Below, in pieces: positions 1 to 64,000 of a DNA stretch of 64,000 nucleotides; the first letter of the stretch is position 1; every line of letters begins with the position of its first letter. The stretch lies in the NCBI GenBank assembly GCA_039621445.1, contig CP154954.1:23262954-23326953 (forward strand). Reading direction: 5' to 3'. A program made the translations under genes and the position numbers. The notes under the pieces were generated by a model. It made no database searches, was not told the origin of the DNA, and saw only the letters and a list, made by a program, of their open reading frames with translations. This stretch comes from Euglena gracilis (Eukaryota).

Positions 1-1448
1 TTTGTTGGTGGCAGCGGGGACATTCCGGCAAGGAGCCATCTGTCGTTGCGGGGCAAACTTGGCATCCCAAGGACCACTGAGGCAGGGCTCTGAATTCTGC
101 CGGTGGGATGAGGGTCTTCAGGGGGGCGGAGGGGTTGACCGCTGCACACGCCATGGCGTGCGGCCTCCGCTGGCATGCGAAACGGACCGCGTCATTTCCA
201 ACAAGGCCAGCCAAAAGCAGGTCCGCCCGGACCTTGAGGACCTCATCTGTCCACCACTTTTGTCTCACCATTGAGGGAGACAGGGAACTCACCTTGCTCG
301 CGTCCGTTAGGAGGTCACCCACAGGCGCCACCCCTTTGGTAAGGCCCGAGATCACCAAGCCCGTCTCTCCGTAATCCCGTGGGAGCTGGGGGCAACCCTC
401 GGGTAGGCGCAGAGTGCTATCCGCTCGTGAGAGGAAGTCAAGGATGGCTGCCCACCTTGCCGGTGCTCTGGATACCTCTGGGTCTCGGATCCCGAGCCCC
501 CCCAGGCGGACTGGCAGGGAGGCTTGTGCCCACTGTTTATCGTCCAGCGGGCGAGCGGTGATGACGGACATTGTGTCCCGAAGGAGAGTGGCAAAGGAAT
601 GGCATGGCGCCTTGGCTCCCGAGAGTGGTTCGAAGCAGGTCGTTTACTTTACGTGCATCAAGAAATGGCCTGAGCACCGTGAACTGTAGGTGCGGCGACG
701 GCAGCAATTGCAGCAGGTCACACGCTTTCCGGACTCCCGAGAGGCGCTCCTCCCAAAGGACAGTGGTAAAGTCCGGGCGTCCTGCCGGGTGGCAGACGGG
801 CACTCCGAGCGCACGGATGCCAGAGCCGGGTGTGAAAGGTTCCACTGGGATGCCTTGAAGCAGGCCTTCTCCACGAGCAACAAATGCAGGCCCCCAGAGT
901 TTACACTTTGTCAGGTTGAGTCCCACACCAATCTGTGGTCCCTCGTTCAGGATCAGCCGTACTGCCCTTTCGAGCTGTTCCTGCGTGCCCATGATGTGGG
1001 CATCCTCCAGGTACCAGGCTTGCCAGCCCACGATACCTTGCAGCTTGTCCAAGAGGGACTGTATCCCGAGGGCAAAGGCAGCCGGCCCATACCGGTCCCC
1101 TTGTTGCACACCGGACTTGCTTCGGAGTGACGTTTTTCCGAGATACAACTGAGAATGGCGGGCGTAACAACTCTCCAACCATGGAAGCAGCGGGGGGCAT
1201 CGCTCAGCGACTTCTGCCAGCAAATTGTCTCGAGAGATGCAGTTGAATGCGTTTGAAAAATACAGCTGGAGCAGTCCCCAATCTGCCTTTCCAACATGAG
1301 ACAGGCCGTCCACTAGCTGCTGGATACCCATTCCTATCAGAGCACATGCATCAGGTACGCCCACTCCCAGTTGCTGAGGTAGGGCTGTGGCCAGCGACCG
1401 ACGGACCTCCGGGTGACACATTAGCACTTTCGCCACCAGGCGGCGCAG
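1..1448 (-). pseudogene. CRE/SLACS-like non-LTR retrotransposon RT region, decayed; truncated by an LTR at 1449 and running off the window edge
   Basis: ORF 537-1556 has RT motifs (FSNAFN, GVQQGD, WYLED where YLDD is expected, GLNLTKC). After a frameshift near 600 it continues QASLPVRLGGLGIRDP...ALPQWSLG...CPRCH, collinear with the copy at 19707-21695. Confidence 0.9.
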
Positions 1449-1817
1449 TGTACGTCCCACCCCGGCTTTTCTACTTATGCTTTCCTCCCGAAAAGCCCTT
1501 GGTTGGAGTAACAATAAAATTTGCTTCCCTTTTCCCCTTTTGAATGCAAAGCACACAAGCAGAAGAATTTGTGGGACCGCAGTCCCTTATATGAAAGTGA
1601 CTTTTGCTCTTTCGAGCTTTGTAAAAGAAAGAAATAAAACTTGTATTCAAATGGGACTTCGCCCTCAGAATTCTAAGCTTTCGCTAGCTCTGAGATTCTC
1701 TCTTTGTCTTATGGTTTAACCATGCCACTGTGTACAGCCCGGCCGTAGCCAGCTTGTAGGCCGTAGCCCATTGTATCTGGTACACAGTGCCATGGCAGAA
1801 TGGCTGCCTGGTACACA
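1449..1817 (-). repeat. 3' LTR (369 bp)
   Basis: Direct repeat of 18602-19030 with TG...CA termini (plus strand TGTACG...GTACACA). Confidence 0.93.
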
Positions 1818-1827
1818 TCCCCCTCCC
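1818..1827 (-). promoter_or_regulatory. Polypurine tract (GGGAGGGGGA)
   Basis: Purine run on the minus strand abutting the 3' LTR. Confidence 0.9.
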
Positions 1828-2051
1828 AGGGCTCTGCCCGATTTCCCATCTGGACCAGGCCAGTCGGGATGCCAGGCACAGTCCCAGGTTCAGGGAGACA
1901 GTACCAGGATACCATGGTCTGGTTCCCAATTATGGTTACCGTGTTTGGAGCACAAAGCGCAAAAGAATTCTGGCGCGCATGCTGTGCTTCGTGTGTCTTT
2001 TTACTTGACACCGTAGTGTCTTTGTGGTCTTCAATCTTCGCGATCAACGTG

Positions 2052-3455
2052 TTATCCACCAAACTTAAGGCGATTCCGCCATTGTGTCTTGAAACGGTGT
2101 TGAACGCGATGATGAAGTGCGTATTCACGCTCGAGACTTCGCCCATTATGCGGTACTACCCATCTCAGCCGTAGCTGATTGTATGATGTAGGAAATCCTC
2201 AACGTTTGCGGGTTTCCTTGAAGTACTCACCCATGTGTGGGTCTTGTACCAAGGTCATTTCGGTTGGACGTAGGTCTAGAGTATCCTTGTCAGGATCATC
2301 CGTGTTGATCCGTGGGATAACCCAACTTTTGACTTCTTGTATTTCCTTGGGCAGTTCGGTTTTGAGCATTTCAGCTCGCTTGTGGAGGTACATCTGCAAG
2401 TTTTCCCAGAAAACTCTCGGAAAAGTTGCAGGCCACATGTAATAGTTCCATCTTGGATGGTGTGCTGGTACCTGTGGTGGCATTCCAGGCAGAGCGTTGA
2501 AATCAACGTTATGCGCGCGGGATGCACAGGTACAGCGGGTTATGTGTGGTTTCAGAATGGTTCCAACCCATTCTGAGTAATGTTCGTAACCATGTCGTTC
2601 AGGTGGATAGTCGGGCAATAACCATCGTTGTGTGGTTTCAGAAACTGTTGAAGGCTTTGTAAAGAGTGGGTAAATGACTCGTTTCCAGTCATCATCATTG
2701 AAGAGTAAGGGCAATCGCGCTTTTGTACATTCCACAGCAAGTCTGATTCCGCCGGAATCAGTTTGGAAGTCATAGGCGATTCCGCCGCGGTCAAAAGCCT
2801 CAGCTTTCTTGAAGCTTTTGTGTTGGTACATTTGTCGTTTTGTTTTGTAAAAATTAAGGAAATCTTCCAGAACGTCCTCGCTTCCGGGTACGATCTTGAG
2901 ATTTCCACCATCTGCGGGCAAATATATGTCTGCCCGTAGGCAGTTGACACAGAAAACTGGTACGTCACGGTCTCTGTCCTCTTCCGACCAACGGAAGTTG
3001 TTCAGTTTTCTCCAGGCGATGACGCAATCACCGCAAATCAAAGCGGCTGTATTTGGAACGAATTCGTTGTGGTGAAAATTTTTCCGTTTGTTGTCCGCAT
3101 AACAGACATGCACAGCTGGCATGCTGTTACGAATGTTGTGACAAACAGTACAGAGCCAGGTTGTTTGACCATTCGGTCTATTGTCAAACAAGAATGTTTC
3201 CCCAAGGTATTGGGCAAACACTCTTGGTGATCTGGCATTGTAGAATAGCCAAATATGGCGAACATAATAGTTGTACTTCTGTTCATTGAAAAACAATGGT
3301 TCAATCCACTTGTTCAAAAAAAGACCGCGTTCGCGGGCTGATTGTATCATGGCAATGCGTTCTTCGACGCTCGGCAGGATAGAGATGATGTTCTCTTGCC
3401 AAAGAGTGGCATTATCGTCAACGGGCATGTTTTCCTCTTGCGAGGTCTCAGACAT
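2052..3455 (-). CDS. Accessory Cys/His-rich protein of the LTR element (418 aa plus ~48 aa in frame after a probable premature TGA at 2199)
   Basis: Globular-looking ORF with CTVCH, HVC, CGDC, CVNC and CTC..H. The frame reads on past TGA as GFPTSYNQLRLRWVVPH...FGG* to 2052. Confidence 0.7.
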
Positions 3456-3459
3456 TGTA

Positions 3460-6400
3460 CCTTGTCGAGTTCTACCTCGGAGGGTAGAAGTGACCCGGCT
3501 TTTCTCGGCGACTTGGCCATATGTTGGTGCTGGTGTGGTAGCATCTGGGGTCTTCGCCCGCTTTCCTGCTTTGCTACCACTCCCAGGAGGTGGAGGTGGT
3601 TTTGGTTCGTTGTGTCGTTCAGCGGGTTTGCACGGTTCTGCAGGCTGTGGTTTAGCCTTAGGCTTACTGCCTTTCTCTTTCCGCTGTGGCGGAAGGAGAC
3701 TGCAGGTTTGACCGTTGGTGTGGTGGTAGGTGGTACGTCAGGAGCCGTCGGTACCACCTGTTCAGGTGTGTGTACCACTACGGGTGTTGTGTCATGTGGT
3801 GGCGTTTGTTCGACCGTAGTCGATTCAGTTGTTGTCACCACTTCGGGTGTTTGGACATCAGGAGTAGAGCTGGCCGCGTCTGCTGCCAGTGCTGTGGTGG
3901 AAGCCGTAGCTTCTTGTGTTGGTTTCTCTCCAAGTCCCGTGTCACGGGGACTTCGCGTTGAAGAAGAAGACCTCGATCGCACCATTGCAACCATCGAGGC
4001 TACGCCACTTCGGACGCTTCCGAGGACGCGTTCTGCAGCGCGTCCAACTTGTGGTGGTATGAGTATAAAATCGTCTGGGTCTTGGTATCTGTCGATACCT
4101 TCTCGTTGTTGTCGCGTGATCAGTTTGCGAAATGCGATTATCTCAGCATCAGTTACTTCGTGTACAGCTTTCAGCGTGTGCGGGAGTAGGTGGAACCACT
4201 TCTGTCGAAGGCACTGCGGCCGTTGTGGAATCTGCAGGCACTTCGGCCATTGTAAATTCTGCAGGCGCGTCAGGTTACGCGTCTGGCAATGGTGTTTGTG
4301 AACGTGTTTGAGCAGGCGTTGTAGTTGGCACTTCGGCCCTTAGAGCATGTTGTACGCCGGTATCTTCCGGTTCAGACTCCACAGATGCGGAGGAGACGGA
4401 ACGTGTACTGTGTTCATTGTCTGTCCGTTCTTCCATTTCCTCATCGCTGGATGTCCCAGAAGAGGAAACGGACGAAGAGTCTGAAGAGTGTGCGGGAGTG
4501 TGTTCCACAGACATTGTAGGTGTAGGTGGAGGTTGTGGCAAACGTTCTTCCGAACGTTTGGTTGCAGGCTTCGCTGCTGCTTTGGCTGTTAACGTTGTAG
4601 ATGATGCAGCCGCTGGAGGTTGTTCAACTGCAGACTGCGCTGCTTCGGACTCCGCCGGCTGAGGTTCAGGGAGTTTTATACGTGGTCGCAGACGGAAATT
4701 TTGCCATCCGACAAATTTGTTTCCTCCCGATCCGCGAGGAAGCCAGTCCAGTAGTGGGATGGCCACCCATCCTTATTTGTACGTCTGCCTTTGAAAAATG
4801 GGGCAAAGTCCTCCCTTCGGAGGGTTTCGCCAAACAGGCGTTTGATGTACTTCCGTTTTCCGTCTTCGTCCCATTCAGGTCGAAGAGGGAGGTATTCTTG
4901 TGGGAGTTGTTGTTTTGGGTTGAATAAATTGTAGATTTCCAGAGCATAGGACACCCATGCTCTCCATTGGAACGTCTGCCTGTGCAGAAGCATTTGTCGG
5001 TGGTTTCGTCTGGCGTATCCGATTTCCCTGACTTCGAGGGGATTGTGGCAGATGTGTCCAAGTAGTCTTCGTTGTTGCTGGGCCTCCGCCCATTCGCGTT
5101 GGTGGGGCTGCGCCGTTTGTGCGTTTGGGCGGTCGGTTGTCCGACCGCGCTCACCAAATCCCCAGAAGTCCACGGGGAACTTGTGGTGGCAGTGGGTGCA
5201 ACAAAGCACGATTTTTGTGGGTATGTCAGGTCGATTCCGACCACTTGGAAGTGGGGGCCGTAGTGTACGTTGAGGAAAATTTGGTAGTTGTAACAGAACA
5301 TTTCGTGTGTCACCAATTGTATATCCTTTGGAAGTGGGAATACTTCCCATTGTATGCCTTGTGGTCTGATTTCTCGGATATTGTCAAACATTGTCTTCAG
5401 TGCGTCAAGGGACGATTCCCATCCGTATTGTAACTTTGGATGTGGCAAGTAGTGCGCTTGGCTGGCGGGCATTGCAAATGAACCGAAGTTCATGCAATGG
5501 AATCCGAGCCAAAAAAGTAGTTGCCAGAAACCCGGCAAATTGTCGATGCCATCCTGGCTTTCGTAACAGGAAATTGTACCGTCGAAGAAAAAGCCACGCG
5601 CTTTTTCATTGTAGAGTTTGACCATGTTGTGATGTACTTCAGGAGCAACCACCCAAGGGTGTTGTTCCTCGTAATACTTATGCATAATTGTATCACATCC
5701 GTCTGAGATCCAGAACAGATGGTCAATCATAAATTGTACGTCCAGGTCGTAACCCGGTTGTGAGCCTTCGCTCTTTCCTTTGCCTTTCTGGCCTTTCTGT
5801 CCTTTTGCGACTTCGCGCTCTTGTTCGTTCCAACGGTATGCACCGTCTTTTCGGTATGCTCTTGTTTTTCTCCACATTGTAACAGTTACACCTGCGGTGT
5901 AATGTCCAGCGATGTCATCAGAGGGTTTGTCTGGTCGCATTTGGTGATAGATTTCTTGTAAGGAATGTTGAACATTGGACGGGATCGGCAGGTCATCATT
6001 GTCCTGACGATCACGTTGCGCCTGCGCGCTTTGTGGATCGTCGTCCAAACGACGGCGTGGTGTGTCTGGCGTTGGACGTGTTTGTGGTGGTGTTGCAAAC
6101 TCCGGTCCACGCGGACGTTTGCGCGCGTCAACGTTGTATTGTTTTGCTGGGGCCGTCAAATGTTGTAGAGCTTCCTTGTAAGTGGCGCGTTGTGCTGGCG
6201 ACTCAAACCTGGGTTGACCCGAGAAAGGTTGTCCCGGTTCAACAGGTAGTTGTGTCTGTCCAGCCGAAGCCGGTTGTGAAGGTGTTGTGACAGGAGGTGG
6301 TCGAACAGGAATTGTAGGTTGTGCGGGTACTTTTGCACGTGCCGACTGCGCGGCTTGAGCAGGGGGTCCTGTTCTTTGTATAGGTGTAGGTTGGTTTGAA

Positions 6401-8067
6401 CCTGCTGCTGATGCGGCAGGTGGTGTAGATGTTGATTGTGCAGTCGAAACTGCTTGTACCGGTTTTGTTTGTGGTGCCGGAGTAGGTTGAGCTACTGGCG
6501 GCACAAGATTCGTCGCCGAAGCGAGTTGTTCCATTGGACCAGGTGGATGTGGTGGTGCATTCACACGCAAAACTTCAGGTAGTGCCCAGGTGGGTAAACC
6601 CAAAATTTTTGAATTTGGACCAATGCCATCCATTATCACTCCTTTCACGTTGATGGCTCCCAAATGGGATCCAAGTTCGTAAATTTTGTCAAGGGGAAGA
6701 TATTGTTCTCCTTTGGATGTGTGAGCGAAATCCGCAGATTGTGGTACTCGCTCATAGTGAATATTGTCCACTACGGGACGCAGGGGGTTTTCCCCGACAA
6801 CCCGTATCGCTGTCGGTTCCGGCAGTGGTACGGTGGGGGTTGTCGGTGGTTGCGGTTGAGATTGTGCCGATGGTTGAGCTTGTACGGGTTGTGGTGGTTG
6901 AGGGGCCGGTTGAGGTGGTTCGTCAGTTTCCATGGTATACTCCGGCTCTGGTTCTGCCGTTGTATACTCGTCATAAGGCTCTTCGGCCATCCTGTCGGTA
7001 TGGTTTTCATCGTATGGCTCTTCGGCCTGCATGGCGTATTGTGATGGCATACCAGCCTCCCAGTTCCGGGCAGGTGGCATGCGTGGGGGAGAGGAAAAAC
7101 GTTGTTGTGGTAAGTATATTGGTTCTTGCATTTGTACATCACCCATCTCACTTTCTGTGAGTTCAGGAGTATAACGGCGCATGTGTTCCGCGTAAGCACC
7201 CACTGGGTGCACTCCGCGGAGCACAGGCGGGACCAGGACTCCCAGGTCCCTGAGGGTTACGTTGTCTGGAAATCCGGATTCTCTGGGTTGGAAGAAGTTT
7301 CTACCCGCTATCGTACTCTGGGACCACATGTCCCAGGTGGCGATAGGCTTGTTGGCGATTGCAAGCAATTGCCGGCAGTACGAATCCCACATCACTCGGA
7401 TGAAGGGATCCGGTCTGTCCTCTGCGCACATGCGCAGAGCGTTACGAATTGTATCTGTTGAAGCCGTTGTCAGTTCACCCATGTATTTGGGGAACCGAGG
7501 CATAACGGGAGCGGCATGGTGCCTTTGTGGGGGTTCTGGTTGTGTGGCATACTGCCCTTGTGGGGGTTGTGTGGGGTAATAGTGACTACGTAGTTGTTCA
7601 GCCCATTGTCGTTGTTCCGATTGTATATATTGTTGTTCTACCGCCGCAAAAGCAGCGCGTTGGCTACTGCTACTAGGCAGATCGTATCTCCTCGGGGGCC
7701 GCGGTTGCGGCACCGCAAACTGTTCATAGGCAGATTCCGTTTGTTGTGGAATCATAGGTTGAGATTGTATGCCACCAAGTGTCGTTTGTTCTGGAGTAAC
7801 ATGCGGAACCGCATGTTGAGTCAGAGGGGGATTTGCCACTACGGGCCTTGCTGCCGGAGCAGCTTGTAACGGAGGGGCTGCCACTACGGGCCTTGCTGCC
7901 GAAGCAGCTTGTACATGCCGACCGGGGACTTGCTCTCCACGAGGGAGTGCAAGTCCTGGTCCTCCCGAAGGAGGTTGTGGGTGAGGGGGTCCTCCCGTAG
8001 GAGGTTGTCCAGGGGGAACATACGGTTGGGAGGATGGAGGACCAGGTCCCCTTCCTCCAGCATCCAT
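3460..8067 (-). CDS. Large accessory ORF: Pro/Gln/Thr-rich regions flanking a globular core; probably one frameshifted gene
   Basis: ORF 4666-8352, likely true start ATG 8067 (MDAGGRGPG). Continuation frames are 4676-5350 (CCTHCHH...), 4275-4766 and 3347-3994. Confidence 0.65.
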
Positions 8068-8068
8068 C

Positions 8069-8135
8069 CTGAAAAAAAAAGCAAATAGTAGTAAGTACTG
8101 AGCTGTGGGGAAACAGAGAAATAAGGCATTGTACG
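8069..8135 (-). promoter_or_regulatory. Putative splice acceptor (polypyrimidine tract plus CAG) just upstream of the accessory ORF ATG
   Basis: Minus strand reads ttgc-(T)9-CAG|G-ATG, with AG at 8070-8069 and ATG at 8067. Confidence 0.65.
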
Positions 8136-8368
8136 GTAACATTGTACGCATGCAACCAAGTGTACAGAAACACAAAAATAATTGCATGTTTGCAATAATT
8201 GTAAAATCAAAATTGTAGCTCCGAGTGTAAAAATGGATTGTATAGGACCGCAGTCCTTTAGCGAAAAGTCCTTCGCTAGGGACAAAATGGTTTGGCATCC
8301 GCCCATTATACATTTTGTCAAAAGTCCAAGCTATGGACAAAATCTTGGACATCTTTGTATATCCTCCC

Positions 8369-9780
8369 TTAGAAGGTATTTACAGAAATGTCAATGTTGT
8401 TTCGTTTGTTCCATAGCTTCCAGTCTTGTTGGATGTAACCAACAAAACTAGTTGCTGGTTCCCAAGTGTCCTCTTCGGAACCATATCCTTTCCATCTCAC
8501 CTTCCAGTAATGTATACCTCTGTCTACTTTGTGGTCGAGGATTTTGTCAACGACAAAATCATCTGTCTCAGGCAGTTTTGACCGTGGTTTGAAGTAGAGA
8601 CAGGGTATTGCTTTACCGTTTGGTGGAGTCAGGTATGGTTTGAAGTCATCCATGTGCACATCCTCGACACCGTTGGGTAAAGCGACTTTGTAGCGCCCAC
8701 TTGTACCCAACCGATCGAGGATCTCACATGGTCCCATCCAGAGGGGGTCCAACTTCGTGGATTGCATGTGGGTTCTACTGTTCCGAACCCACACGCGGTC
8801 ACCTGGGTTGTATATCGGTGATTTGTAAGCTTGTAAGAATTGTCTTTGTTTTTGTAAGTGTATAGCGACTACGCGCTTTTGCACATCCGTGCGCAATGAT
8901 TCTACTTCAGAGAACCATGTTTCGCAACTCACGCTAGAACGAGCAGGTCGTTCTGACGGGATGTCGCCAATGGCTGGGGGGTCTCGTCCGAAGACGATTT
9001 TGTACGGTGAGTATTGTAATATCAGACCCGGTAAAGTGTTGACATAAAATAAACACCAGGGTAATACTTGTAGCCAGGCATTGTGCGACTCGGCCAGTGA
9101 AAGTCGTAGCATGTTGACTACAGCTTTCACTGCCGCTTCCGCGCGACCATTGCCTTTTTGGACGATAAGTGATAGAAAAATGTTCCTCAACTCCGAGTAA
9201 ACCGCAAAGAGTTGTAAAAAATCGAGAAGAAATCAAATGGTCTTGATCACTCACGATTTCATTCGGTAAACCCATGAGGCAAATGCATCTTTCTAAAAAC
9301 ATTTGTGCTAAAACTTGTGCTGTCAATCCTGCTTTCTGGCATGGAATGGCTACAATGTACCCACTCAGCCGACAGACGACAACAAGAACGTAATCGTAAA
9401 TGTTGTCATCTGTTCCTTTGCAAGGTTCAAGTTCCAGAAAGTCCATGCAGAGGGATGTAAAAATGTCATTTGGTACGGGGAAGAAGTCCATCGTACCAGG
9501 GGGGTTACCTCTGCGCGGTTTCACAGCTTGACAAATTTGGAACCTTTGCGAAATTTGTAAACAGCGCTTATACAGATCTTTTTCGGTCAGGGTTGTACAG
9601 TACCTGCGACCCACCAAAGAAAGAAGTTTGGGGGCCCCAGGGTGACCTTGGTTGTGATAACATAAAAGTACGTCATCAACCAAGTCACAGGTATGCAGTA
9701 CTTGTAACCGGTATCATTCCGAAAAATGAAACGTAAAGGCGATAAGGTATAATTCTCAACCAATTCACCATTACGCAATC
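8369..9780 (-). pseudogene. Integrase (HHCC remnant, DDE core, GPY/F motif) with C-terminal chromodomain; frameshifted
   Basis: HNQGHPG, SLCMDFL, IVSDQD, NGRAE, WMGPCEI and VDKILDHK...[18 protein letters not shown] across ORFs 8934-9683 and 8369-9190. Confidence 0.93.
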
Positions 9781-9827
9781 TTTGTACGACGTCATTGTAA
9801 AAATCATCTTTGGAATAATCCCATTCT

Positions 9828-11560
9828 CTAAAAAAAAGAGGGGATGGGGATTCGGATCGCGTGACCCGGCGGGTGCCCGGCTTTCTGCCGCGTTGTCGTT
9901 TTTCCCCGTACGGGGGCTACCGGCGTCCGCCGCCAAATCCGCGAGACCCGAAAACTGTCAAGTAGGTTGTCAGCGGCGTCTGCGCGCCTTGCATATTCGT
10001 CGGCTTCGCGACTTCCGTGGAACGTGGCATCACCCTCGTCAGGGTTACCAGGGTAATGCCAGGGTGCACGTGAAAGTGGGTCAGCAACTTTTTGAGTATG
10101 ACCTGGTGTGTCAACTACCACCAGGTTGAATTGACTCAAAAATTCGTGCCATCGGCATCTTCGGCCAACTGAGGACATGGCTTTGTTTAAGTCTTCGGTG
10201 TACCAGTGTTGGAGAGACTCGTGGTCTGTCAACACTAGTATTTGTACGAGTGAACTGGCGACCCAACTTCGGAATTTTTGTAGGATAAGGACAATGACAT
10301 ACGTCTCCTTTTCTCGTATGCTCCGTTTGACTTGTCCTTTTCCATCTTCACCCTGTAGCTTTCTGCTGAAGAATGCTACAGGGCGCAGTTCATTGGACGA
10401 GTTATTTTGACTCAACACGCCGCCGACAGCATAGTCGCTGCTGTCGACCTCCAGTACGTATGGTTTGTACGGGTCGGCAATGTCAAGTACAACGTTGTCC
10501 AACATCAGTTGTTTAATTGTCGTTAGCGATTCTCGCATTGTATCATCCCATTGTATCTTTGTATTGTCAGGAGCGCGATTTTTGAGTTGTCGCGTCAGTG
10601 GTACCGCAATTTTCGCGAAATCCTTCATGTAAATCGCGTAATACTGCGCTAAACCCAAAAATCCTTTAAAATGGGAGATTGTCTTGATGTTTTCAGGTGT
10701 CCACTTCTTTATAGCTCCGAGTTTGCTTGGAGATGCTCTCCTTTGTACGTTATTAAGAATGTGTCCACAAAATTTTATCGTTTCGCGAAACAAATGCATT
10801 TTTGCACCCTTGACGAAAAGCAAATGTTTTTGGAACGTTGTCAGAACGGAACGTATATCGCGGTAGTGAATATCAAGGATATCACTACCCGAATTTGTAA
10901 GTGGAGGAGGTGTGCCAATCAGCACGTCATCAATGTATACCATTGCAAACGGTAAGTCTCGTAAAATCCATTGTATCATTCTTTGGAACATGGCTGGGCC
11001 ATTCTTAACACCCATTGGTAACACCGTCCATTGGTAAACTCCGCGGGAGGTTACGAATGCGGTGTATGGTTGTGAGTCAGGGTGTAGGTGCATCTGGTGA
11101 AAACCATCCTCTAAGTCGAAAATCGACCAGAGGCGGTTTTCCGCTTGTTTTGTAATCAGGTCTTCGATAAGTGGTAACGGAAATGGATCGTCTTTTGTCT
11201 GTGAGTTCAAGTATCGGTAATCCAGCACAAGTCTCCACTTCTTCTCTCCAGAAGCATCGGGAGGCTTGGGTACAACAAAAGCTTGTGAGGTCCATTCGCT
11301 TTTGGATGGTATGATCCATTTTCGTTCAATCAGTTTTTCGATCATTGTATTGAGAGCTTGTTCTCTTTCGCCTGAACAGCGAAAGAATTTTCGGTGCATG
11401 GGCTGTGCACCTTCTTTGAGTTCGATCTTACAGACACCAAAAGGTCCGCGAATTGCAGGATCTATGTCATGGGCATAGATAGGATGTTCTAAAACATCAC
11501 TGAATTCGCGATTGATCTTTGTACATGGTTCTTGTGATTTGGGATGTTGACCACCGCTTT
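9828..11560 (-). CDS. Ty3/gypsy reverse transcriptase and RNase H
   Basis: KWRLVLDYRYLN, FDLEDGFHQ, LPMGVKNGP, VYIDDVLI, FLGLAQYY, EVDSSDYAVGGVL, LTDHESL. Confidence 0.96.
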
Positions 11561-11639
11561 CTATCACTGCGGATAGTTGGTATTTCTGGTCATTCTGACC
11601 TTTATCCTGTAGGAATTTGTCAGTGTGGTCAACAGTTCC

Positions 11640-12050
11640 GAATGCATCAAAGAAACAAACACGAAAATGATTTATTTCAATGGTGGTAACATGACACCGC
11701 AAAAATCTTCGAACAAAGGGGTGTCATTCGGTAAATCCCATCACTGAAAAGTGACATACGTCAATTGTTGGAACCATTCCGCTTCGGGATTTATAGGAAT
11801 CAGTAGCACACCGCGTGCTTGATCCCGAAGGATCTTGTCAACGACAAGAGGGATAAGTTTCAGAGGTGGATGTAGCCACAGGACCACATCACCCCAAAAA
11901 CTTATCAAACGCATTTGTATGGCTTGACCAGTAATTGGGTAAACGAGAATGTGCTTTGGACGAAAATGCGTCAATCTCCAATTGTAGGTCCATCGACTTC
12001 GCGATTTGTGCGATTTTGGAAAACCAAGTTTCCAAAATGCGGTATTGTCC
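11640..12050 (-). pseudogene. Dam-like (phage/DIRS-type) N6-adenine DNA methyltransferase domain within pol
   Basis: Joining frames across a T-run at 11896-11900 gives QYRILETWF...LEIDAFSSKAHSRLPNYWSSHTNAFDKFWGDVVLWLHPPLKLIPLVVDKILRDQARGVLLIPINPEAEWFQQL. Confidence 0.8.
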
Positions 12051-12815
12051 AAAATTGAACGCATTCCAGATGCGGTTCGCGAAAACTGTCGTGGTTTCAG
12101 TCCTGTGGAGGGCTGAAACACAGTTTACCGAGCCACATCGGTAATACGTTATATCCGAAGACACTTTATCAGGCATTATACCAGGTGTATCAGGTGTATT
12201 GTGTAGAGGACAATTGTCGTTGGCATTCTGCCACTTGTATGCAGGGACATTGGAGGGGTTGGTATTCTGCCATTCGGGGTCAGAAAGATTGGCTTTCTGC
12301 CATTGGAGGTCCTGTTGTGCGATTCTCGCGATTCCAAACAGGGACGCGATTCCGCGTTTGTTCAATTGTCGATGTACTTCAACACACAACGGGTAGCAAC
12401 CCGGTGTGTTGTGTTCTCGTTCAGCGGTCAGGGTAAACTCGGTACCGGTCCCGGTGCCAAGTGTACTCTGGTTGTTGTGTAAAGCGATTAGTTTGGAAGG
12501 TTCAACAATACGTCCACAGTCGAAATCAGGTTGTGCGGAAATTCTCCGGCAATGTGCGCATTGGTAGGAAGTGTCGGTCTGGTAGTGCATGTCAGTCTTG
12601 TGTAGTGTGTGCATGGGGGTGTTGGAAGTTGTAGCTGCTGGGGGGTGTACAGGGGTGTCCGAAATCGACACACCTGATGGAGAACGTAGAAGGTGTGCAG
12701 ATGGGCGGCTACTCGACACCGAAATTTCTTCAGGCCTTTGGGGTTTCGCCTTGGAACCCAGTGAAACGTGGGGGGTTAAGCTACTCGCTTTCCCTACCGC
12801 ATGGGAAACGTGCGG

Positions 12816-13430
12816 TTAAAGTGCAGTGGGCAGGAGGGCAGCTTTCTCTTTACCCCTAGGGTAGGAAACGGTGTTTTCGGTTGTAGAAAACGTTGTGGCA
12901 AGGCGGGGTGACATCTGGGAAGATGTCTTGGGGGAGAAATTCGGTGGTGTGGGTTGTGTGCGTGAAGTAGTGCGCAAACCGAGGGAGGGGCAATCCACAA
13001 TAAGGCGGTTCTGACGCAAGAACGAAAAACTAAAAATTACGTCAGAGCCGCGAATACCCGATTCGTAACTCCAGGTACCCAGAAAATTTTGTGTGTGTGG
13101 GGGCTGTGAGTGGTTCTTGGGGATGATGGGGAGGAGTATGTCCAAAAAGCATCCCAAGTCACCACCACACATGGGGCTGTTGTCAGCAGTCATAATTTTA
13201 GTGGGGTACTTGGCTTTCACCAAGAGGGAGTTGGGAATTAATCCCGTTCGGAAAAGAAGGGGGATTCGACACCCTGTGTCGACCAAAATTTTGCATTTGG
13301 CAGAAAAATTTTGTGTTCGGATTTCCGCTTGGACCAAAAGTTCCATGGGGGGTACGCAAAGTGCAGGATCCGGTGTAAAATTGTTGTGTCTCCAACTATT
13401 CCAGGATCCCGTTCCTACTTTGCTCAGCAT
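12816..13430 (-). CDS. Retropepsin aspartic protease
   Basis: KILVDTGC active-site motif and later GSDVIFSFSFL, between gag and RT. Confidence 0.85.
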   Translation of the reverse strand: MLSKVGTGSWNSWRHNNFTPDPALCVPPMELLVQAEIRTQNFSAKCKILVDTGCRIPLLFRTGLIPNSLLVKAKYPTKIMTADNSPMCGGDLGCFLDILLPIIPKNHSQPPHTQNFLGTWSYESGIRGSDVIFSFSFLRQNRLIVDCPSLGLRTTSRTQPTPPNFSPKTSSQMSPRLATTFSTTENTVSYPRGKEKAALLPTAL

Positions 13431-13582
13431 TCCAGGCAGAAATTTGGAGTGGGGAGTGGGGTCCCGAAAATTTTCCGGGTACCGACCAAAAAGGCAGATG
13501 GGCAGGGAAAGTAAGGTTGATCAGGTCCTACTTCCGTCTGTTCATCAGCCCAGAGGTCCGTGCCCACAGACCTCGGGCTCCC

Positions 13583-15916
13583 CTACTCCAAGTCCGATTC
13601 AGCACTTCGGCTGTTTATCGTTTTCTTGTGTGAGTAGATAGCGCGCAATGCGCGGACCGCATTGCGGTCATCCTCCAACGAGGATTCGGAGTTATCATCC
13701 CCCTCCCTGCCCGAAGCCGGGGTTCCCTCCTCTAAAGAGGAGATTTTGAACCCGACCTTGTGTTTGTTGTTGTGTTTTGTATCATTGTAGTGACGTTGGT
13801 TCGGGCGGGGAGAGCAAGAACGATAACATTTGGACGAATGGTGGTTATGTGATCCACAAAGGGAACACTTTTGTCGGTTTTGTGATTTTTGTCGGTTTTG
13901 TGATGGGCTTTCACCCCTTGGAGGTCTTGGTGAACGGAATCCCGTTCGACCACGGTTCTTGTTGTAATCCGGTTTCCCGGATGACGATCGCGAAGAAGAT
14001 GATCCACTTCGCGAACGTGATCGCGATGAGTCGCGATTTGTATCACGCTTGTAAGGGGGTCGGGGTGATCGACCACGAGGTGCGCGATCGCGTCCGCGGT
14101 CGCGGAACGGTGATCGGGACCTTTGGCGATAACCCGATGATTGTGATTGTCCAGATTTGTGTAAAAACCCAGAGGAGCGTGAGCTCCGCGAGGATTGTGA
14201 ACCCCTTGGACTTTGATACCGCTTTCGCGTATCAGGGTGGGGGCAGTCACGGGACGTATGCCCCGCTTTGTTGCACAAAAAGCAAGTTTTGTCAGAAGAT
14301 TGGTCAGATGAGCGCGGATAGCGCGTTTTTGTATCTCCTCTTGGGGAATTTGTATGTTTACCGTATCCCCGTGGGGATTTTGGAGATTTTGGAGAAGAAG
14401 TATTTTGTAGGGCACTTACCGTACCGCTAGGGAGACCAGCGGTAGGGTGGTGTGTGTAAGCCGATTGTATCTGTCCCAAAAGTTGTGAGAGTTTCATTTG
14501 TTTGGAAACATAGTTCCATCGTTGTTCAAGTGTGAGTTTGTTGTCCGCGAGTTCCTCGCGGTGGATGTCCTTGATAATTGTAGGAATGAAATGGAGGAGA
14601 ACCGCATCGAATTGTTCTTTCATTTGGTTCTCTCCCAGTTCATCAACCTCAGAAGCCAATCCCAACCATTTGGAATACCAAAGGTCGATGGACTTCCATT
14701 TTCGGTCACTGGGCGCGAATTGCCGCCATTTTTTCTCCAGCGTAATTCGCGAAATGAGGCTTGAACAGGTTGACGCATATTGGTCAACCAGTCAATCAAA
14801 AGTTATCCGATTCCGGATCACAAGTTGTCGGGCGCGTTCTTTTTCTTCCTTGGGGAGGCAATCAATGAATTCCATCTTGATTACCTCAGGGTTCCCATCC
14901 TGGGTTGGACCCTTCAAGTCCCAGTAGTATGTCCAGTCGCGCCAAAATTGTTTCCAAGTTGTGGGATCTCCGTCCCATTGTGGCTTTACCTTGTTGGCAA
15001 TTGTAATTGTACCTTTGAAATCGCGCTGTGGACCGCGATTTCCATCGTAATTGTTGGGATAAGGTTGTTGTTGTGGCATGCGCGAATGCGCATCCATGAA
15101 TGTACTCATGGTACCGTAGGTACCATGGGTATTTGGTACATCGCAATTCCGCGAATTGTATGGTTGTGGTTCGCGATTCCGCGATTCGGATTGTAAAGGG
15201 TCGCGATTCCGCGATTCGGGGTGTGGCAACATACCAGGGGGGTAGGAATCCCGTTGTTCACCCGCAAATCGGGGAACCGCGGTAAATTCCGTGTTTCGCA
15301 TTCGCGATCCATGGGCAATACCCGGGGTAGGGGTATGGCTCATACCGCGAATCAGTCCCGATTCGCGAATTTCCTGTTGTAAAACCGGAGGATTCGCGGT
15401 TTTTGTGGTAAAAACCGGTTCCTCATCCGAAGATTCACCCTTAGGGAAGGGAATCTTGAGTTGTGGAATAAACGGGCGATTGTAATCGCGATTGTAGGCA
15501 TGTTCATGATCATGTGCATCCGTGGATGCTTGTAGGGCATGCGCATCCGAAGATGCTTGTAGGGGTGCGCATACTGCGCTTTTGGAAGGATTGGCATCCA
15601 ACGAATCGCGAATTTGATGCACAAAGTCGCGAGTTGGATGTCGGGCATCCGAAGATGCTTCGGTTGATGCGCGAAAAGCGCGTTGTGAGCTGGAAGTTGC
15701 ATTTTGACCACCGAAAACACGGTTTTCAGGGGCAAAGTGCGGGGGGTTGCGGGATTTTGCATGAATCTCGTCCAAAGTCAATACAAAGTCTTGGATGAAT
15801 GAACCCCACTTGGAAAAGGTCCGAAATTCCTTCAACATCTCCATGCAAAAGATTAATTCGTTTGTGGTATAAGTGTAACTCATCCAAAAGTGGTAGTTTG
15901 TCAACAATGGAGGCAA
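13583..15916 (-). pseudogene. Gag core with CCHC zinc knuckles and an RS-rich region; frameshifted
   Basis: PQWDGDPTTWKQFWRDW capsid-like motif, CFLCNKAGHTSRDC and CSLCGSHNHHSSKC. Confidence 0.88.
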
Positions 15917-18380
15917 AAACCGCTGAAAGCTTTGGAAAAGTGGTGTCCAAGAATTGGACCCGCTTAACCAAAGTTTCCATTGCGGTTGTAAGGGTGTTCA
16001 ACCGATTCTCGGTTTGTGGGGTTGTGGTACCCAACGTGGGTTGGAGTACCCCTACCGCATTTTCAGCGGTTTTGTCATCCATCATTGTAGAAAGTCGGTT
16101 CTCCAACACCGAAATTTGTTGTTTTAGTGTGAGAACTTGTTGGGTGACCGAATTTTCGGTCCTCATCAAGGTTTCACAAAATTCTTGTAAGTTTTCCTGA
16201 TTTTTCGCAAGCATTTGGTCGTAAAATGTGCGAAAATCAAGGGGTAGTTCGACTTCGCGAACCGTTTGTCCATCCGAGGATGGTTGGAGTCCGGAGACCC
16301 TTGTAGAAAGTGTTTGTACGCGTTTTTGTAAATGGGAAGTGGTGGATTGTAAGGTTTTGTGTTGGGTATTCAAATCCGCAAGTGCGGTTTCAATGCCGGT
16401 GATATCCGGAATTGATTTTTGAATACCGTTGCACCGTTTGTGCAAATCCGCAAACGCGGATTCGATTTTGTTCACATCCGCTTGTAACTGATTGTGCAAA
16501 TCGGTTACAGTGGATCGTAATGCTCCCATACTGGGATTTTTGGTGGAAGTTTCCGCAAAGCGGCGTTGTAAGTCCCGAATTGCAGTTTGTAGTCCCGAAA
16601 CATCCGCAAAAGCGGTTTTCAGGTCTGCAAACGCAATTTGGAGGTCCGCATTCGCGGTTTGGATGGTAGTTATGACCGTTTCTCGGTCTTGGAGTTCCGC
16701 ATTCGCGGTTTGTAAGCTAAGAATCACCGCATCGCGGGATTGGAGTTCCGCCGTAGCGGTTTGTAGCGCATTGGACGCAGTTTCAAGTTTTTGTATGTCG
16801 TTTTGCCACTTTTCATGGAGGAAATCTTGCCGATGCGCGATTTCCGCCACTTGAGTGTGCAATGTGGTCAAATTGTGGGAAACTTCACCGCATTTGCAGG
16901 AAGTTTGTTCCAAACGAGCAATCCGCTCTTCCAGTTGTTGAGCAAAAGCTCTTTGTACATAGTTTTCGCGTATTTGTGCAAAATTTTGATGAAAACTTGC
17001 GTTTTCATCACCCAAACGCAAAATGCGTTCCTGGGATTGTTGTACAACATTGGATAGGGTTGAGAAGTGCTCATATGAGACATATGAGCCAAGTTCCGCA
17101 CCCGTAGGCGCTTGATCCCGTTGTTGTATGCGGGACTGCATTTCTTGCATTGTATAAGAAAAGTTTTCCATTTGTGTGAACAGTTGTTGTAGATTTTGTT
17201 GTAAATGCGACAATTCTTTACGATTCCGCGATTCCGCGGTTTGGAAGGTCTCTTGTACCTGTTGGAAGTTTTGTACCAAGGTGTCGCGCAAAAATGCGTC
17301 AAAACCTTGGTGGAGGTTCTGAAGGTCCATTGTAGTGGAGTTGAAATTCTTTTGGCAAAATTGTCCAAATTCTTGGATGTATTGCCAAAAGAAGTCCAGT
17401 TTGCCGAAAACGGCTTTGTGACTGTCTTCATCAAATTGTAGGACTTGGTTCAGTGTTTTAGCGCAATTTTGGACACATGCTTCGATGTGTCGAAATTGCT
17501 GTTGTAATGGGTGGCTCTCCGGTAAATTTGCGACTACGCGCTCAATGGTGTTACTGGAGAACGAATCCCGGTCTTCCTCGGGGTCATTGTCCATGGGAAC
17601 AATGACACCGGCAGTGTCCGGGACCACCAACCGCATTTCAGCGGACCAAGGTAGTTCTGGGATTTCTCCCAATTGTGGAGGGGGGGGCAAGTCCCTAATG
17701 GGGCTTACCGGTGGTAGGGCAGGGGGGGGGTTGGAAAAAACAAGGTGTTTCCAACCCGTCCTCGTAAGAGGGGGGCTCTGTTGGCAATTGGGTGCCAAAA
17801 GGCACTAATTGCCAACCCCGTTCGGGCATACTGCCCTCTTGTGAGTCATACTCCGCAAAAGCGGAGGGGGTCCGTAGACCCATTGTAGGATGGTGTTTTA
17901 CCGCAAATGCGGTTGTTGTAAAGTTTGGTCCGCAAATGCGGGTTGGGTCCGTAGACCCTTGGAGGGGGGGGGTACCGCCGTAGCGGCTTGGGTCCGTAGA
18001 CCCTTGGGGGGTACCGCCGTAGCGGCTTGGGTCCGAAGACCCTTGGAGGGGGGGGGTACCGCCGTAGCGGCTTGTAGGGGGGGCACCGCCAATGCGGTTG
18101 TGGTTCGAAAACCTCGTTGTGGGGGGGGGGGTGCCACCGAAGCGGCTTGGGCATCCGCCCCTTGTATAGAAAAATTTTCCACCGCAGAAGCGGCATGGGC
18201 ATTCGCCCCTTGTGAAGGAAAATTTTCTGCCGCAAAAGCGGTTTGGGCCTCCGCCCCTTGTGAAGAAAAATTTTCTGTCGCCGTAGCGACTTCGTCTGCA
18301 TTGTATATTCCTCGAAGCGAACCTATTAACAAAGCGTAGTTAATAGGTGCGTTTCCATTGTTTGTATTTGCGCTTTGCAT
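15726..18380 (-). CDS. Long coiled-coil N-terminal extension of Gag (or separate ORF0), with N-terminal Pro/Ala tandem repeats
   Basis: 690-aa ORF with heptad repeats (LQTATAELQ...LQTANAELQ...IQTANADLQ), overlapping the gag frame. The upstream ORF 17898-18380 is the first after the PBS. Confidence 0.7.
17865..18290. repeat. Imperfect ~40-60 bp tandem repeats inside the first ORF
   Basis: Repeated ggtccgtagacccttgg...gtaccgccgtagcggcttg, and gccccttgt..gaaaaattttc. Confidence 0.8.
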
Positions 18381-18589
18381 ATTTGATGAAAAGTTGGGAA
18401 AATTTTTGTGAAAATCGGGAAAATTATAAAAATTGTAAAAATTTGTGTAAAATGCCCAAAAAGATAAGCAAAGGTGGGGGCTCAGAGACTTTGTGATGCA
18501 GCCGTAGCCACTTGTGCCCCTGAGACACCTCGCCCGTGCTTAGGCGCCTTTTCTGAGTTTTTGTGTGGTCGTACGACCGTTAAACCTAA

Positions 18590-18599
18590 TCTGCTACCA
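18590..18599 (-). promoter_or_regulatory. Primer-binding site complementary to the 3' end of initiator tRNA-Met
   Basis: TGGTAGCAGA 2 nt after the 5' LTR, complementary to ...UCUGCUACCA. Confidence 0.85.
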
Positions 18600-18601
18600 A
18601 G

Positions 18602-19030
18602 TGTACGTCCCACCCCGGCTTTTCTACTTAAGGTTTTCCCCTGAAAAGCCCGTGGGGGGAGTAACAATAAAATTTGCTTCCCTTTTCCCCTTTTGAATGC
18701 AAAGCACACAAGTAGAAGAATTGGTGGGACCGCAGTCCCTTATGATTGTGACTTTTGCTCTTTCGAGCTTTGTAAAAGAAAGAAAGAAAACTTCTATTCA
18801 AATGGGACTTCGCCCTCAGAATTCTAAAACAGAATTGCAAAGCACCAAACCCTGTAACCTTGAATTAGGAACCAGAGGCTTTCGTTAAGCTTTCGCTATC
18901 TCTGAGATTCTCTCTTTGTCTTATGGTTTTAACCATGCCACTGTGTACGGCCCGGCCGTAGCCAGGTTGTAGGCCGTAGCCCCTTGTATCTGGTACACAG
19001 TGCCATGGCAGAATGGCTGCCTGGTACACA
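18602..19030 (-). repeat. 5' LTR (429 bp; ~60 bp longer than the 3' LTR)
   Basis: Direct repeat of 1449-1817 with an extra block at about 18828-18888. Confidence 0.93.
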
Positions 19031-19706
19031 GTTTTCCAACATATCTTCTGCATGATCCACAATTGCTTTAAAATCTTCCTCTTGCCTCTTCTCTGGAGAA
19101 AGAATGAATGTCAGTGATAAACAGAAGGAATATGGTACCTTGCTCCAAACTTTTTTTTGTCCTTTTGCACCAGAGATGGAACGGTGGTGGGGCGAACCGA
19201 ATCCACCGACCAGTGGCACAGCCTACTGGATTTGAAGAGTTCAGGGGAGTAAGGCTATGTACAGAGGCAACCGTTTGTGCACGCTGGTGAAGGGAGGGAA
19301 GGTAAAAGGGGCGAGCAAAGAGAACAGTATAAGGCGCGAGGTGAGGCCGCTGTTGATCAGCTTCCGGAGTTCTTCGTCCACGTGAGTCAGAGTGGTTGGG
19401 CAGGCAATGGGGAGGTGGCAGGGCTCGGTGCCGTTTAAGGTCTGGGTGTTGATGACGGGTGGGCCGGTGATTCCGGCTTCAGCTGTCTTTCACGCCCTGC
19501 GGCTCCTCGGGGGCGTCGTTGCAGCTCCGACGTGCTGCATTGGTTCTTGGTTGTTGCAGGGGGCATTCCTTATATATCATGGCATGGTCCCGATTCGCTG
19601 CCCCCTTGGCTGTGCGTGGCGGGCCGTTTCCGGGCCTCCGCTAGTTCAGGAAGCACCGCCGGAGGCGGAGGGGTTGCTTCGGGATAGTGGAGCCCGAAGG
19701 GGTAGC

Positions 19707-22700
19707 TCATGTGCTGTATGGGTGGTGAGTGTCCATGCCACCTCCTTCGTTGAGGTCGTCAGGGCATTGGCCCCACACGAGCTGTTTCGCCAGTTCTCTG
19801 GCAAGGGCCATGCTGAGGCCCTGCCAGCACTTTGCCTCCGCTGCTCGCCTCTCCCATGCGTCATGTTGTCCCGCAAGCAAGTGAACACAGTTTCCAACAA
19901 AGGCAAGCGCTGCCTCCCCCATTCCTCCGTAGCAATCGAGGACAAAGGGGATGAACGTCCACCCTCTGCGCTTACAACCGTCTCCATACTTTTTGATTTT
20001 GTCTTCCTCCTGGCTCTCATGCCATTTCCCAAGGTCTTCCAATCCTGGCCGTACGCGGGAAGGTGCAAGGGGGTGGCGAACGGTCACATCGATTGCCGCC
20101 GGACCGTTTGCATCATATCGCATCACAAATACGTCGCCCGGGCGGGAACCATCAGGGGCACTCTCCTCTCTTCTGGCCGGGAAACCTGCCTTTTGGGCCA
20201 GCCCAAGGATGTAGGACTGCACCGCCCCGTGTCGCCGAACAATGTTGTTCCGGTGGCAACAAACGAGGTGATGGCCTCTTGCGTCCAAGGGGTTGTGGCA
20301 CCGAGGGCACCCGGGACAGGCATCTGAAGGCGAAACAACCGGAGCACCCAGGGACCATTGCATCAGGGCCTGGAATTCCCTTGTTGGTATGAGCGTCCTT
20401 GTGGCGGCTGACGGCGTAACGGAGGCCCAAGCCATAGCATGTGGCTTCATCTGACATGCCATTTTCAGTTTATCGCTACCCGTGAGTGAGTTGTACAGAG
20501 CTTGCTGTCGGGCCTTTGCACACTGTTGTCCCCAGAATTTCTGTGCCGTCATTTCTTGAGGCAGCATCTCCGGACTTTTTGGGTCCTCAACAAAGGCCTT
20601 TGCAATCGGTGGGAGCTCACATAGACCCTTGATGGCCTCCACCTGGGCGGTAAATTCCGAAGGTAGGGGGTTCATCCCACAGATGGGTGGCAAGTCGAGG
20701 ACGCGGTCGCCGCGAACAAGAAAGTCAAGTGTGGCGGCCCACCTGGCGATCGGGCGCTCCGTGGTAGGGTCCCGGGTGCCCAACCCACCCAACCGGACAG
20801 GCAAGGTGGCCTGGCGCCACTGGTCCTCTTCCAGCGGCCGCCCGACAATGATGCTGGCGGTATTCCGTAGGGTTTTGCTTAGCAGCGTGCACTGCATGGT
20901 TGCAAGGCCAATTGGAGTAGTCCTCAACAGGTCGTTAACCTTGCACGCGTCCAGACACAGCCTTAGAATGGTGAACTGGATGTGCGCAGAAGGCACCTTC
21001 TGCAAGGCTGAACACGCCTTCATAGCTTCTTCGCACCGCCCAAACCACACACGTTCGGCAAATGTCCCGTCCTCCGGATGGCAAATTGGAACCCCGAGGG
21101 ACTTGATTCCGGAACCAGGAATGTATGGAGTTACGGGGATGCGTTGCAATACACTTGTCCCCTCCAGGAAGAGAAAACGGTCGGGTTGGAAGGCTGGCCC
21201 CCAAAGGGTGCATTTGTTGATATTCAGGTCAACACCAATGGGTGGTCCCTTTTCAAGGACCAAATGTACAACCTCCTCCAGCTGGCGTGTAGTCCCCATG
21301 ATGTGGGCATCGTCCAGGTACCAGGCCTGCCATCCGCAAACGCCATGGATTTCCTCCACCAGACTCTGAATTGCCATGGCAAAGGCAGCCGGTCCACAAG
21401 GATCGCCTTGCTGAACCCCCGACTGGCTTCGGAGGGATGTGTCGCTCAAGAAGAGGCTCGAGTGTTCTGCATAACAGGTCTCCAGCCACGTCACCATTTC
21501 TGGACATCGTTCTCGTGCTGCTTCGAGAAGGTTATCCCTCCGGATCCGGTTGAATGCGTTCCTGAAGTCCAATTGCAAGACTCCCCAGTCACGAGAGCCT
21601 CCATGATGGAGGCTGGTCACGAGGTGTTGGAGGCCCATGCCGATCAGGCCACAGGCGTCAGGACAACCCACCCCAAAACTGCCCGGGCATCCCACCTTGG
21701 GTAAACTTTCGCACGGCAGGTTGGCGCATCAGCACCTTGCCCACCAGTCGGCGCAAGCATTCTCCAGAAGCAATGGGCCGAGTCCCTTCTTGTGCGGGAT
21801 CCTGCCCATTGGGTGTGAGGTTCCCAGCGTCATCCACTGTCGTGGCCGGTTTGACCTTTCGCAGCGCCGTGAGGCGTGCCGATGTGAGGATTTCAGCCAC
21901 ACCAGCGGGCCATCCCGTGTTGATGCAGCAGAAGACGAAGGTCATGAGGCCCTCAAGCAGTGTCTCGGCCTGTCCCCCAGCTTCCCTGCTAAGCATGTCC
22001 TTAATGTGGTCCGGCTTTAGGCCCGATGGCCCTGCTGCCGATTCTTTTCCGAAACTGAACGCGGACCATGGAAAGCCTGTCCCTCCTCTCGTTCTCGTCT
22101 CCAGGTGGCGGAAACATAACCCGTTTATCCGTGGGGCCCCGGCCAGGTGGTTCCTCAGCCGGGTGAAGATCGTTCAACCGTTGGCGCACAACGGGGTGTT
22201 TGTCATCTTGCACGCCGTCCGAAGTCAGGACCTGGCATGCCTTGCCAACGGCACCCTTGCTCACCAAACGTTCAAGGCGGCGTACGAATGCTTCTTCTTG
22301 CACTTCTTGCTCACGTCGGGCTTGGCCCCTGGTGCGAACAGGTTGACCCATTTGGGGTAAGCGGGCAGAGTCCTTCCAACTGTCTGCCACCGTTCGTTTT
22401 AGATAAGCTTCCGCTCTGCCGCGGATGGCCCTTCCCAACCGGGCCCAATGGCCGCGTCCACCCTTTCCCAAAGGTGCCAACACAGCCTTGGGGAAAGCCC
22501 ACAGGCCATGTAATGTTTCCCAGGTGGGCCTCTCGTTGAACGCCCGGAGAAGGCAGGAGTACACGTCACAGACCGCGGGAAGGGCTCCCTTTGGTATGGT
22601 GGAAACAGTGCCCCTTGGATCCGAGGATATTTCCATCCACGACGGGGAGAGATCCGGGCACGGGGATTGAAGGGCAGTGCCAGTTTTCATGCCGGGTAGA

Positions 22701-23100
22701 TATTGAACCCCCATTTCAACGTCGTCCACCCCATGCAACGCACTGGGTCCTCTTGTGGGCCCTGGGCTATTTGTAGCGGGGAGCGTGGCCTCCAGCGGTG
22801 GCCGGCTGATGAGCCGTTGCAACAGGTCTTGAAGCTCCCTGGCATCTTGTGAGGAAGGGGATACTTGCGGCGGGGGCTGCAACGGAGGCATGGTTGTCGC
22901 CATGAGGAAGCCAATTGTACGCTCTGTGTTTTGTTCAAAGTCAAACAGCATTGGCACCAAGGTGTTGTTCGCTTCAGGGAAGGTTGGTGGACCCGGGCCT
23001 GGGTTTGATTCGACATCCCCTGATGTCAGCAGGCTGTCCCCTCTGCCGGTCCGAGGGTGAGCGGAGGCATGGAGCTTGCGGGGAAGGCCGTTCCGCTTCC
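19707..23100 (-). pseudogene. CRE polyprotein: 2A motif, N-terminal region, RT, CCHC finger, restriction-like endonuclease; frameshifts near 22050 and 21680
   Basis: GTRPIASGECLRRLVGK, LDFRNAFN, GVQQGDP, WYLDD, CPRC...HHLVCC, RRHGAV, RPGD, AIDVTV, E.DKIKKY, FIPFVLDCYG. Confidence 0.92.
22994..23040 (-). other. 2A/StopGo ribosome-skipping motif LLTSGDVESNPG|P
   Basis: Exact match to the D(V/I)ExNPGP consensus, in frame in ORF 22001-23701. Confidence 0.88.
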
Positions 23101-23129
23101 CAAAAGGTCCAAGGATTTGACAAATGCCC

Positions 23130-24008
23130 GTTCTGCCGGCTCCACCACGTCCATCCGAGAGGATAATTGAACTCAGCGACCTCAAAAACCCTGTGCCTGG
23201 CCGCTTTGCGTGGCTTGGAGAATCCGCCAATGCCCATTCTCCGCAGGGGTCGAGGAGCTTGAGGCTTCGCTCTCTACCAGGACGGTCTTGACGAATGCCG
23301 GCTCTGGCGGCTCCACCACGTCGGTGTGAGCGGATATTCGGACTCGGCGACCTCAAAAACCCCCCTGAGGGGACTCTCAGTGGGCTGTTCCGGGTGATTT
23401 TTGCGAAGAAATTGTAATGGCTGGTGCCCGGCGGAAATGGTTCCCGTACTCCCCGGTACGGGAAAATTACGCATGGCCGTTTCCGGCCTCCCGCCGCATT
23501 TCGGCGGGACGAGGACCGCTTTTTCGGGTCCGCCACCCTCGAAAACCTTCCTTGTGGGCATCTGAGCGGGCTCCGCCGGGTCGTCATTATGAAGCAACTG
23601 TGATGGCCGATGCCGGAGGGCACTGGTTCCCGTGTGCCACCAGGACGGTCTTGACGAATGCGGGCTCTGGCGGCTCCACCACACCACGTCGATTTGAGCA
23701 AATATTCGTACTCGGCGACCTCAAAAACCCCCGTGAGGGGCCTCTCAGTGGGGTCTGCCGGGTCATTTTGGCGAAGAACTTGTAATGGCTGGCGCCGTGC
23801 GGCTGTGGTTCATGTGCTCCACGGGACGAGAAAATTCAGCATGGCCGTTTCTGGCCTCCCGCCGCATTTCGGCGGGACGAGGACCGCTTTTTCGGGTCCG
23901 CCGCCCTCGAAAACCCCCCTTGTGGACATGTGAGCGGGCTCCACCGGGTCTTCTGAATGAAGCAACTGTGATGGCCGATACCGGAGGGCAGTAGTTCCCG
24001 TGTACCAC
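23130..24008. repeat. Two full ~365-bp tandem repeats plus a partial copy in the 5' region of the CRE element
   Basis: accaggacggtcttgacgaatgc at ~23276 and ~23639; gcgacctcaaaaaccc at ~23176, ~23347 and ~23715. Confidence 0.88.
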
Positions 24009-24589
24009 GGACTCCAACAAAGTACTCAACAAGGGTCGAAACCTCCAAAGAGCATTTTGAGTGCAACAGCAATTTTTGCAGTCTTTTCGCAAGTGGATAT
24101 GGCGGACTTATGATCATAATGGCGGGCCCTTCGCCCAACACCCTTCCGACCGGGGGGGAATGACATGGCACTAATCCGGGAATCGTCGTGGGTGTCTTTG
24201 GGGCAAAAAGTCCACATGTTATGTTTTGTTCGCTTCTCATGCCTTCGGTGATGATGATGATGTCGATGGATGGTCCGGGGCTGACCTCCCGGGCTGCTGC
24301 TCCAGGGCTGATCTCCTGGGCTCGTTGGGGGTTGGGGGGCTCACCCCTTTGGTTGGCATGCTGGGGGTTGCAAGGCTTGTTCTCTTGCCCCCGGTGCCAT
24401 CGAACGCTGCGGGGCTGTGTCTCCCGCTGCTCTGGAGCTGTGGGGCTTGGCATCCCACAGGAATCAAGCTGGTTTGTCAAGTAGAGAACTGGTCACGATC
24501 AACAGTTGCAAAGGAGTGGAAGTAGTCGATGACTCCAAACTGTCCTTTTGCACCAGAAATCTGCGCATCCTGCCAATTAGGAGTAACCT

Positions 24590-24690
24590 CGATAGCGGTT
24601 TAACTCGCTGGATTAAATCCGGTCTGACACCCGAACCTCGCTGGATTAAAACGGATTTAATCCAGACCGAGTTAAATGTCAAATCGAATT
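24590..24690. repeat. Small hairpin (MITE-like) element
   Basis: ttaactcgctggattaaatccg pairs with cggatttaatccagaccgagttaa. Confidence 0.65.
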
Positions 24691-25283
24691 AACTGTCCTA
24701 CGAATTAAAGCTACCCCCTGTACGTGATGTCCTGCGCCTGGCGACCAACTCTTACTCTGGAACTGCCAAACAACGCAAGTCTCAAGAACTGAATGAAAAC
24801 CTGGCCATCTCGCTAGCCCGTGCTGTAGCACGGCAGATGCAGTTGGCCGAAAGGGCCACGGACCGCATGATTCTGAACTCGTAAGGACACCATGCCCCCG
24901 ACAACACCCGCACCACCACCCGGTTCCCTTTCAAAGTCCCGGGGTGCCCGGCACATGCACACCAAACACTATACAGTCCTCCCGCCACCTTCATCTCCCT
25001 TCGCTTGGGCTTTGCCCTTGCCCTTGCCTCACCTCACTTCCGCTTTGATCTGTATATAGCCTTGCTCCTGAACACTCAAATCCAGTAGGCTGTGCCACTG
25101 GTCGGTGGACTCGGCTCGCCCCACCACCGTTGAGGGCCCAACCCCCTCTAGATAAGGCCAACCAGAACCAAAGTGAAACAGGTCAAGTGACAGGCAGGTG
25201 CAACGGCTCGCGGTGACCCGTCCCGACGGCCAAGAACAGCACGCCGACACGGGCGACGTGTGGGCACGACACGCGCAAGACAT

Positions 25284-25416
25284 GTGCGAGCCGTGCCCAC
25301 CGTGCCGAGCCGTGCCGGGCCGTGCCGAGCCGTGCCGAGCCGTGCCGAGCCGTGCCAAGCCGAGCCGAGCTGTGCCGAGCCGTGCTGAGCCGTGCAGAGC
25401 TGTGCCGAGCCGTGCA
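25284..25416. repeat. 10-bp minisatellite (ccgtgccgag)n, with an inverted copy at ~29281-29307
   Basis: Directly visible repeat; gcacggctcggcacggctcgcac at ~29284 is its reverse complement. Confidence 0.85.
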
Positions 25417-26160
25417 TGTGCGCACCCGAGAGAGGATGGGACATTGGTGGGCCCCATTCAAATCCAATCCTCCGGACCGAGACCACTGTTCACAAAGGAG
25501 ATGGCAACTCCACATCCACCATCAATTAGGGCCCATGCCCCTCGGGGCAAGGCAAGCGAGAATCGAAGTGAAGCAAAACAGTGACAGGCGGGAGCAACAA
25601 AGAACAGCACGCCGGCACCGACGCGCGAGACACGTGTGCGCCATGCCGAGCCGTGCCCACCGCTGAAAGGCGTCCCCCCCCCCCCGCCATCAAGGGGAGG
25701 CGTGCCCGAGGCGTCCAAACGAAGAGATCAGTCCTGCAGCCCCTGCCGGCTTGGGGGCGTTTCTCGAGAAAAGGCCTTCGATGAGAAAATGGTGGACGAC
25801 CCCCCCCAAGGGGGCGGACGGACGGACGGACGGACGGACGGCTGGTGAAAAAAGCGAAGGTCCGGACGGACGGCTGACCTTGTGGGCTTGGTCCAGACGG
25901 CTGAAGAAAATGCACTTGGTCCAGCTAGCCGGCTAGCCGGCCGGGTCTTTGGAAGCGCAGGCGTCTCAGTGCACGCGACTCTGGGCGGATATATACCAAT
26001 TTTTTGCCATGGCCGGTGTGGATGGGGGTGTCGTCCCCGTGACCCCCCCCCCGTGACCCCCCCCGTGACCCCCCCGTGACCCGGATTTGAACACCCCCCG
26101 ATTTTGGGGTCCGCAAACGCACGTGCTTCAATCACAACTGCTTTCAGTATTTTTTTTCAA

Positions 26161-26730
26161 ATGTCGCGGAAGCCGGAAACATTGAAGAGGAGGCCATATC
26201 CCCCCCGTGACCCCCCCCGTGACCCCCCCGTGACCCCCCCGTGACCCGGCCCACCCCCGATGCGCTCCAAGGTTGAGATTGCCAAGTTTTTGCTGACAGA
26301 TTCAAAGCTGGAACGGATGCGGGCAATTGCCCGTGGTGCTCAGGACAGCATTGGACTCCCTGCAGGCGCACTCACGGCAATGCTGGAGCGTGCACACCAG
26401 GAAAAACCGAAGGGCAGGGACTGGATGTCTCGTACCGTCCATTGGAGTCAACGACACATTGCAGAATGTGGCCCCGTCACCACGGTGGAGCTGAATAAGC
26501 ATCTGAATATCATCTGGAAGAGATGGGCAAGGGCAGAAGCCTCAGCGCAACAAAGAACGTCGAAGTTGGAGAAAGCTCGACAAGAGGGTGGGGTATGTCA
26601 AATCCCCATGTGCTTTTTTCCAATGTTGTCTGACAGGTTACAAATGATCAATCTCCAGTTGTTGCAAATGTGCAGAATGATTCAGACGTTATGGTCGTCC
26701 CAAATGAAACAGAGGAATTACTTGTTTTAA
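26161..26730 (+). CDS. Unknown helical protein, possibly the accessory gene of the adjacent Harbinger-like element; intron-containing
   Basis: ATG 26161 (MSRKPETLKRR), ORF SKVEIAKFLL...WKRWARAE, and a GT-AG intron at about 26588-26636. Confidence 0.4.
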
Positions 26731-27048
26731 TTTTTTTCGGTGCCAATCACATGTTAATTGCACAGGACGGTTATGAGTTTCGGGGGGGGGGGGATGCATT
26801 TCGTATTTTTTTGCACAATTTTTTCCCATTATTCCAAAAAACGCTTTTTCTGCGTTTGAGGGTCTGGCATTTTTTGGTACAATTGTTCCATTTTTTATGG
26901 AGCGGCACTTGTTCGATTTTTTGTGGTTCACCCATTTTTTGACCTTTTTCTTGATGTTTTTTTTTTTTGGGGTTCCCCCCCCATTTGGTTCGAAAAGCCT
27001 GTCGGTGAGCCCCCAAAAATTGGAAATTGTACCAAATTATCAGTAGAA

Positions 27049-28251
27049 CTCTCCAGACGTTGGGCAGTTGCATGGTGGAGGTTGACCCCTGCCACTTCCG
27101 CCAACCTGGCAACAGTGTTCCTCACTTCCCCCATCAAGGCTGGATTGAGGTTGAGGTATTGAGGTTGAGGTTGAGGTTGAGGTTGAGGTTTTCCAACCTC
27201 CATCTTTCCTCAATGTCACCTCAATGCCAAAATCCAAAAGGAAAACGACTCAACAAAGAGAATTGAAAAAGAGTGTTACAAAGAGAGGCAAATTACCTGG
27301 ATTTTTTCAAAAATTGAGCAATTGGTCACTTATTTCAAGTTTTTTTTCGGCACCCCACTATTTTTTCTTGTTTCCACCCACATACGTTGTAAATTGACAT
27401 AAAAGCTGTCAAACTTGCCTTTGAGGAAGGTTTTAGAAGAGGAGATGTTCGAATCCATGCTTTTTGTGAGTTCATTTTTTTGAATTTTGGACATTGAGGT
27501 GACATTGAGGTTGAGGTTGAGGTTGAGGTCGTTGACATTGAGGTTGAACTTTTTTTGAAATCCTCAACCTCAATCCCGCCCTGCCCCCATACCATCGGCA
27601 GCTGGAGTCAGGGTTTTTCCGAAGGCTGTTTGAGAAACAGAGAAAGACCCTGAGTCGGACACTGTTCCAGTCCACACCCATTCCCATAGATTCACTGCAG
27701 TGGGTTGATCTTTTGGGGGGCATATCCTGAATCTATGCATGAGACAATGAGTATCTGCGTCAATCGAAGTACAAGGGGAGTGTCGCAAAGTTCCAATGCG
27801 CCTCAACCCACCTCGGGTTTATAGCGTACTGGGATGGGCCCCGGAACTCTCTGTTTTTGTTTTCTGAAAAAAAATTGAAAAACAGAGAGGGCACCACCCC
27901 GGTGCTGCCTCTGACACGGAGCTGGCGCGGCGTTGCAGACCTTACCTGTTCCCAACTGACACATTTCTGGCCGATAAGGCCTACGAAAGCGTGCCCAACA
28001 TGCTCCCCCCCCTCAAAGAGCGACGCCTGTTGTCCTTTGAGGAGAGGGAGTATAACCGAGCGCACCAATTTTACCGCGATCGGGTTGAGCACGTTTTCGC
28101 TTGGATGAAAACCTTTGGTGTGGCCGCTCAAAAGCATCGCTCACCGGACTTGTTTGTACTTAAAAGCGCGATGCTGACCCTTGCAAACATCCGCAACATT
28201 ATTGTGGCGGTGCGGGTACCGTATGTCCCGTACCGGCCGGTGTGGCCGTGA
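27049..28251 (+). CDS. PIF/Harbinger-like DDE transposase core split by four non-canonical introns
   Basis: Exons ~27049-27132, 27589-27605, 27658-27681, 27743-27842 and 27896-28251 join in frame to ...NSVPHFPHTIGSWDTVPVHTHDNEYLRQSKYKGSVAKFQCASTHLGFIAYWDGPHPGAASD...FLADKAY...EREYNRAHQFYRDRVEHVFAWMK, with an intact D-D-E triad. Confidence 0.82.
27135..27583. mobile_element. MITE with 22-bp TIRs and 7-bp TSD (CCCCCAT), forming the first reconstructed intron of the transposase
   Basis: Left end CAAGGCTGGATTGAGGTTGAGG; reverse complement of right end CAGGGCGGGATTGAGGTTGAGG; CCCCCAT at 27128-27134 and 27584-27590. Confidence 0.85.
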
Positions 28252-28329
28252 TTTCTTCCTTTTTTCGTCAAAAAAAGCCCCCCCCACCCCGCAGCTGAAA
28301 AAGTGCAAAATAAAGGGCATATGTCTGAA

Positions 28330-28405
28330 CATCGTCAGTGTAGTTCAGAGGTCGAAGCACAGGTCGACGTCTCTGTAGACACGGGTTCGAATCCCGGTCG
28401 TTGGG
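28330..28405 (+). ncRNA. Degenerate tRNA-like (Pol III A/B box) sequence
   Basis: A-box-like TAGTTCAGAGG at 28341 and T-arm CGGG-TTCGAAT-CCCG at ~28382; acceptor stem is poor. Confidence 0.45.
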
Positions 28406-28475
28406 GGCGACTTCCTATTTTCTCTGAGGCGGCAAAAATAATTTTCATAAAAGTACACGGAGAGGAATGATATCA

Positions 28476-28547
28476 CCCCCCGTGGCATAGCGGTCGTGTG
28501 GTTAGCGTGTGACCGGTAGGTCGCGGGTTCGAATCCCGCCGGGGGGC
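28476..28547 (+). ncRNA. tRNA-like cloverleaf with non-canonical anticodon loop (pseudo-tRNA or SINE head)
   Basis: Acceptor stem CCCCCCG/CGGGGGG, A box TGGCATAGCGG, T arm GCGGG-TTCGAAT-CCCGC, 72 nt long; the anticodon loop lacks U33. Confidence 0.65.
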
Positions 28548-29264
28548 AACTTCGTGTTTTTCCTGATTTGACGCGACGAGTAGAGGGAAGCCGTGACTGC
28601 TTTTCGGAAAGGAAGGAAAAATTTTTTTTGGTCCGGCCGGCTGGCAAGACAGACATTGGTCCGGCTTGATGGACGGCTAGCGAAAAAATGCTTCGTCCGG
28701 ACGGACGGCTGGACGTCCAGCATTGGTCCGGCTGAAGAGGTCCGGACGGCTCGGACGGCTAGCCGGCCAGCCGCCCCCCAAAGGAGGCTAGGCGCGCCGC
28801 TCGGGGGGGGGGGGGGGGGCCGGGCCCCCCCACTCCCCCCGCCCCTACGCGGCCGCGGCGCCCGCTCGCCCCCCCCCCCCCCCTCCCCCAACCCCGTGAC
28901 CCCCCCCCCGTGACCCCCCCCGTGACCCGAACCACCCCCCTTGAGAAGAGCTTTCCATTGAGGGGCAACGGAAGCAAATACCCTCAAAAACAGAGTTTTA
29001 GATAGATTTCAGGCTTTTTGAAAGATTTTTTTATCCACATTGGCATTGCACACTGCCTTGCCATCTTCCTTGAAAAAATGTTCCCAACCCCGGGACATTT
29101 CTTCTTCCTATAACGAAAAAGAAGCGAATAACTGGGGGGGGGGTCACAAGCGATTAACCGTTATTCAATTAACCATGGTTAATTGCCCCCCCCCCCACAA
29201 ACGAACGATTAATTGGGGGGGGTTACAAGCGATTAACCGTTTTTTGATTAACCATCCAACCTTG

Positions 29265-31712
29265 GATGAAACCACATGCCGGAGCACGGCTCGGCACGGC
29301 TCGCACCGGGGTCGTCCAACTTTGGAGGCTAGGCACAGCGGGGGGGGGGGGGCGAGCGGCCGCGCGGGCGGCCGCGCGGGGGGGGGGGGGGGGGGGGGGG
29401 CCGAGGGCGGCCCCGGGGGGGGCGCGCATCCTAAAATCGGTAATTTTCGGGTCCAAAAAGTGGTCATTTTTTGCCATTTTTGGGCCATTTTTGACCAAAA
29501 AGGTGCTTTTTTGGTCGCGTGCACAGCGCGCGGCCCCCAAATTTGCCATTTTATGTCCGAAAATGGTCATTTTTGGTCATTTTTGGCCTCAAAAAAGTCG
29601 CGATTTTTCATTAAAATTTTTTTATTGGCTATGCTAGGCACAGGGAACACCACATTTTTGGTGGCAAAATTAGGAATCACCGAGCCTAAATTTTTGGGAA
29701 AAATTTCCACAAATTAGGAATCCCCACCAAATTAGGAATCACCAAGCCCAAATTTGAAAAATTTACGCCTCAAAATTAGGAATCTGCCTGAGAACTTTAT
29801 CAAATTAGGCATCACCGGCCAAATACCCAACAAAATTTCGCCGAAAAGGGTCCTTGTTCAGGTCACGGGGGTCACGGGGAGAACACCCCCAAGGGTTTTC
29901 GACAGATGGCCATAGAATTCAGCCACAATACACACCGTGCTTATTTTTCAGTGATTGTTTATTCCAGAATTTCACATATTAATTAGAGAAATCCCACCCT
30001 TCAAGCACCATACAGCATGGGGGATGCATGGTGTGGGCACAACACCATGACCCCCCCCCCCTGTACCTGAACATCGGTGGACCCGGGACCCCCCCCCCAC
30101 AAACTCGTTTGGTCCAATTGAGTTCGCTACTTGACAAGGGGGTCCCGCGGGACCCCCCCCCCCCCTGTGCATGGGCCCACTTCGGGGGTGCTACCCCCGT
30201 GACCCCCCCCCGTGACCCGCCCGTGACCCGAGAATCGAGCCTTCGATTTTCATACAATGCATCAACCTTCATCACTTCAGCCTTTCTTTTCATTCATCAT
30301 TTCAGCCTGCTTTTTTATGTAGGTGGCGGTTTTGGTCGCTTTTCATCAATTTTCTTGTTCAAACCATCAAAAATTTGCCTTGACATGGTCTAAAAATGGA
30401 AAGAAATGCCAAGATTTGAGGTGAAAAAAATTTCGACCCAAACAATGGCGCTTCTTTGCCGTATGAATTTGACCGGCTCATTGCGGGAAATTGGTGATGC
30501 ACTTTTTGGTGGTCGCTAGCGACCAGTCGCTAGCGACCAAGTCTACTGACCATTGGTGGTCGGGCCGACCACCAATTTTAAGTTTACCCTCCCTCAAAAA
30601 GTTTTTAAGCCACCCCTCGAAAAAAAATCATTCAAATTTGCAGCAGCCCCCCCCCCCCGGAGGAGGCCATAGGGAGCGCAATTCGGCCATCCTTGCCTTC
30701 CACACATTGCAAACTAACCCCGAAAATTAAACCCCGAATGGAGGTGGGGTGGACTTAAAATTGGTGGTCGGAGCGACCAGTCGCTCCGACCACCAATGGT
30801 CACTAGTGACTAGTCGCTAGCGACCCTAGCGACTAGTCGCTAGCGACCACCAAAAAGTCCATCACCAATTTCTCGCTCGGGGCCAATTTGACGCAAAACA
30901 TTGGCAAAAGGGAGATTGCGCAAGTAGGAAAGAATTTCATCGCAAAAAGGGGGAGAAACATGGATTTTTTTGTGGAAGAAACCCCCCCCAAAAAACAGAA
31001 ATAATTGTCCTCACCCCACCTTCCATTTGGACAACCAAACCCCTTTTTGGCACCCAACGTCCAATGCACCTCCACACCCAAAAATGGCCAAAAATCTTGT
31101 CCCCTAAAAAAGTGCCAGAAATTGCTGCATTTCTGCAACGAAAACAGAATTTTTTGGCTAATTTTTTCCCCCTTCAAAATAGCCATTTGGGCCATTTTTT
31201 CAAAAATGGCCCAAAATGCATCCCAAAAAATGTAACGGTCAATAAAATCCTGAAAAATTCCTTTTCAAAAAAATGAAAAAATGACCAATTTTGGACATAA
31301 AAATCACCCAAAAATGACCACTTTTAAACCAAAAGGCATTTTTCTTGTTCAAAAATAGCCCAAAAATGGCCAAAAATGATTACTTTTTGGGCCCGAAAAT
31401 CACCGATGCGTGCCGCCCTTCTCGTGATGGGATGCAACAACATGGATGCTGCCTCCCGACCACCTCCAAAGTGGCATACTTCCCCCGTGACCCCCCCCAT
31501 GACCCCCCCCCCTTGACCCCCCCGTGACCCGCACCACCCCCTTCAATTGCAGCTGCCCCATTGGCATCGTGTCTCATCGTGATCTGAGGGTGAGACAATG
31601 GGAGCACCAAGGAATCATTCAACCAAGGCCTAGAATTAAAATTTTTGGGATGAGAGCTCTTGTGGCGGCTGACGGTGTCACTGATGCCCATGCCATGGCA
31701 TGTGGTTTCATC
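29265..31712. mobile_element. Foldback/TIR element with nested inverted repeats
   Basis: gatgaaaccacatgcc (~29265) pairs with ggcatgtggtttcatc (31697-31712); an inner ~140-bp inverted repeat pairs 29421-29570 with 31281-31414. Confidence 0.7.
30475..30884. mobile_element. Mutator-like MITE (~60-bp TIR, 9-bp TSD)
   Basis: gaaattggtgatgcactttttggtggtcgctagcgac pairs with gtcgctagcgaccaccaaaaagtccatcaccaatttc; flanks are AATTTGACC and AATTTGACG. Confidence 0.8.
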
Positions 31713-34523
31713 TGGCTTGCCAGATGAAACAGGGTTGGGCAATTAACCGTCATTTTTCAGGTCAAGCGATTAACCATGGTTAATTGGGGGTCGGGCGTCG
31801 ATAACCAATTTTCGATTAACCGTGCCTTTCCCTCGATTAATTTCGATTAACCGCCACTGGATCGTTTTTTCCCCAAAAAAAGCAAAAGTCATTTGCCTTT
31901 CTGGCTTACTTCCTCACTCCACAATCTCGGCCAAGGACAAAATTTGGCGTCCAGAAAATGTGGTATCCCCCACAAAGTGGCCACCCTCCAGGCAGCTTGG
32001 GACCCCGAAATGGCCACTCTGGGGGAGGGGACACTTTGGGGGGGGGGGTCAATTTTCGGGCTCAAGCGCCTTCGACGCCAAAAGAAAGCGGCCACTTTGG
32101 GCGGGGTATACAAAATTTGGCAAAACATTTTGAGGGGGGGGGTGAGGGTTTGTGAAAACTTTAATCGGCATAATTTTTTCCTGAGAGGGAGGGCTTAAAA
32201 AAAAAACTTATGGGGGTGAGGACTGTGTTGGGCTCAGATCGACTTAGTCGGCTCGATCGCCCAAAGTCGACTCGACAACCTGTGCCCAAACGGAGCGAGT
32301 CGATTCAACTACCCCTTACTCTTGAGTACAAGTGGTGGGTGAGGGGGGTTTGGCGGGGGTTTGGCGGAAATGTGACGGACATTTTTCCTACTTTAAGCAC
32401 TGTAACCCCCCCCCCAAATGCAACCCCCCTCCAGTTTTATATTTGGGCAGAAATTTCAAGACCCCCACGGGGGTTTTATATTTTTTATATTCGGTTGGAA
32501 AAATCAACTTCTTGGCGGGATCCAATAGTCACTTTTTCACAAATAAGCCCACCCTTGGGGGGTCCAAAAATTTTATTTTCCGGGTGAAGGAGCAATTTTC
32601 ACACGTTTTTGGTAAAAACTGCTCCCAAATCTGCCAAAAATCACAATTTCAGGAGAGATTTTGTCGAATTTTTTTTCTTCCGGCGCGAAGCGAAGGAGGG
32701 GGGGTTATATTCGGGCGGGATTTCAAGGTCCTCGGGGGGGGGGGCATATTTGGGGGGAGGTTGTATTTGGAGGGGGTTTTGCATTTGGGGGGGGGGTTTC
32801 TCGGTTTTCTGACCATATGTTGCTGTCCCCCCCACCAAAAAAAAACTCTTGGATCCACCGCCTTTGGAGGAGTTTAGCTCTTTCATGTCCCTGACAGGTG
32901 CGCAATGGTGGGCAGGTCCTGGGGCCATGGCGGTTTTTAAGTCTTGTGCACCAGGTGGAACAGGGGGGGGGGAGGCTCCCCCCCAGTCTACCGTTTGCCA
33001 CTGGGGGGGGGGGCATGGTATTCAGATCAAACATCTGCGGAGAAACCAGACACTTGTGAAACAGAAACTTGTCTGGCAAAGGCAATTATTTTCAGAAAAT
33101 TATCAACTGTTTTGAGAAAAATGGCAGTTGTTTGGAGAGAATTGGCAGTTAATTAGAGATAATTGACCGGTTAGAGTTGAGAAACGTGGCAATTATTTTG
33201 GTTATGTCAAATTCTTGCAAAAGTTTGGTGAAACATTTGAAAAACAGCGTACTCCCGCTGTGCCCTCACCCCCCAGATTGCCCCCCCCCCCCAAATTGAC
33301 CGTTTGGGTTTTGGGAGGTGCCAGCTTTGTTCTCAAAAATTCACCGTGCAAAGGGGGGTTGGTACGCCGTGGCGGGGGGGTCCAAAGGGGGGGGGGAGGG
33401 GGGTTAATGGCGTGGGGGGGGGGGCGGCGCCCGGGGGGGGGGGTGTACCATGGCTTCCAACAAAATTTTCGTTCAATAAATTTGCGAAAATCCCCGGAGG
33501 CGTGGTGAGGGGTACGGCTAGGGGGGGGGAGCCCCAATTGGGCCGTGGGGGGGTGCAAGGCCGCCCAAGGGGCGGCCAAGTTGGGGGGGGGGGTGAGGGT
33601 ATTCAGTTTTTCGCGCAAAATCCCTGGGGGGGGGTATAATTGGGGGAGATATTATTCAGTGGCTTTTCTTCAGCAGTGGTTCAATCGTTTCTTTAAAAAA
33701 AAGTGTTCGCCCATTTAAAAAAAAAACTGGCAGCATCTGCAAAAAAAATTGGAATACTGTGCAAAGAAATTTGCCACTGTTTGCAAACAAAATGACAGGA
33801 AGTGCAAAAAGACAGTGATTTTTTCCAGGCTTGTGCATGCGCATGTGTGTGTCAGGGGGTCCGTAAGAAAATGGGGGGGAATCCTGCTGTCCCAGCACAT
33901 CTCAGGGTTGACTTTTTTTTTAAAAAAACAAGTTTTTTTTTCAAAAAAAAACGCCAAAAAAAAAACATGTTTTTTTCAAAAATCAAAATTTGACTTTTTC
34001 CCTTGCGAAATGGCCATTTTTTGAGGAAAAAAAAAGTTCTAAAGTCATTTTTTTTGGTCATCAAAAAGTGACGTTTATTTTTGATTATTATTATTATTAT
34101 TCCAGACCCTTCATCCTTAAACGATGTGGTTGGTAAGGCGTCACACATGTCAAAACAAGCACCCTTGACGGAATACGAAGGTGCAGAGATAAAAAAAGAC
34201 CTTTTTTTTCTTCACAAAAAAAACATTTCAAAAAAATTCTACAAACCCTCCATGACATTTTTTTATTCTTTTATTTTTTTTAAAAAAAGCCATCAACCTT
34301 GGCACATCTGTCAAGCAATGGGGACAAGTCGATTGGGCGGTCGGGTCGACTAGTCGGCCCGACTACCATGCCCCCCCCTCCCCCGAGCTGCCCCCCCCCC
34401 CCGAGCTACTCCCATAGGGGGGACGGGAATAGCTCACTGTCATAGCACTTTTTACAAACAGCAGTACTTTTTTTGACAACGTATTTGCAACTTTTTGTTA
34501 CCTACAGACATTCTTGGCACAAA

Positions 34524-36481
34524 ATGCGTCAAATGAAGATGAAAGTTATTCCAAGGCATCAACTGGCTTCATCATCAAGCCAAATACTCCCTGGAGAAGT
34601 GGTGCAGGTGTGCCAGCCTTTTTATGCAGTAAGCTCATTCATTTTTCCATTTTAGACTGCAGCCGATGCGGTGGCACCTGTGCCAGCACCGGCGAATCCT
34701 CCGGATGCTGTGGTGAATTCCGAGAATGTGGAAAGGGGCCGGCGAGGTTTTTCAAACGAATTTTAGGCTTGAAGTCATCAAGGTGTGGATGCGATGGTGC
34801 GGTTTCTTGCTCATTTTTGCCACATCTTCCGTATTATAAGGACAAGAAACACACTGTGAGGCAAACATAACACTTTCCAGAATTGAAAGACCGTCGGGTA
34901 ATCTCACATTGGTGCCAAGCTGAAGCGAAGATCCGAAAGTTGGTCTCGCTTGGCGAAGGAAAATGTAAAATTGTACGGTCCTTCAACAAGTGTGTGCATC
35001 CCCCCAAACAATGGATTCAAAACGTTAAAACGTTTGTTCCTAGGTATAAGGGGCTGGCCATTGCTCTGCATGACTTTTTTGTGAGTGTTCGAGAAGCACA
35101 CGGGGCGGTTAGCCGTTCGCTGCTTGAAGCGTATGCAAGGAGCTTGGGTGATGCTATTAACGTGACCGCCCCCTATATGGCACCCCCCCGGGCGCGTTTT
35201 TGCCCCCCCCCTGGCGAAAATTGGGGGTTTTACTCAATTTCCCCTCCTTGCCCATGGGTCCATGGGTACCCCCACCCCTAATTGTCGCCCCCCCCCCCTG
35301 TGCCTGGGACGCCGGTTCGGGCGGTAGCCCGAACCGGCGTCCCAGGCACAGGTTTCACGCCCGAACCGGCGTCTGGGACACAGTTTTTGAAACCGTGGCT
35401 AGGGGGCTCCGGTTTCATGCCCGAACCGGCGGCTGAGGAATCACGGCCAATTTTGCCCAAAATACCCATGTCTGGGGCAGTTTTTGGCTACTTTGGCCCA
35501 AATGGGCCGCCGGTCAAAAATGGCAGATTCCACACTTATGAAGCCATGTTACCCATTAATTGAAAGCTCTTCTCAAGGGCTTTCAACAGATGGCCACAGG
35601 ATTCGGCCATAATGCACGCGGCGCTTATTTTCAGCGATCGTGTATTCCAAAATTTGACATCCTAATTTGTCAAATCCCACAGCTCAGGTTGCATATTGCA
35701 TATCAAACGAAAGGTCTCGCCAACACCTTTCGCTTGGTACCCACAGAACTCAGCCAGATTGCAAAGCGCCCTCAAAATCACCGATCGCATTTTTCCGCAT
35801 TTTTCGGACCCCATTTGCACATCTGAAATTACACTTTTCAGCTGCCATGTTGCCCATCGATCGAAAGCTCTTCTCAAGGGCTTTCAGCAGATGGCCTTAG
35901 ATTTCTGCCATGCTTCGTGGTATTCTATTTCAGAAATTCTCCAAAATTGGCAAAACCCCCCAATTTTTGGCCCAAGACCACCCAAAAACTGCTCAAATAT
36001 GATTGCCACATGCCTACAAACCCTTTTGGACACTTTTTGGCACTTTTTATTTTGGGTCCCCCAGACGCCGGTTTCAATGGAATTGGGACGCAACGTAAAG
36101 ACAAGTTCTTTTCTTTCGGCGCTGGAGGTGTGAGTTTAAAATTGTGGACCGGCGCGTTTCAGGTTGTTTTTTTGAAAAAAATAATTTGCACCTTTGCAAC
36201 TCCCACCAGGAGTCCAACAGTTGCTCCCAGCGCTATACAAGGAGAGGATTGCTACATTTGGGGCACTGTTGTACTCCATCATGAAGGAGAAAACCATCAA
36301 GAGGATTATAGTTAGGGACGAGACGGCTGTGCGCGTGGAGGACGGCGAAAGTGACGGGGATGATGTGGACAACACAGAGGACACAACAATATGTGTTCGC
36401 TGTGGTGATCCACTGGAGCCTAACCGCCGGGTTCAATGCCCCAAATGCCGTGTGTGTGGCACCCGCGGTGCGTGTCTGTGA
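34524..36481 (+). pseudogene. pogo/Tc5-like transposase remnant: HTH region, first catalytic Asp, then an acidic stretch and Cys-rich tail; internally deleted and interrupted
   Basis: RRGFSNEF(R)LEVIKVW...VISHWCQAEAKIRK...RYKGLAIALHDFFVSVREAHGAVSRSLLEAYA, then QLLPALYKERIATF...IIVRDETAV; GT-AG intron 34608-34655. Confidence 0.65.
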
Positions 36482-36858
36482 ACTCCCAAGGATGTTGTTG
36501 TTTCTGTCCTTGATCCAGTGGATTGGATTGATCGCATGACTGTGAATGCGTGATTGTTTCATTGACCTTGTTTCTTTTATCGGTTTGAGGGTTTGAGGAC
36601 ACATTTCCTTTCTTCAACGACGCGAAGTCCTGGGCATGGGCATGGGCATGGGAACAGCTCGGGGGGGGGGGGGGGCATGGTAGCCCAATTGGCTGGCCGG
36701 CCTTCGGCCGGCTGGGCCGGCCTGTGGCCGGCTGGGCCGGCCTCCGGCCGGGCTGGACCCGACTTTATTTCACTTGACCCCCGGAGGGGGGGGGACCCCC
36801 CCCCCACCCCCCCAGAGCTGTTCCCCCCCCGTACTGTTCCCATTCCCGGGGACAGGAA

Positions 36859-38333
36859 TACCGGGGACCGACAATTACCGCGGGTGGGTAATTGCCGCGA
36901 CGACAATTACCGCGGGGTTTTACAACGCGCTGCCCCCGGGGCCCGCGGGGACAAACAACGCGCTATTCTGCGCAGCACTAAAAGCGGAGGGCCATATCCC
37001 GATGGCGGTCAAATCCACATCCCATGGACGGAACTACCGGTCTCGCTGCCCCGGGGACCGTTGAGTTTTCAGAGCAAAACACCATTCCCGCCCCCCCCCC
37101 CAAAATGCCGCCAGTGGGGAATAAAAAAAAACAGTTGGAACGGGCTTCTTTTTAAGTCAGAAGACCCCCCGGGGAGGAGGGTGGGTGGGTGCGGGCCCAA
37201 TTCCTTTGGGGGGGGGGAGGCGCGGGGTTTACCGTCCCCGCGCAAAGCGCCGAATTTTTTTGAAAATTGCCTTAAACGGGCCCGATTTTGGGGGGGTCCC
37301 ACGCCACTCTGGGACCCCTCCCGGGGGTCTTTAAAAAAAAGCCTGAACTAGAATAGTTAAAAAAAAACCTCTGGAGGTGCTTTTTTTTTGGTGTACAATT
37401 TGTTTCCAAGAAAAACAGGGGGCTCAACCGACTAAAATGACAAACTTTTTGTTGAAAAGAAAGAGTCATCCCCCCAGAAAAAGAAAAAGTTTCATTTTGG
37501 GAGACATATATCCTGAGTTGAATACTGATGCGAACTGTGTCAGATGTTGCACGAATGATGTCACAGAAATATCCAGAAGAAAACGTTCACAGGATTTGTT
37601 CTTGGGAAATCCTTTGTGAAGACATGCCACAGACAAATGAAATGATGCTAAATGATGGCACAGATGCATGCAGACATGTCACACCAAGTGGTCCCAAAAG
37701 TGACCCCAAAACTGGCCCCAAGACGTGAATGTGAATCAAACAACTGTAAAGCAAATCCTGATATACAGATCACCATTACACTGCAACAATATTGACAACA
37801 AAAAACCTTCGAGTTTCCAGGCACAGCAACAGGTCAGAAAACACACACGACGGCCATTCCAAACAACATGGAGCAGTTTAGCAGGGACATGCTCAGGTCC
37901 TGATTAATCCTTCCAATAAGTTCATTCCACGTCAAGCTGTGTAAGTCAGCATGGTGAATTCTCCACACCAGTAAAGATTCTTGAGAACAGTTGGACTGGT
38001 AAGAAGTTGAAACTTGATCTTGATAACATAAACTTGATAAACACATCCTTGTAACTTGAATCCCTCCAGTTTTCACTTCTCAGACATCTGATGTCCAAAA
38101 AAAAAGATTCTTTTCCAGGGCACGTTGCGTACCTGTGGACGGTTGGAGCATGGAAGGGAAAAAATAAGGAATGGCGGATCGTTCGCGATTTGGGTAATAG
38201 CACGGGGTTTATTAACGCGGGGTTTTTTAGCGCGCTTCGGCCGTGGAGCGCGCGGTAATACAGCGCGCCTAAAATGGCCGCGTTTAAGCCCGAGCGGGAA
38301 TTACCCACCCGCGGTAATTGTCGGTCCCCGGTA
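36859..38333. mobile_element. Non-autonomous TIR element, probable TA target duplication (Tc1/mariner/pogo type)
   Basis: Perfect ~35-bp inverted repeat taccggggaccgacaattaccgcgggtgggtaatt at both ends. Confidence 0.8.
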
Positions 38334-39189
38334 GCTCGGGGGGGGGGGGGAAACGCCTGGGTGGATCTCCGTACATACCAGGGGACATGCAACATCAACG
38401 CCAACGTTGCCCATTTGCGCGGGGCCCCAGCTCTTGACCTCGCAGTCGGGGATCCATCAGGTTCGCAGCACAAGCAAGCAATGTCAGCAGCAGGGAATTC
38501 TGGGATGGTTGGGTGCACGGATGGAGCCACGGCCAATAAAAACCCCCGTCAAGGTACCATTGCCAACAGGTACCATTGCCAACAGGCACCACCAAAGACC
38601 CCTGATATGTGAAGAACATCTCGTCCCGCTCCTCCACCAGGCTGTCCACCTTGCGTTGCTCTGCGGGGGCCAAGCAGCTCAACGTACCAGCCTAGGGTAC
38701 ACTGGGCCGCCTGCACGAACCCCACGAACGAACTGAGGTGCGTGGTCAGGCGGGCGAGTGCTCCGCCCAAAAGTGTTCACGGTTTCCCATTGGAGGCTAG
38801 GTAGTCCACTTCGGGACCCTGGACCGCCCCTCCCCCCTTCCCCCTGTTCAGTTCACTTCGGAAGTGAACAGGGGGTCCCGAGACCCCCCCCCCCCGTGTT
38901 CCTGGATGTACTTGTTCACTTCGGGAAAAAACCGAAAAACGGAACGACCGGCGAACACCGAAAAGGACATTTTTTTCAAAAAAGTTTCGGCCCCCCCTTC
39001 TCCAGGAAGGCAACATGTCAGTTCAGTTCGGAAGTGAACAGGGGTGTACCGAGGCTTGAAAAACTGTTTAACGTTCACAGTTTCCAAGTGGGAAATCGTG
39101 AACATAATTTTTTGAGAAAAATCATCAACAAAGAAAGAGGTTGTTGATGTACACAATGCGATCTCCACAGCCATGAAGTGCCATTAAAC

Positions 39190-41472
39190 AAATGGATGCT
39201 CAGATGCCTGATCCCCCCACCGTCGACCAATTTGAGGCAGTTTTGCGCCCCACCATGTCCTTAGGAAGGTCAACGGTTGATGCCCTTTTGGGCTCTCTTC
39301 CAACCAGTGGTGATCAGAAGAAAAAAAATATCCCCAAGAACCACACTATAATGAAGGCTATCCAATATTTGGATATTTGCAAGCCGCTTGCAGGTCGAAT
39401 GGCTGAAACCAGGCTTTGCCGACGGGTGCAAAACTTATTCCATCGTGAACTTGTCCAACGTGTTGACCCAACCCTCAGGACGGGACCGGTTGACCCCAAA
39501 GGAATGGAAACGACTGGAGTTGGAGGTCTGTGTCCAATTCCTTCTATCTTATTTACTGTACACCAGTGGTGTAGAAACAATTTTTTTCTCGGGGGGGGGG
39601 GGGGGGGGGGAGATCCTGGACAGAAGCGAAGTTAGCGCCAGCCATAAACAGACAAGAAGCCTTAGGGGTGTTCCCCCGTGACCTCCCCCCCCCCCCGTGA
39701 CCATAGTTGGCGTTTTTTTGTCTTTTTTTAAAAAAAACCAAAGCAACGTGTTTTTTCTGAAAAAAAAACGCCAAAAAACAAAAGAGAAATTTCATTAAAA
39801 AAATTGTTATGAAACACCAAACCATACTTCGAATCCGACTAAGTTCAAAAACTGCCAAAAAAAAAGTCAAAAACATCTAAAACTGCAAAAAAATTGCAAC
39901 TTTATGACTTTTTCATTTTTGTGGAAAAATTTTTTTTGGCAGAAATGACCCAGAAGTTGCCAAAAATGGTTGAAAATATGCATTCAAAATTTTTTTTGTG
40001 CAAAACCTTGTGGGCATTCTTTCATTCATTTCAAGAAAAGGGATTACATGAAAATCCTTTAGAAATGCAAGCATTCTGCATCCGAAGGGCAGAAAAGTCC
40101 CACCTCCACCCCCACCCGAGCCTCAAATCTCTCCTATGTTGGCAACATACTCGGGGGCTAAGTCGTTTTTGTGGCTCGCTTTGGCATTGGCGGGGGGGGG
40201 GGGGACTCCGCCCCTTCTCGGATAACAAAATCCCTTCTATGTTGGCAACATACTTGGCGGGGTAAGTCCTTTTTGTGCGAAATTTTGCCGTAATATTGAA
40301 AATCCAACGGGAGAGGTGTTCTTTTGCCAAAAGTGGCCCAAAATGGGCATTTCCCCCCCAAGTTTTTGCATATTCACCCCCGATTGGGGGGTTTTGGAGC
40401 CACCTGGGTGCGTTTTGGCTGGTGTTGGGGTGATTTGGACAAAAGTTTTTTTCAGGGGGGGGTAGTCGGCTGACTACCCACTACCCCCCTCCCCCCACCC
40501 CGTCTTGCCGACTAGTTACCGACCAGGCCCAGTCGGCCGACCAATTGGGTAGTCGGCCGACCACCCACTAGCGGGGGCTCGAGGTGTGTTTTTTTCCCTG
40601 GACCCAGGGGGCAGTGTGAAGGGTGATGTTGTTGATGAGGTTTATGCCCTTGGGCTCTCGAACAGTTTCATACGTCGCGCGATTTGGCCACAAAAATGAT
40701 CGGTAGACAAGGATGAGGTTTATTTTTTTTGCTGGGGGGGTGGGAGGGCGGCCCCCTCCGGGCACTCGAACAGTTTCATATGCCGCGCGACTTGACCACA
40801 AAGCGCGATTTGGCCACAAAAATGATCGATCAGAAGAAATAACACCCATATTTCCGGGGCTATGGTGGGTGAGGGGGGGGGTGAGAGAGGGGGGGTGAGG
40901 GGTGAGGGGTGGGTGAGGGGTGGGGTAGGGGTGGGTGAGGGTGAGGGTGGGTGAGGGGGCCCCACTTTGTGCCATAACTCGACTTATTTGACAGAATTGT
41001 GTGGACAGCATATTTTTTTTCGAAGAATGTGAAACGTTTTCTCGGCGCAAAACGGCATCAATTGTGAAGTTCACCGGGGGGGGTCCGCACCCCCCCCCCT
41101 CCCGTACTGCCTAACCTCCCTTATGTGCACCCCCCATACCTCACCCACCACTCACCCCCCAACCCTCACCCCCCCTCACCCCCCCCTCACCCACCCCCAC
41201 CCCCCCACACACCCCCCCCCCTCACCCACCCCTCACCCCGGGTGAGGGGGCCCCACTTTGTGCCATATGTGAATAAGTCAGTGGATCCCCCCCGTCGTTA
41301 AAAAAAAAACCCTGCCTGGGACGTATCCCAGCTGCCCCCCCCCCCCCCGACAAGTTCTGGGACGACACCAAGTTGTGTGTGCTGGGCAGGGGAAAAAAAA
41401 TCTCTGCTGCCGACCTCCACCGCTGATGTCGAGCGCCTATGGTCCCTTGTTGGCCACCTCTCTGAGGGCCGC
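39190..41472 (+). pseudogene. hAT-like transposase fragments
   Basis: LTPKEWKRLELEVCVQFL (~39490-39545) and dimerisation-like SLLPTSTADVERLWSLVGHLSEGR (41401-41472). Confidence 0.5.
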
Positions 41473-41557
41473 GAACACGCAGTGCTGGAAAGGAAATCCC
41501 CCCTTAGTTGCACTAAGGCTTCTTGTCTGTTTATGGCTGGCGCTAACTTCGCTTCTG
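39621..41557. mobile_element. TIR element with perfect 45-bp CAG...CTG inverted ends
   Basis: cagaagcgaagttagcgccagccataaacagacaagaagccttag and its exact reverse complement at 41513-41557. Confidence 0.85.
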
Positions 41558-42019
41558 GCCCAGTTTGCTGCGTGGTGAGTGGGAAATCCCCGCCCCCCTG
41601 TTGGGCCTGTCATAATTGTTTTTTTCCCCTTTCGGCCCAGGGTTTGGAGATCGTACTGCTGAAAATTTCTGAAAGAGTGATATTTTTGATATTTTTCGCC
41701 ATTTTGGGGGGGGTCCAGGGTTTGGACAGTCCGGTTTTTTTTTTGAACCCAGGGTTTGGACAGTGTTCCCCTTGGCCAACTTTCCGGCTCTGTTGCTGGC
41801 TCATGGCGGACAACTTTCATAAAGAACCATTCGTAAAACAAAATCAGGTTTCAGCTGCCCCTGGGTTTATTTTTCAGGCATTCCATTGTTCATCCAATTA
41901 CTCTGCTGTTTGTCTCTGTTACGGATGCCCGAGACTCAGTTTTAGTTCGTTCCGCTGCTTTAGGGGTTGGGGGGCATTCCTGATGTTAAGGTTGTGTTTA
42001 TAGCAACATGGCTTTGGTC

Positions 42020-42115
42020 AAAGTCTGTGTTTCTAAACACAGACTTTGCCGTGCCGGAGTCTGTGTTTAGAAACACAGACTCTGACCTAAGTCTGTGTTT
42101 CTAAACACGGACTCC
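42020..42115. repeat. Three tandem palindromes (agtctgtgtt...aaacacagact)
   Basis: Directly visible. Confidence 0.8.
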
Positions 42116-42556
42116 GACCTAGAAAACTGTGTTCACAATATCTGGACCCCGAAACCAGCATTCCGGTCGCAAAAGGGAGGACATTTGTCAATCATAAAAA
42201 CAGACATTTATCCTTGTCAGTCAGAAACCTAGGGAGTTATTTACATCGGTTTTGTCAAAAATGTTACGGCGAGACCATTAGAGCATTAATGCTGCCCCGT
42301 CATTTATGGACCCGGCGTTTCTCTATTGATGGCTGGAACAAGCAAGCGTCTGCGGATTCAGCAGAAACAACACTGTCCCTGGGCGTTGTTCGCCGACCAT
42401 GAAGGAGGTTTGCTTTGCTCCTTCCCCCCGTTGGCGAGTAAAAAACACCGCGGCACCGTAGTTCAAACACCAGGAAAACATTTCCTTCAACTTCCAAAAC
42501 TGACGGGGGAAGGAGACCAGCAAGATGAACATCACAAAAAAACAATTATGCCCTTT

Positions 42557-42830
42557 TCTGGCCATGACCTGTGGCCTAAAACTGGCCACGAGTTTTGCGT
42601 GGCCAAACGACCTGTGACCCAAAACTGGCCATGACCTGTGGCCCAAAATTGGCCACGACCTATGACCCAAAACTGGCCACCACCTGTGGCCAAAACTGGA
42701 CACGACCTGTGGCCCAAAACTGGCCAGCACATCTGGCCCAAAACTGGCCAGGACATCTGGCCCAAAACTGGACAGATGTGCTGGCCCAAAACTGGCAAGC
42801 ACATCTGTCCACCACATCTGGCCCAAACCT
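42557..42830. repeat. ~22-bp minisatellite (tggcccaaaactggcc-variable)
   Basis: About 12 imperfect copies. Confidence 0.85.
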
Positions 42831-44189
42831 TTCCCAAGATGTGGCATCAAAAAATGATTCAAATCTTTGTAAAGCAAATCAAAACCAGATTACCATTTCG
42901 TTGAAAACAAAACGGACAGACAAAAAAACAATTTTCAAGATTCTAGTCACAGCAACAGGAATCAGAAAATATACACGGTGTCTCTGATGGTCGTAACAAA
43001 AACAAAATGGAACAGTTTAGTAGGGACATGTTCAGGTCCAGAAAACCAACTTCCACTGACTTCATTTCACCTCAAGCACAGAACAATTGCTTGCCAGTGA
43101 GATCTGCGAGAGAAAAGTACATTCACCGACAGAATTGTTTGGCAAACCTTTGTAATCAGCGGGGCAAACCTTTGTAATCTTCACACTACAAATCCAACAC
43201 AAAGTTTCCATCCAGCCATCCATGGCGATGGTGCACTTCCAGTTCTTGATGAACTCCTTCACAGCTTGTGCACAAAGTGAACCAGCCGAGCAGCGGTGCC
43301 CTGTATGTATAAGGTGTTGCCTAGGAGGATCACTCCGAGCCAAAGTCCTGTGATGGTAAGAGAAATGTACAGCGGTGAGTATACAACAGTGTGGTGAGAA
43401 AATGTACGACGTTCGAGTCAGGTGAGAGCTATTTACAACACAACGTAAAATCGTCGTCGGGGAAGGGAAGGGATAGAGGGAGTACACCGCAAAACACCTC
43501 CGCTTTGAAAATGAGCAAAGCCCACTTTCTCCTGCCCTGTAGGAGGGCGGACATTAATAAGGGATGGGCCATTCCCAACGCGGACCGGGGTTTCTGTTTT
43601 TGACAAATGTCTGAATGTCATATTACGGTCAATTGTCTGTCAGAAACCCTTGTCATTTGTCAAAATTGGGAATGCTGCCCGAAACATCCCAATGATGCAG
43701 AAATAAATGCCAGGACATCTTGAAACCCCAAGGCTGCCCGAATGGAGTTGGACATATTTTTTCTGTCCCAAGTGGCCCAGAGGGTGGTTCCCCAAAAAGA
43801 TCACCATACAAGGCAACATCCAGTGGTTCCTCTTGGTGCTCATCAATTTTTGGAACCTACCAAAGAACTCTTCGACCGTGGGTGCAGCGCCCAGAGCATC
43901 CTTAGCAACGTTGCAAAGTGCAGCAGGCCAAAATTCAGGAGACGATGTCATCTTTCACCTCTATTCCCATATTTAACTGTAATGTTACCACTATTTCAAA
44001 AGGATTCTAGTTGAAGACCACAGACGGCGGCCAAAATCTGCCCGGCGGCCACATATTCTTATTCCGAAACTTCCAACAGTCCCAGATCTGTACAGCGGAT
44101 CCCAATTCAGCTTCGCTTGGACTTTCTCCAGAAGGAGGTCTCCAGACATCTCCTTTGATTCCCCACTATTTTTGAGAAAATTTAGAAGA

Positions 44190-45075
44190 AGTGGGTTTTT
44201 GACCCAAAACAGGGCCGAAAACAGCTAAGTCGCAAGCCTGCACGCTGTTTTGGACCGTATATCAGCCATATTTCGGGCCAGGCGGGGAGTTGTGGGGAAA
44301 TCAAAATACTGGTAGATAGGGCGTTCCAAGGGCTTCAATTTAGGTCTCCGAACATTTCCTTTGAGTTTGCTTCATTTTTGAGATATTTTGAAAACATCAA
44401 TTTTTTGACCCCGAAAGCAGCCCAAAATGGCCCCCTGAAATGGCCAAATTTGGCCGAAAAATGGCCGTAGCTCGGGCCACACAAAGAGTTGGGCATTCCA
44501 AGGGCTTCATTTTTGCTCTCCGGACACTTTCTTTGATTTTTCTTCACTGTTGAGATATTTTGGAAATCCCGGTTTTTTTTACCAAAAAAAAACGGTCCCA
44601 AAAATGCCCCAAAATGGTCGTTTTGGGCCGCGTGTCGGCGGCCAAAACGGCGAACGGGGGGCGATAGAGGGCATCCAGGGGTACATTTCATCAGTGGGAC
44701 ACTTCTGGAAATAATGTACGTTTTCTCGGGATATTTTTGAAAAATTGTTTTTTTTTGACCGATTTTTGGACCCCGGCGAAATGGCAGAGTCGGAAGAGGG
44801 GGGGGGGCAATCCCACTCAGTTTGGACCCCTTCGTGCGTGAATAACTCGGGCCTGGCGGGGAGTTGGGGGTCAAACAGAGGTGATTCGGAAACTAGAAAT
44901 CCAGTCGCTCGCAACTGAAAAAAAAATCCGGGAACCGGGCTGGGGTCATGGTGATAACCCGCGGTTTTCACAGTGTACCCCGAGGGAGGGGAGGGCGGGG
45001 GGGGGGTGTCAAACCCCCCCTTTTCCCCGGTGGTAAGCTTCGCTTTTACCCATAAAGGGATAAGAGCTCAGCGAC
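44190..45075. mobile_element. Dispersed single copy of the element family that forms the tandem arrays at 52-64 kb
   Basis: Shares gggcgttccaagggcttcaatttaggtctc, tttggaccccttcg.gcgtgaataactcggg and the terminal ggtaagcttcgct...taagagctcagcgac. Confidence 0.8.
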
Positions 45076-46204
45076 CTTCCTGTGCTGTTCCCATGGGCCA
45101 CGAACTCAAACCAAGTTAGACCCAAAAGGCCCCCAAAATGCCAAAATGAAGCCTTTTTGGTTCGCATGCTTGAAAATTGCACCTCCCCAACATCCATTTG
45201 GGCGTTTGTTCGGAATTTGACTGGAACCAACCAAAAAAATTCCATTTTCTCTTCTTGTTCCAAGAATCCTTACAAAAAATGGCTTGACACTGTACCCGTC
45301 GTTCCGGGTTTTTGGGGTTTCCGGAAGTGAACAAGTACAGCCAGGTACCCCCTCCTTTATTTGACCCCCCCTTAATTGAGCATTTGGGTCCAGGAATTTT
45401 TTTTTCATGCGCAAAGGTGCCGAAATTTTTTTTGCCCTCTCTCCAAAGGAATTCCTGACACCCCCCTCTTATTTGACCCCCCCATTTGAGCATTTGGGTG
45501 TCCTTTGGCCCGTGGGTGTGCTCAAATAAAGGGGGGGTACACGGGGGGGGGGTCTCGGGACCCCCCCTGTTCACTTCCAAATGAACAAGGGAGGGTCCGG
45601 GGTCCCGAAGTGGATTACCTAGCCTCCACAATACCCCCAATTAATTGCTAATTGAGACCCAAAAAAACACAAAGCGAGTCCAGTAGGAGGTTTGGCATTT
45701 TACAAGGACACTCGCCACAGGGGGGTTCCCATTTTGCCATGTCAAAGGCGTTGGCCTACCAGGGGGGGGTTCCTATGGTAGAGAGCACATGTTGGTTCGA
45801 TTTTGGCGGACTGGTTTCCCGATGCAAAGTTTTCCGCAGCGCCCCGGCTAGACCTGCGGCGCACCCCTTGGACAGTGGGGGGGGGCAACTGTGCAGGGGA
45901 GAGGGGGGCATGTGTACTGCCAACACTCCTTTTGTGGAAAACAACCAAAAGCATTGGTGCTGCAGTCATTTTAGCTGGATTCGGGTTCAACCTTGCGATC
46001 AAGGGAAATTTGGTATCATCCTTTTTGCTTTTATTTTTTTTGCTATTTTTTTATTATTTTCTTTAATAAAAAGCAAAAAAGTGTTTTTTTTTTAAAAGAA
46101 ATGCCAGATGGAGGACAACTTCGCCCCATTTTTTCCGAAAAAAGCAAGAAAAAATTGGGGTGTTGAGGACATCTTGCCCATCTTTGTGTGGTGGATTCCC
46201 ACCC

Positions 46205-46219
46205 ACCCACACACACTCG

Positions 46220-46256
<37 letters not shown>
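46205..46256. repeat. (CA)n/(CG)n microsatellite
   Basis: Directly visible. Confidence 0.9.
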
Positions 46257-46258
<2 letters not shown>

Positions 46259-49200
46259 TTCCCTTCAGTTAACTTTTTTTTGGATCTCATTCAATGTTAC
46301 ATTTATGCCACCAAGTATGCTCAACGATGTCCTCCTTTTCCTTCATTTCCTGGACTCAGCCATAAGTTGACAATTGTCATTAAAGATGGAGTTCCGCACA
46401 GATCTTGCGTTTGGCACAAAAGTGCCCCCATGGACGGAATCTTTGGATCGAGTCAAGGAGAGGGCTATGAACTCCTTGCCACGGAAGGCAAGGCTAGAGT
46501 ATGTCCTTGTGACTGCATGGTCATCGTCAAACCTTATGCAATGCAGAATGGACCCCCCATGTGAACCATTTAAAATTCAAAGTACAATCCTCTTTTAATG
46601 ACATGGAGGCTGGGTTGCAGATGCAATTTTTTTGGACTCCCAAATGTTAATGATTTGGCAAGTCTACTCGAAACATATTTGCCAACATGATCTCGCAATG
46701 AAGCAAAAGCATCAGCTGCCCATACTGAAGAATATTCAAAGTTGTGTGGAAGAATATGGGCCCCCTCAAAGTGGCCACCCTTCAGGCACTGTGGGACTCA
46801 AAATGGCCACTTGGGGGGGACACTTTGGTTGGGAATCAATTTTGGCTTTTGAGGGGGGTAAACCAAAATTTTCCAAAAAGTTTTGGCCATTTTTTTTGGG
46901 GGGGGGCGCTTTGAGGGGGTAACCCAGGTTTTGAGCAGTGTTGAACTCTTTACCCACCTGCTGGTGTCATGAGGCAACAAATGTGGTTGCCAGCAGCCGG
47001 GAGGTTCAGTTGTGGGAGAATCAAATGACATAATTCGCCACCATTTTTTGTAGGGATTTCGGGGGGGATTGACATCCGCAATTTTCCCTCAACTTCAACA
47101 ATTTCCTGCAATTTTTCCTGCAATTTCCGCATTTTTTCCGCAATTTTTTCTCTTTCCGCAATTTTTCCGCATGAACCTGAGATAGAAGGAGAAATGAGTT
47201 TTGGCCATGCCTTGAACGTTTTACAAGGCAACCGAGGTGCTTTTTTTTTGTTATTTTGTTATTTTGTTGCAAATTTGCCAAATTTTGCCAAGTTTCAGCG
47301 GAACGAGGTTACCATCATAGTGGCTGGCCTGTTTTTTTTTTGAAGTTGTTTTTTTAAATTTAACATTTTTTAAAAAAAATGCACAAAAAAAAACGCCCAA
47401 GAGGGTTTGCGGGATTTTTTTTTGGCTTTTTTTCAGTGCTTAGGAAGGCGCCGGCCACACCTTTCTGCCGAAAAGGCGGGAAAGCTTACCTTTGTTTTTC
47501 GTTCCTTGAACGAAGGTCGACGACAGACAGTTCTGACTTTGATGACCAAGGACCTTCGGAAAGCAGGGGGGGGAGAAAATTGCACCGTGCAATTTTTGCA
47601 ATTTTGTGCAATTTTCGATTTTCCTGAAATGTGCAATTTTTTGCAATTTTGTGCAATTAGTTGCACATGGCCCACAATATTTTGTTTTGGAAAATGTCAA
47701 TTTTTGATGCAATTGAGAACTTATCGTTTTTTTTTTGCTGGGAAAATGATGTGCGTAGTGAAAATTTCCGTTCAAAGGCTGTTTATTGTTGGTTCACTCA
47801 GTGTGCAAACCCTATCTTGAGTCCCCTGTCCAGGTGTCTTTGATACTTTTTCAACATTACAAAAAGCCATCAATTTTCTAAGTCCCCTCAAGCAGAAATG
47901 TGTATATTCCCGATATCAATTTTGCCGCAATTTTTCCGCAATTTCCGCAATTTTTCCGCAATTTTTCCGCAATTTTTCCGAAGGCCTCCGATATCAATTC
48001 CCCCCCCCCTGCCTGCTAGCTAGTACCCCCCCCCCTATTCGGACTAGCTGCAGTCACTGCGAACCCTTAAAAAAATAGCCTGATGTCAAAGTCCCTTCAA
48101 AACTGCCACCTACATCAGGGTTTCCAGTTTTTTTTTTGGAATACTCTGAGCCCAGAAACATCAGGGTTTTCTTCCACCATCCCCCCCTGCAACTTCTCCT
48201 GTTCTCGTCACAAAATAATTGCGGCAGTTGAGCTCCCTCCCTTTGAGAACTGTCATGTTTTTGTTTGGTTGCTCTGAGCAAATGAAAGTGAGTCCAGGGC
48301 GACCACAGACTGCAGTTATGCTGCAGTTATGCTCCTGATTGAAGGGATGCTGAGAACACCCCTGTCCAATGACCGCCAAATTTCATCTCCTTTCAGGGTG
48401 AGGTCGCTAAAACAGCCAATGTTTATCCCCGACTGGTAAACCTCCCTCCCCACCTATAACCCCCCCTGGGGTTATAGGATCCGGTTCGATGTTCGGCCCC
48501 CGGAGGGGGGGTTATAGGTGGGGGGTGGGTTATAGGTCCCCCTTTGTTTTGCCTTTGTTTGCCCTGTATTGAGGGGGGGGGGGTTATAGGTCCCGGTTTG
48601 GTGGTTGGTCCCAGGAGGGGGGGGGGTTATAGGATGGGGGGGGGGGTTATAGGTGGGAGGGGGGGTTTAAGTTGGCGAAAATTGACCAGTATGTGCAATT
48701 TTGTGCAATTTTGTGCAATTTTGTACAATTTTTTTGCACTGCAATTTTTGACCCCCCGATGTGCAATTTCTCCCCCCCCTGCGGAAAGTGATCCCACCCA
48801 CTGTTGCGGGGGCTTGTTTTTTTTGTGGGGTTTCCTTTTTTTGATGTTGTTTTCAGTTGTTGTAAACCCCCCCTGAATAGAAGCCCCGATCCAAACCACG
48901 TCAAATTTGCTGCAAATGTTACTCTTGTGGATGGATCATTAAACGTAAACTCACCCAACCCTCATCTAGAGGTATTGCAAAAATTGGAGCCTATACTAGA
49001 CATTTACCCCCCACCCCCCACCCCCCCCCCCACACCCATGAAGAGCGGGCTACTATTCGGGGGTGGGCACTTTTCGGAATTTTGGTCGAAAACCAAGGGG
49101 GGGCTTCTATTCGGGGGGGGGGGGCACTATTTGGGGGGGGCTTCTATCAGGGGGGGGTTTAAAGTTTTTATAAAAACACCTTTTTTAAAAAAAAGTCCAT

Positions 49201-52200
49201 TCCCAAAATGCAGCCCCCTCCAAATTTGTAAACACCCTAGTTTATATTTTGGACACTCAAAGTTGGGGTCTGGGGGGTTGTTATTTGGAAATATCACAAA
49301 AGTCATGACAATGAAGGTTTTTGGGTCAATTTTGATTTCATGCTGATTGTTCCCTACGTTTTCTTCCCCTTCGCGCCTGTCAGGAGTCGGTGCTCAGGGG
49401 TGGTTCGGGTGACAATGAGGACGGGGTCATGGGAGGGGGTCACTCTGCGGGCTTGCTAAAATCAAAATGCCGTTAAATGCAAGGTTAGGCGTTAGGTCTC
49501 AAACCCCGGGCGGTGTCCTGAGCTGGTGAACTTAACAGGTGAAGTTCACCATTTTGAGGGTTTGGGCTAAATTTTTGATGTGTGAAATTTTGTGCTTTGT
49601 TCCTCAAAAATAGCCATTTCAATGCCGCCATTACAAGCGCAGGGTCCAAAATGAAGTTGCACCCCCCCCCTGCCAGTAAAGGCGGCGGTCCGTTACAGCC
49701 CTCCCGAGACAGATCAAAATTTTAAGACCAGAAATGGCCATTTTGGACCAAACAAAAGGCCTCAATTTTTTGGCACCAGATTTTGGTTTTTGTTCAAAGG
49801 GGGGGTTAGCACAGTTGGGACCCCATGAACCTCCCCCCTGTCTCGATGCAGCAGAGCAAGAAGTGCCAAAAATGAAAAAAAAATGGAACTGAGACCCCCC
49901 TTCTCAGCCAAAGGAGCCTGGTGAGAGACTTGGTCGACGATCCCCCCCCCAGTTTTCGGCTATGTGGGGGGGAAATCCATGTAAAGAAGGGTGCAAGCTA
50001 AATGATTGCGGAAATTTGATTTTCCCGTCTTTAAATTCTGCCCTTTGGAAGTTTTTACGCAAGTTCCTGGTCCAGTTTGTACCTTGATCAAAAGCCCTTT
50101 CAAGAGCTGGTGATATCTGGTGATATCCACAGTGTAAATTGAAATTCCTCAGAAGATAAATTTTGGGGTTGGAAAATCTTCATTTCGGACTTTTTTGAAT
50201 TAAATTTCTGCAACATTGCACCCTGAGCCTAAAACCCTAAATTTTAGGCGTCCTGGGAGATATCACTTCCCCCTGTTTACACTACCAGGTTCTCGAGGAA
50301 ACATCTTTCAATTTGAGGCCCAGAGGGGTCGGCACATCCCACCCCTTTGAAGCCCCCCAGCCCCCCCCCCCCCTTCATAGCCTGACCCCCTCGGCACGGC
50401 ATGCCGACCCAAAAGCTGATTTCTGGAGTTTTCGCCGACGCCAACGGCGCCAGCTGGCCAAAAAAAAAACACCCAAATTCGGGGACGGGGGGGGGGGTGG
50501 GTAGTCGGCCGACTAGTCGGCTGACTACCCAAAATGGTCGGCCGACTTGGTCTGGTCGGCAGCTGGTCGGCGAAACAGGGTGGGGAGGGGTAGTGGGTAG
50601 TCGGCCGACAAGTCGACTGACCACCCACCCCAATGTACTGATGGGCCAAGTTCGCCGACTTTTAAGCCCCCACCCCTCTGAACAAATTCCTAATCAGACT
50701 GGTGGGCTATCATAAAAAATGGCTTCTGGCTGGCCCAAATCACACAGAAATGGTCCAGATGGGGTCAAAATGAGCGTCCAGTACCGGTATGATTAACCAC
50801 AGATGGTAATGCAACGTCCGTGGGGGGGGGTGAGTTGGGTTGTGGGACTCCAAAGGGGTAGAACACCATTGATAGACAAAGATTGCATGAAAATCTTTTT
50901 AAAATGACAGTGCTCTGTATCTTGAGGTCAGAAAACTCCATCCCCCCCCCCCCCCACCACGCCCCCAACCGCCCCCCTCCCCCCACCGGACCCCCCCCCC
51001 TCAAAAACCAATACCCCTTTGTGTAGGCAATATAACATGGGGACTAAAGCCCTCAACGTGGGCAAAATACTAGGCCCCCCCTCAAATAGCAAAATCCTTT
51101 AACTTTGGCCAAAAACTCGAGGGGCAAAGTCGTTTTTTGTTCGGCATTTTGATATGGGTGGGGGGGGCTCCGCCCCCCACACCCCCCCTCAAATACAAAA
51201 TCCCTTCACGTTGGCCAAAATACTCGGGTAAGTCCTTTCGAGTGTTTTTTTCTTTTGAATGAGTCACTGGGTCATTTTGACTGTGTTTTCCTTGTCACCG
51301 TATGGAAAATCTCATAGGCAAGCGTATGATTCTGCTAAAAGGTGGCCAAAAACGAAGATTTTTATTGCAAATCTTTGCATATTCACCCCCGATTGGGGGG
51401 ATCTAGAGCCATTTGGGAGGGGTTTGGCTGGTTTTCGGATGATTTGGACAAACGTTTTTTTTTTGAGGGGGGGCCTTAAAAGTTGGCGAACTTGGCCTGT
51501 TAGTACATTAGAGTGGGTAGTCGGCCGACTACAGCGGCACCCCGATCTTCCCCCCCCCCCCGAATACTCCCCCCCCATTTTCGGCCAATTTTTGGAATCC
51601 GGGTGTGTTCCAAAAAACAGCTGAATAATTTCCCTCCCCCCAAAATTCGGAACACCGACCATGGTTGCAAACACAAAGAAGAGGTTCTCATTCTCTTCGC
51701 AAACCGGAAAGTCACTTCCTGGGGCGCAAATTCAGTGCCAGAGAACGAGCCAATTTGGCATCGAGGTCAGACTGTGCAGCGTCAGCTGCCTCCCCATCAC
51801 TGGGAATGTCGGCAATGGGGGGCGCGACAACACCGTCTTCCTGGGACAGTGGAAATCAAAGGCAGTGTTCCTGAAGGAGGCTAAAATCCGCAATGCACCC
51901 AAAAAACAGCTGAATATTCCCCCCCTCAAATTTCGGGGATTTTGGCCGCCCAAGGGGGGGGGATTGATCGGGGTGCCGCTGTAGTTGGTTGACTACCCAC
52001 TCCCCCCCTCCCCCAGTCTACTGTCTGGGCCCTTTTTTTTTTTAACATTCGCCCCTCAAATGGCCCCATTTTACTAAATTTGTCTTCTTTGAGGTCACTT
52101 TCATCTTTCATAGAGAACTTTTGAGGTTTTTTGATCTTTATTTCCTTTTTTTTATTATCTTTTTTTGAATATTTTCAGCAAAACTGTGCTCTTTCCAACT

Positions 52201-52209
52201 TTTAAGTAC

Positions 52210-53173
52210 TCCTTTTTCGATTTTTTTGTCGACTTTTTTGACCCGGTTTTGACCCAAAGTCAAAGGGTCGGCAATAGCCCAAAACGGGGCGCCGGCGGGT
52301 CGAACAAAACGCTCATTTTTCGGCTCAAAAACAGTTTTTCGGGTCGGGAGGTCACAAAAAAATCGTTTTCGATGGTTTCGGGGCGAAAAAAAAATTTTTC
52401 GATATTTTTCGACTTTTTTGACCCGGTTTTGACCCAAAATCAATGGGTTGGCGGCCCAAAAAGGGGCCCTGGCGGGTCGAAAAACGCTCATTTTCAGCTC
52501 AAAAACACTTTTTCCGGGTCCGGGAGGCCAAAAAACATGGTTTTGGGCGAAAAATTTTTTTTCGATTTTTTTCGACTTTTTTGACCCAGTTTTGACCCAA
52601 AGTCAATGGGTTGGCGAACCAAAACGGGGCGCTGGCGGGTCGAAAAACGCTCATTTTCAGCTCAAAAACACTTTTTCCGGGTCCGGGAGGCCAAAAACAT
52701 GGTTTTGGGCGAAAAAATTTTTTCGATTTTTTTCGACTTTTTGGCCCGAAAACGGCTAAGTCGGACAGTGGGAAAAGTGCGCAAAACGGCCATTTGGACC
52801 GAAAAACGGCCGTATCTCGGGCTAGGCGGGGAGTTGGCCCAAACTGCGAATACCGGTGGATAGGGCGTCCCAAAGTTGTGGAATGAGGTACTCTTTAGTT
52901 TTTCTCAACTCCCCGGCGTTTTCGAGATATTTTGAATTTTTCGATTTTTTGACCCCAAAAATGACCCCCTGTTGCCGGTCCAACAAACTTTCTTTGGAAA
53001 AAAAACGGTAGACAACTTTTTTGCTCGGGCCAGATCTCCGGCCTGGCGCGGAGTTGCGGGCAACCTAAGGGCTCTGGACAAACTAGGGACCGTCTCCTAA
53101 CCTATAGGCTATTAACCTTTCGGGTCCCGAAATCAGGTCACATCGATAATCCTCGGGTGCCCGGGCCTACTCA

Positions 53174-53247
<74 letters not shown>

Positions 53248-54218
53248 GGTAAGCTTCGCTCTTACTCTAAAGAGATAAGAGCTCAGCGACCAGGGTGTGA
53301 CGTAGAGCTGAGCTCTTTGGGGGACCATTCCGGCTCGGCCGGCGAAAAACGCTCATTTTCAGCTCAAAAACATGTTTTCCGGGTCCAGGAGGCTCAAAAA
53401 CATGGTTTTGGGCGAAAAATTTTTTTCGATATTTTTCGACTTTTTTGACCCGGTTTTGACCCAAAATCAATGGGTTGGCGGCCCAAAAAGGGGCCCTGGC
53501 GGGTCGAAAAACGCTCATTTTCAGCTCAAAAACGCTTTTTCCGGGTCCGGGAGGCCAAAAAACATGGTTTTGGGCGAAAAAAATTTTTTCGATTTTTTTC
53601 GACTTTTTTGACCCAGTTTTGACCCAAAGTCAATGGGTTGGCGAACCAAAACGGGGCGCTGGCGGGTCGAAAAACGCTCATTTTCAGCTCAAAAACACTT
53701 TTTCCGGGTCCGGGAGGCCCAAAAACATGGTTTTGGGCGAAAAAAAATTTTCGATTTTTTTCGACTTTTTGGCCCGAAAACGGCTAAGTCGGACAGTGGG
53801 AAAAGTGCGCAAAACGGCCATTTGGACCGAAAAACGGCCATATCTCGGCCCAGGCGGGGAGTTGGCCCAAACTGCGAATACCGGTGGATAGGGCGTCCCA
53901 AAGTTGTGGAATGAGGTACTCTTTAGTTTTTCTCAACTCCCCAGCGTTTTCGAGATATTTTGAATTTTTCGATTTTTTGACCCCAAAAATGACCCCTTTT
54001 GCCGGTCCAACAAAATTTCTTTGGAAAAAAAACGGTAGACAACTTTTTTGCTCGGGCCAGATCTCCGGCGTGGCGCGGAGTTGCGGGCAACCTAAGGGCT
54101 CTGGACAAACTAGGGACCGTCTCCTAACCTATAGGCTATTAACCTTTCGGGTCCCGAAATCCAATCACATCGATAATCCTCGGGGGCCCGAGCCTACTCA
54201 GGGCGGGGCGGGGGGGGG

Positions 54219-54262
<44 letters not shown>

Positions 54263-55347
54263 CGGGGGGGTGGTAAGCTTCGCTCTTACTCTAAAGAGAT
54301 AAGAGCTCAGCGACCAGGGTGTGACGTAGAGCTGAGCTCTTTGGGGGACCATTCCGGCCCGGCCGGCGAAAAACGCTCATTTTCAGCTCAAAAACATGTT
54401 TTCCGGGTCCTGGAGGCCAAAAAACATGGTTTTGGGCGAAAAAAATTTTTTCGATTTTTTTCGACTTTTTTGACCCGGTTTTGACCCAAAATCAATGGGT
54501 TGGCGGCCCAAAAAGGGGCCCTGGCGGTTCGAAAAACGCTCATTTTCAGCTCAAAAACACTTTTTCCGGGTCCGGGAGGCCAAAAAACACGGTTTTGGGT
54601 GAAAAAAAATTTTTCGATTTTTTTCGACTTTTTTGACCCGGTTTTGACCCAAAGTCAATGGGTTGGCGAACCAAAACGGGGCGCCGGCAGGTCGAAAAAC
54701 GCTCGTTTTCGGCCCAAAAACACTTTTTCCGGGTCCGGGAGGCCCAAAAACATGGTTTTGGGCGAAAAAAATTTTTTCGATTTTTTTTGACTTTTTGGCC
54801 CGAAAACGGCTAAGTCGGACAGTGGGAAAAGTGCGCAAAACGGCCATTTGGACCGAAAAACGGCCGTATCTCGGGCTAGGCGGGGAGTTGGCCCAAACTG
54901 CGCATACCGGTGGATAGGGCGTCCCAAAGTTGTGGAATGAGGTACTCTTTAGTTTTTCTCAACTCCCCAGCGTTTTCGAGATATTTTGAATTTTTCGATT
55001 TTTTGACCCCAAAAATGACCCCTTTTGCCGGTCCAACAAAATTTCTTTGGAAAAAAAACGGTAGACAACTTTTTTGCTCGGGCCAGATCTCCGGCCTGGC
55101 GCGGAGTTGCGGGCAACCTAAGGGCTCTGGACAAACTAGGGACCGTCTCCTAACCTATAGGCTATTAACCTTTCGGGTCCCGAAATCCAATCACATCGAT
55201 AATCCTCGGGGGCCCGAGCCTACTCAGGGGGGGAGGAGGGGCGGGGGGCGGGGGGGGGGGGGGGGTGGGGGGGGGGGGGGGATGGGGGGGGTGTTGGGGG
55301 GGGTGGTAAGCTTCGCTCTTACTCTAAAGAGATAAGAGCTCAGCGAC
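52210..55347. repeat. Tandem array A: three ~1.03-kb units with internal ~170-bp subrepeats and poly-G
   Basis: cggctaagtcggacagtgggaaaag at ~52752, ~53781 and ~54807; units end at 53290, ~54314 and ~55347. Confidence 0.93.
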
Positions 55348-58300
55348 CCCCCCCTACCCCTTACCACGGTCGGGTCGACCACCATTTTCCAGCAATCCCC
55401 CCCTTTGTGAACTTTTAAGCCCCGGCTTTTGAGGACTACAGCCGGCTGTTCAGAAACGTGATAAATTGGCCCCTACAAGGTACCAGCTACCCCAAAGAGC
55501 CGCCCAACTAGGGTTAATACACATGGGGGGACCCTCGCTCGGCGCCTTCGGCGCCTCGCTCTGGTCCCCCCATGTTTTTAACCCTAGTTGGACGGCTCTT
55601 TGGGTTCGCTGGTTACCTTGTAGAGACCAATCTAACAACGTTGAGCGGGAAATGTTCTGCTGTTTGGACAAGAATCGTAACCCTAACCCCACTCCTTCAA
55701 ATAGCCTCATAAATTCTTTTTGGGCACAGGAAAACGCCATCAGCAAATTCTTTTGCAGGGCGCCTTCGGCGCCCTAGGTCAACTTTTTTTGCCAAAAGTG
55801 GCCCAAAATGGACATTTTCCCCTCATGTTTTTGCATATTCACCCCCAATTGGGGGGTTCTGGAGCCATTAGGGTGGGTTTTGACTGGTTTAGGGGTGATT
55901 TGGACATAAGTTTTTTTGAGGGTCCCCCCCTACCCCCCCCCCCTACCCCCTACCCTACCAGGTTTTGAATAGTGCTGAGCTCTTGATAAGCGCGCCCCCA
56001 CCACCGACGGTCCGGCCCGGCCCGGCCCGGCCGGCGGCCCGGCGTCCCAGCGAATCGTTTCGGGCCCAAAAATTTTTTTCGATTTTTTTCGACTTTTTTG
56101 ACCGGGTTTGACCCAAAGTCAATGGGTCGGCGGCCCAAAACGGGGCGCTGGCCATCATGACCAATGATGGCCATCATTGGTCATGATGGCCATCATGGGC
56201 CATGATGGCCATCATTGGTCGTGATGGCCATCATTGGTCATGATGGGCATCATGGGTCATGATGGCCATCATGGGTCATGATGGCCATCATTGGTCATGA
56301 TGGCCATCATTGGTCGTGATGGCCATCATTGGTCATGATGGCCATCATGGGTCATGATGGCCATCATTGGTCCTGATGGCCATCATTGGTCATGATGGCC
56401 ATCAGGGGTCATGATGGCCATCAGGGGTCATGATTGCCATCATTGGGCATGATGGCCATCATTGGTCATGATGGCCATCATTGGTCATGATGGCCATCAT
56501 TGGTCATGATGGCCATCATTGGTCATGATGGCCATCATTGGATTGGTCATGATGGCCATCATTGGTCATGATGGCCATCATTGGTCATGATGGGCCTCAG
56601 GGGTCATGATGGCCATCATTGGTCATGATGGCCATCATTGGTCATGATGGCCATCATTGGTCATGATGGCCATCATTGGTCATGATGGCCATCATTGGTC
56701 ATGATGGCCATCATTGGTCATGATGGCCATCATTGGTCATGATGGCCATCATTGGTCATGATGGCCATCATTGGTCATGATGGCCATCATTGGTCATGAT
56801 GGCCATCATTGGTCATGATGGCCATCATTGGTCCTGATGGCCATCATTGGTCATGATGGCCATCATTGCCCATGATGGTCATCATGGGTCATCATGCACA
56901 TTATGACCCATGATTGGCATCACCGGTCATGATGCGCATCATGGCCATCACAGGCCATGATGGCCATTATGGTCGAAAAACGCCCATTTTCGGCTCGAAA
57001 ACCCCTTTTCCGGGTCCAGGAGGCCAAAAAACATCGTTTCGGGCAAAAAAAAATTTTTCAATTTTTTTTCGACTTTTTTGACCCGGTTTTGGCCCGAAGT
57101 CAATGGGTTGGCGGCCCAGAACGGGGCGCTGGCGGGTCGAAAAACGCTCATTTTTTTTTTTCGGCTCAAAACAAACAACGTTTTTTTTTTTTTTGGGCAA
57201 AAGCTATTTTTTTTTCTTTTTTTTTTTTTTTTTTTTTTTTTATGTTGTCCGGGAGGCCAAAAAACATCGTTTTGGGCAAAAAAAAAAATTTCGATTTTTT
57301 TTGACTTTTTTGACCCGGTTTTGGCCCGAAGTCAATGGGTTGGCGGCCCAGAACGGGGTGCTGGCGGGTCGAAAAACGCTCATTTTCGGCTCAAAAACAG
57401 TTTTTCCAGGTCTGGGAGGCCAAAAAACATCGTTTTGGGCAAAAAAAAATTTTTCGATTTTTTCGATTTTTTTGGCCGAAAATGGCTAAGTCGAACAGTG
57501 GAAAACGTGTACAAAATGGCCAAAATTGGCCGAAAAAACGGCCGTATCTCGGGCTAGGCGGTGAGCTGGGATGAAACCAAAATCACAGTAGATAGAGCGT
57601 TCCAAGGGCTTCAATTTAGGTCTCTGGACATTTCCTTTGATTTTGCATCATTTTCGAGAAATTTTGAAAACATCGATTTTTTGACCCCCCACCCCCGAAA
57701 ACGGCTAAGTCGAACAGAGGGAAAAGTGTACAAAACGGCCAGCTGCGCCGAAAACGGCCGTATCTCGGGCTAGGCGGGGAGTTGCGGGGAAATCAAAATA
57801 CCGGTAGATGGGGCGTTCCAAGGGCTTCAAATTAGGTCTCCGGACATTTCCTTTGATTTGGCTTCATTTTGGAGATATTTTGAAAATTGACATTTTTTGG
57901 CCGTCCAAAGGGGGGGGGGCTCATCCAGGGGGGGCGGGTAAATCCTACCGAGTTTGGACCCCTTCGCGCGTGAATAACTCGGGCCTGGCGGGGAGTTGGG
58001 GGTCCAACCCAGGTGATTCGGAAACTAGGAATCCAGTCGCTCGCGACTGAAAAAAAAAATTCCGGGAACCGGGCCGGGATCATGGTGATAATCCGTCGGT
58101 TCCCGAGGTGGCCCCGACCCGGGGGGGGGGGGGCCCGGGGGCGGGGGGGGGCGGGGGGGGGGGGCCCGGGGGCGGGGGGGGGGAGGGGGGGGGTCGAGGG
58201 GGGGGGTTTCGCCAGGGGTAAGCTTCGCTCTTACCCATAAAGGGATAAGAGCTCAGCGACCCCCCCCCTACCCCCCACCCCCCCCCTACCCTACCCTACC

Positions 58301-61300
58301 CCCCCCTACCCCCCCCCTACCCCTTACCACGGTCGGGTCGACCACCATTTTCCAGCAATCCCCCCCTTTGTGAACTTTTAAGCCCCGGCTTTTGAGGACT
58401 ACAGCCGGCTGTTCAGAAACGTGATAAATTGGCCCCTACAAGGTACCAGCTACCCCAAAGAGCCGCCCAACTAGGGTTAATACACATGGGGGGACCCTCG
58501 CTCGGCGCCTTCGGCGCCTCGCTCTGGTCCCCCCATGTTTTTAACCCTAGTTGGACGGCTCTTTGGGTTCGCTGGTTACCTTGTAGAGACCAATCTAACA
58601 ACGTTGAGCGGGAAATGTTCTGCTGTTTGGACAAGAATCGTAACCCTAACCCCACTCCTTCAAATAGCCTCATAAATTCTTTTTGGGCACAGGAAAACGC
58701 CATCAGCAAATTCTTTTGCAGGGCGCCTTCGGCGCCCTAGGTCAACTTTTTTGCCAAAAGTGGCCCAAAATGGACATTTTCCCCTCATGTTTTTGCATAT
58801 TCACCCCCAATTGGGGGGTTCTGGAGCCATTAGGGTGGGTTTTGACTGGTTTAGGGGTGATTTGGACATAAGTTTTTTTGAGGGTCCCCCCCTACCCCCC
58901 CCCCTACCCCCTACCCTACCAGGTTTTGAATAGTGCTGAGCTCTTGATAAGCGCGCCCCCACCACCGACGGTCCGGCCCGGCCCGGCCCGGCCGGCGGCC
59001 CGGCGTCCCAGCGAATCGTTTCGGGCCCAAAAATTTTTTTCGATTTTTTTCGACTTTTTTGACCGGGTTTGACCCAAAGTCAATGGGTCGGCGGCCCAAA
59101 ACGGGGCGCTGGCCATCATGACCAATGATGGCCATCATTGGTCATGATGGCCATCATGGGCCATGATGGCCATCATTGGTCGTGATGGCCATCATTGGTC
59201 ATGATGGGCATCATGGGTCATGATGGCCATCATGGGTCATGATGGCCATCATTGGTCATGATGGCCATCATTGGTCGTGATGGCCATCATTGGTCATGAT
59301 GGCCATCATGGTTCATGATGGCCATCATTGGTCCTGATGGCCATCATTGGTCCTGATGGCCATCATTGGTCATGATGGCCATCAGGGGTCATGATTGCCA
59401 TCATTGGGCATGATGGCCATCATTGGTCATGATGGCCATCATTGGTCATGATGGCCATCATTGGTCATGATGGCCATCATTGGATTGGTCATGATGGCCA
59501 TCATTGGTCATGATGGGCCTCAGGGGTCATGATGGCCATCATTGGTCATGATGGCCATCATTGGTCATGATGGCCATCATTGGTCATGATGGCCATCATT
59601 GGTCATGATGGCCATCATTGGTCATGATGGCCATCATTGGTCATGATGGCCATCATTGGTCATGATGGCCATCATTGGTCATGATGGCCATCATTGGTCA
59701 TGATGGCCATCATTGGTCCTGATGGCCATCATTGGTCCTGATGGCCATCATTGGTCATGATGGCCATCATTGCCCATGATGGTCATCATGGGTCATCATG
59801 CACATTATGACCCATGATTGGCATCACCGGTCATGATGCGCATCATGGCCATCACAGGCCATGATGGCCATTATGGTCGAAAAACGCCCATTTTCGGCTC
59901 GAAAACCCCTTTTCCGGGTCCAGGAGGCCAAAAAACATCGTTTCGGGCAAAAAAAAATTTTTCGATTTTTTTCGACTTTTTTGACCCGGTTTTGGCCCGA
60001 AGTCAATGGGTTGGCGGCCCAGAACGGGGCGCTGGCGGGTCGAAAAACGCTCATTTTCGGCTCAAAAACAGTTTTTTCCGGTCGTCGTTTGGGCAAAAAA
60101 ATTTTTCGATTTTTTTTTGACTTTTTCTTTTGGCCCGAAGTCAATGGGTTGGCGGCCCAGAACGGGGTGCTGGCGGGTCGAAAAACGCTCATTTTCGGCT
60201 CAAAAACAGTTTTTCCAGGTCCGGGAGGCCAAAAAACATCGTTTTGGGCAAAAAAAATTTTTGGTTTTTTTTCGATTTTTTTGGCCGAAAATGGCTAAGT
60301 CGAACAGTGGAAAACGTGTACAAAATGGCCAAAATTGGCCGAAAAAACGGCCGTATCTCGGGCTAGGCGGTGAGCTGCGATGAAACCAAAATCACAGTAG
60401 ATAGAGCGTTCCAAGGGCTTCAATTTAGGTCTCTGGACATTTCCTTTGATTTTGCATCATTTTCGAGAAATTTTGAAAACATCGATTTTTTGACCCCCCA
60501 CCCCCCGAAAACGGCCAAGTCGAACAGAGGGAAAAGTGTACAAAACGGCCAGCTGCGCCGAAAACGGCCGTATCTCGGGCTAGGCGGGGAGTTGCGGGGA
60601 AATCAAAATACCGGTAGATGGGGCGTTCCAAGGGCTTCAAATTAGGTCTCCGGACATTTCCTTTGATTTGGCTTCATTTTGGAGATATTTTGAAAATTGA
60701 CATTTTTTGGCCGTCCAAAGGGGGGGGGGCTCATCCAGGGGGGGGGTGGCGAATCCTACCGAGTTTGGACCCCTTCGCGCGTGAATAACTCGGGCCTGGC
60801 GGGGAGTTGGGGGTCCAACCCAGGTGATTCGGAAACTAGGAATCCAGTCGCTCGCGACTGAAAAAAAAATTCCGGGAACCGGGCCGGGATCATGGTGATA
60901 ATCCGTCGGTTCCCGAGGTGCCCCGCGGGGGGGGGGGGGGGGGTGGGGGGGGGGGTTCGGGGGGGGTTTTCCCCCAGTGGTAAGCTTCGCTCTTACCCAT
61001 AAAGGGATAAGAGCTCAGCGACCCCCCCCATACCCCCCCCATACCCCCCCCAACACCCCCAAAACCAAAACCCCCATTTTCCCGCAATCCCCCCCTTTGT
61101 GAACTTTTAAGCCCCGGCTTTTGAGGACTACAGCCGGCTGTTCAGAAACGTGATAAATTGGCCCCTACAAGGTACCAGCTACCCCAAGAGCCGCCCAACT
61201 AGGGTTAATACACATGGGGGGACCCTCGCTCGGCGCCTTCGGCGCCTCGCTCTGGTCCCCCCATGTTTTTAACCCTAGTTGGACGGCTCTTTGGGTTCGC

Positions 61301-64000
61301 TGGTTACCTTGTAGAGACCAATCTAACAACGTTGAGCGGGAAATGTTCTGCTGTTTGGACAAGAATCGTAACCCTAACCCCACTCCTTCAAATAGCCTCA
61401 TAAATTCTTTTTGGGCACAGGAAAACGCCATCAGCAAATTCTTTTGCAGGGCGCCTTCGGCGCCCTAGGTCAACTTTTTTTGCCAAAAGTGGCCCAAAAT
61501 GGACATTTTCCCCTCATGTTTTTGCATATTCACCCCCAATTGGGGGTTCTGGAGCCATTAGGGTGGGTTTTGACTGGTTTAGGGGTGATTTGGACATAAG
61601 TTTTTTTTGAGGGTCCCCCCTACCCCCCCCCCCCCCCCCCCCCCTACCCCTACCTAGTGCTGAGCTCTTGATAAGCGCGCCCCCACCACCGACGGTCCGG
61701 CCCGGCCCGGCCCGGCCGGCGGCCCGGCGTCCCAGCGAATCGTTTCGGGCCCAAAAATTTTTTTCGATTTTTTTCGACTTTTTTGACCGGGTTTGACCCA
61801 AAGTCAATGGGTCGGCGGCCCAAAACGGGGCGCTGGCCATCATGACCAATGATGGCCATCATTGGTCATGATGGCCATCATGGGCCATGATGGCCATCAT
61901 TGGTCGTGATGGCCATCATTGGTCATGATGGGCATCATGGGTCATGATGGCCATCATGGGTCATGATGGCCATCATTGGTCATGATGGCCATCATTGGTC
62001 GTGATGGCCATCATTGGTCATGATGGCCATCATGGGTCATGATGGCCATCATTGGTCCTGATGGCCATCATTGGTCCTGATGGCCATCATTGGTCATGAT
62101 GGCCATCATTGGTCATGATGGCCATCATTGGGCATGATGGCCATCATTGGTCATGATGGCCATCATTGGTCATGATGGCCATCATTGGTCATGATGGCCA
62201 TCATTGGATTGGTCATGATGGCCATCATTGGTCATGATGGCCATCATTGGTCATGATGGGCCTCAGGGGTCATGATGGCCATCATTGGTCATGATGGCCA
62301 TCATTGGTCATGATGGCCATCATTGGTCATGATGGCCATCATTGGTCATGATGGCCATCATTGGTCATGATGGCCATCATTGGTCATGATGGCCATCATT
62401 GGTCATGATGGCCATCATTGGTCATGATGGCCATCATTGGTCATGATGGCCATCATTGGTCATGATGGCCATCATTGGTCATGATGGCCATCATTGGTCC
62501 TGATGGCCATCATTGGTCATGATGGCCATCATTGCCCATGATGGTCATCATGGGTCATCATGCACATTATGACCCATGATTGGCATCACCGGTCATGATG
62601 CGCATCATGGCCATCACAGGCCATGATGGCCATTATGGTCGAAAAACGCCCATTTTCGGCTCGAAAACCCCTTTTCCGGGTCCAGGAGGCCAAAAAACAT
62701 CGTTTCGGGCAAAAAAAATTTTTTCGATTTTTTTCGACTTTTTTGACCCGGTTTTGGCCCGAAGTCAATGGGTTGGCGGCCCAGAACGGGGCGCTGGCGG
62801 GTCGAAAAACGCTCATTTTCGGCTCAAAAACAGTTTTTTCCGGGTCCGGGAGGCCAAAAAACATCGTTTTGGGCAAAAAAAAAAATTTTCGATTTTTTTT
62901 GACTTTTTTGACCCGGTTTTGGCCCGAAGTCAATGGGTTGGCGGCCCAGAACGGGGTGCTGGCGGGTCGAAAAACGCTCATTTTCGGCTCAAAAACAGTT
63001 TTTCCAGGTCCGGGAGGCCAAAAAACATCGTTTTGGGCAAAAAAATTTTTTTCGATTTTTTCGATTTTTTTGGCCGAAAATGGCTAAGTCGAACAGTGGA
63101 AAACGTGTACAAAATGGCCAAAATTGGCCGAAAAAACGGCCGTATCTCGGGCTAGGCGGTGAGCTGCGATGAAACCAAAATCACAGTAGATAGAGCGTTC
63201 CAAGGGCTTCAATTTAGGTCTCTGGACATTTCCTTTGATTTTGCATCATTTTCGAGAAATTTTGAAAACATTGATTTTTTGACCCCCCACCCCCCGAAAA
63301 CGGCTAAGTCGAACAGAGGGAAAAGTGTACAAAACGGCCAGCTGCGCCGAAAACGGCCGTATCTCGGGCTAGACGGGGCGTTGCGGGGAAATCAAAATAC
63401 CAGTAGATGGGGCGTTCCAAGGGCTTCAAATTAGGTCTCCGGACATTTCCTTTGATTTTGCTTCATTTTGGAGATATTTTGAAAATTGACATTTTTTGGC
63501 CGTCCAAAGGGGGGGGGGGGGGGGGAGGGGGGGGGTGGGCGAATCCTACCCAGTTTGGACCCCTTCGCGCGTGAATAACTCGGGCCTGGCGGGGAGTTGG
63601 GGGTCAAACCCAGGTGATTCGGAAACTAGGAATCCAGTCGCTCGTGACTGAAAAAAAAATTTTCGGGAACGGGGCCGGGATCATGGTGATAATCCGCCGG
63701 TTCCCGAGGTGGCCCCGAGGGGGGGGGGAGGGGGGGGGGGTGGGGGGGGGGTTTTCCCCCAGTGGTAAGCTTCGCTCTTACCCATAAAGGGATAAGAGCT
63801 CAGCGACCCCCCCCTACCCCCCCCCCCCCCCCCCCCCCACCCCCCCCTTGCCCCCCCCGACCCCCCACCACCCCCCCCTTGCCCCCCTGCCCCCCCCCCT
63901 TGCCCCCCCCCCTACCCCCTACCCTACCCCCCCTACCACCCTACCCTACCCCCCCCTACCCCCCCCCTACCCCCCTAACCCTACCCTCACCCGGGTTCGT
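55348..64000. repeat. Tandem array B: three ~2.75-2.95-kb units plus the start of a probable fourth
   Basis: gttcagaaacgtgataaattgg at ~55448, ~58411 and ~61140; units end at ~58260, ~61022 and ~63806. Confidence 0.93.
56150..56970. repeat. 19-bp palindromic minisatellite (GGTCATGATGGCCATCATT)n; further blocks at ~59110-59875 and ~61834-62637
   Basis: Roughly 40 copies per block, each containing the 14-bp palindrome ATGATGGCCATCAT. Confidence 0.95.

Follow-up and report, generated by a model that had tools for sequence, protein, structure and literature searches.

A DDE_Tnp_4 Transposase Locus of Euglena gracilis Interrupted by Three Short Hairpins Resembling Nonconventional Introns and by a Foldback Element

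Nonconventional introns are excised from pre-mRNA through recognition of a terminal helix and are released as circles. Similar introns occur in some diplonemids. In Euglena agilis, nonconventional introns constitute the majority class, accounting for 71.8% of introns (PMC12501133). The part of the same study devoted to knock-in assays in E. gracilis defines a splicing code, 5′-N3CDG…CH′GN5-6|R, with base pairing adjoining the motif. In these assays, splicing was lost when a single change was made to CAG or CTG or when the donor spacer differed from 3; an acceptor spacer of 4 or 7 functioned poorly and one of 8 failed (PMC12501133). The code was found in 61.2% of annotated nonconventional introns (PMC12501133), and a consensus for E. 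gracilis, given in section 10 of PMC11170887, places CCAGG at +3 to +7 and CCTG at −9 to −6. A MITE origin has been hypothesised for euglenid nonconventional introns, and TSD-like repeats have been noted at them, in passages of PMC11282704 and PMC12621601. Such introns lie in cellular genes, whereas the inserts described here lie in a transposase gene. Among the papers listed, judged by title and abstract, none treated nonconventional introns inside transposase genes; a search for Euglena Harbinger elements returned work on Merlin elements.

Transposases of the IS5 / PIF-Harbinger DDE_Tnp_4 type share their D-D-E residues and domain with the present locus, which itself appears to be multi-copy. 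DDE_Tnp_4 relatives are approximately 280–312 aa in length; the copy examined here differs in lacking their N-terminal ~85 residues, and no terminal inverted repeats, 3-bp duplication, or Myb-like partner gene were found at the locus. The locus is situated in a window of 64,000 nucleotides, the whole stretch of E. gracilis DNA that was analysed (GCA_039621445.1 CP154954.1:23262954-23326953), and positions are counted from its first letter. Within the window, 27024-28251 on the plus strand encodes a DDE_Tnp_4 transposase over its C-terminal two thirds, with four inserts within it:

27024-27132, plus strand: coding piece 1, ending …KLYQIISRTLQTLGSCMVEVDPCHFRQPGNSVPHFP; HMM positions 86-122 (E 1.3e-6), tblastn, and spliced alignment.
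27133-27588, plus strand: insert 1, 456 nt, made up of a 449-bp foldback MITE-like element (27135-27583) and one copy of a 7-bp repeat.
27589-27605, plus strand: coding piece 2 (HTIGSW), 17 nt; spliced alignment and border scan; homologues read …LGSW|DT….
27606-27657, plus strand: insert 2, 52 nt, AGT-CAG…CTG-AGTCG|G, directly preceding the first catalytic Asp codon.
27658-27681, plus strand: coding piece 3 (DTVPVHTH), 24 nt; spliced alignment and border scan.
27682-27742, plus strand: insert 3, 61 nt, TCC-CAT…ATG-CATGA|G, with no slide.
27743-27842, plus strand: coding piece 4 (DNEYLRQSKYKGSVAKFQCASTHLGFIAYWDGP); HMM positions 142-171 (E 1.2e-7), tblastn, and spliced alignment.
27843-27895, plus strand: insert 4, 53 nt, with three equivalent positions (start 27841-27843).
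27896-28251, plus strand: coding piece 5 and stop codon; Pfam DDE_Tnp_4; HMM positions 167-285 (E 1.5e-40).

Taking out 27133-27588, 27606-27657, 27682-27742, and 27843-27895 restores a single frame, as the original prediction had proposed; this frame is stop-free over 201 codons, and the joined product scores 251.2 bits against a profile built from 13 uninterrupted homologues. When the locus is read through, inserts 1-3 each introduce stops in frame, and a frameshift results from insert 4. Upstream, the frame of coding piece 1 is open from 27009, directly after a stop. The products of pieces 2 and 3, HTIGSW and DTVPVHTH, coincide with the family motif …LGSWDTFP…, with the codon of the first catalytic Asp at 27658-27660. 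The remainder of the DDE_Tnp_4 domain lies in piece 5, where both the second Asp (LADKAY) and the Glu (RVEHVF) are found. In homologue alignment A1, the D, D, and E of the joined frame align to the invariant D144 and D211 and to the near-invariant E258. The domain was recovered in the last piece, where Pfam DDE_Tnp_4 (PF13359) matched 27868-28248 with an E-value of 1.6e-9 and 38 bits, above the cut-off of 24.8, over profile positions 48-137 of 158; two upstream coding pieces (36 and 44 aa), each queried alone, gave no Pfam match. At the level of the predicted protein, the assignment of the locus to a DDE_Tnp_4 transposase frame, colinear with uninterrupted homologues after removal of the four intervals, is supported.

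Relatives of piece 5 (27895-28248) were sought with HMMER among 1.84 billion representative proteins. The search gave 81 matches at E ≤ 0.001, 20 of them at E ≤ 1e-10 and none at E ≤ 1e-30, the best being P0001 (E 2.7e-23, 50% identity). Several relatives are uninterrupted proteins of 280-312 aa carrying the whole DDE_Tnp_4 domain. The homologues stem from metagenome or run assemblies with contigs of ~1-2 kb, and metagenome scans for the DNA behind them (alignment A1; P0083) produced no confirmed match. A word-index search covering near and greater lengths found no proteins nearly identical to piece 5, and an ESM Atlas search returned DDE_Tnp_4 clusters only.

The coding pieces were located by three independent methods: tblastn with homologues, an HMM of 7 full-length homologues run against all six-frame ORFs, and splice-site-agnostic spliced alignment. 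Recovered in common were a piece ending at 27131, one running from 27585/27591 to 27605, one beginning at 27658, one ending at 27841, and one at 27895-28248. With four homologues, the agnostic alignment broke from 27131 (27137 with P0083) to 27585-27591, from 27605 (27602) to 27658 (27655), and from 27841 to 27895; the borders of insert 3 alone floated, between 27690-27699 and 27755-27764. A border scan then scored each in-frame, stop-free pair within ±15 nt, 1,116 pairs in total. Among distinct products, the originally drawn borders ranked first for insert 1 (1/192), insert 2 (1/200, with the runner-up 3.3 bits below), and insert 4 (1/172). Those of insert 3 ranked third of 109, effectively tied with the best at 251.2 vs 251.5 bits.

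As drawn, inserts 1-4 have the ends AT..CC, AG..CG, TC..GA, and GG..CC. GT-AG is absent at all four, every equivalent slid position included, which bears out the earlier statement that none has such ends; non-GT-AG borders are likewise a property of Euglena nonconventional introns. The junctions had also been expected to slide by a few bases. This holds in part, as the borders of inserts 2, 3, and 4 slide by 1, 0, and 2 nt, and insert 1 has eight equivalent positions. Since the slides amount to only 1, 0, and 2 nt (7 nt for insert 1), inserts 2-4 have no target-site duplication.

Paired ends are present at every insert, in the form of helices of 12, 10, and 12 bp in inserts 2, 3, and 4 and of a 22-nt inverted repeat in insert 1, in keeping with the original description. 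The +4/−6 pairing register ascribed to the three short inserts applies to inserts 2 and 3, and insert 4 pairs at +5/−7. In insert 2, the 12-bp terminal helix, with one G.U pair, lies within the minimum-energy fold (z −2.61; 3 of 200 shuffles as stable), and every element of the N3-CDG…CH′G-N5-6|R code is present. The borders that are optimal by homology equal, to the base, those that the code predicts from the helix alone. Insert 2 also carries the CCTG that PMC11170887 places at −9 to −6 in E. gracilis.

Insert 3 carries a 10-bp exact terminal complement at +4/−6. Its spacers (3/5 nt) and the purine that follows agree with the code, and its CAT/ATG motif deviates. At 61 nt, removal of the insert yields a gap-free alignment with homologues. 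The complement is absent from the minimum-energy fold, whose z is +1.51, with 190 of 200 shuffles equally or more stable, and homology leaves the borders unpinned, with 27694-27760, 27687-27741, and a GC-AG pair at 27697-27751 all within ~2 bits. Insert 4 has a 12-bp exact helix, CTCTCTGTTTTT/AAAAACAGAGAG, that is part of the fold (z −1.74; 11 of 200 shuffles). With spacers N4/N6 and a CTC/GAG motif, it falls outside the code, and a shift to +4/−6 is impossible without altering the product. Two sets of borders nearer the code were rejected on score, namely 27844-27896 (N3/N7) at 246.7 bits and 27848-27891 (inner CTG/CAG, N3/N6) at 242.1 bits, vs 251.2 bits as drawn.

Insert 2 is the only one of the four inserts to fit the code fully. 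Euglena nonconventional introns have their helix 3 nt from the 5′ border and 5 nt from the 3′ border, as do inserts 2 and 3, and their CAG/CTG motif, together with a purine opening the next exon, recurs in insert 2. Inserts 2-4 are similarly short (50-nt synthetic introns splice according to the assay section of PMC12501133) and show little or no slide. They are unlike the assay-validated introns reported there in the CAT/ATG of insert 3 and the CTC/GAG and 4/6 spacers of insert 4, as is insert 1 in its CAA/CTG and 3/4 spacers. Because single motif changes or any donor spacer but 3 eliminated splicing, the assays speak against all of the drawn inserts except insert 2. By anatomy, inserts 2-4 are best read as putative Euglena-type nonconventional introns, a reading that is convincing for insert 2 and less so for inserts 3 and 4. 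The case for these three inserts stands on the coincidence of hairpin geometry, homology-defined interruptions, and absence of a duplication, and not on the motif alone.

The motif by itself is weak evidence, because one hairpin that fits the code perfectly, 46 nt long and located in a chromovirus integrase (minus strand, 9135-9090), seemed to join two frames and turned out to be coding. Considered as an intron, this hairpin was rejected as conserved coding sequence: alignment to Ty3 Gag-Pol proceeds to residue 1266 in one frame and from residue 1267 in the other, and the hairpin itself is coding. Since it encodes a conserved stretch, the break beside it is attributed to a 1-nt frameshift in an A-run near 9155. 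Across the window, hairpins starting with CAG, CTG, or CGG showed no enrichment (12 of 426 filtered stems), and the count of code-fitting hairpins joining long ORFs failed to separate the N3/N5-6 geometry (253) from eight decoys (246-268). An additional intron upstream of the locus, which would be the fifth insert and was suggested by inverted repeats at 26873-26884/27025-27036 and 26964-26972/27011-27019, was discarded, the right arms lying in homologue-aligned sequence.

Positions 25000-31000 were compared with four public runs: X1 and X2 ("RNA?" contig sets), X20 (a large contig set of unknown kind, genomic-DNA-like), and X21, a raw RNA run under the same species label that was sampled at 5% and is thus a weak test of expression. 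In X20, where summed contig depth is not a copy number, insert 1 was covered at a depth of 21,889-33,299, vs 617-1,413 over the adjoining exons and inserts 2-4 and 26-36 at the lowest places; the lowest-depth contigs of the stretch stood at 26-33. Inserts 2-4 themselves stood at 617 vs 664-1,413 for the exons. One X20 contig spans 27765-27906 with insert 4 in place (depth 529), and contigs at 27682, with a total depth of ~596 and at least 31 nt on either side, include the junctions of insert 2, piece 3, and insert 3. No joint lacking an insert was present among the 15 of 50 joints listed for X20. The transposase family therefore appears to comprise many near-identical copies, all with inserts 2-4. 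Because the DNA-like run covers these inserts at ~20× the lowest local depth, the data suggest that the family multiplied with inserts 2-4 already in place.

X20 differs from the window at several sites. The A-run in the loop of insert 4 (place 27867) is 1 nt shorter in all covering X20 contigs than in the window. At 28079, the X20 majority has the Ala of the family consensus (YRARVE) and the window an Asp. The difference at 27933 is synonymous, and K is replaced by Q at 28132 in about a quarter of X20 depth.

Insert 1 is of another kind than the short inserts. Its element is flanked by a 7-bp direct repeat, CCCCCAT, at 27128-27134 and 27584-27590, abutting both element ends. The inverted-repeat arms, 27135-27156 and 27562-27583, are 22 nt long and 91% complementary; the subterminal repeats are (TTGAGG)n; and the insert folds back along its whole length (z −4.62; 0 of 100 shuffles equally stable). 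It is small and non-coding, with terminal inverted repeats, a flanking duplication, and a high copy number as estimated from depth, all of them features of MITEs. Near-identical pieces are also present in contig sets X1 and X2, and insert 1 probably belongs to a repeat family far more abundant than the transposase family. Its ends are CAA…CTG, the donor being CAA and not CAG, and with the code spacers N3/N5 a total of 457 nt would be removed, shifting the frame; the in-frame 456 nt needs N3/N4.

Given an abundant foldback element, a 7-bp flanking duplication, and a CAA donor, the most fitting reading of insert 1 is a nested, MITE-like transposon insertion that only looks like a nonconventional intron. 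It resembles transposon-derived introns (introners and the MITE hypothesis, as outlined in part of PMC11282704) in being a high-copy foldback with CAA…/…CTG inverted repeats and a direct repeat, in frame within a coding sequence. Set against a code-based MITE origin, its duplication is 7 bp, whereas spacers of 3+5 would need 8, and its donor is CAA. The proposal that all four inserts are of euglenid type is accordingly narrowed, standing for insert 2 with its full code and for insert 3 with its 3/5 geometry, changing for insert 1, which is better taken as a transposon insertion, and weakening for insert 4, which is off the tested register.

The suggestion that the transposon may still be expressed found no support in two RNA-like contig sets and the 5% raw RNA sample, which gave essentially no exon cover. 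X1 and X2 cover insert 1 only (27251-27500, 27165-27500, and 27453-27584), with a depth of 0 over 27613-28416. From X21, 34 of 12,895,792 sampled reads fell on the 6-kb stretch, all of them partial, for an exon depth of 0, or 0.1 in one bin. Word shares of 0.06-0.34 in "RNA?" runs were rejected as a sign of expression, being accounted for, at least in X1 and X2, by insert 1 alone, and the run search matched no run on record as RNA to 27024-28251. No reads or contigs of X1, X2, and X21 cover the exons, so that the junctions appear in these runs in no form, spliced or unspliced. In the RNA sampled, this copy looks silent.

The transposon is also incomplete. The family's N-terminal ~85 residues (HMM positions 1-85) had no match anywhere in the window. 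Spliced alignment of three N-termini to 26000-27065 gave scores typical of shuffled queries, at 63, 64, and 59 vs shuffle means of 63.0, 56.5, and 61.8; against shuffle maxima of 89, 63, and 76 (12 shuffles), one query lay above by 1 point. The upstream ORF at 26245-26727 has no Pfam family and is unlike the transposase family (hhalign probability 0.07), and Pfam found no Myb/SANT-like second gene. A search of 25600-29100 found neither terminal inverted repeats of Harbinger type nor a 3-bp target duplication. On either side of the locus stands a direct copy of a ~270-bp high-copy repeat (25815-26083 and 28650-28940), and DNA joints that skip ~2.6 kb (25997-26024 to 28622-28626), considered as element ends, are explained by these repeats. 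The description of the locus as a Harbinger-type DNA transposon is consequently retained for the DDE_Tnp_4 domain and the D-D-E residues, and lapses for the terminal repeats, the 3-bp duplication, the Myb-like gene, and the N-terminal third.

Taken together, we lean towards reading the locus as a silent-looking, N-terminally truncated, multi-copy transposase gene in which inserts 2-4 are Euglena-type nonconventional introns and insert 1 is a nested foldback element. The locus would be a single member of a multi-copy set of DDE_Tnp_4 (IS5/PIF-Harbinger-like) transposase genes, in this case without the N-terminal third. Inserts 2-4 (52, 61, and 53 nt) have their helices a few unpaired bases inside the borders, as nonconventional introns do. 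If the gene were transcribed, insert 2 would be removed exactly between TGG and GAC, rejoining the W-D of the catalytic motif; excision of inserts 3 and 4 is plausible, with motifs or spacers that depart from the tested code. Insert 1 would be a nested 449-bp high-copy foldback element with a 7-bp duplication and intron-like ends only. We infer both the spliceability of the short inserts and an age that predates family amplification. The idea of a DNA transposon colonised by nonconventional introns may hold for insert 2, through its full code, and for insert 3, through its geometry; it gives way at the MITE-like insert 1 and is weaker for the off-register insert 4, and the expression attached to it is unsupported. 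By anatomy, the locus remains a candidate example of an already known intron type.

That all four inserts are inactivating DNA insertions, palindromic or foldback, in a dead copy, and that their intron likeness stems from a shared MITE-like origin, strikes us as rather unlikely. The exons without RNA cover and the truncated N-terminus are what a dead copy would present, insert 1 is clearly a repeat-family insertion with its 7-bp duplication, three of the four inserts miss the tested code, and colinearity is by definition restored by removing any insertion. Short exact hairpins are moreover common, with 300 centre-distinct examples in the window vs a mean of 3.6 in 30 shuffles, most of them in satellites and homopolymer runs. 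Inserts 2-4, however, lack a target duplication, and the unequal inset of their helices (3/5, 3/5, and 4/6) is unlike that of terminal-inverted-repeat elements. Insert 2 agrees with the splicing code throughout. The abundance of inserts 2-4 does not exceed that of the exons, so they form no separate repeat family, and no further copy of them exists anywhere in the 64-kb window.

A wider reading goes beyond the preferred one of short introns plus a nested foldback element, and we put it forward as speculation that we think unlikely to be right: that the transposon family spread in a euglenid genome while already carrying nonconventional introns, that its transposase would be made only after their splicing, and that insert 1 is a candidate MITE-to-intron step. 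If so, selfish elements would be clients as well as suspected sources of nonconventional introns, and insert 1, as a live, high-copy foldback with CAR…CTG ends and a 7-bp duplication, in frame, would be a concrete candidate for the postulated step from MITE to nonconventional intron. The locus offers a compact natural test set, combining a code-perfect intron candidate, two off-code hairpins, and a high-copy foldback with intron-like ends, all four with homology-defined borders. Knowing which of them are excised would show how far the code extends and inform the MITE hypothesis.

The full original reading, an autonomous and expressed transposon whose active transposase needs all four inserts to be nonconventionally spliced, we consider improbable. 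The joined frame of 201 codons is open with an intact D-D-E triad, the family seems to be multi-copy, inserts 2-4 included, and at 28079 the consensus residue is retained in the majority of copies. This reading is countered by the missing N-terminal third, by terminal repeats or a duplication of the element that were not found, by the absence of RNA in the runs compared, and by insert 1, whose donor is CAA and whose N3/N5 excision would leave the frame shifted by the 457 nt removed. Conventional GT/GC-AG introns with slightly different borders are scarcely credible for any of the inserts: insert 3 does offer in-frame GC-AG (27697-27751) and GT-AG (27700-27751) pairs, 2.1 and 5.8 bits lower, but these make the product 2-3 residues longer than in homologues and leave the 10-bp terminal complement out of account, and all 47 in-frame GT/GC-AG alternatives within ±30 nt score below the borders first drawn, the deficit being 17 bits at insert 1, 10 at insert 2, 2.1 at insert 3, and 8.2 at insert 4.

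Pfam analysis of 20 long ORFs of the window gave retroelement domains or nothing, with no host gene recognised. The window has a G+C content of ~50% and is repeat-rich, with retroelement genes and satellites, and a single tRNA was the only feature identified in it by Rfam.

Direct copies of a very high-copy repeat of ~270 bp lie on both sides of the truncated DDE_Tnp_4 transposase gene, at 25815-26083 and 28650-28940, with a spacing of about 2.84 kb. Each is GGACGG-rich and then continues as (CCCCGTGAC)n. In X20, a large public contig set that behaves like genomic DNA, depth at these repeats reaches 81,000-107,000, as against 617-1,413 on the transposase exons, summed contig depth not being a copy number. 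The ~2.6-kb skips in X20, which run from 25997-26024 to 28622-28626, arise because DNA contigs join the two direct copies.

Between the transposase and the downstream repeat copy, a tRNA-Thr(TGT) gene at 28476-28547 (+) begins 225 nt past the transposase stop codon. A 15-nt segment of its T-arm (CGGGTTCGAATCCCG) is duplicated at 28382-28396, 142 nt upstream of the first copy, and this second occurrence suggests a tRNA-like relic. X20 depth climbs to 14,478 across 28417-28617.

Elsewhere in the window, a chromovirus-type Ty3/gypsy retroelement occupies the minus strand at 8369-14791, perhaps extending to ~17800. A 1-nt frameshift, located in a run of A around position 9155, disrupts the integrase of this element. 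Two further ORFs matching reverse transcriptase (RVT_1) probably represent additional retroelements.

Retroelement features of the window
13586-14791, minus strand, gag with zf-CCHC (chromovirus-type element)
9831-11723, minus strand, reverse transcriptase and RNase H (chromovirus-type element)
8937-9713, minus strand, integrase core (chromovirus-type element)
8372-9232, minus strand, SH3_Tf2-1 domain and chromodomain (chromovirus-type element)
19710-21728, minus strand, ORF matching RVT_1 (1.5e-13)
540-1586, minus strand, ORF matching RVT_1 (2.8e-8)

A 19-bp palindromic satellite (ATGATGGCCATC…) forms arrays at 56100-56950, 59100-59850, and 61800-62600. The arrays recur together with their flanks at a period of about 2.7-2.96 kb, and identical hairpins repeat at 55508/58471/61199 and again at 57418/60227/63016, a pattern indicating that a unit of about 3 kb is repeated in tandem. 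At 28780-28900, 29130-29200, and elsewhere, the sequence contains long homopolymer runs of G and of C, which form G-run/C-run hairpins. Across the whole window, 300 centre-distinct short exact hairpins (arms of at least 10 nt, span 30-80 nt) were counted, versus a mean of 3.6 and a maximum of 8 in 30 shuffles. Most fall within the satellites and homopolymer runs, with several dozen located elsewhere, such as those at 1726-1789 and 18939-19002, whose arms are identical between the two, and at 24608-24665.

Follow-up and report, generated by a model that had tools for sequence, protein, structure and literature searches.

A foldback transposon family inserted in a transposase exon of Euglena gracilis as a candidate for testing the MITE-origin hypothesis of nonconventional introns

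Introduction

Is a transposable element that sits in a coding exon of Euglena gracilis an intron in the making, or does it simply break the gene in which it landed? This question is raised by a locus in a 64,000-nucleotide stretch of contig CP154954.1 (hereafter the window, whose positions are used throughout). Here, a 449-bp element whose ends form terminal inverted repeats (TIRs) interrupts a transposase gene that also appears to carry three short introns. An initial annotation of the locus read the element as a young intron and the short introns as its eroded relatives.

A MITE-like origin of the nonconventional introns of euglenids was proposed in 2013, in the available text of that paper from intron shape only (PMC3935182). 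The proposal is repeated in the accessible parts of later papers, from 2016, 2024 and 2025 (PMC4770533, PMC11282704, PMC12501133, PMC12621601), and as set out in these excerpts it already reads the CAG and CTG motifs of the introns as TIR remnants and the repeats at their junctions as resembling target-site duplications (TSDs). A full-text literature search found no primary report that names an actual element family behind nonconventional introns, and in that search only a 2024 review treated euglenids and nonconventional introns together with TIRs and target-site duplications.

The signals of these introns have been defined more closely. According to the available text of a study based on genome statistics and knock-in experiments, a Euglena nonconventional intron consists of 3 nt, CAG...CTG and 5 nt, with a purine next, so that CAG occupies positions +4 to +6 and CTG positions -8 to -6 (PMC12501133). 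Single substitutions in either motif abolish reporter function, the 3-nt donor spacer is strict, and an acceptor spacer shortened by one (4 nt) leaves about 20% of wild-type function, although CAG and CTG are only weakly conserved in natural introns (PMC12501133). A recently gained nonconventional intron in E. agilis gapC is described with 8-nt direct repeats in the excerpts of a second study (PMC4770533).

Results

The insertion is an ordinary MITE

The element occupies 27135-27583 on the forward strand. It is a non-coding foldback TIR element with runs of the hexamer GGTTGA, long subterminal inverted arms and high word depth in public reads, and none of its four internal ORFs (71-90 aa) matches a Pfam family at E<=0.1. 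Inverted-repeat and pattern searches place its TIRs at 27135-27156 (5', starting CAAGG) and 27562-27583 (3', ending CCCTG); they are 22 nt long and complementary at 20 of 22 positions (91%). A degenerate pattern for these TIRs matches twice in the 64-kb window, both times at the ends of the element, and not once in 100 shuffles. Repeat comparison revealed a perfect 7-bp duplication, CCCCCAT, immediately outside both ends (27128-27134 and 27584-27590), the two copies being spaced by 456 nt. The fold predicted for the single-stranded element is one long foldback with an energy of -154.5 kcal/mol (z -6.31; equalled by 0 of 100 shuffles), and its outermost bases pair C-G and A-U. The inverted-repeat, pattern and fold tests thus bear out the initial description of a 449-bp insert with 22-bp TIRs and a CCCCCAT duplication. 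By every test that we ran, namely TIRs, TSD, short length without coding capacity and many copies, the element is an ordinary MITE.

Neither the TIR pattern nor sequence comparison detected a further copy of the element within the 64-kb window. The TIR pattern also occurs at five public metagenome loci, which we set aside as chance matches: the similarity is limited to the 22-mer and the rest is unrelated.

The host is a DDE_Tnp_4 transposase gene

The ORF at 27868-28248 (+) matches PF13359 (DDE_Tnp_4) at E 1.6e-09 over profile positions 48-137 of 158, which is the C-terminal two-thirds. The last exon with the stop codon (27895-28251), which encodes this C-terminal part, reaches 38 bits on its own against a curated cut-off of 24.8. 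In a HMMER search of 1.84 billion representatives, E<=1e-3 was reached by 97 relatives, of which the top one has 4e-24 and 50% identity. Word-based protein searches found no close relatives at 'longer' or 'near' lengths and so recovered no spliced product of this organism. The relatives are small proteins of 271-312 aa, and the eight that were looked up sit on short contigs of about 0.9-2.1 kb. All four full-length relatives tested belong to DDE_Tnp_4 and match profile positions 2-158, 5-158 or 20-158 of 158 (139-157 positions).

Comparison of 25 relatives with 26000-29000 by tblastn located further exons at about 27024-27131 and 27761-27841. The first belongs to the exon 5' of the insertion (27009-27134), for which an HMM of nine full-length relatives gives E 6.3e-10 over profile positions 87-121 and whose 5' limit is set only by the preceding stop codon. 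The second belongs to the exon at 27743-27841, placed by alignment and by tblastn (relative P0003, residues 129-154 on 27764-27841, 61.5% identity). Homologue alignment adds a 15-nt exon piece directly after the insertion (27591-27605) and a 24-nt exon (27658-27681). The same HMM was run over 26200-27134 against the pieces of plus-strand reading frame with a length of 12 aa or more. Eleven pieces came in at E<=100, and the exon at 27009-27134 was the sole finding; profile positions 1-86 have no match on this strand of the interval. We dropped a by-eye alignment of 26800-26900.

Further upstream, 26593-26636 reads as a candidate conventional GT..AG intron of 44 nt whose removal would put the ORF at 26245-26592 in frame with the one that starts at 26637. 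Its placement in the same transcription unit as the transposase exons is likewise a candidate assignment made by reading the sequence. Word depth over 26250-26525 is 3,700-11,000, several-fold that of the rest of the gene, and contigs leave the window sequence at 26347 and 26421; the upstream ORF therefore overlaps another repeat family.

The surroundings hold other features. Arrays of a C-run plus GTGA unit flank the transposase gene on either side without a change of orientation (26030-26090, 26200-26250 and 28880-28930), with long poly-G and poly-C runs nearby and similar peptides in ORFs near 30200. There is a tRNA-Thr (TGT) at 28476-28547, and a tRNA-like stretch about 75 nt upstream (region 28330-28547) was called by neither program.

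Removing 456 nt restores the reading frame

Exon models were compared by script alignment with 10 DDE_Tnp_4 homologues, nine of which cover the insertion site. Taking out 456 nt at the element together with 27606-27657, 27682-27742 and 27842-27894 gives an open frame of 206 codons that is collinear with all 10 homologues and shows no gap against them at the three short stretches. At the insertion site, the frame after the 456-nt removal has the length of four of the nine covering homologues, and the other five have one residue more. If the element is retained, the frame contains stops; if 457 nt are removed, as the published spacers of 3 and 5 nt would dictate (model C), the frame shifts and again runs into stops.

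Public reads contain an abundant element family and an empty site

We compared two public runs, X1 and X13 (recorded type 'DNA?'), as contigs with the window; 867 contigs from X1 and 590 from X13 match the locus. Word depth, which is a sum over contigs and not a calibrated copy number, is 20,426-32,882 (X1) and 21,072-29,814 (X13) in bins of the element interior (27216-27491) and about 60,000-168,000 at its hexamer-rich ends. The gene bins at 26940-27077 and 27630-27905 have depths of 559-1,815 (X1) and 489-1,226 (X13). In this uncalibrated measure, element words are about 15-50 times deeper than the flanking gene in both runs. Variant letters within the element are carried by at most 15 contigs at one site (27317). 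A single-copy insert with no family, which the initial annotation had set against its own reading, is not what these data describe: word depth is high and variant contigs occur in two runs.

None of the 12.9 million records of a raw RNA run, X21, matched the locus, which speaks neither for nor against splicing. In run X15 (RNA by guess), the matching pieces come from the element and from 26347-26421 only. One loose end there is another copy of the element that also begins CAAGGCTGGAT and has a different flank. Since this second copy also starts with CAAGG, the CAA start is probably a feature of the family.

Two contig records from each of X1 and X13 join 17 letters to 27584 and onward, the start of the right-hand duplication. 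These 17 letters are identical to window positions 27111-27127, and a single CCCCCAT remains. Contigs of both runs also pass uninterrupted through the first two short introns, I1 and I2 (records 7 and 13), with no joints reported; the form without the MITE is therefore DNA and not spliced RNA. Because other copies of the gene are without the element, the 449-bp element is an insertion. Together with the open collinear frame, the exact empty site in X1 and X13 upholds the earlier claim that cutting out the element plus one TSD length restores the coding sequence.

Could the direction of change be the reverse, with an old element, an ancestral occupied form and MITE-less copies that were produced when the transposon excised or when a precise deletion occurred between the two 7-bp repeats? 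Direct repeats can mediate deletion, and the existence of both forms is all that speaks for this course of events. Cut-and-paste excision, however, usually leaves footprints, and the empty-site contigs are exact. None of the nine homologues covering the site has an interruption at it, and the duplication is perfect and the sole repeat of the target. We regard an ancestral occupied form as highly improbable.

An assembly artefact, in which repeats caused a MITE copy to be joined chimerically to this gene copy, is yet harder to credit. The element has very many copies and its surroundings are rich in repeats, and none of the 24 contig pieces listed (1,460 more exist) crosses the occupied junction at 27134/27135. 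A perfect 7-bp duplication at both TIR ends within a frame-exact target is nevertheless the mark that transposition leaves, and a misjoin does not; a second element in the window bears the same mark (see below).

The reads also speak to the host. At 27707, 27754, 27756, 27760, 27933 and 28079, X1 and X13 differ from the letter of the window over their entire depth; at 28079 the letter of the reads encodes, by our reading of the alignment, the residue of most aligned relatives. The host gene is therefore repeated: the reads represent the majority form of its family, and the window copy is a diverged member.

A second element has similar ends and the same duplication length

A TIR element of 1,218 bp lies at 47564-48781. 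Its ends, CAGGGGGGGGAGAAA and the inverse, are perfect over 15 nt (16 nt at 100% in the inverted-repeat search) and read CAGGG...CCCTG; the flanking duplication, perfect over 7 bp, is CGGAAAG (47557-47563 and 48782-48788). No Pfam family matches its two overlapping ORFs. It is rich in GCAATTTT and GGTTATAGG repeats, and a possible internal 3' end at 47998-48012 would delimit a 448-bp unit but has no matching duplication.

A scan of the 64-kb window for CA..TG inverted ends with exact flanking repeats gave 1,277 pairs, of which 12 have a flanking repeat of at least 7 nt; an offset control gave 3. Three copies of a tandem palindromic repeat account for nine of these 12 pairs and a palindrome array (42038) for one; the remaining pairs are the 449-bp element and the element at 47564-48781. 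Inspection by eye of 16 forward and 19 reverse G-rich end motifs in the window yielded no more TIR pairs. The palindrome array consists of units of about 24 nt at 42020-42110 and has the look of a 60-nt TIR element flanked by an 8-nt repeat; we judged it a repeat array instead of a clean insertion. One palindromic motif, flanked by an 8-nt repeat, is found at 56194, 59155 and 61879; its spacings of 2,961 and 2,724 bp indicate that the final 10 kb of the window contain a tandem unit of roughly 2.7-3 kb.

That both elements have 7-bp duplications and G-rich ends resembling each other points to one type of transposase that makes 7-bp duplications. The initial annotation had put the difference between 7 and 8 bp down to a homopolymer error. 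This account fails, because the five Cs are fixed by the empty-site contigs and by the reading frame; for a duplication of 8 bp, a further T at the right or a further A at the left would be required, and not a C, and the duplication of the second element is 7 bp and no homopolymer. We thus discarded a masked 8-bp duplication. The 7-bp duplication and the CAA end also argue against equating the TSD with the 3 + 5 = 8 nt of the intron spacers.

Among 10 large ORFs of the window that were scanned, six match Pfam families, all of retroelement type apart from two sub-threshold coiled-coil matches, and four match none. Ty3/gypsy-type genes at 8372-14791 (-) encode a chromodomain with SH3_Tf2-1, an integrase core and reverse transcriptase with RNase H, alongside a gag-like ORF with a CCHC zinc knuckle; their long ORFs are uninterrupted, unlike the intron-bearing transposase gene. 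Two reverse-transcriptase ORFs (RVT_1) at 540-1586 (-) and 19710-21728 (-) presumably belong to non-LTR retroelements. Pfam gave no match for a 1,237-aa ORF (4669-8379) or a 512-aa ORF (2202-3737).

Two of the three putative short introns follow the published geometry

The short introns I1, I2 and I3 were deduced from homology and reading frame. I1 (27606-27657, 52 nt) would consist of 3 nt, a 44-nt CAGGG...CCCTG hairpin (27609-27652) and 5 nt, followed by G, and its predicted fold has -23.7 kcal/mol (z -2.96). The putative I2 (27682-27742, 61 nt) is likewise built of 3 nt, a 53-nt stem-bounded stretch with ends CAT..ATG (27685-27737) and 5 nt, followed by G. Its 10-bp terminal stem is absent from the minimum-energy fold (z +0.76). 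I2 cannot be slid, and its removal takes out an in-frame TGA. For I3 (27842-27894, 53 nt), alignment and folding (z -2.04) suggest an intron with a 12-bp perfect stem (27847-27858/27878-27889) that does not have the arrangement of 3 nt, stem and 5 nt. The stem spans 43 nt (27847-27889); an intron of stem plus 8 (51 nt, model D) breaks the frame, while 53 nt keeps frame and collinearity. A 47-nt version was rejected as well: it is in frame but adds two residues found in none of the 10 aligned homologues.

I1 alone has the CAG/CTG motif, which is missing from I2 (CAT/ATG) and I3. The 3-nt donor and 5-nt acceptor spacers with an in-frame product are present in I1 and I2 but not in I3. A secondary structure that joins the junctions is predicted for the element, I1 and I3; the terminal stem of I2 lies outside the minimum-energy fold.

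Are these introns worn-down copies of the element? The initial annotation had proposed a series within one gene, from full MITE to eroded introns of about 50 nt, each short intron equalling its hairpin plus 8 nt. The length rule stands for I1 (44 + 8) and I2 (53 + 8) and fails for I3, which needs 53 nt with a stem of 43; where it holds, it restates the published euglenid code. The series itself finds no support at this locus. Sequence comparison detected no similarity between the 449-bp element and 27600-27900, and the letters common to element and short introns are at most the five end letters, in I1 only. The longest exact flanking repeats are 3 nt (I1), 1 nt (I2) and 0 nt (I3). In the reads, the majority form of the gene family has at least I1 and I2 (records 7 and 13). 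I1-I3 may have a transposon origin, but the locus gives no sign of graded decay from the 449-bp element.

The element is a poor substrate by the published code

If the element were a working young nonconventional intron, the hairpin of its TIRs would join the junctions, 456 nt would be removed and the transposase mRNA would be restored. Several features agree with this. Removing 456 nt, a multiple of three, restores the frame exactly. Terminal C-G and A-U pairs close a very stable foldback, as in nonconventional introns. The element ends in CTG at its 3' side, and I1 of the same gene has CAGGG...CCCTG ends like the 3' TIR of the element. The 8-nt direct repeats of the recent gain in E. agilis gapC, in the available account of it (PMC4770533), supply a precedent, and a MITE origin is already a published hypothesis in the accessible text of three papers (PMC3935182, PMC11282704, PMC12501133).

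Against this, the 5' motif of the element is CAA and not CAG, so that the CAG...CTG geometry claimed for it initially is present only at the 3' end. Given the 7-bp duplication, spacers of 3 and 5 nt produce a cut of 457 nt and hence a frameshift. An in-frame cut needs either a donor spacer of 2 nt, which is not tolerated according to the available text of the reporter study, or an acceptor spacer of 4 nt, the variant with about 20% function, and is then followed by a pyrimidine (PMC12501133). The CAA donor motif and the out-of-frame 457-nt cut together make the 449-bp element a poor substrate by the published code. Weak conservation of CAG/CTG in natural introns, as reported in the same excerpts, softens the first objection: I2 and I3 must be removed although they are without the motif, so CAA may be tolerated.

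The host also weighs on the question. The transposase gene is repeated, the copy that serves as host is decayed, and other copies are empty at the site; with such a host and such copies elsewhere, there would be no selection for removal of the element. Taken together, the diverged host, the CAA motif and the out-of-frame 3+5 geometry tell against the earlier description of the element as a young intron. We consider this reading disfavoured and unlikely to be correct.

Discussion

We favor a nested transposon insertion as the explanation of this locus and think it likely to be right: a member of a very abundant non-coding foldback TIR family would have entered a coding exon of one copy of a repeated DDE_Tnp_4 (PIF/Harbinger-like) gene. 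The family would be defined by a length of 449 bp, ends of the form CA[A/G]GG...CCCTG and a 7-bp target duplication, here made in a transposase coding exon. The host gene family carries three hairpin-containing stretches whose removal is needed for an open frame collinear with its homologues, two of them obeying the published geometry, and the site is unoccupied in other genomic copies of the gene. The window copy, already diverged from the majority of its family, would simply have been disrupted. If the nonconventional splicing machinery were to act on the element, the code would predict either no cut, on account of CAA, or a frame-shifting cut of 457 nt; an in-frame cut of 456 nt would need the 4-nt acceptor spacer that retained about 20% of function in the published reporter, as far as its available text describes (PMC12501133).

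What, then, does the element offer to the question of intron origin? Both the MITE-origin hypothesis and the 3+CAG...CTG+5 code were known; what is new is a concrete candidate element family. A very abundant family of TIR elements with ends similar to the splicing code, recorded in an exon together with its empty site, makes the hypothesis testable. The 449-bp family is a candidate for such a test, and the copy in the window does not demonstrate the birth of an intron. A bolder proposal is that this family and its 1.2-kb relative at 47564-48781 are the postulated transposon source of euglenid nonconventional introns. CAGGG...CCCTG ends would then have given rise to the CAG/CTG code and the hairpin, the TSD would have supplied the spacers, copies in exons would be cut from the RNA (here with spacers of 3 and 4 nt), and I1-I3 would be older products. 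We hold this proposal to be doubtful. If it were true, the hypothesis that appeared in 2013 (PMC3935182) could be put to a direct test by a census of this one family.

How does the locus compare with known systems? The host gene resembles PIF/Harbinger transposases of the DDE_Tnp_4 family (PF13359) in the match of its C-terminal exon and in the nearly full profile matches of its relatives, and by our own reading of the alignment the window residues fall in the columns taken as the three catalytic acidic positions. It differs in that the host transposon's own ends and duplication were not found. Harbinger elements make 3-bp target-site duplications; if that applies here, the host transposase is not the partner of a MITE with 7-bp duplications. 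hAT elements have termini of the form YARNG and 8-bp duplications. The CAAGG and CAGGG ends of the two elements in the window fit this terminal pattern, and the size and foldback of the 449-bp element are typical of MITEs, while both elements differ from hAT-type MITEs in having 7-bp duplications, and no hAT transposase was seen in the window.

Introners and MITE-derived introns of Micromonas, Aureococcus, Polarella, Amoebophrya and Fritillaria, as described in the accessible text of a review (PMC11282704), share with our element a short non-autonomous TIR structure, a TSD, many copies and a position in coding sequence; in both cases, what has to be removed is as long as the element and one copy of its duplication taken together. 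Introners are, however, defined there by splicing and by recurrence as introns in many unrelated genes, whereas the only host seen here is the gene of another transposon. The closest comparison is with the nonconventional introns of E. gracilis and E. agilis, as the available parts of four papers present them (PMC12501133, PMC3935182, PMC4770533, PMC6221363). The differences are the CAA motif and 7-bp duplication of the element with its out-of-frame 3+5 cut, the departure of I3 from the geometry, and the deduced status of the introns. The likenesses lie in a hairpin that brings the ends together, as predicted here, in the paired ends and 3' CTG of the element, and in the presence of such introns beside a candidate GT-AG intron in what may be one transcription unit. 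The arrangement of 3 nt, CAG...CTG and 5 nt followed by a purine is that of I1 exactly and of I2 by position.
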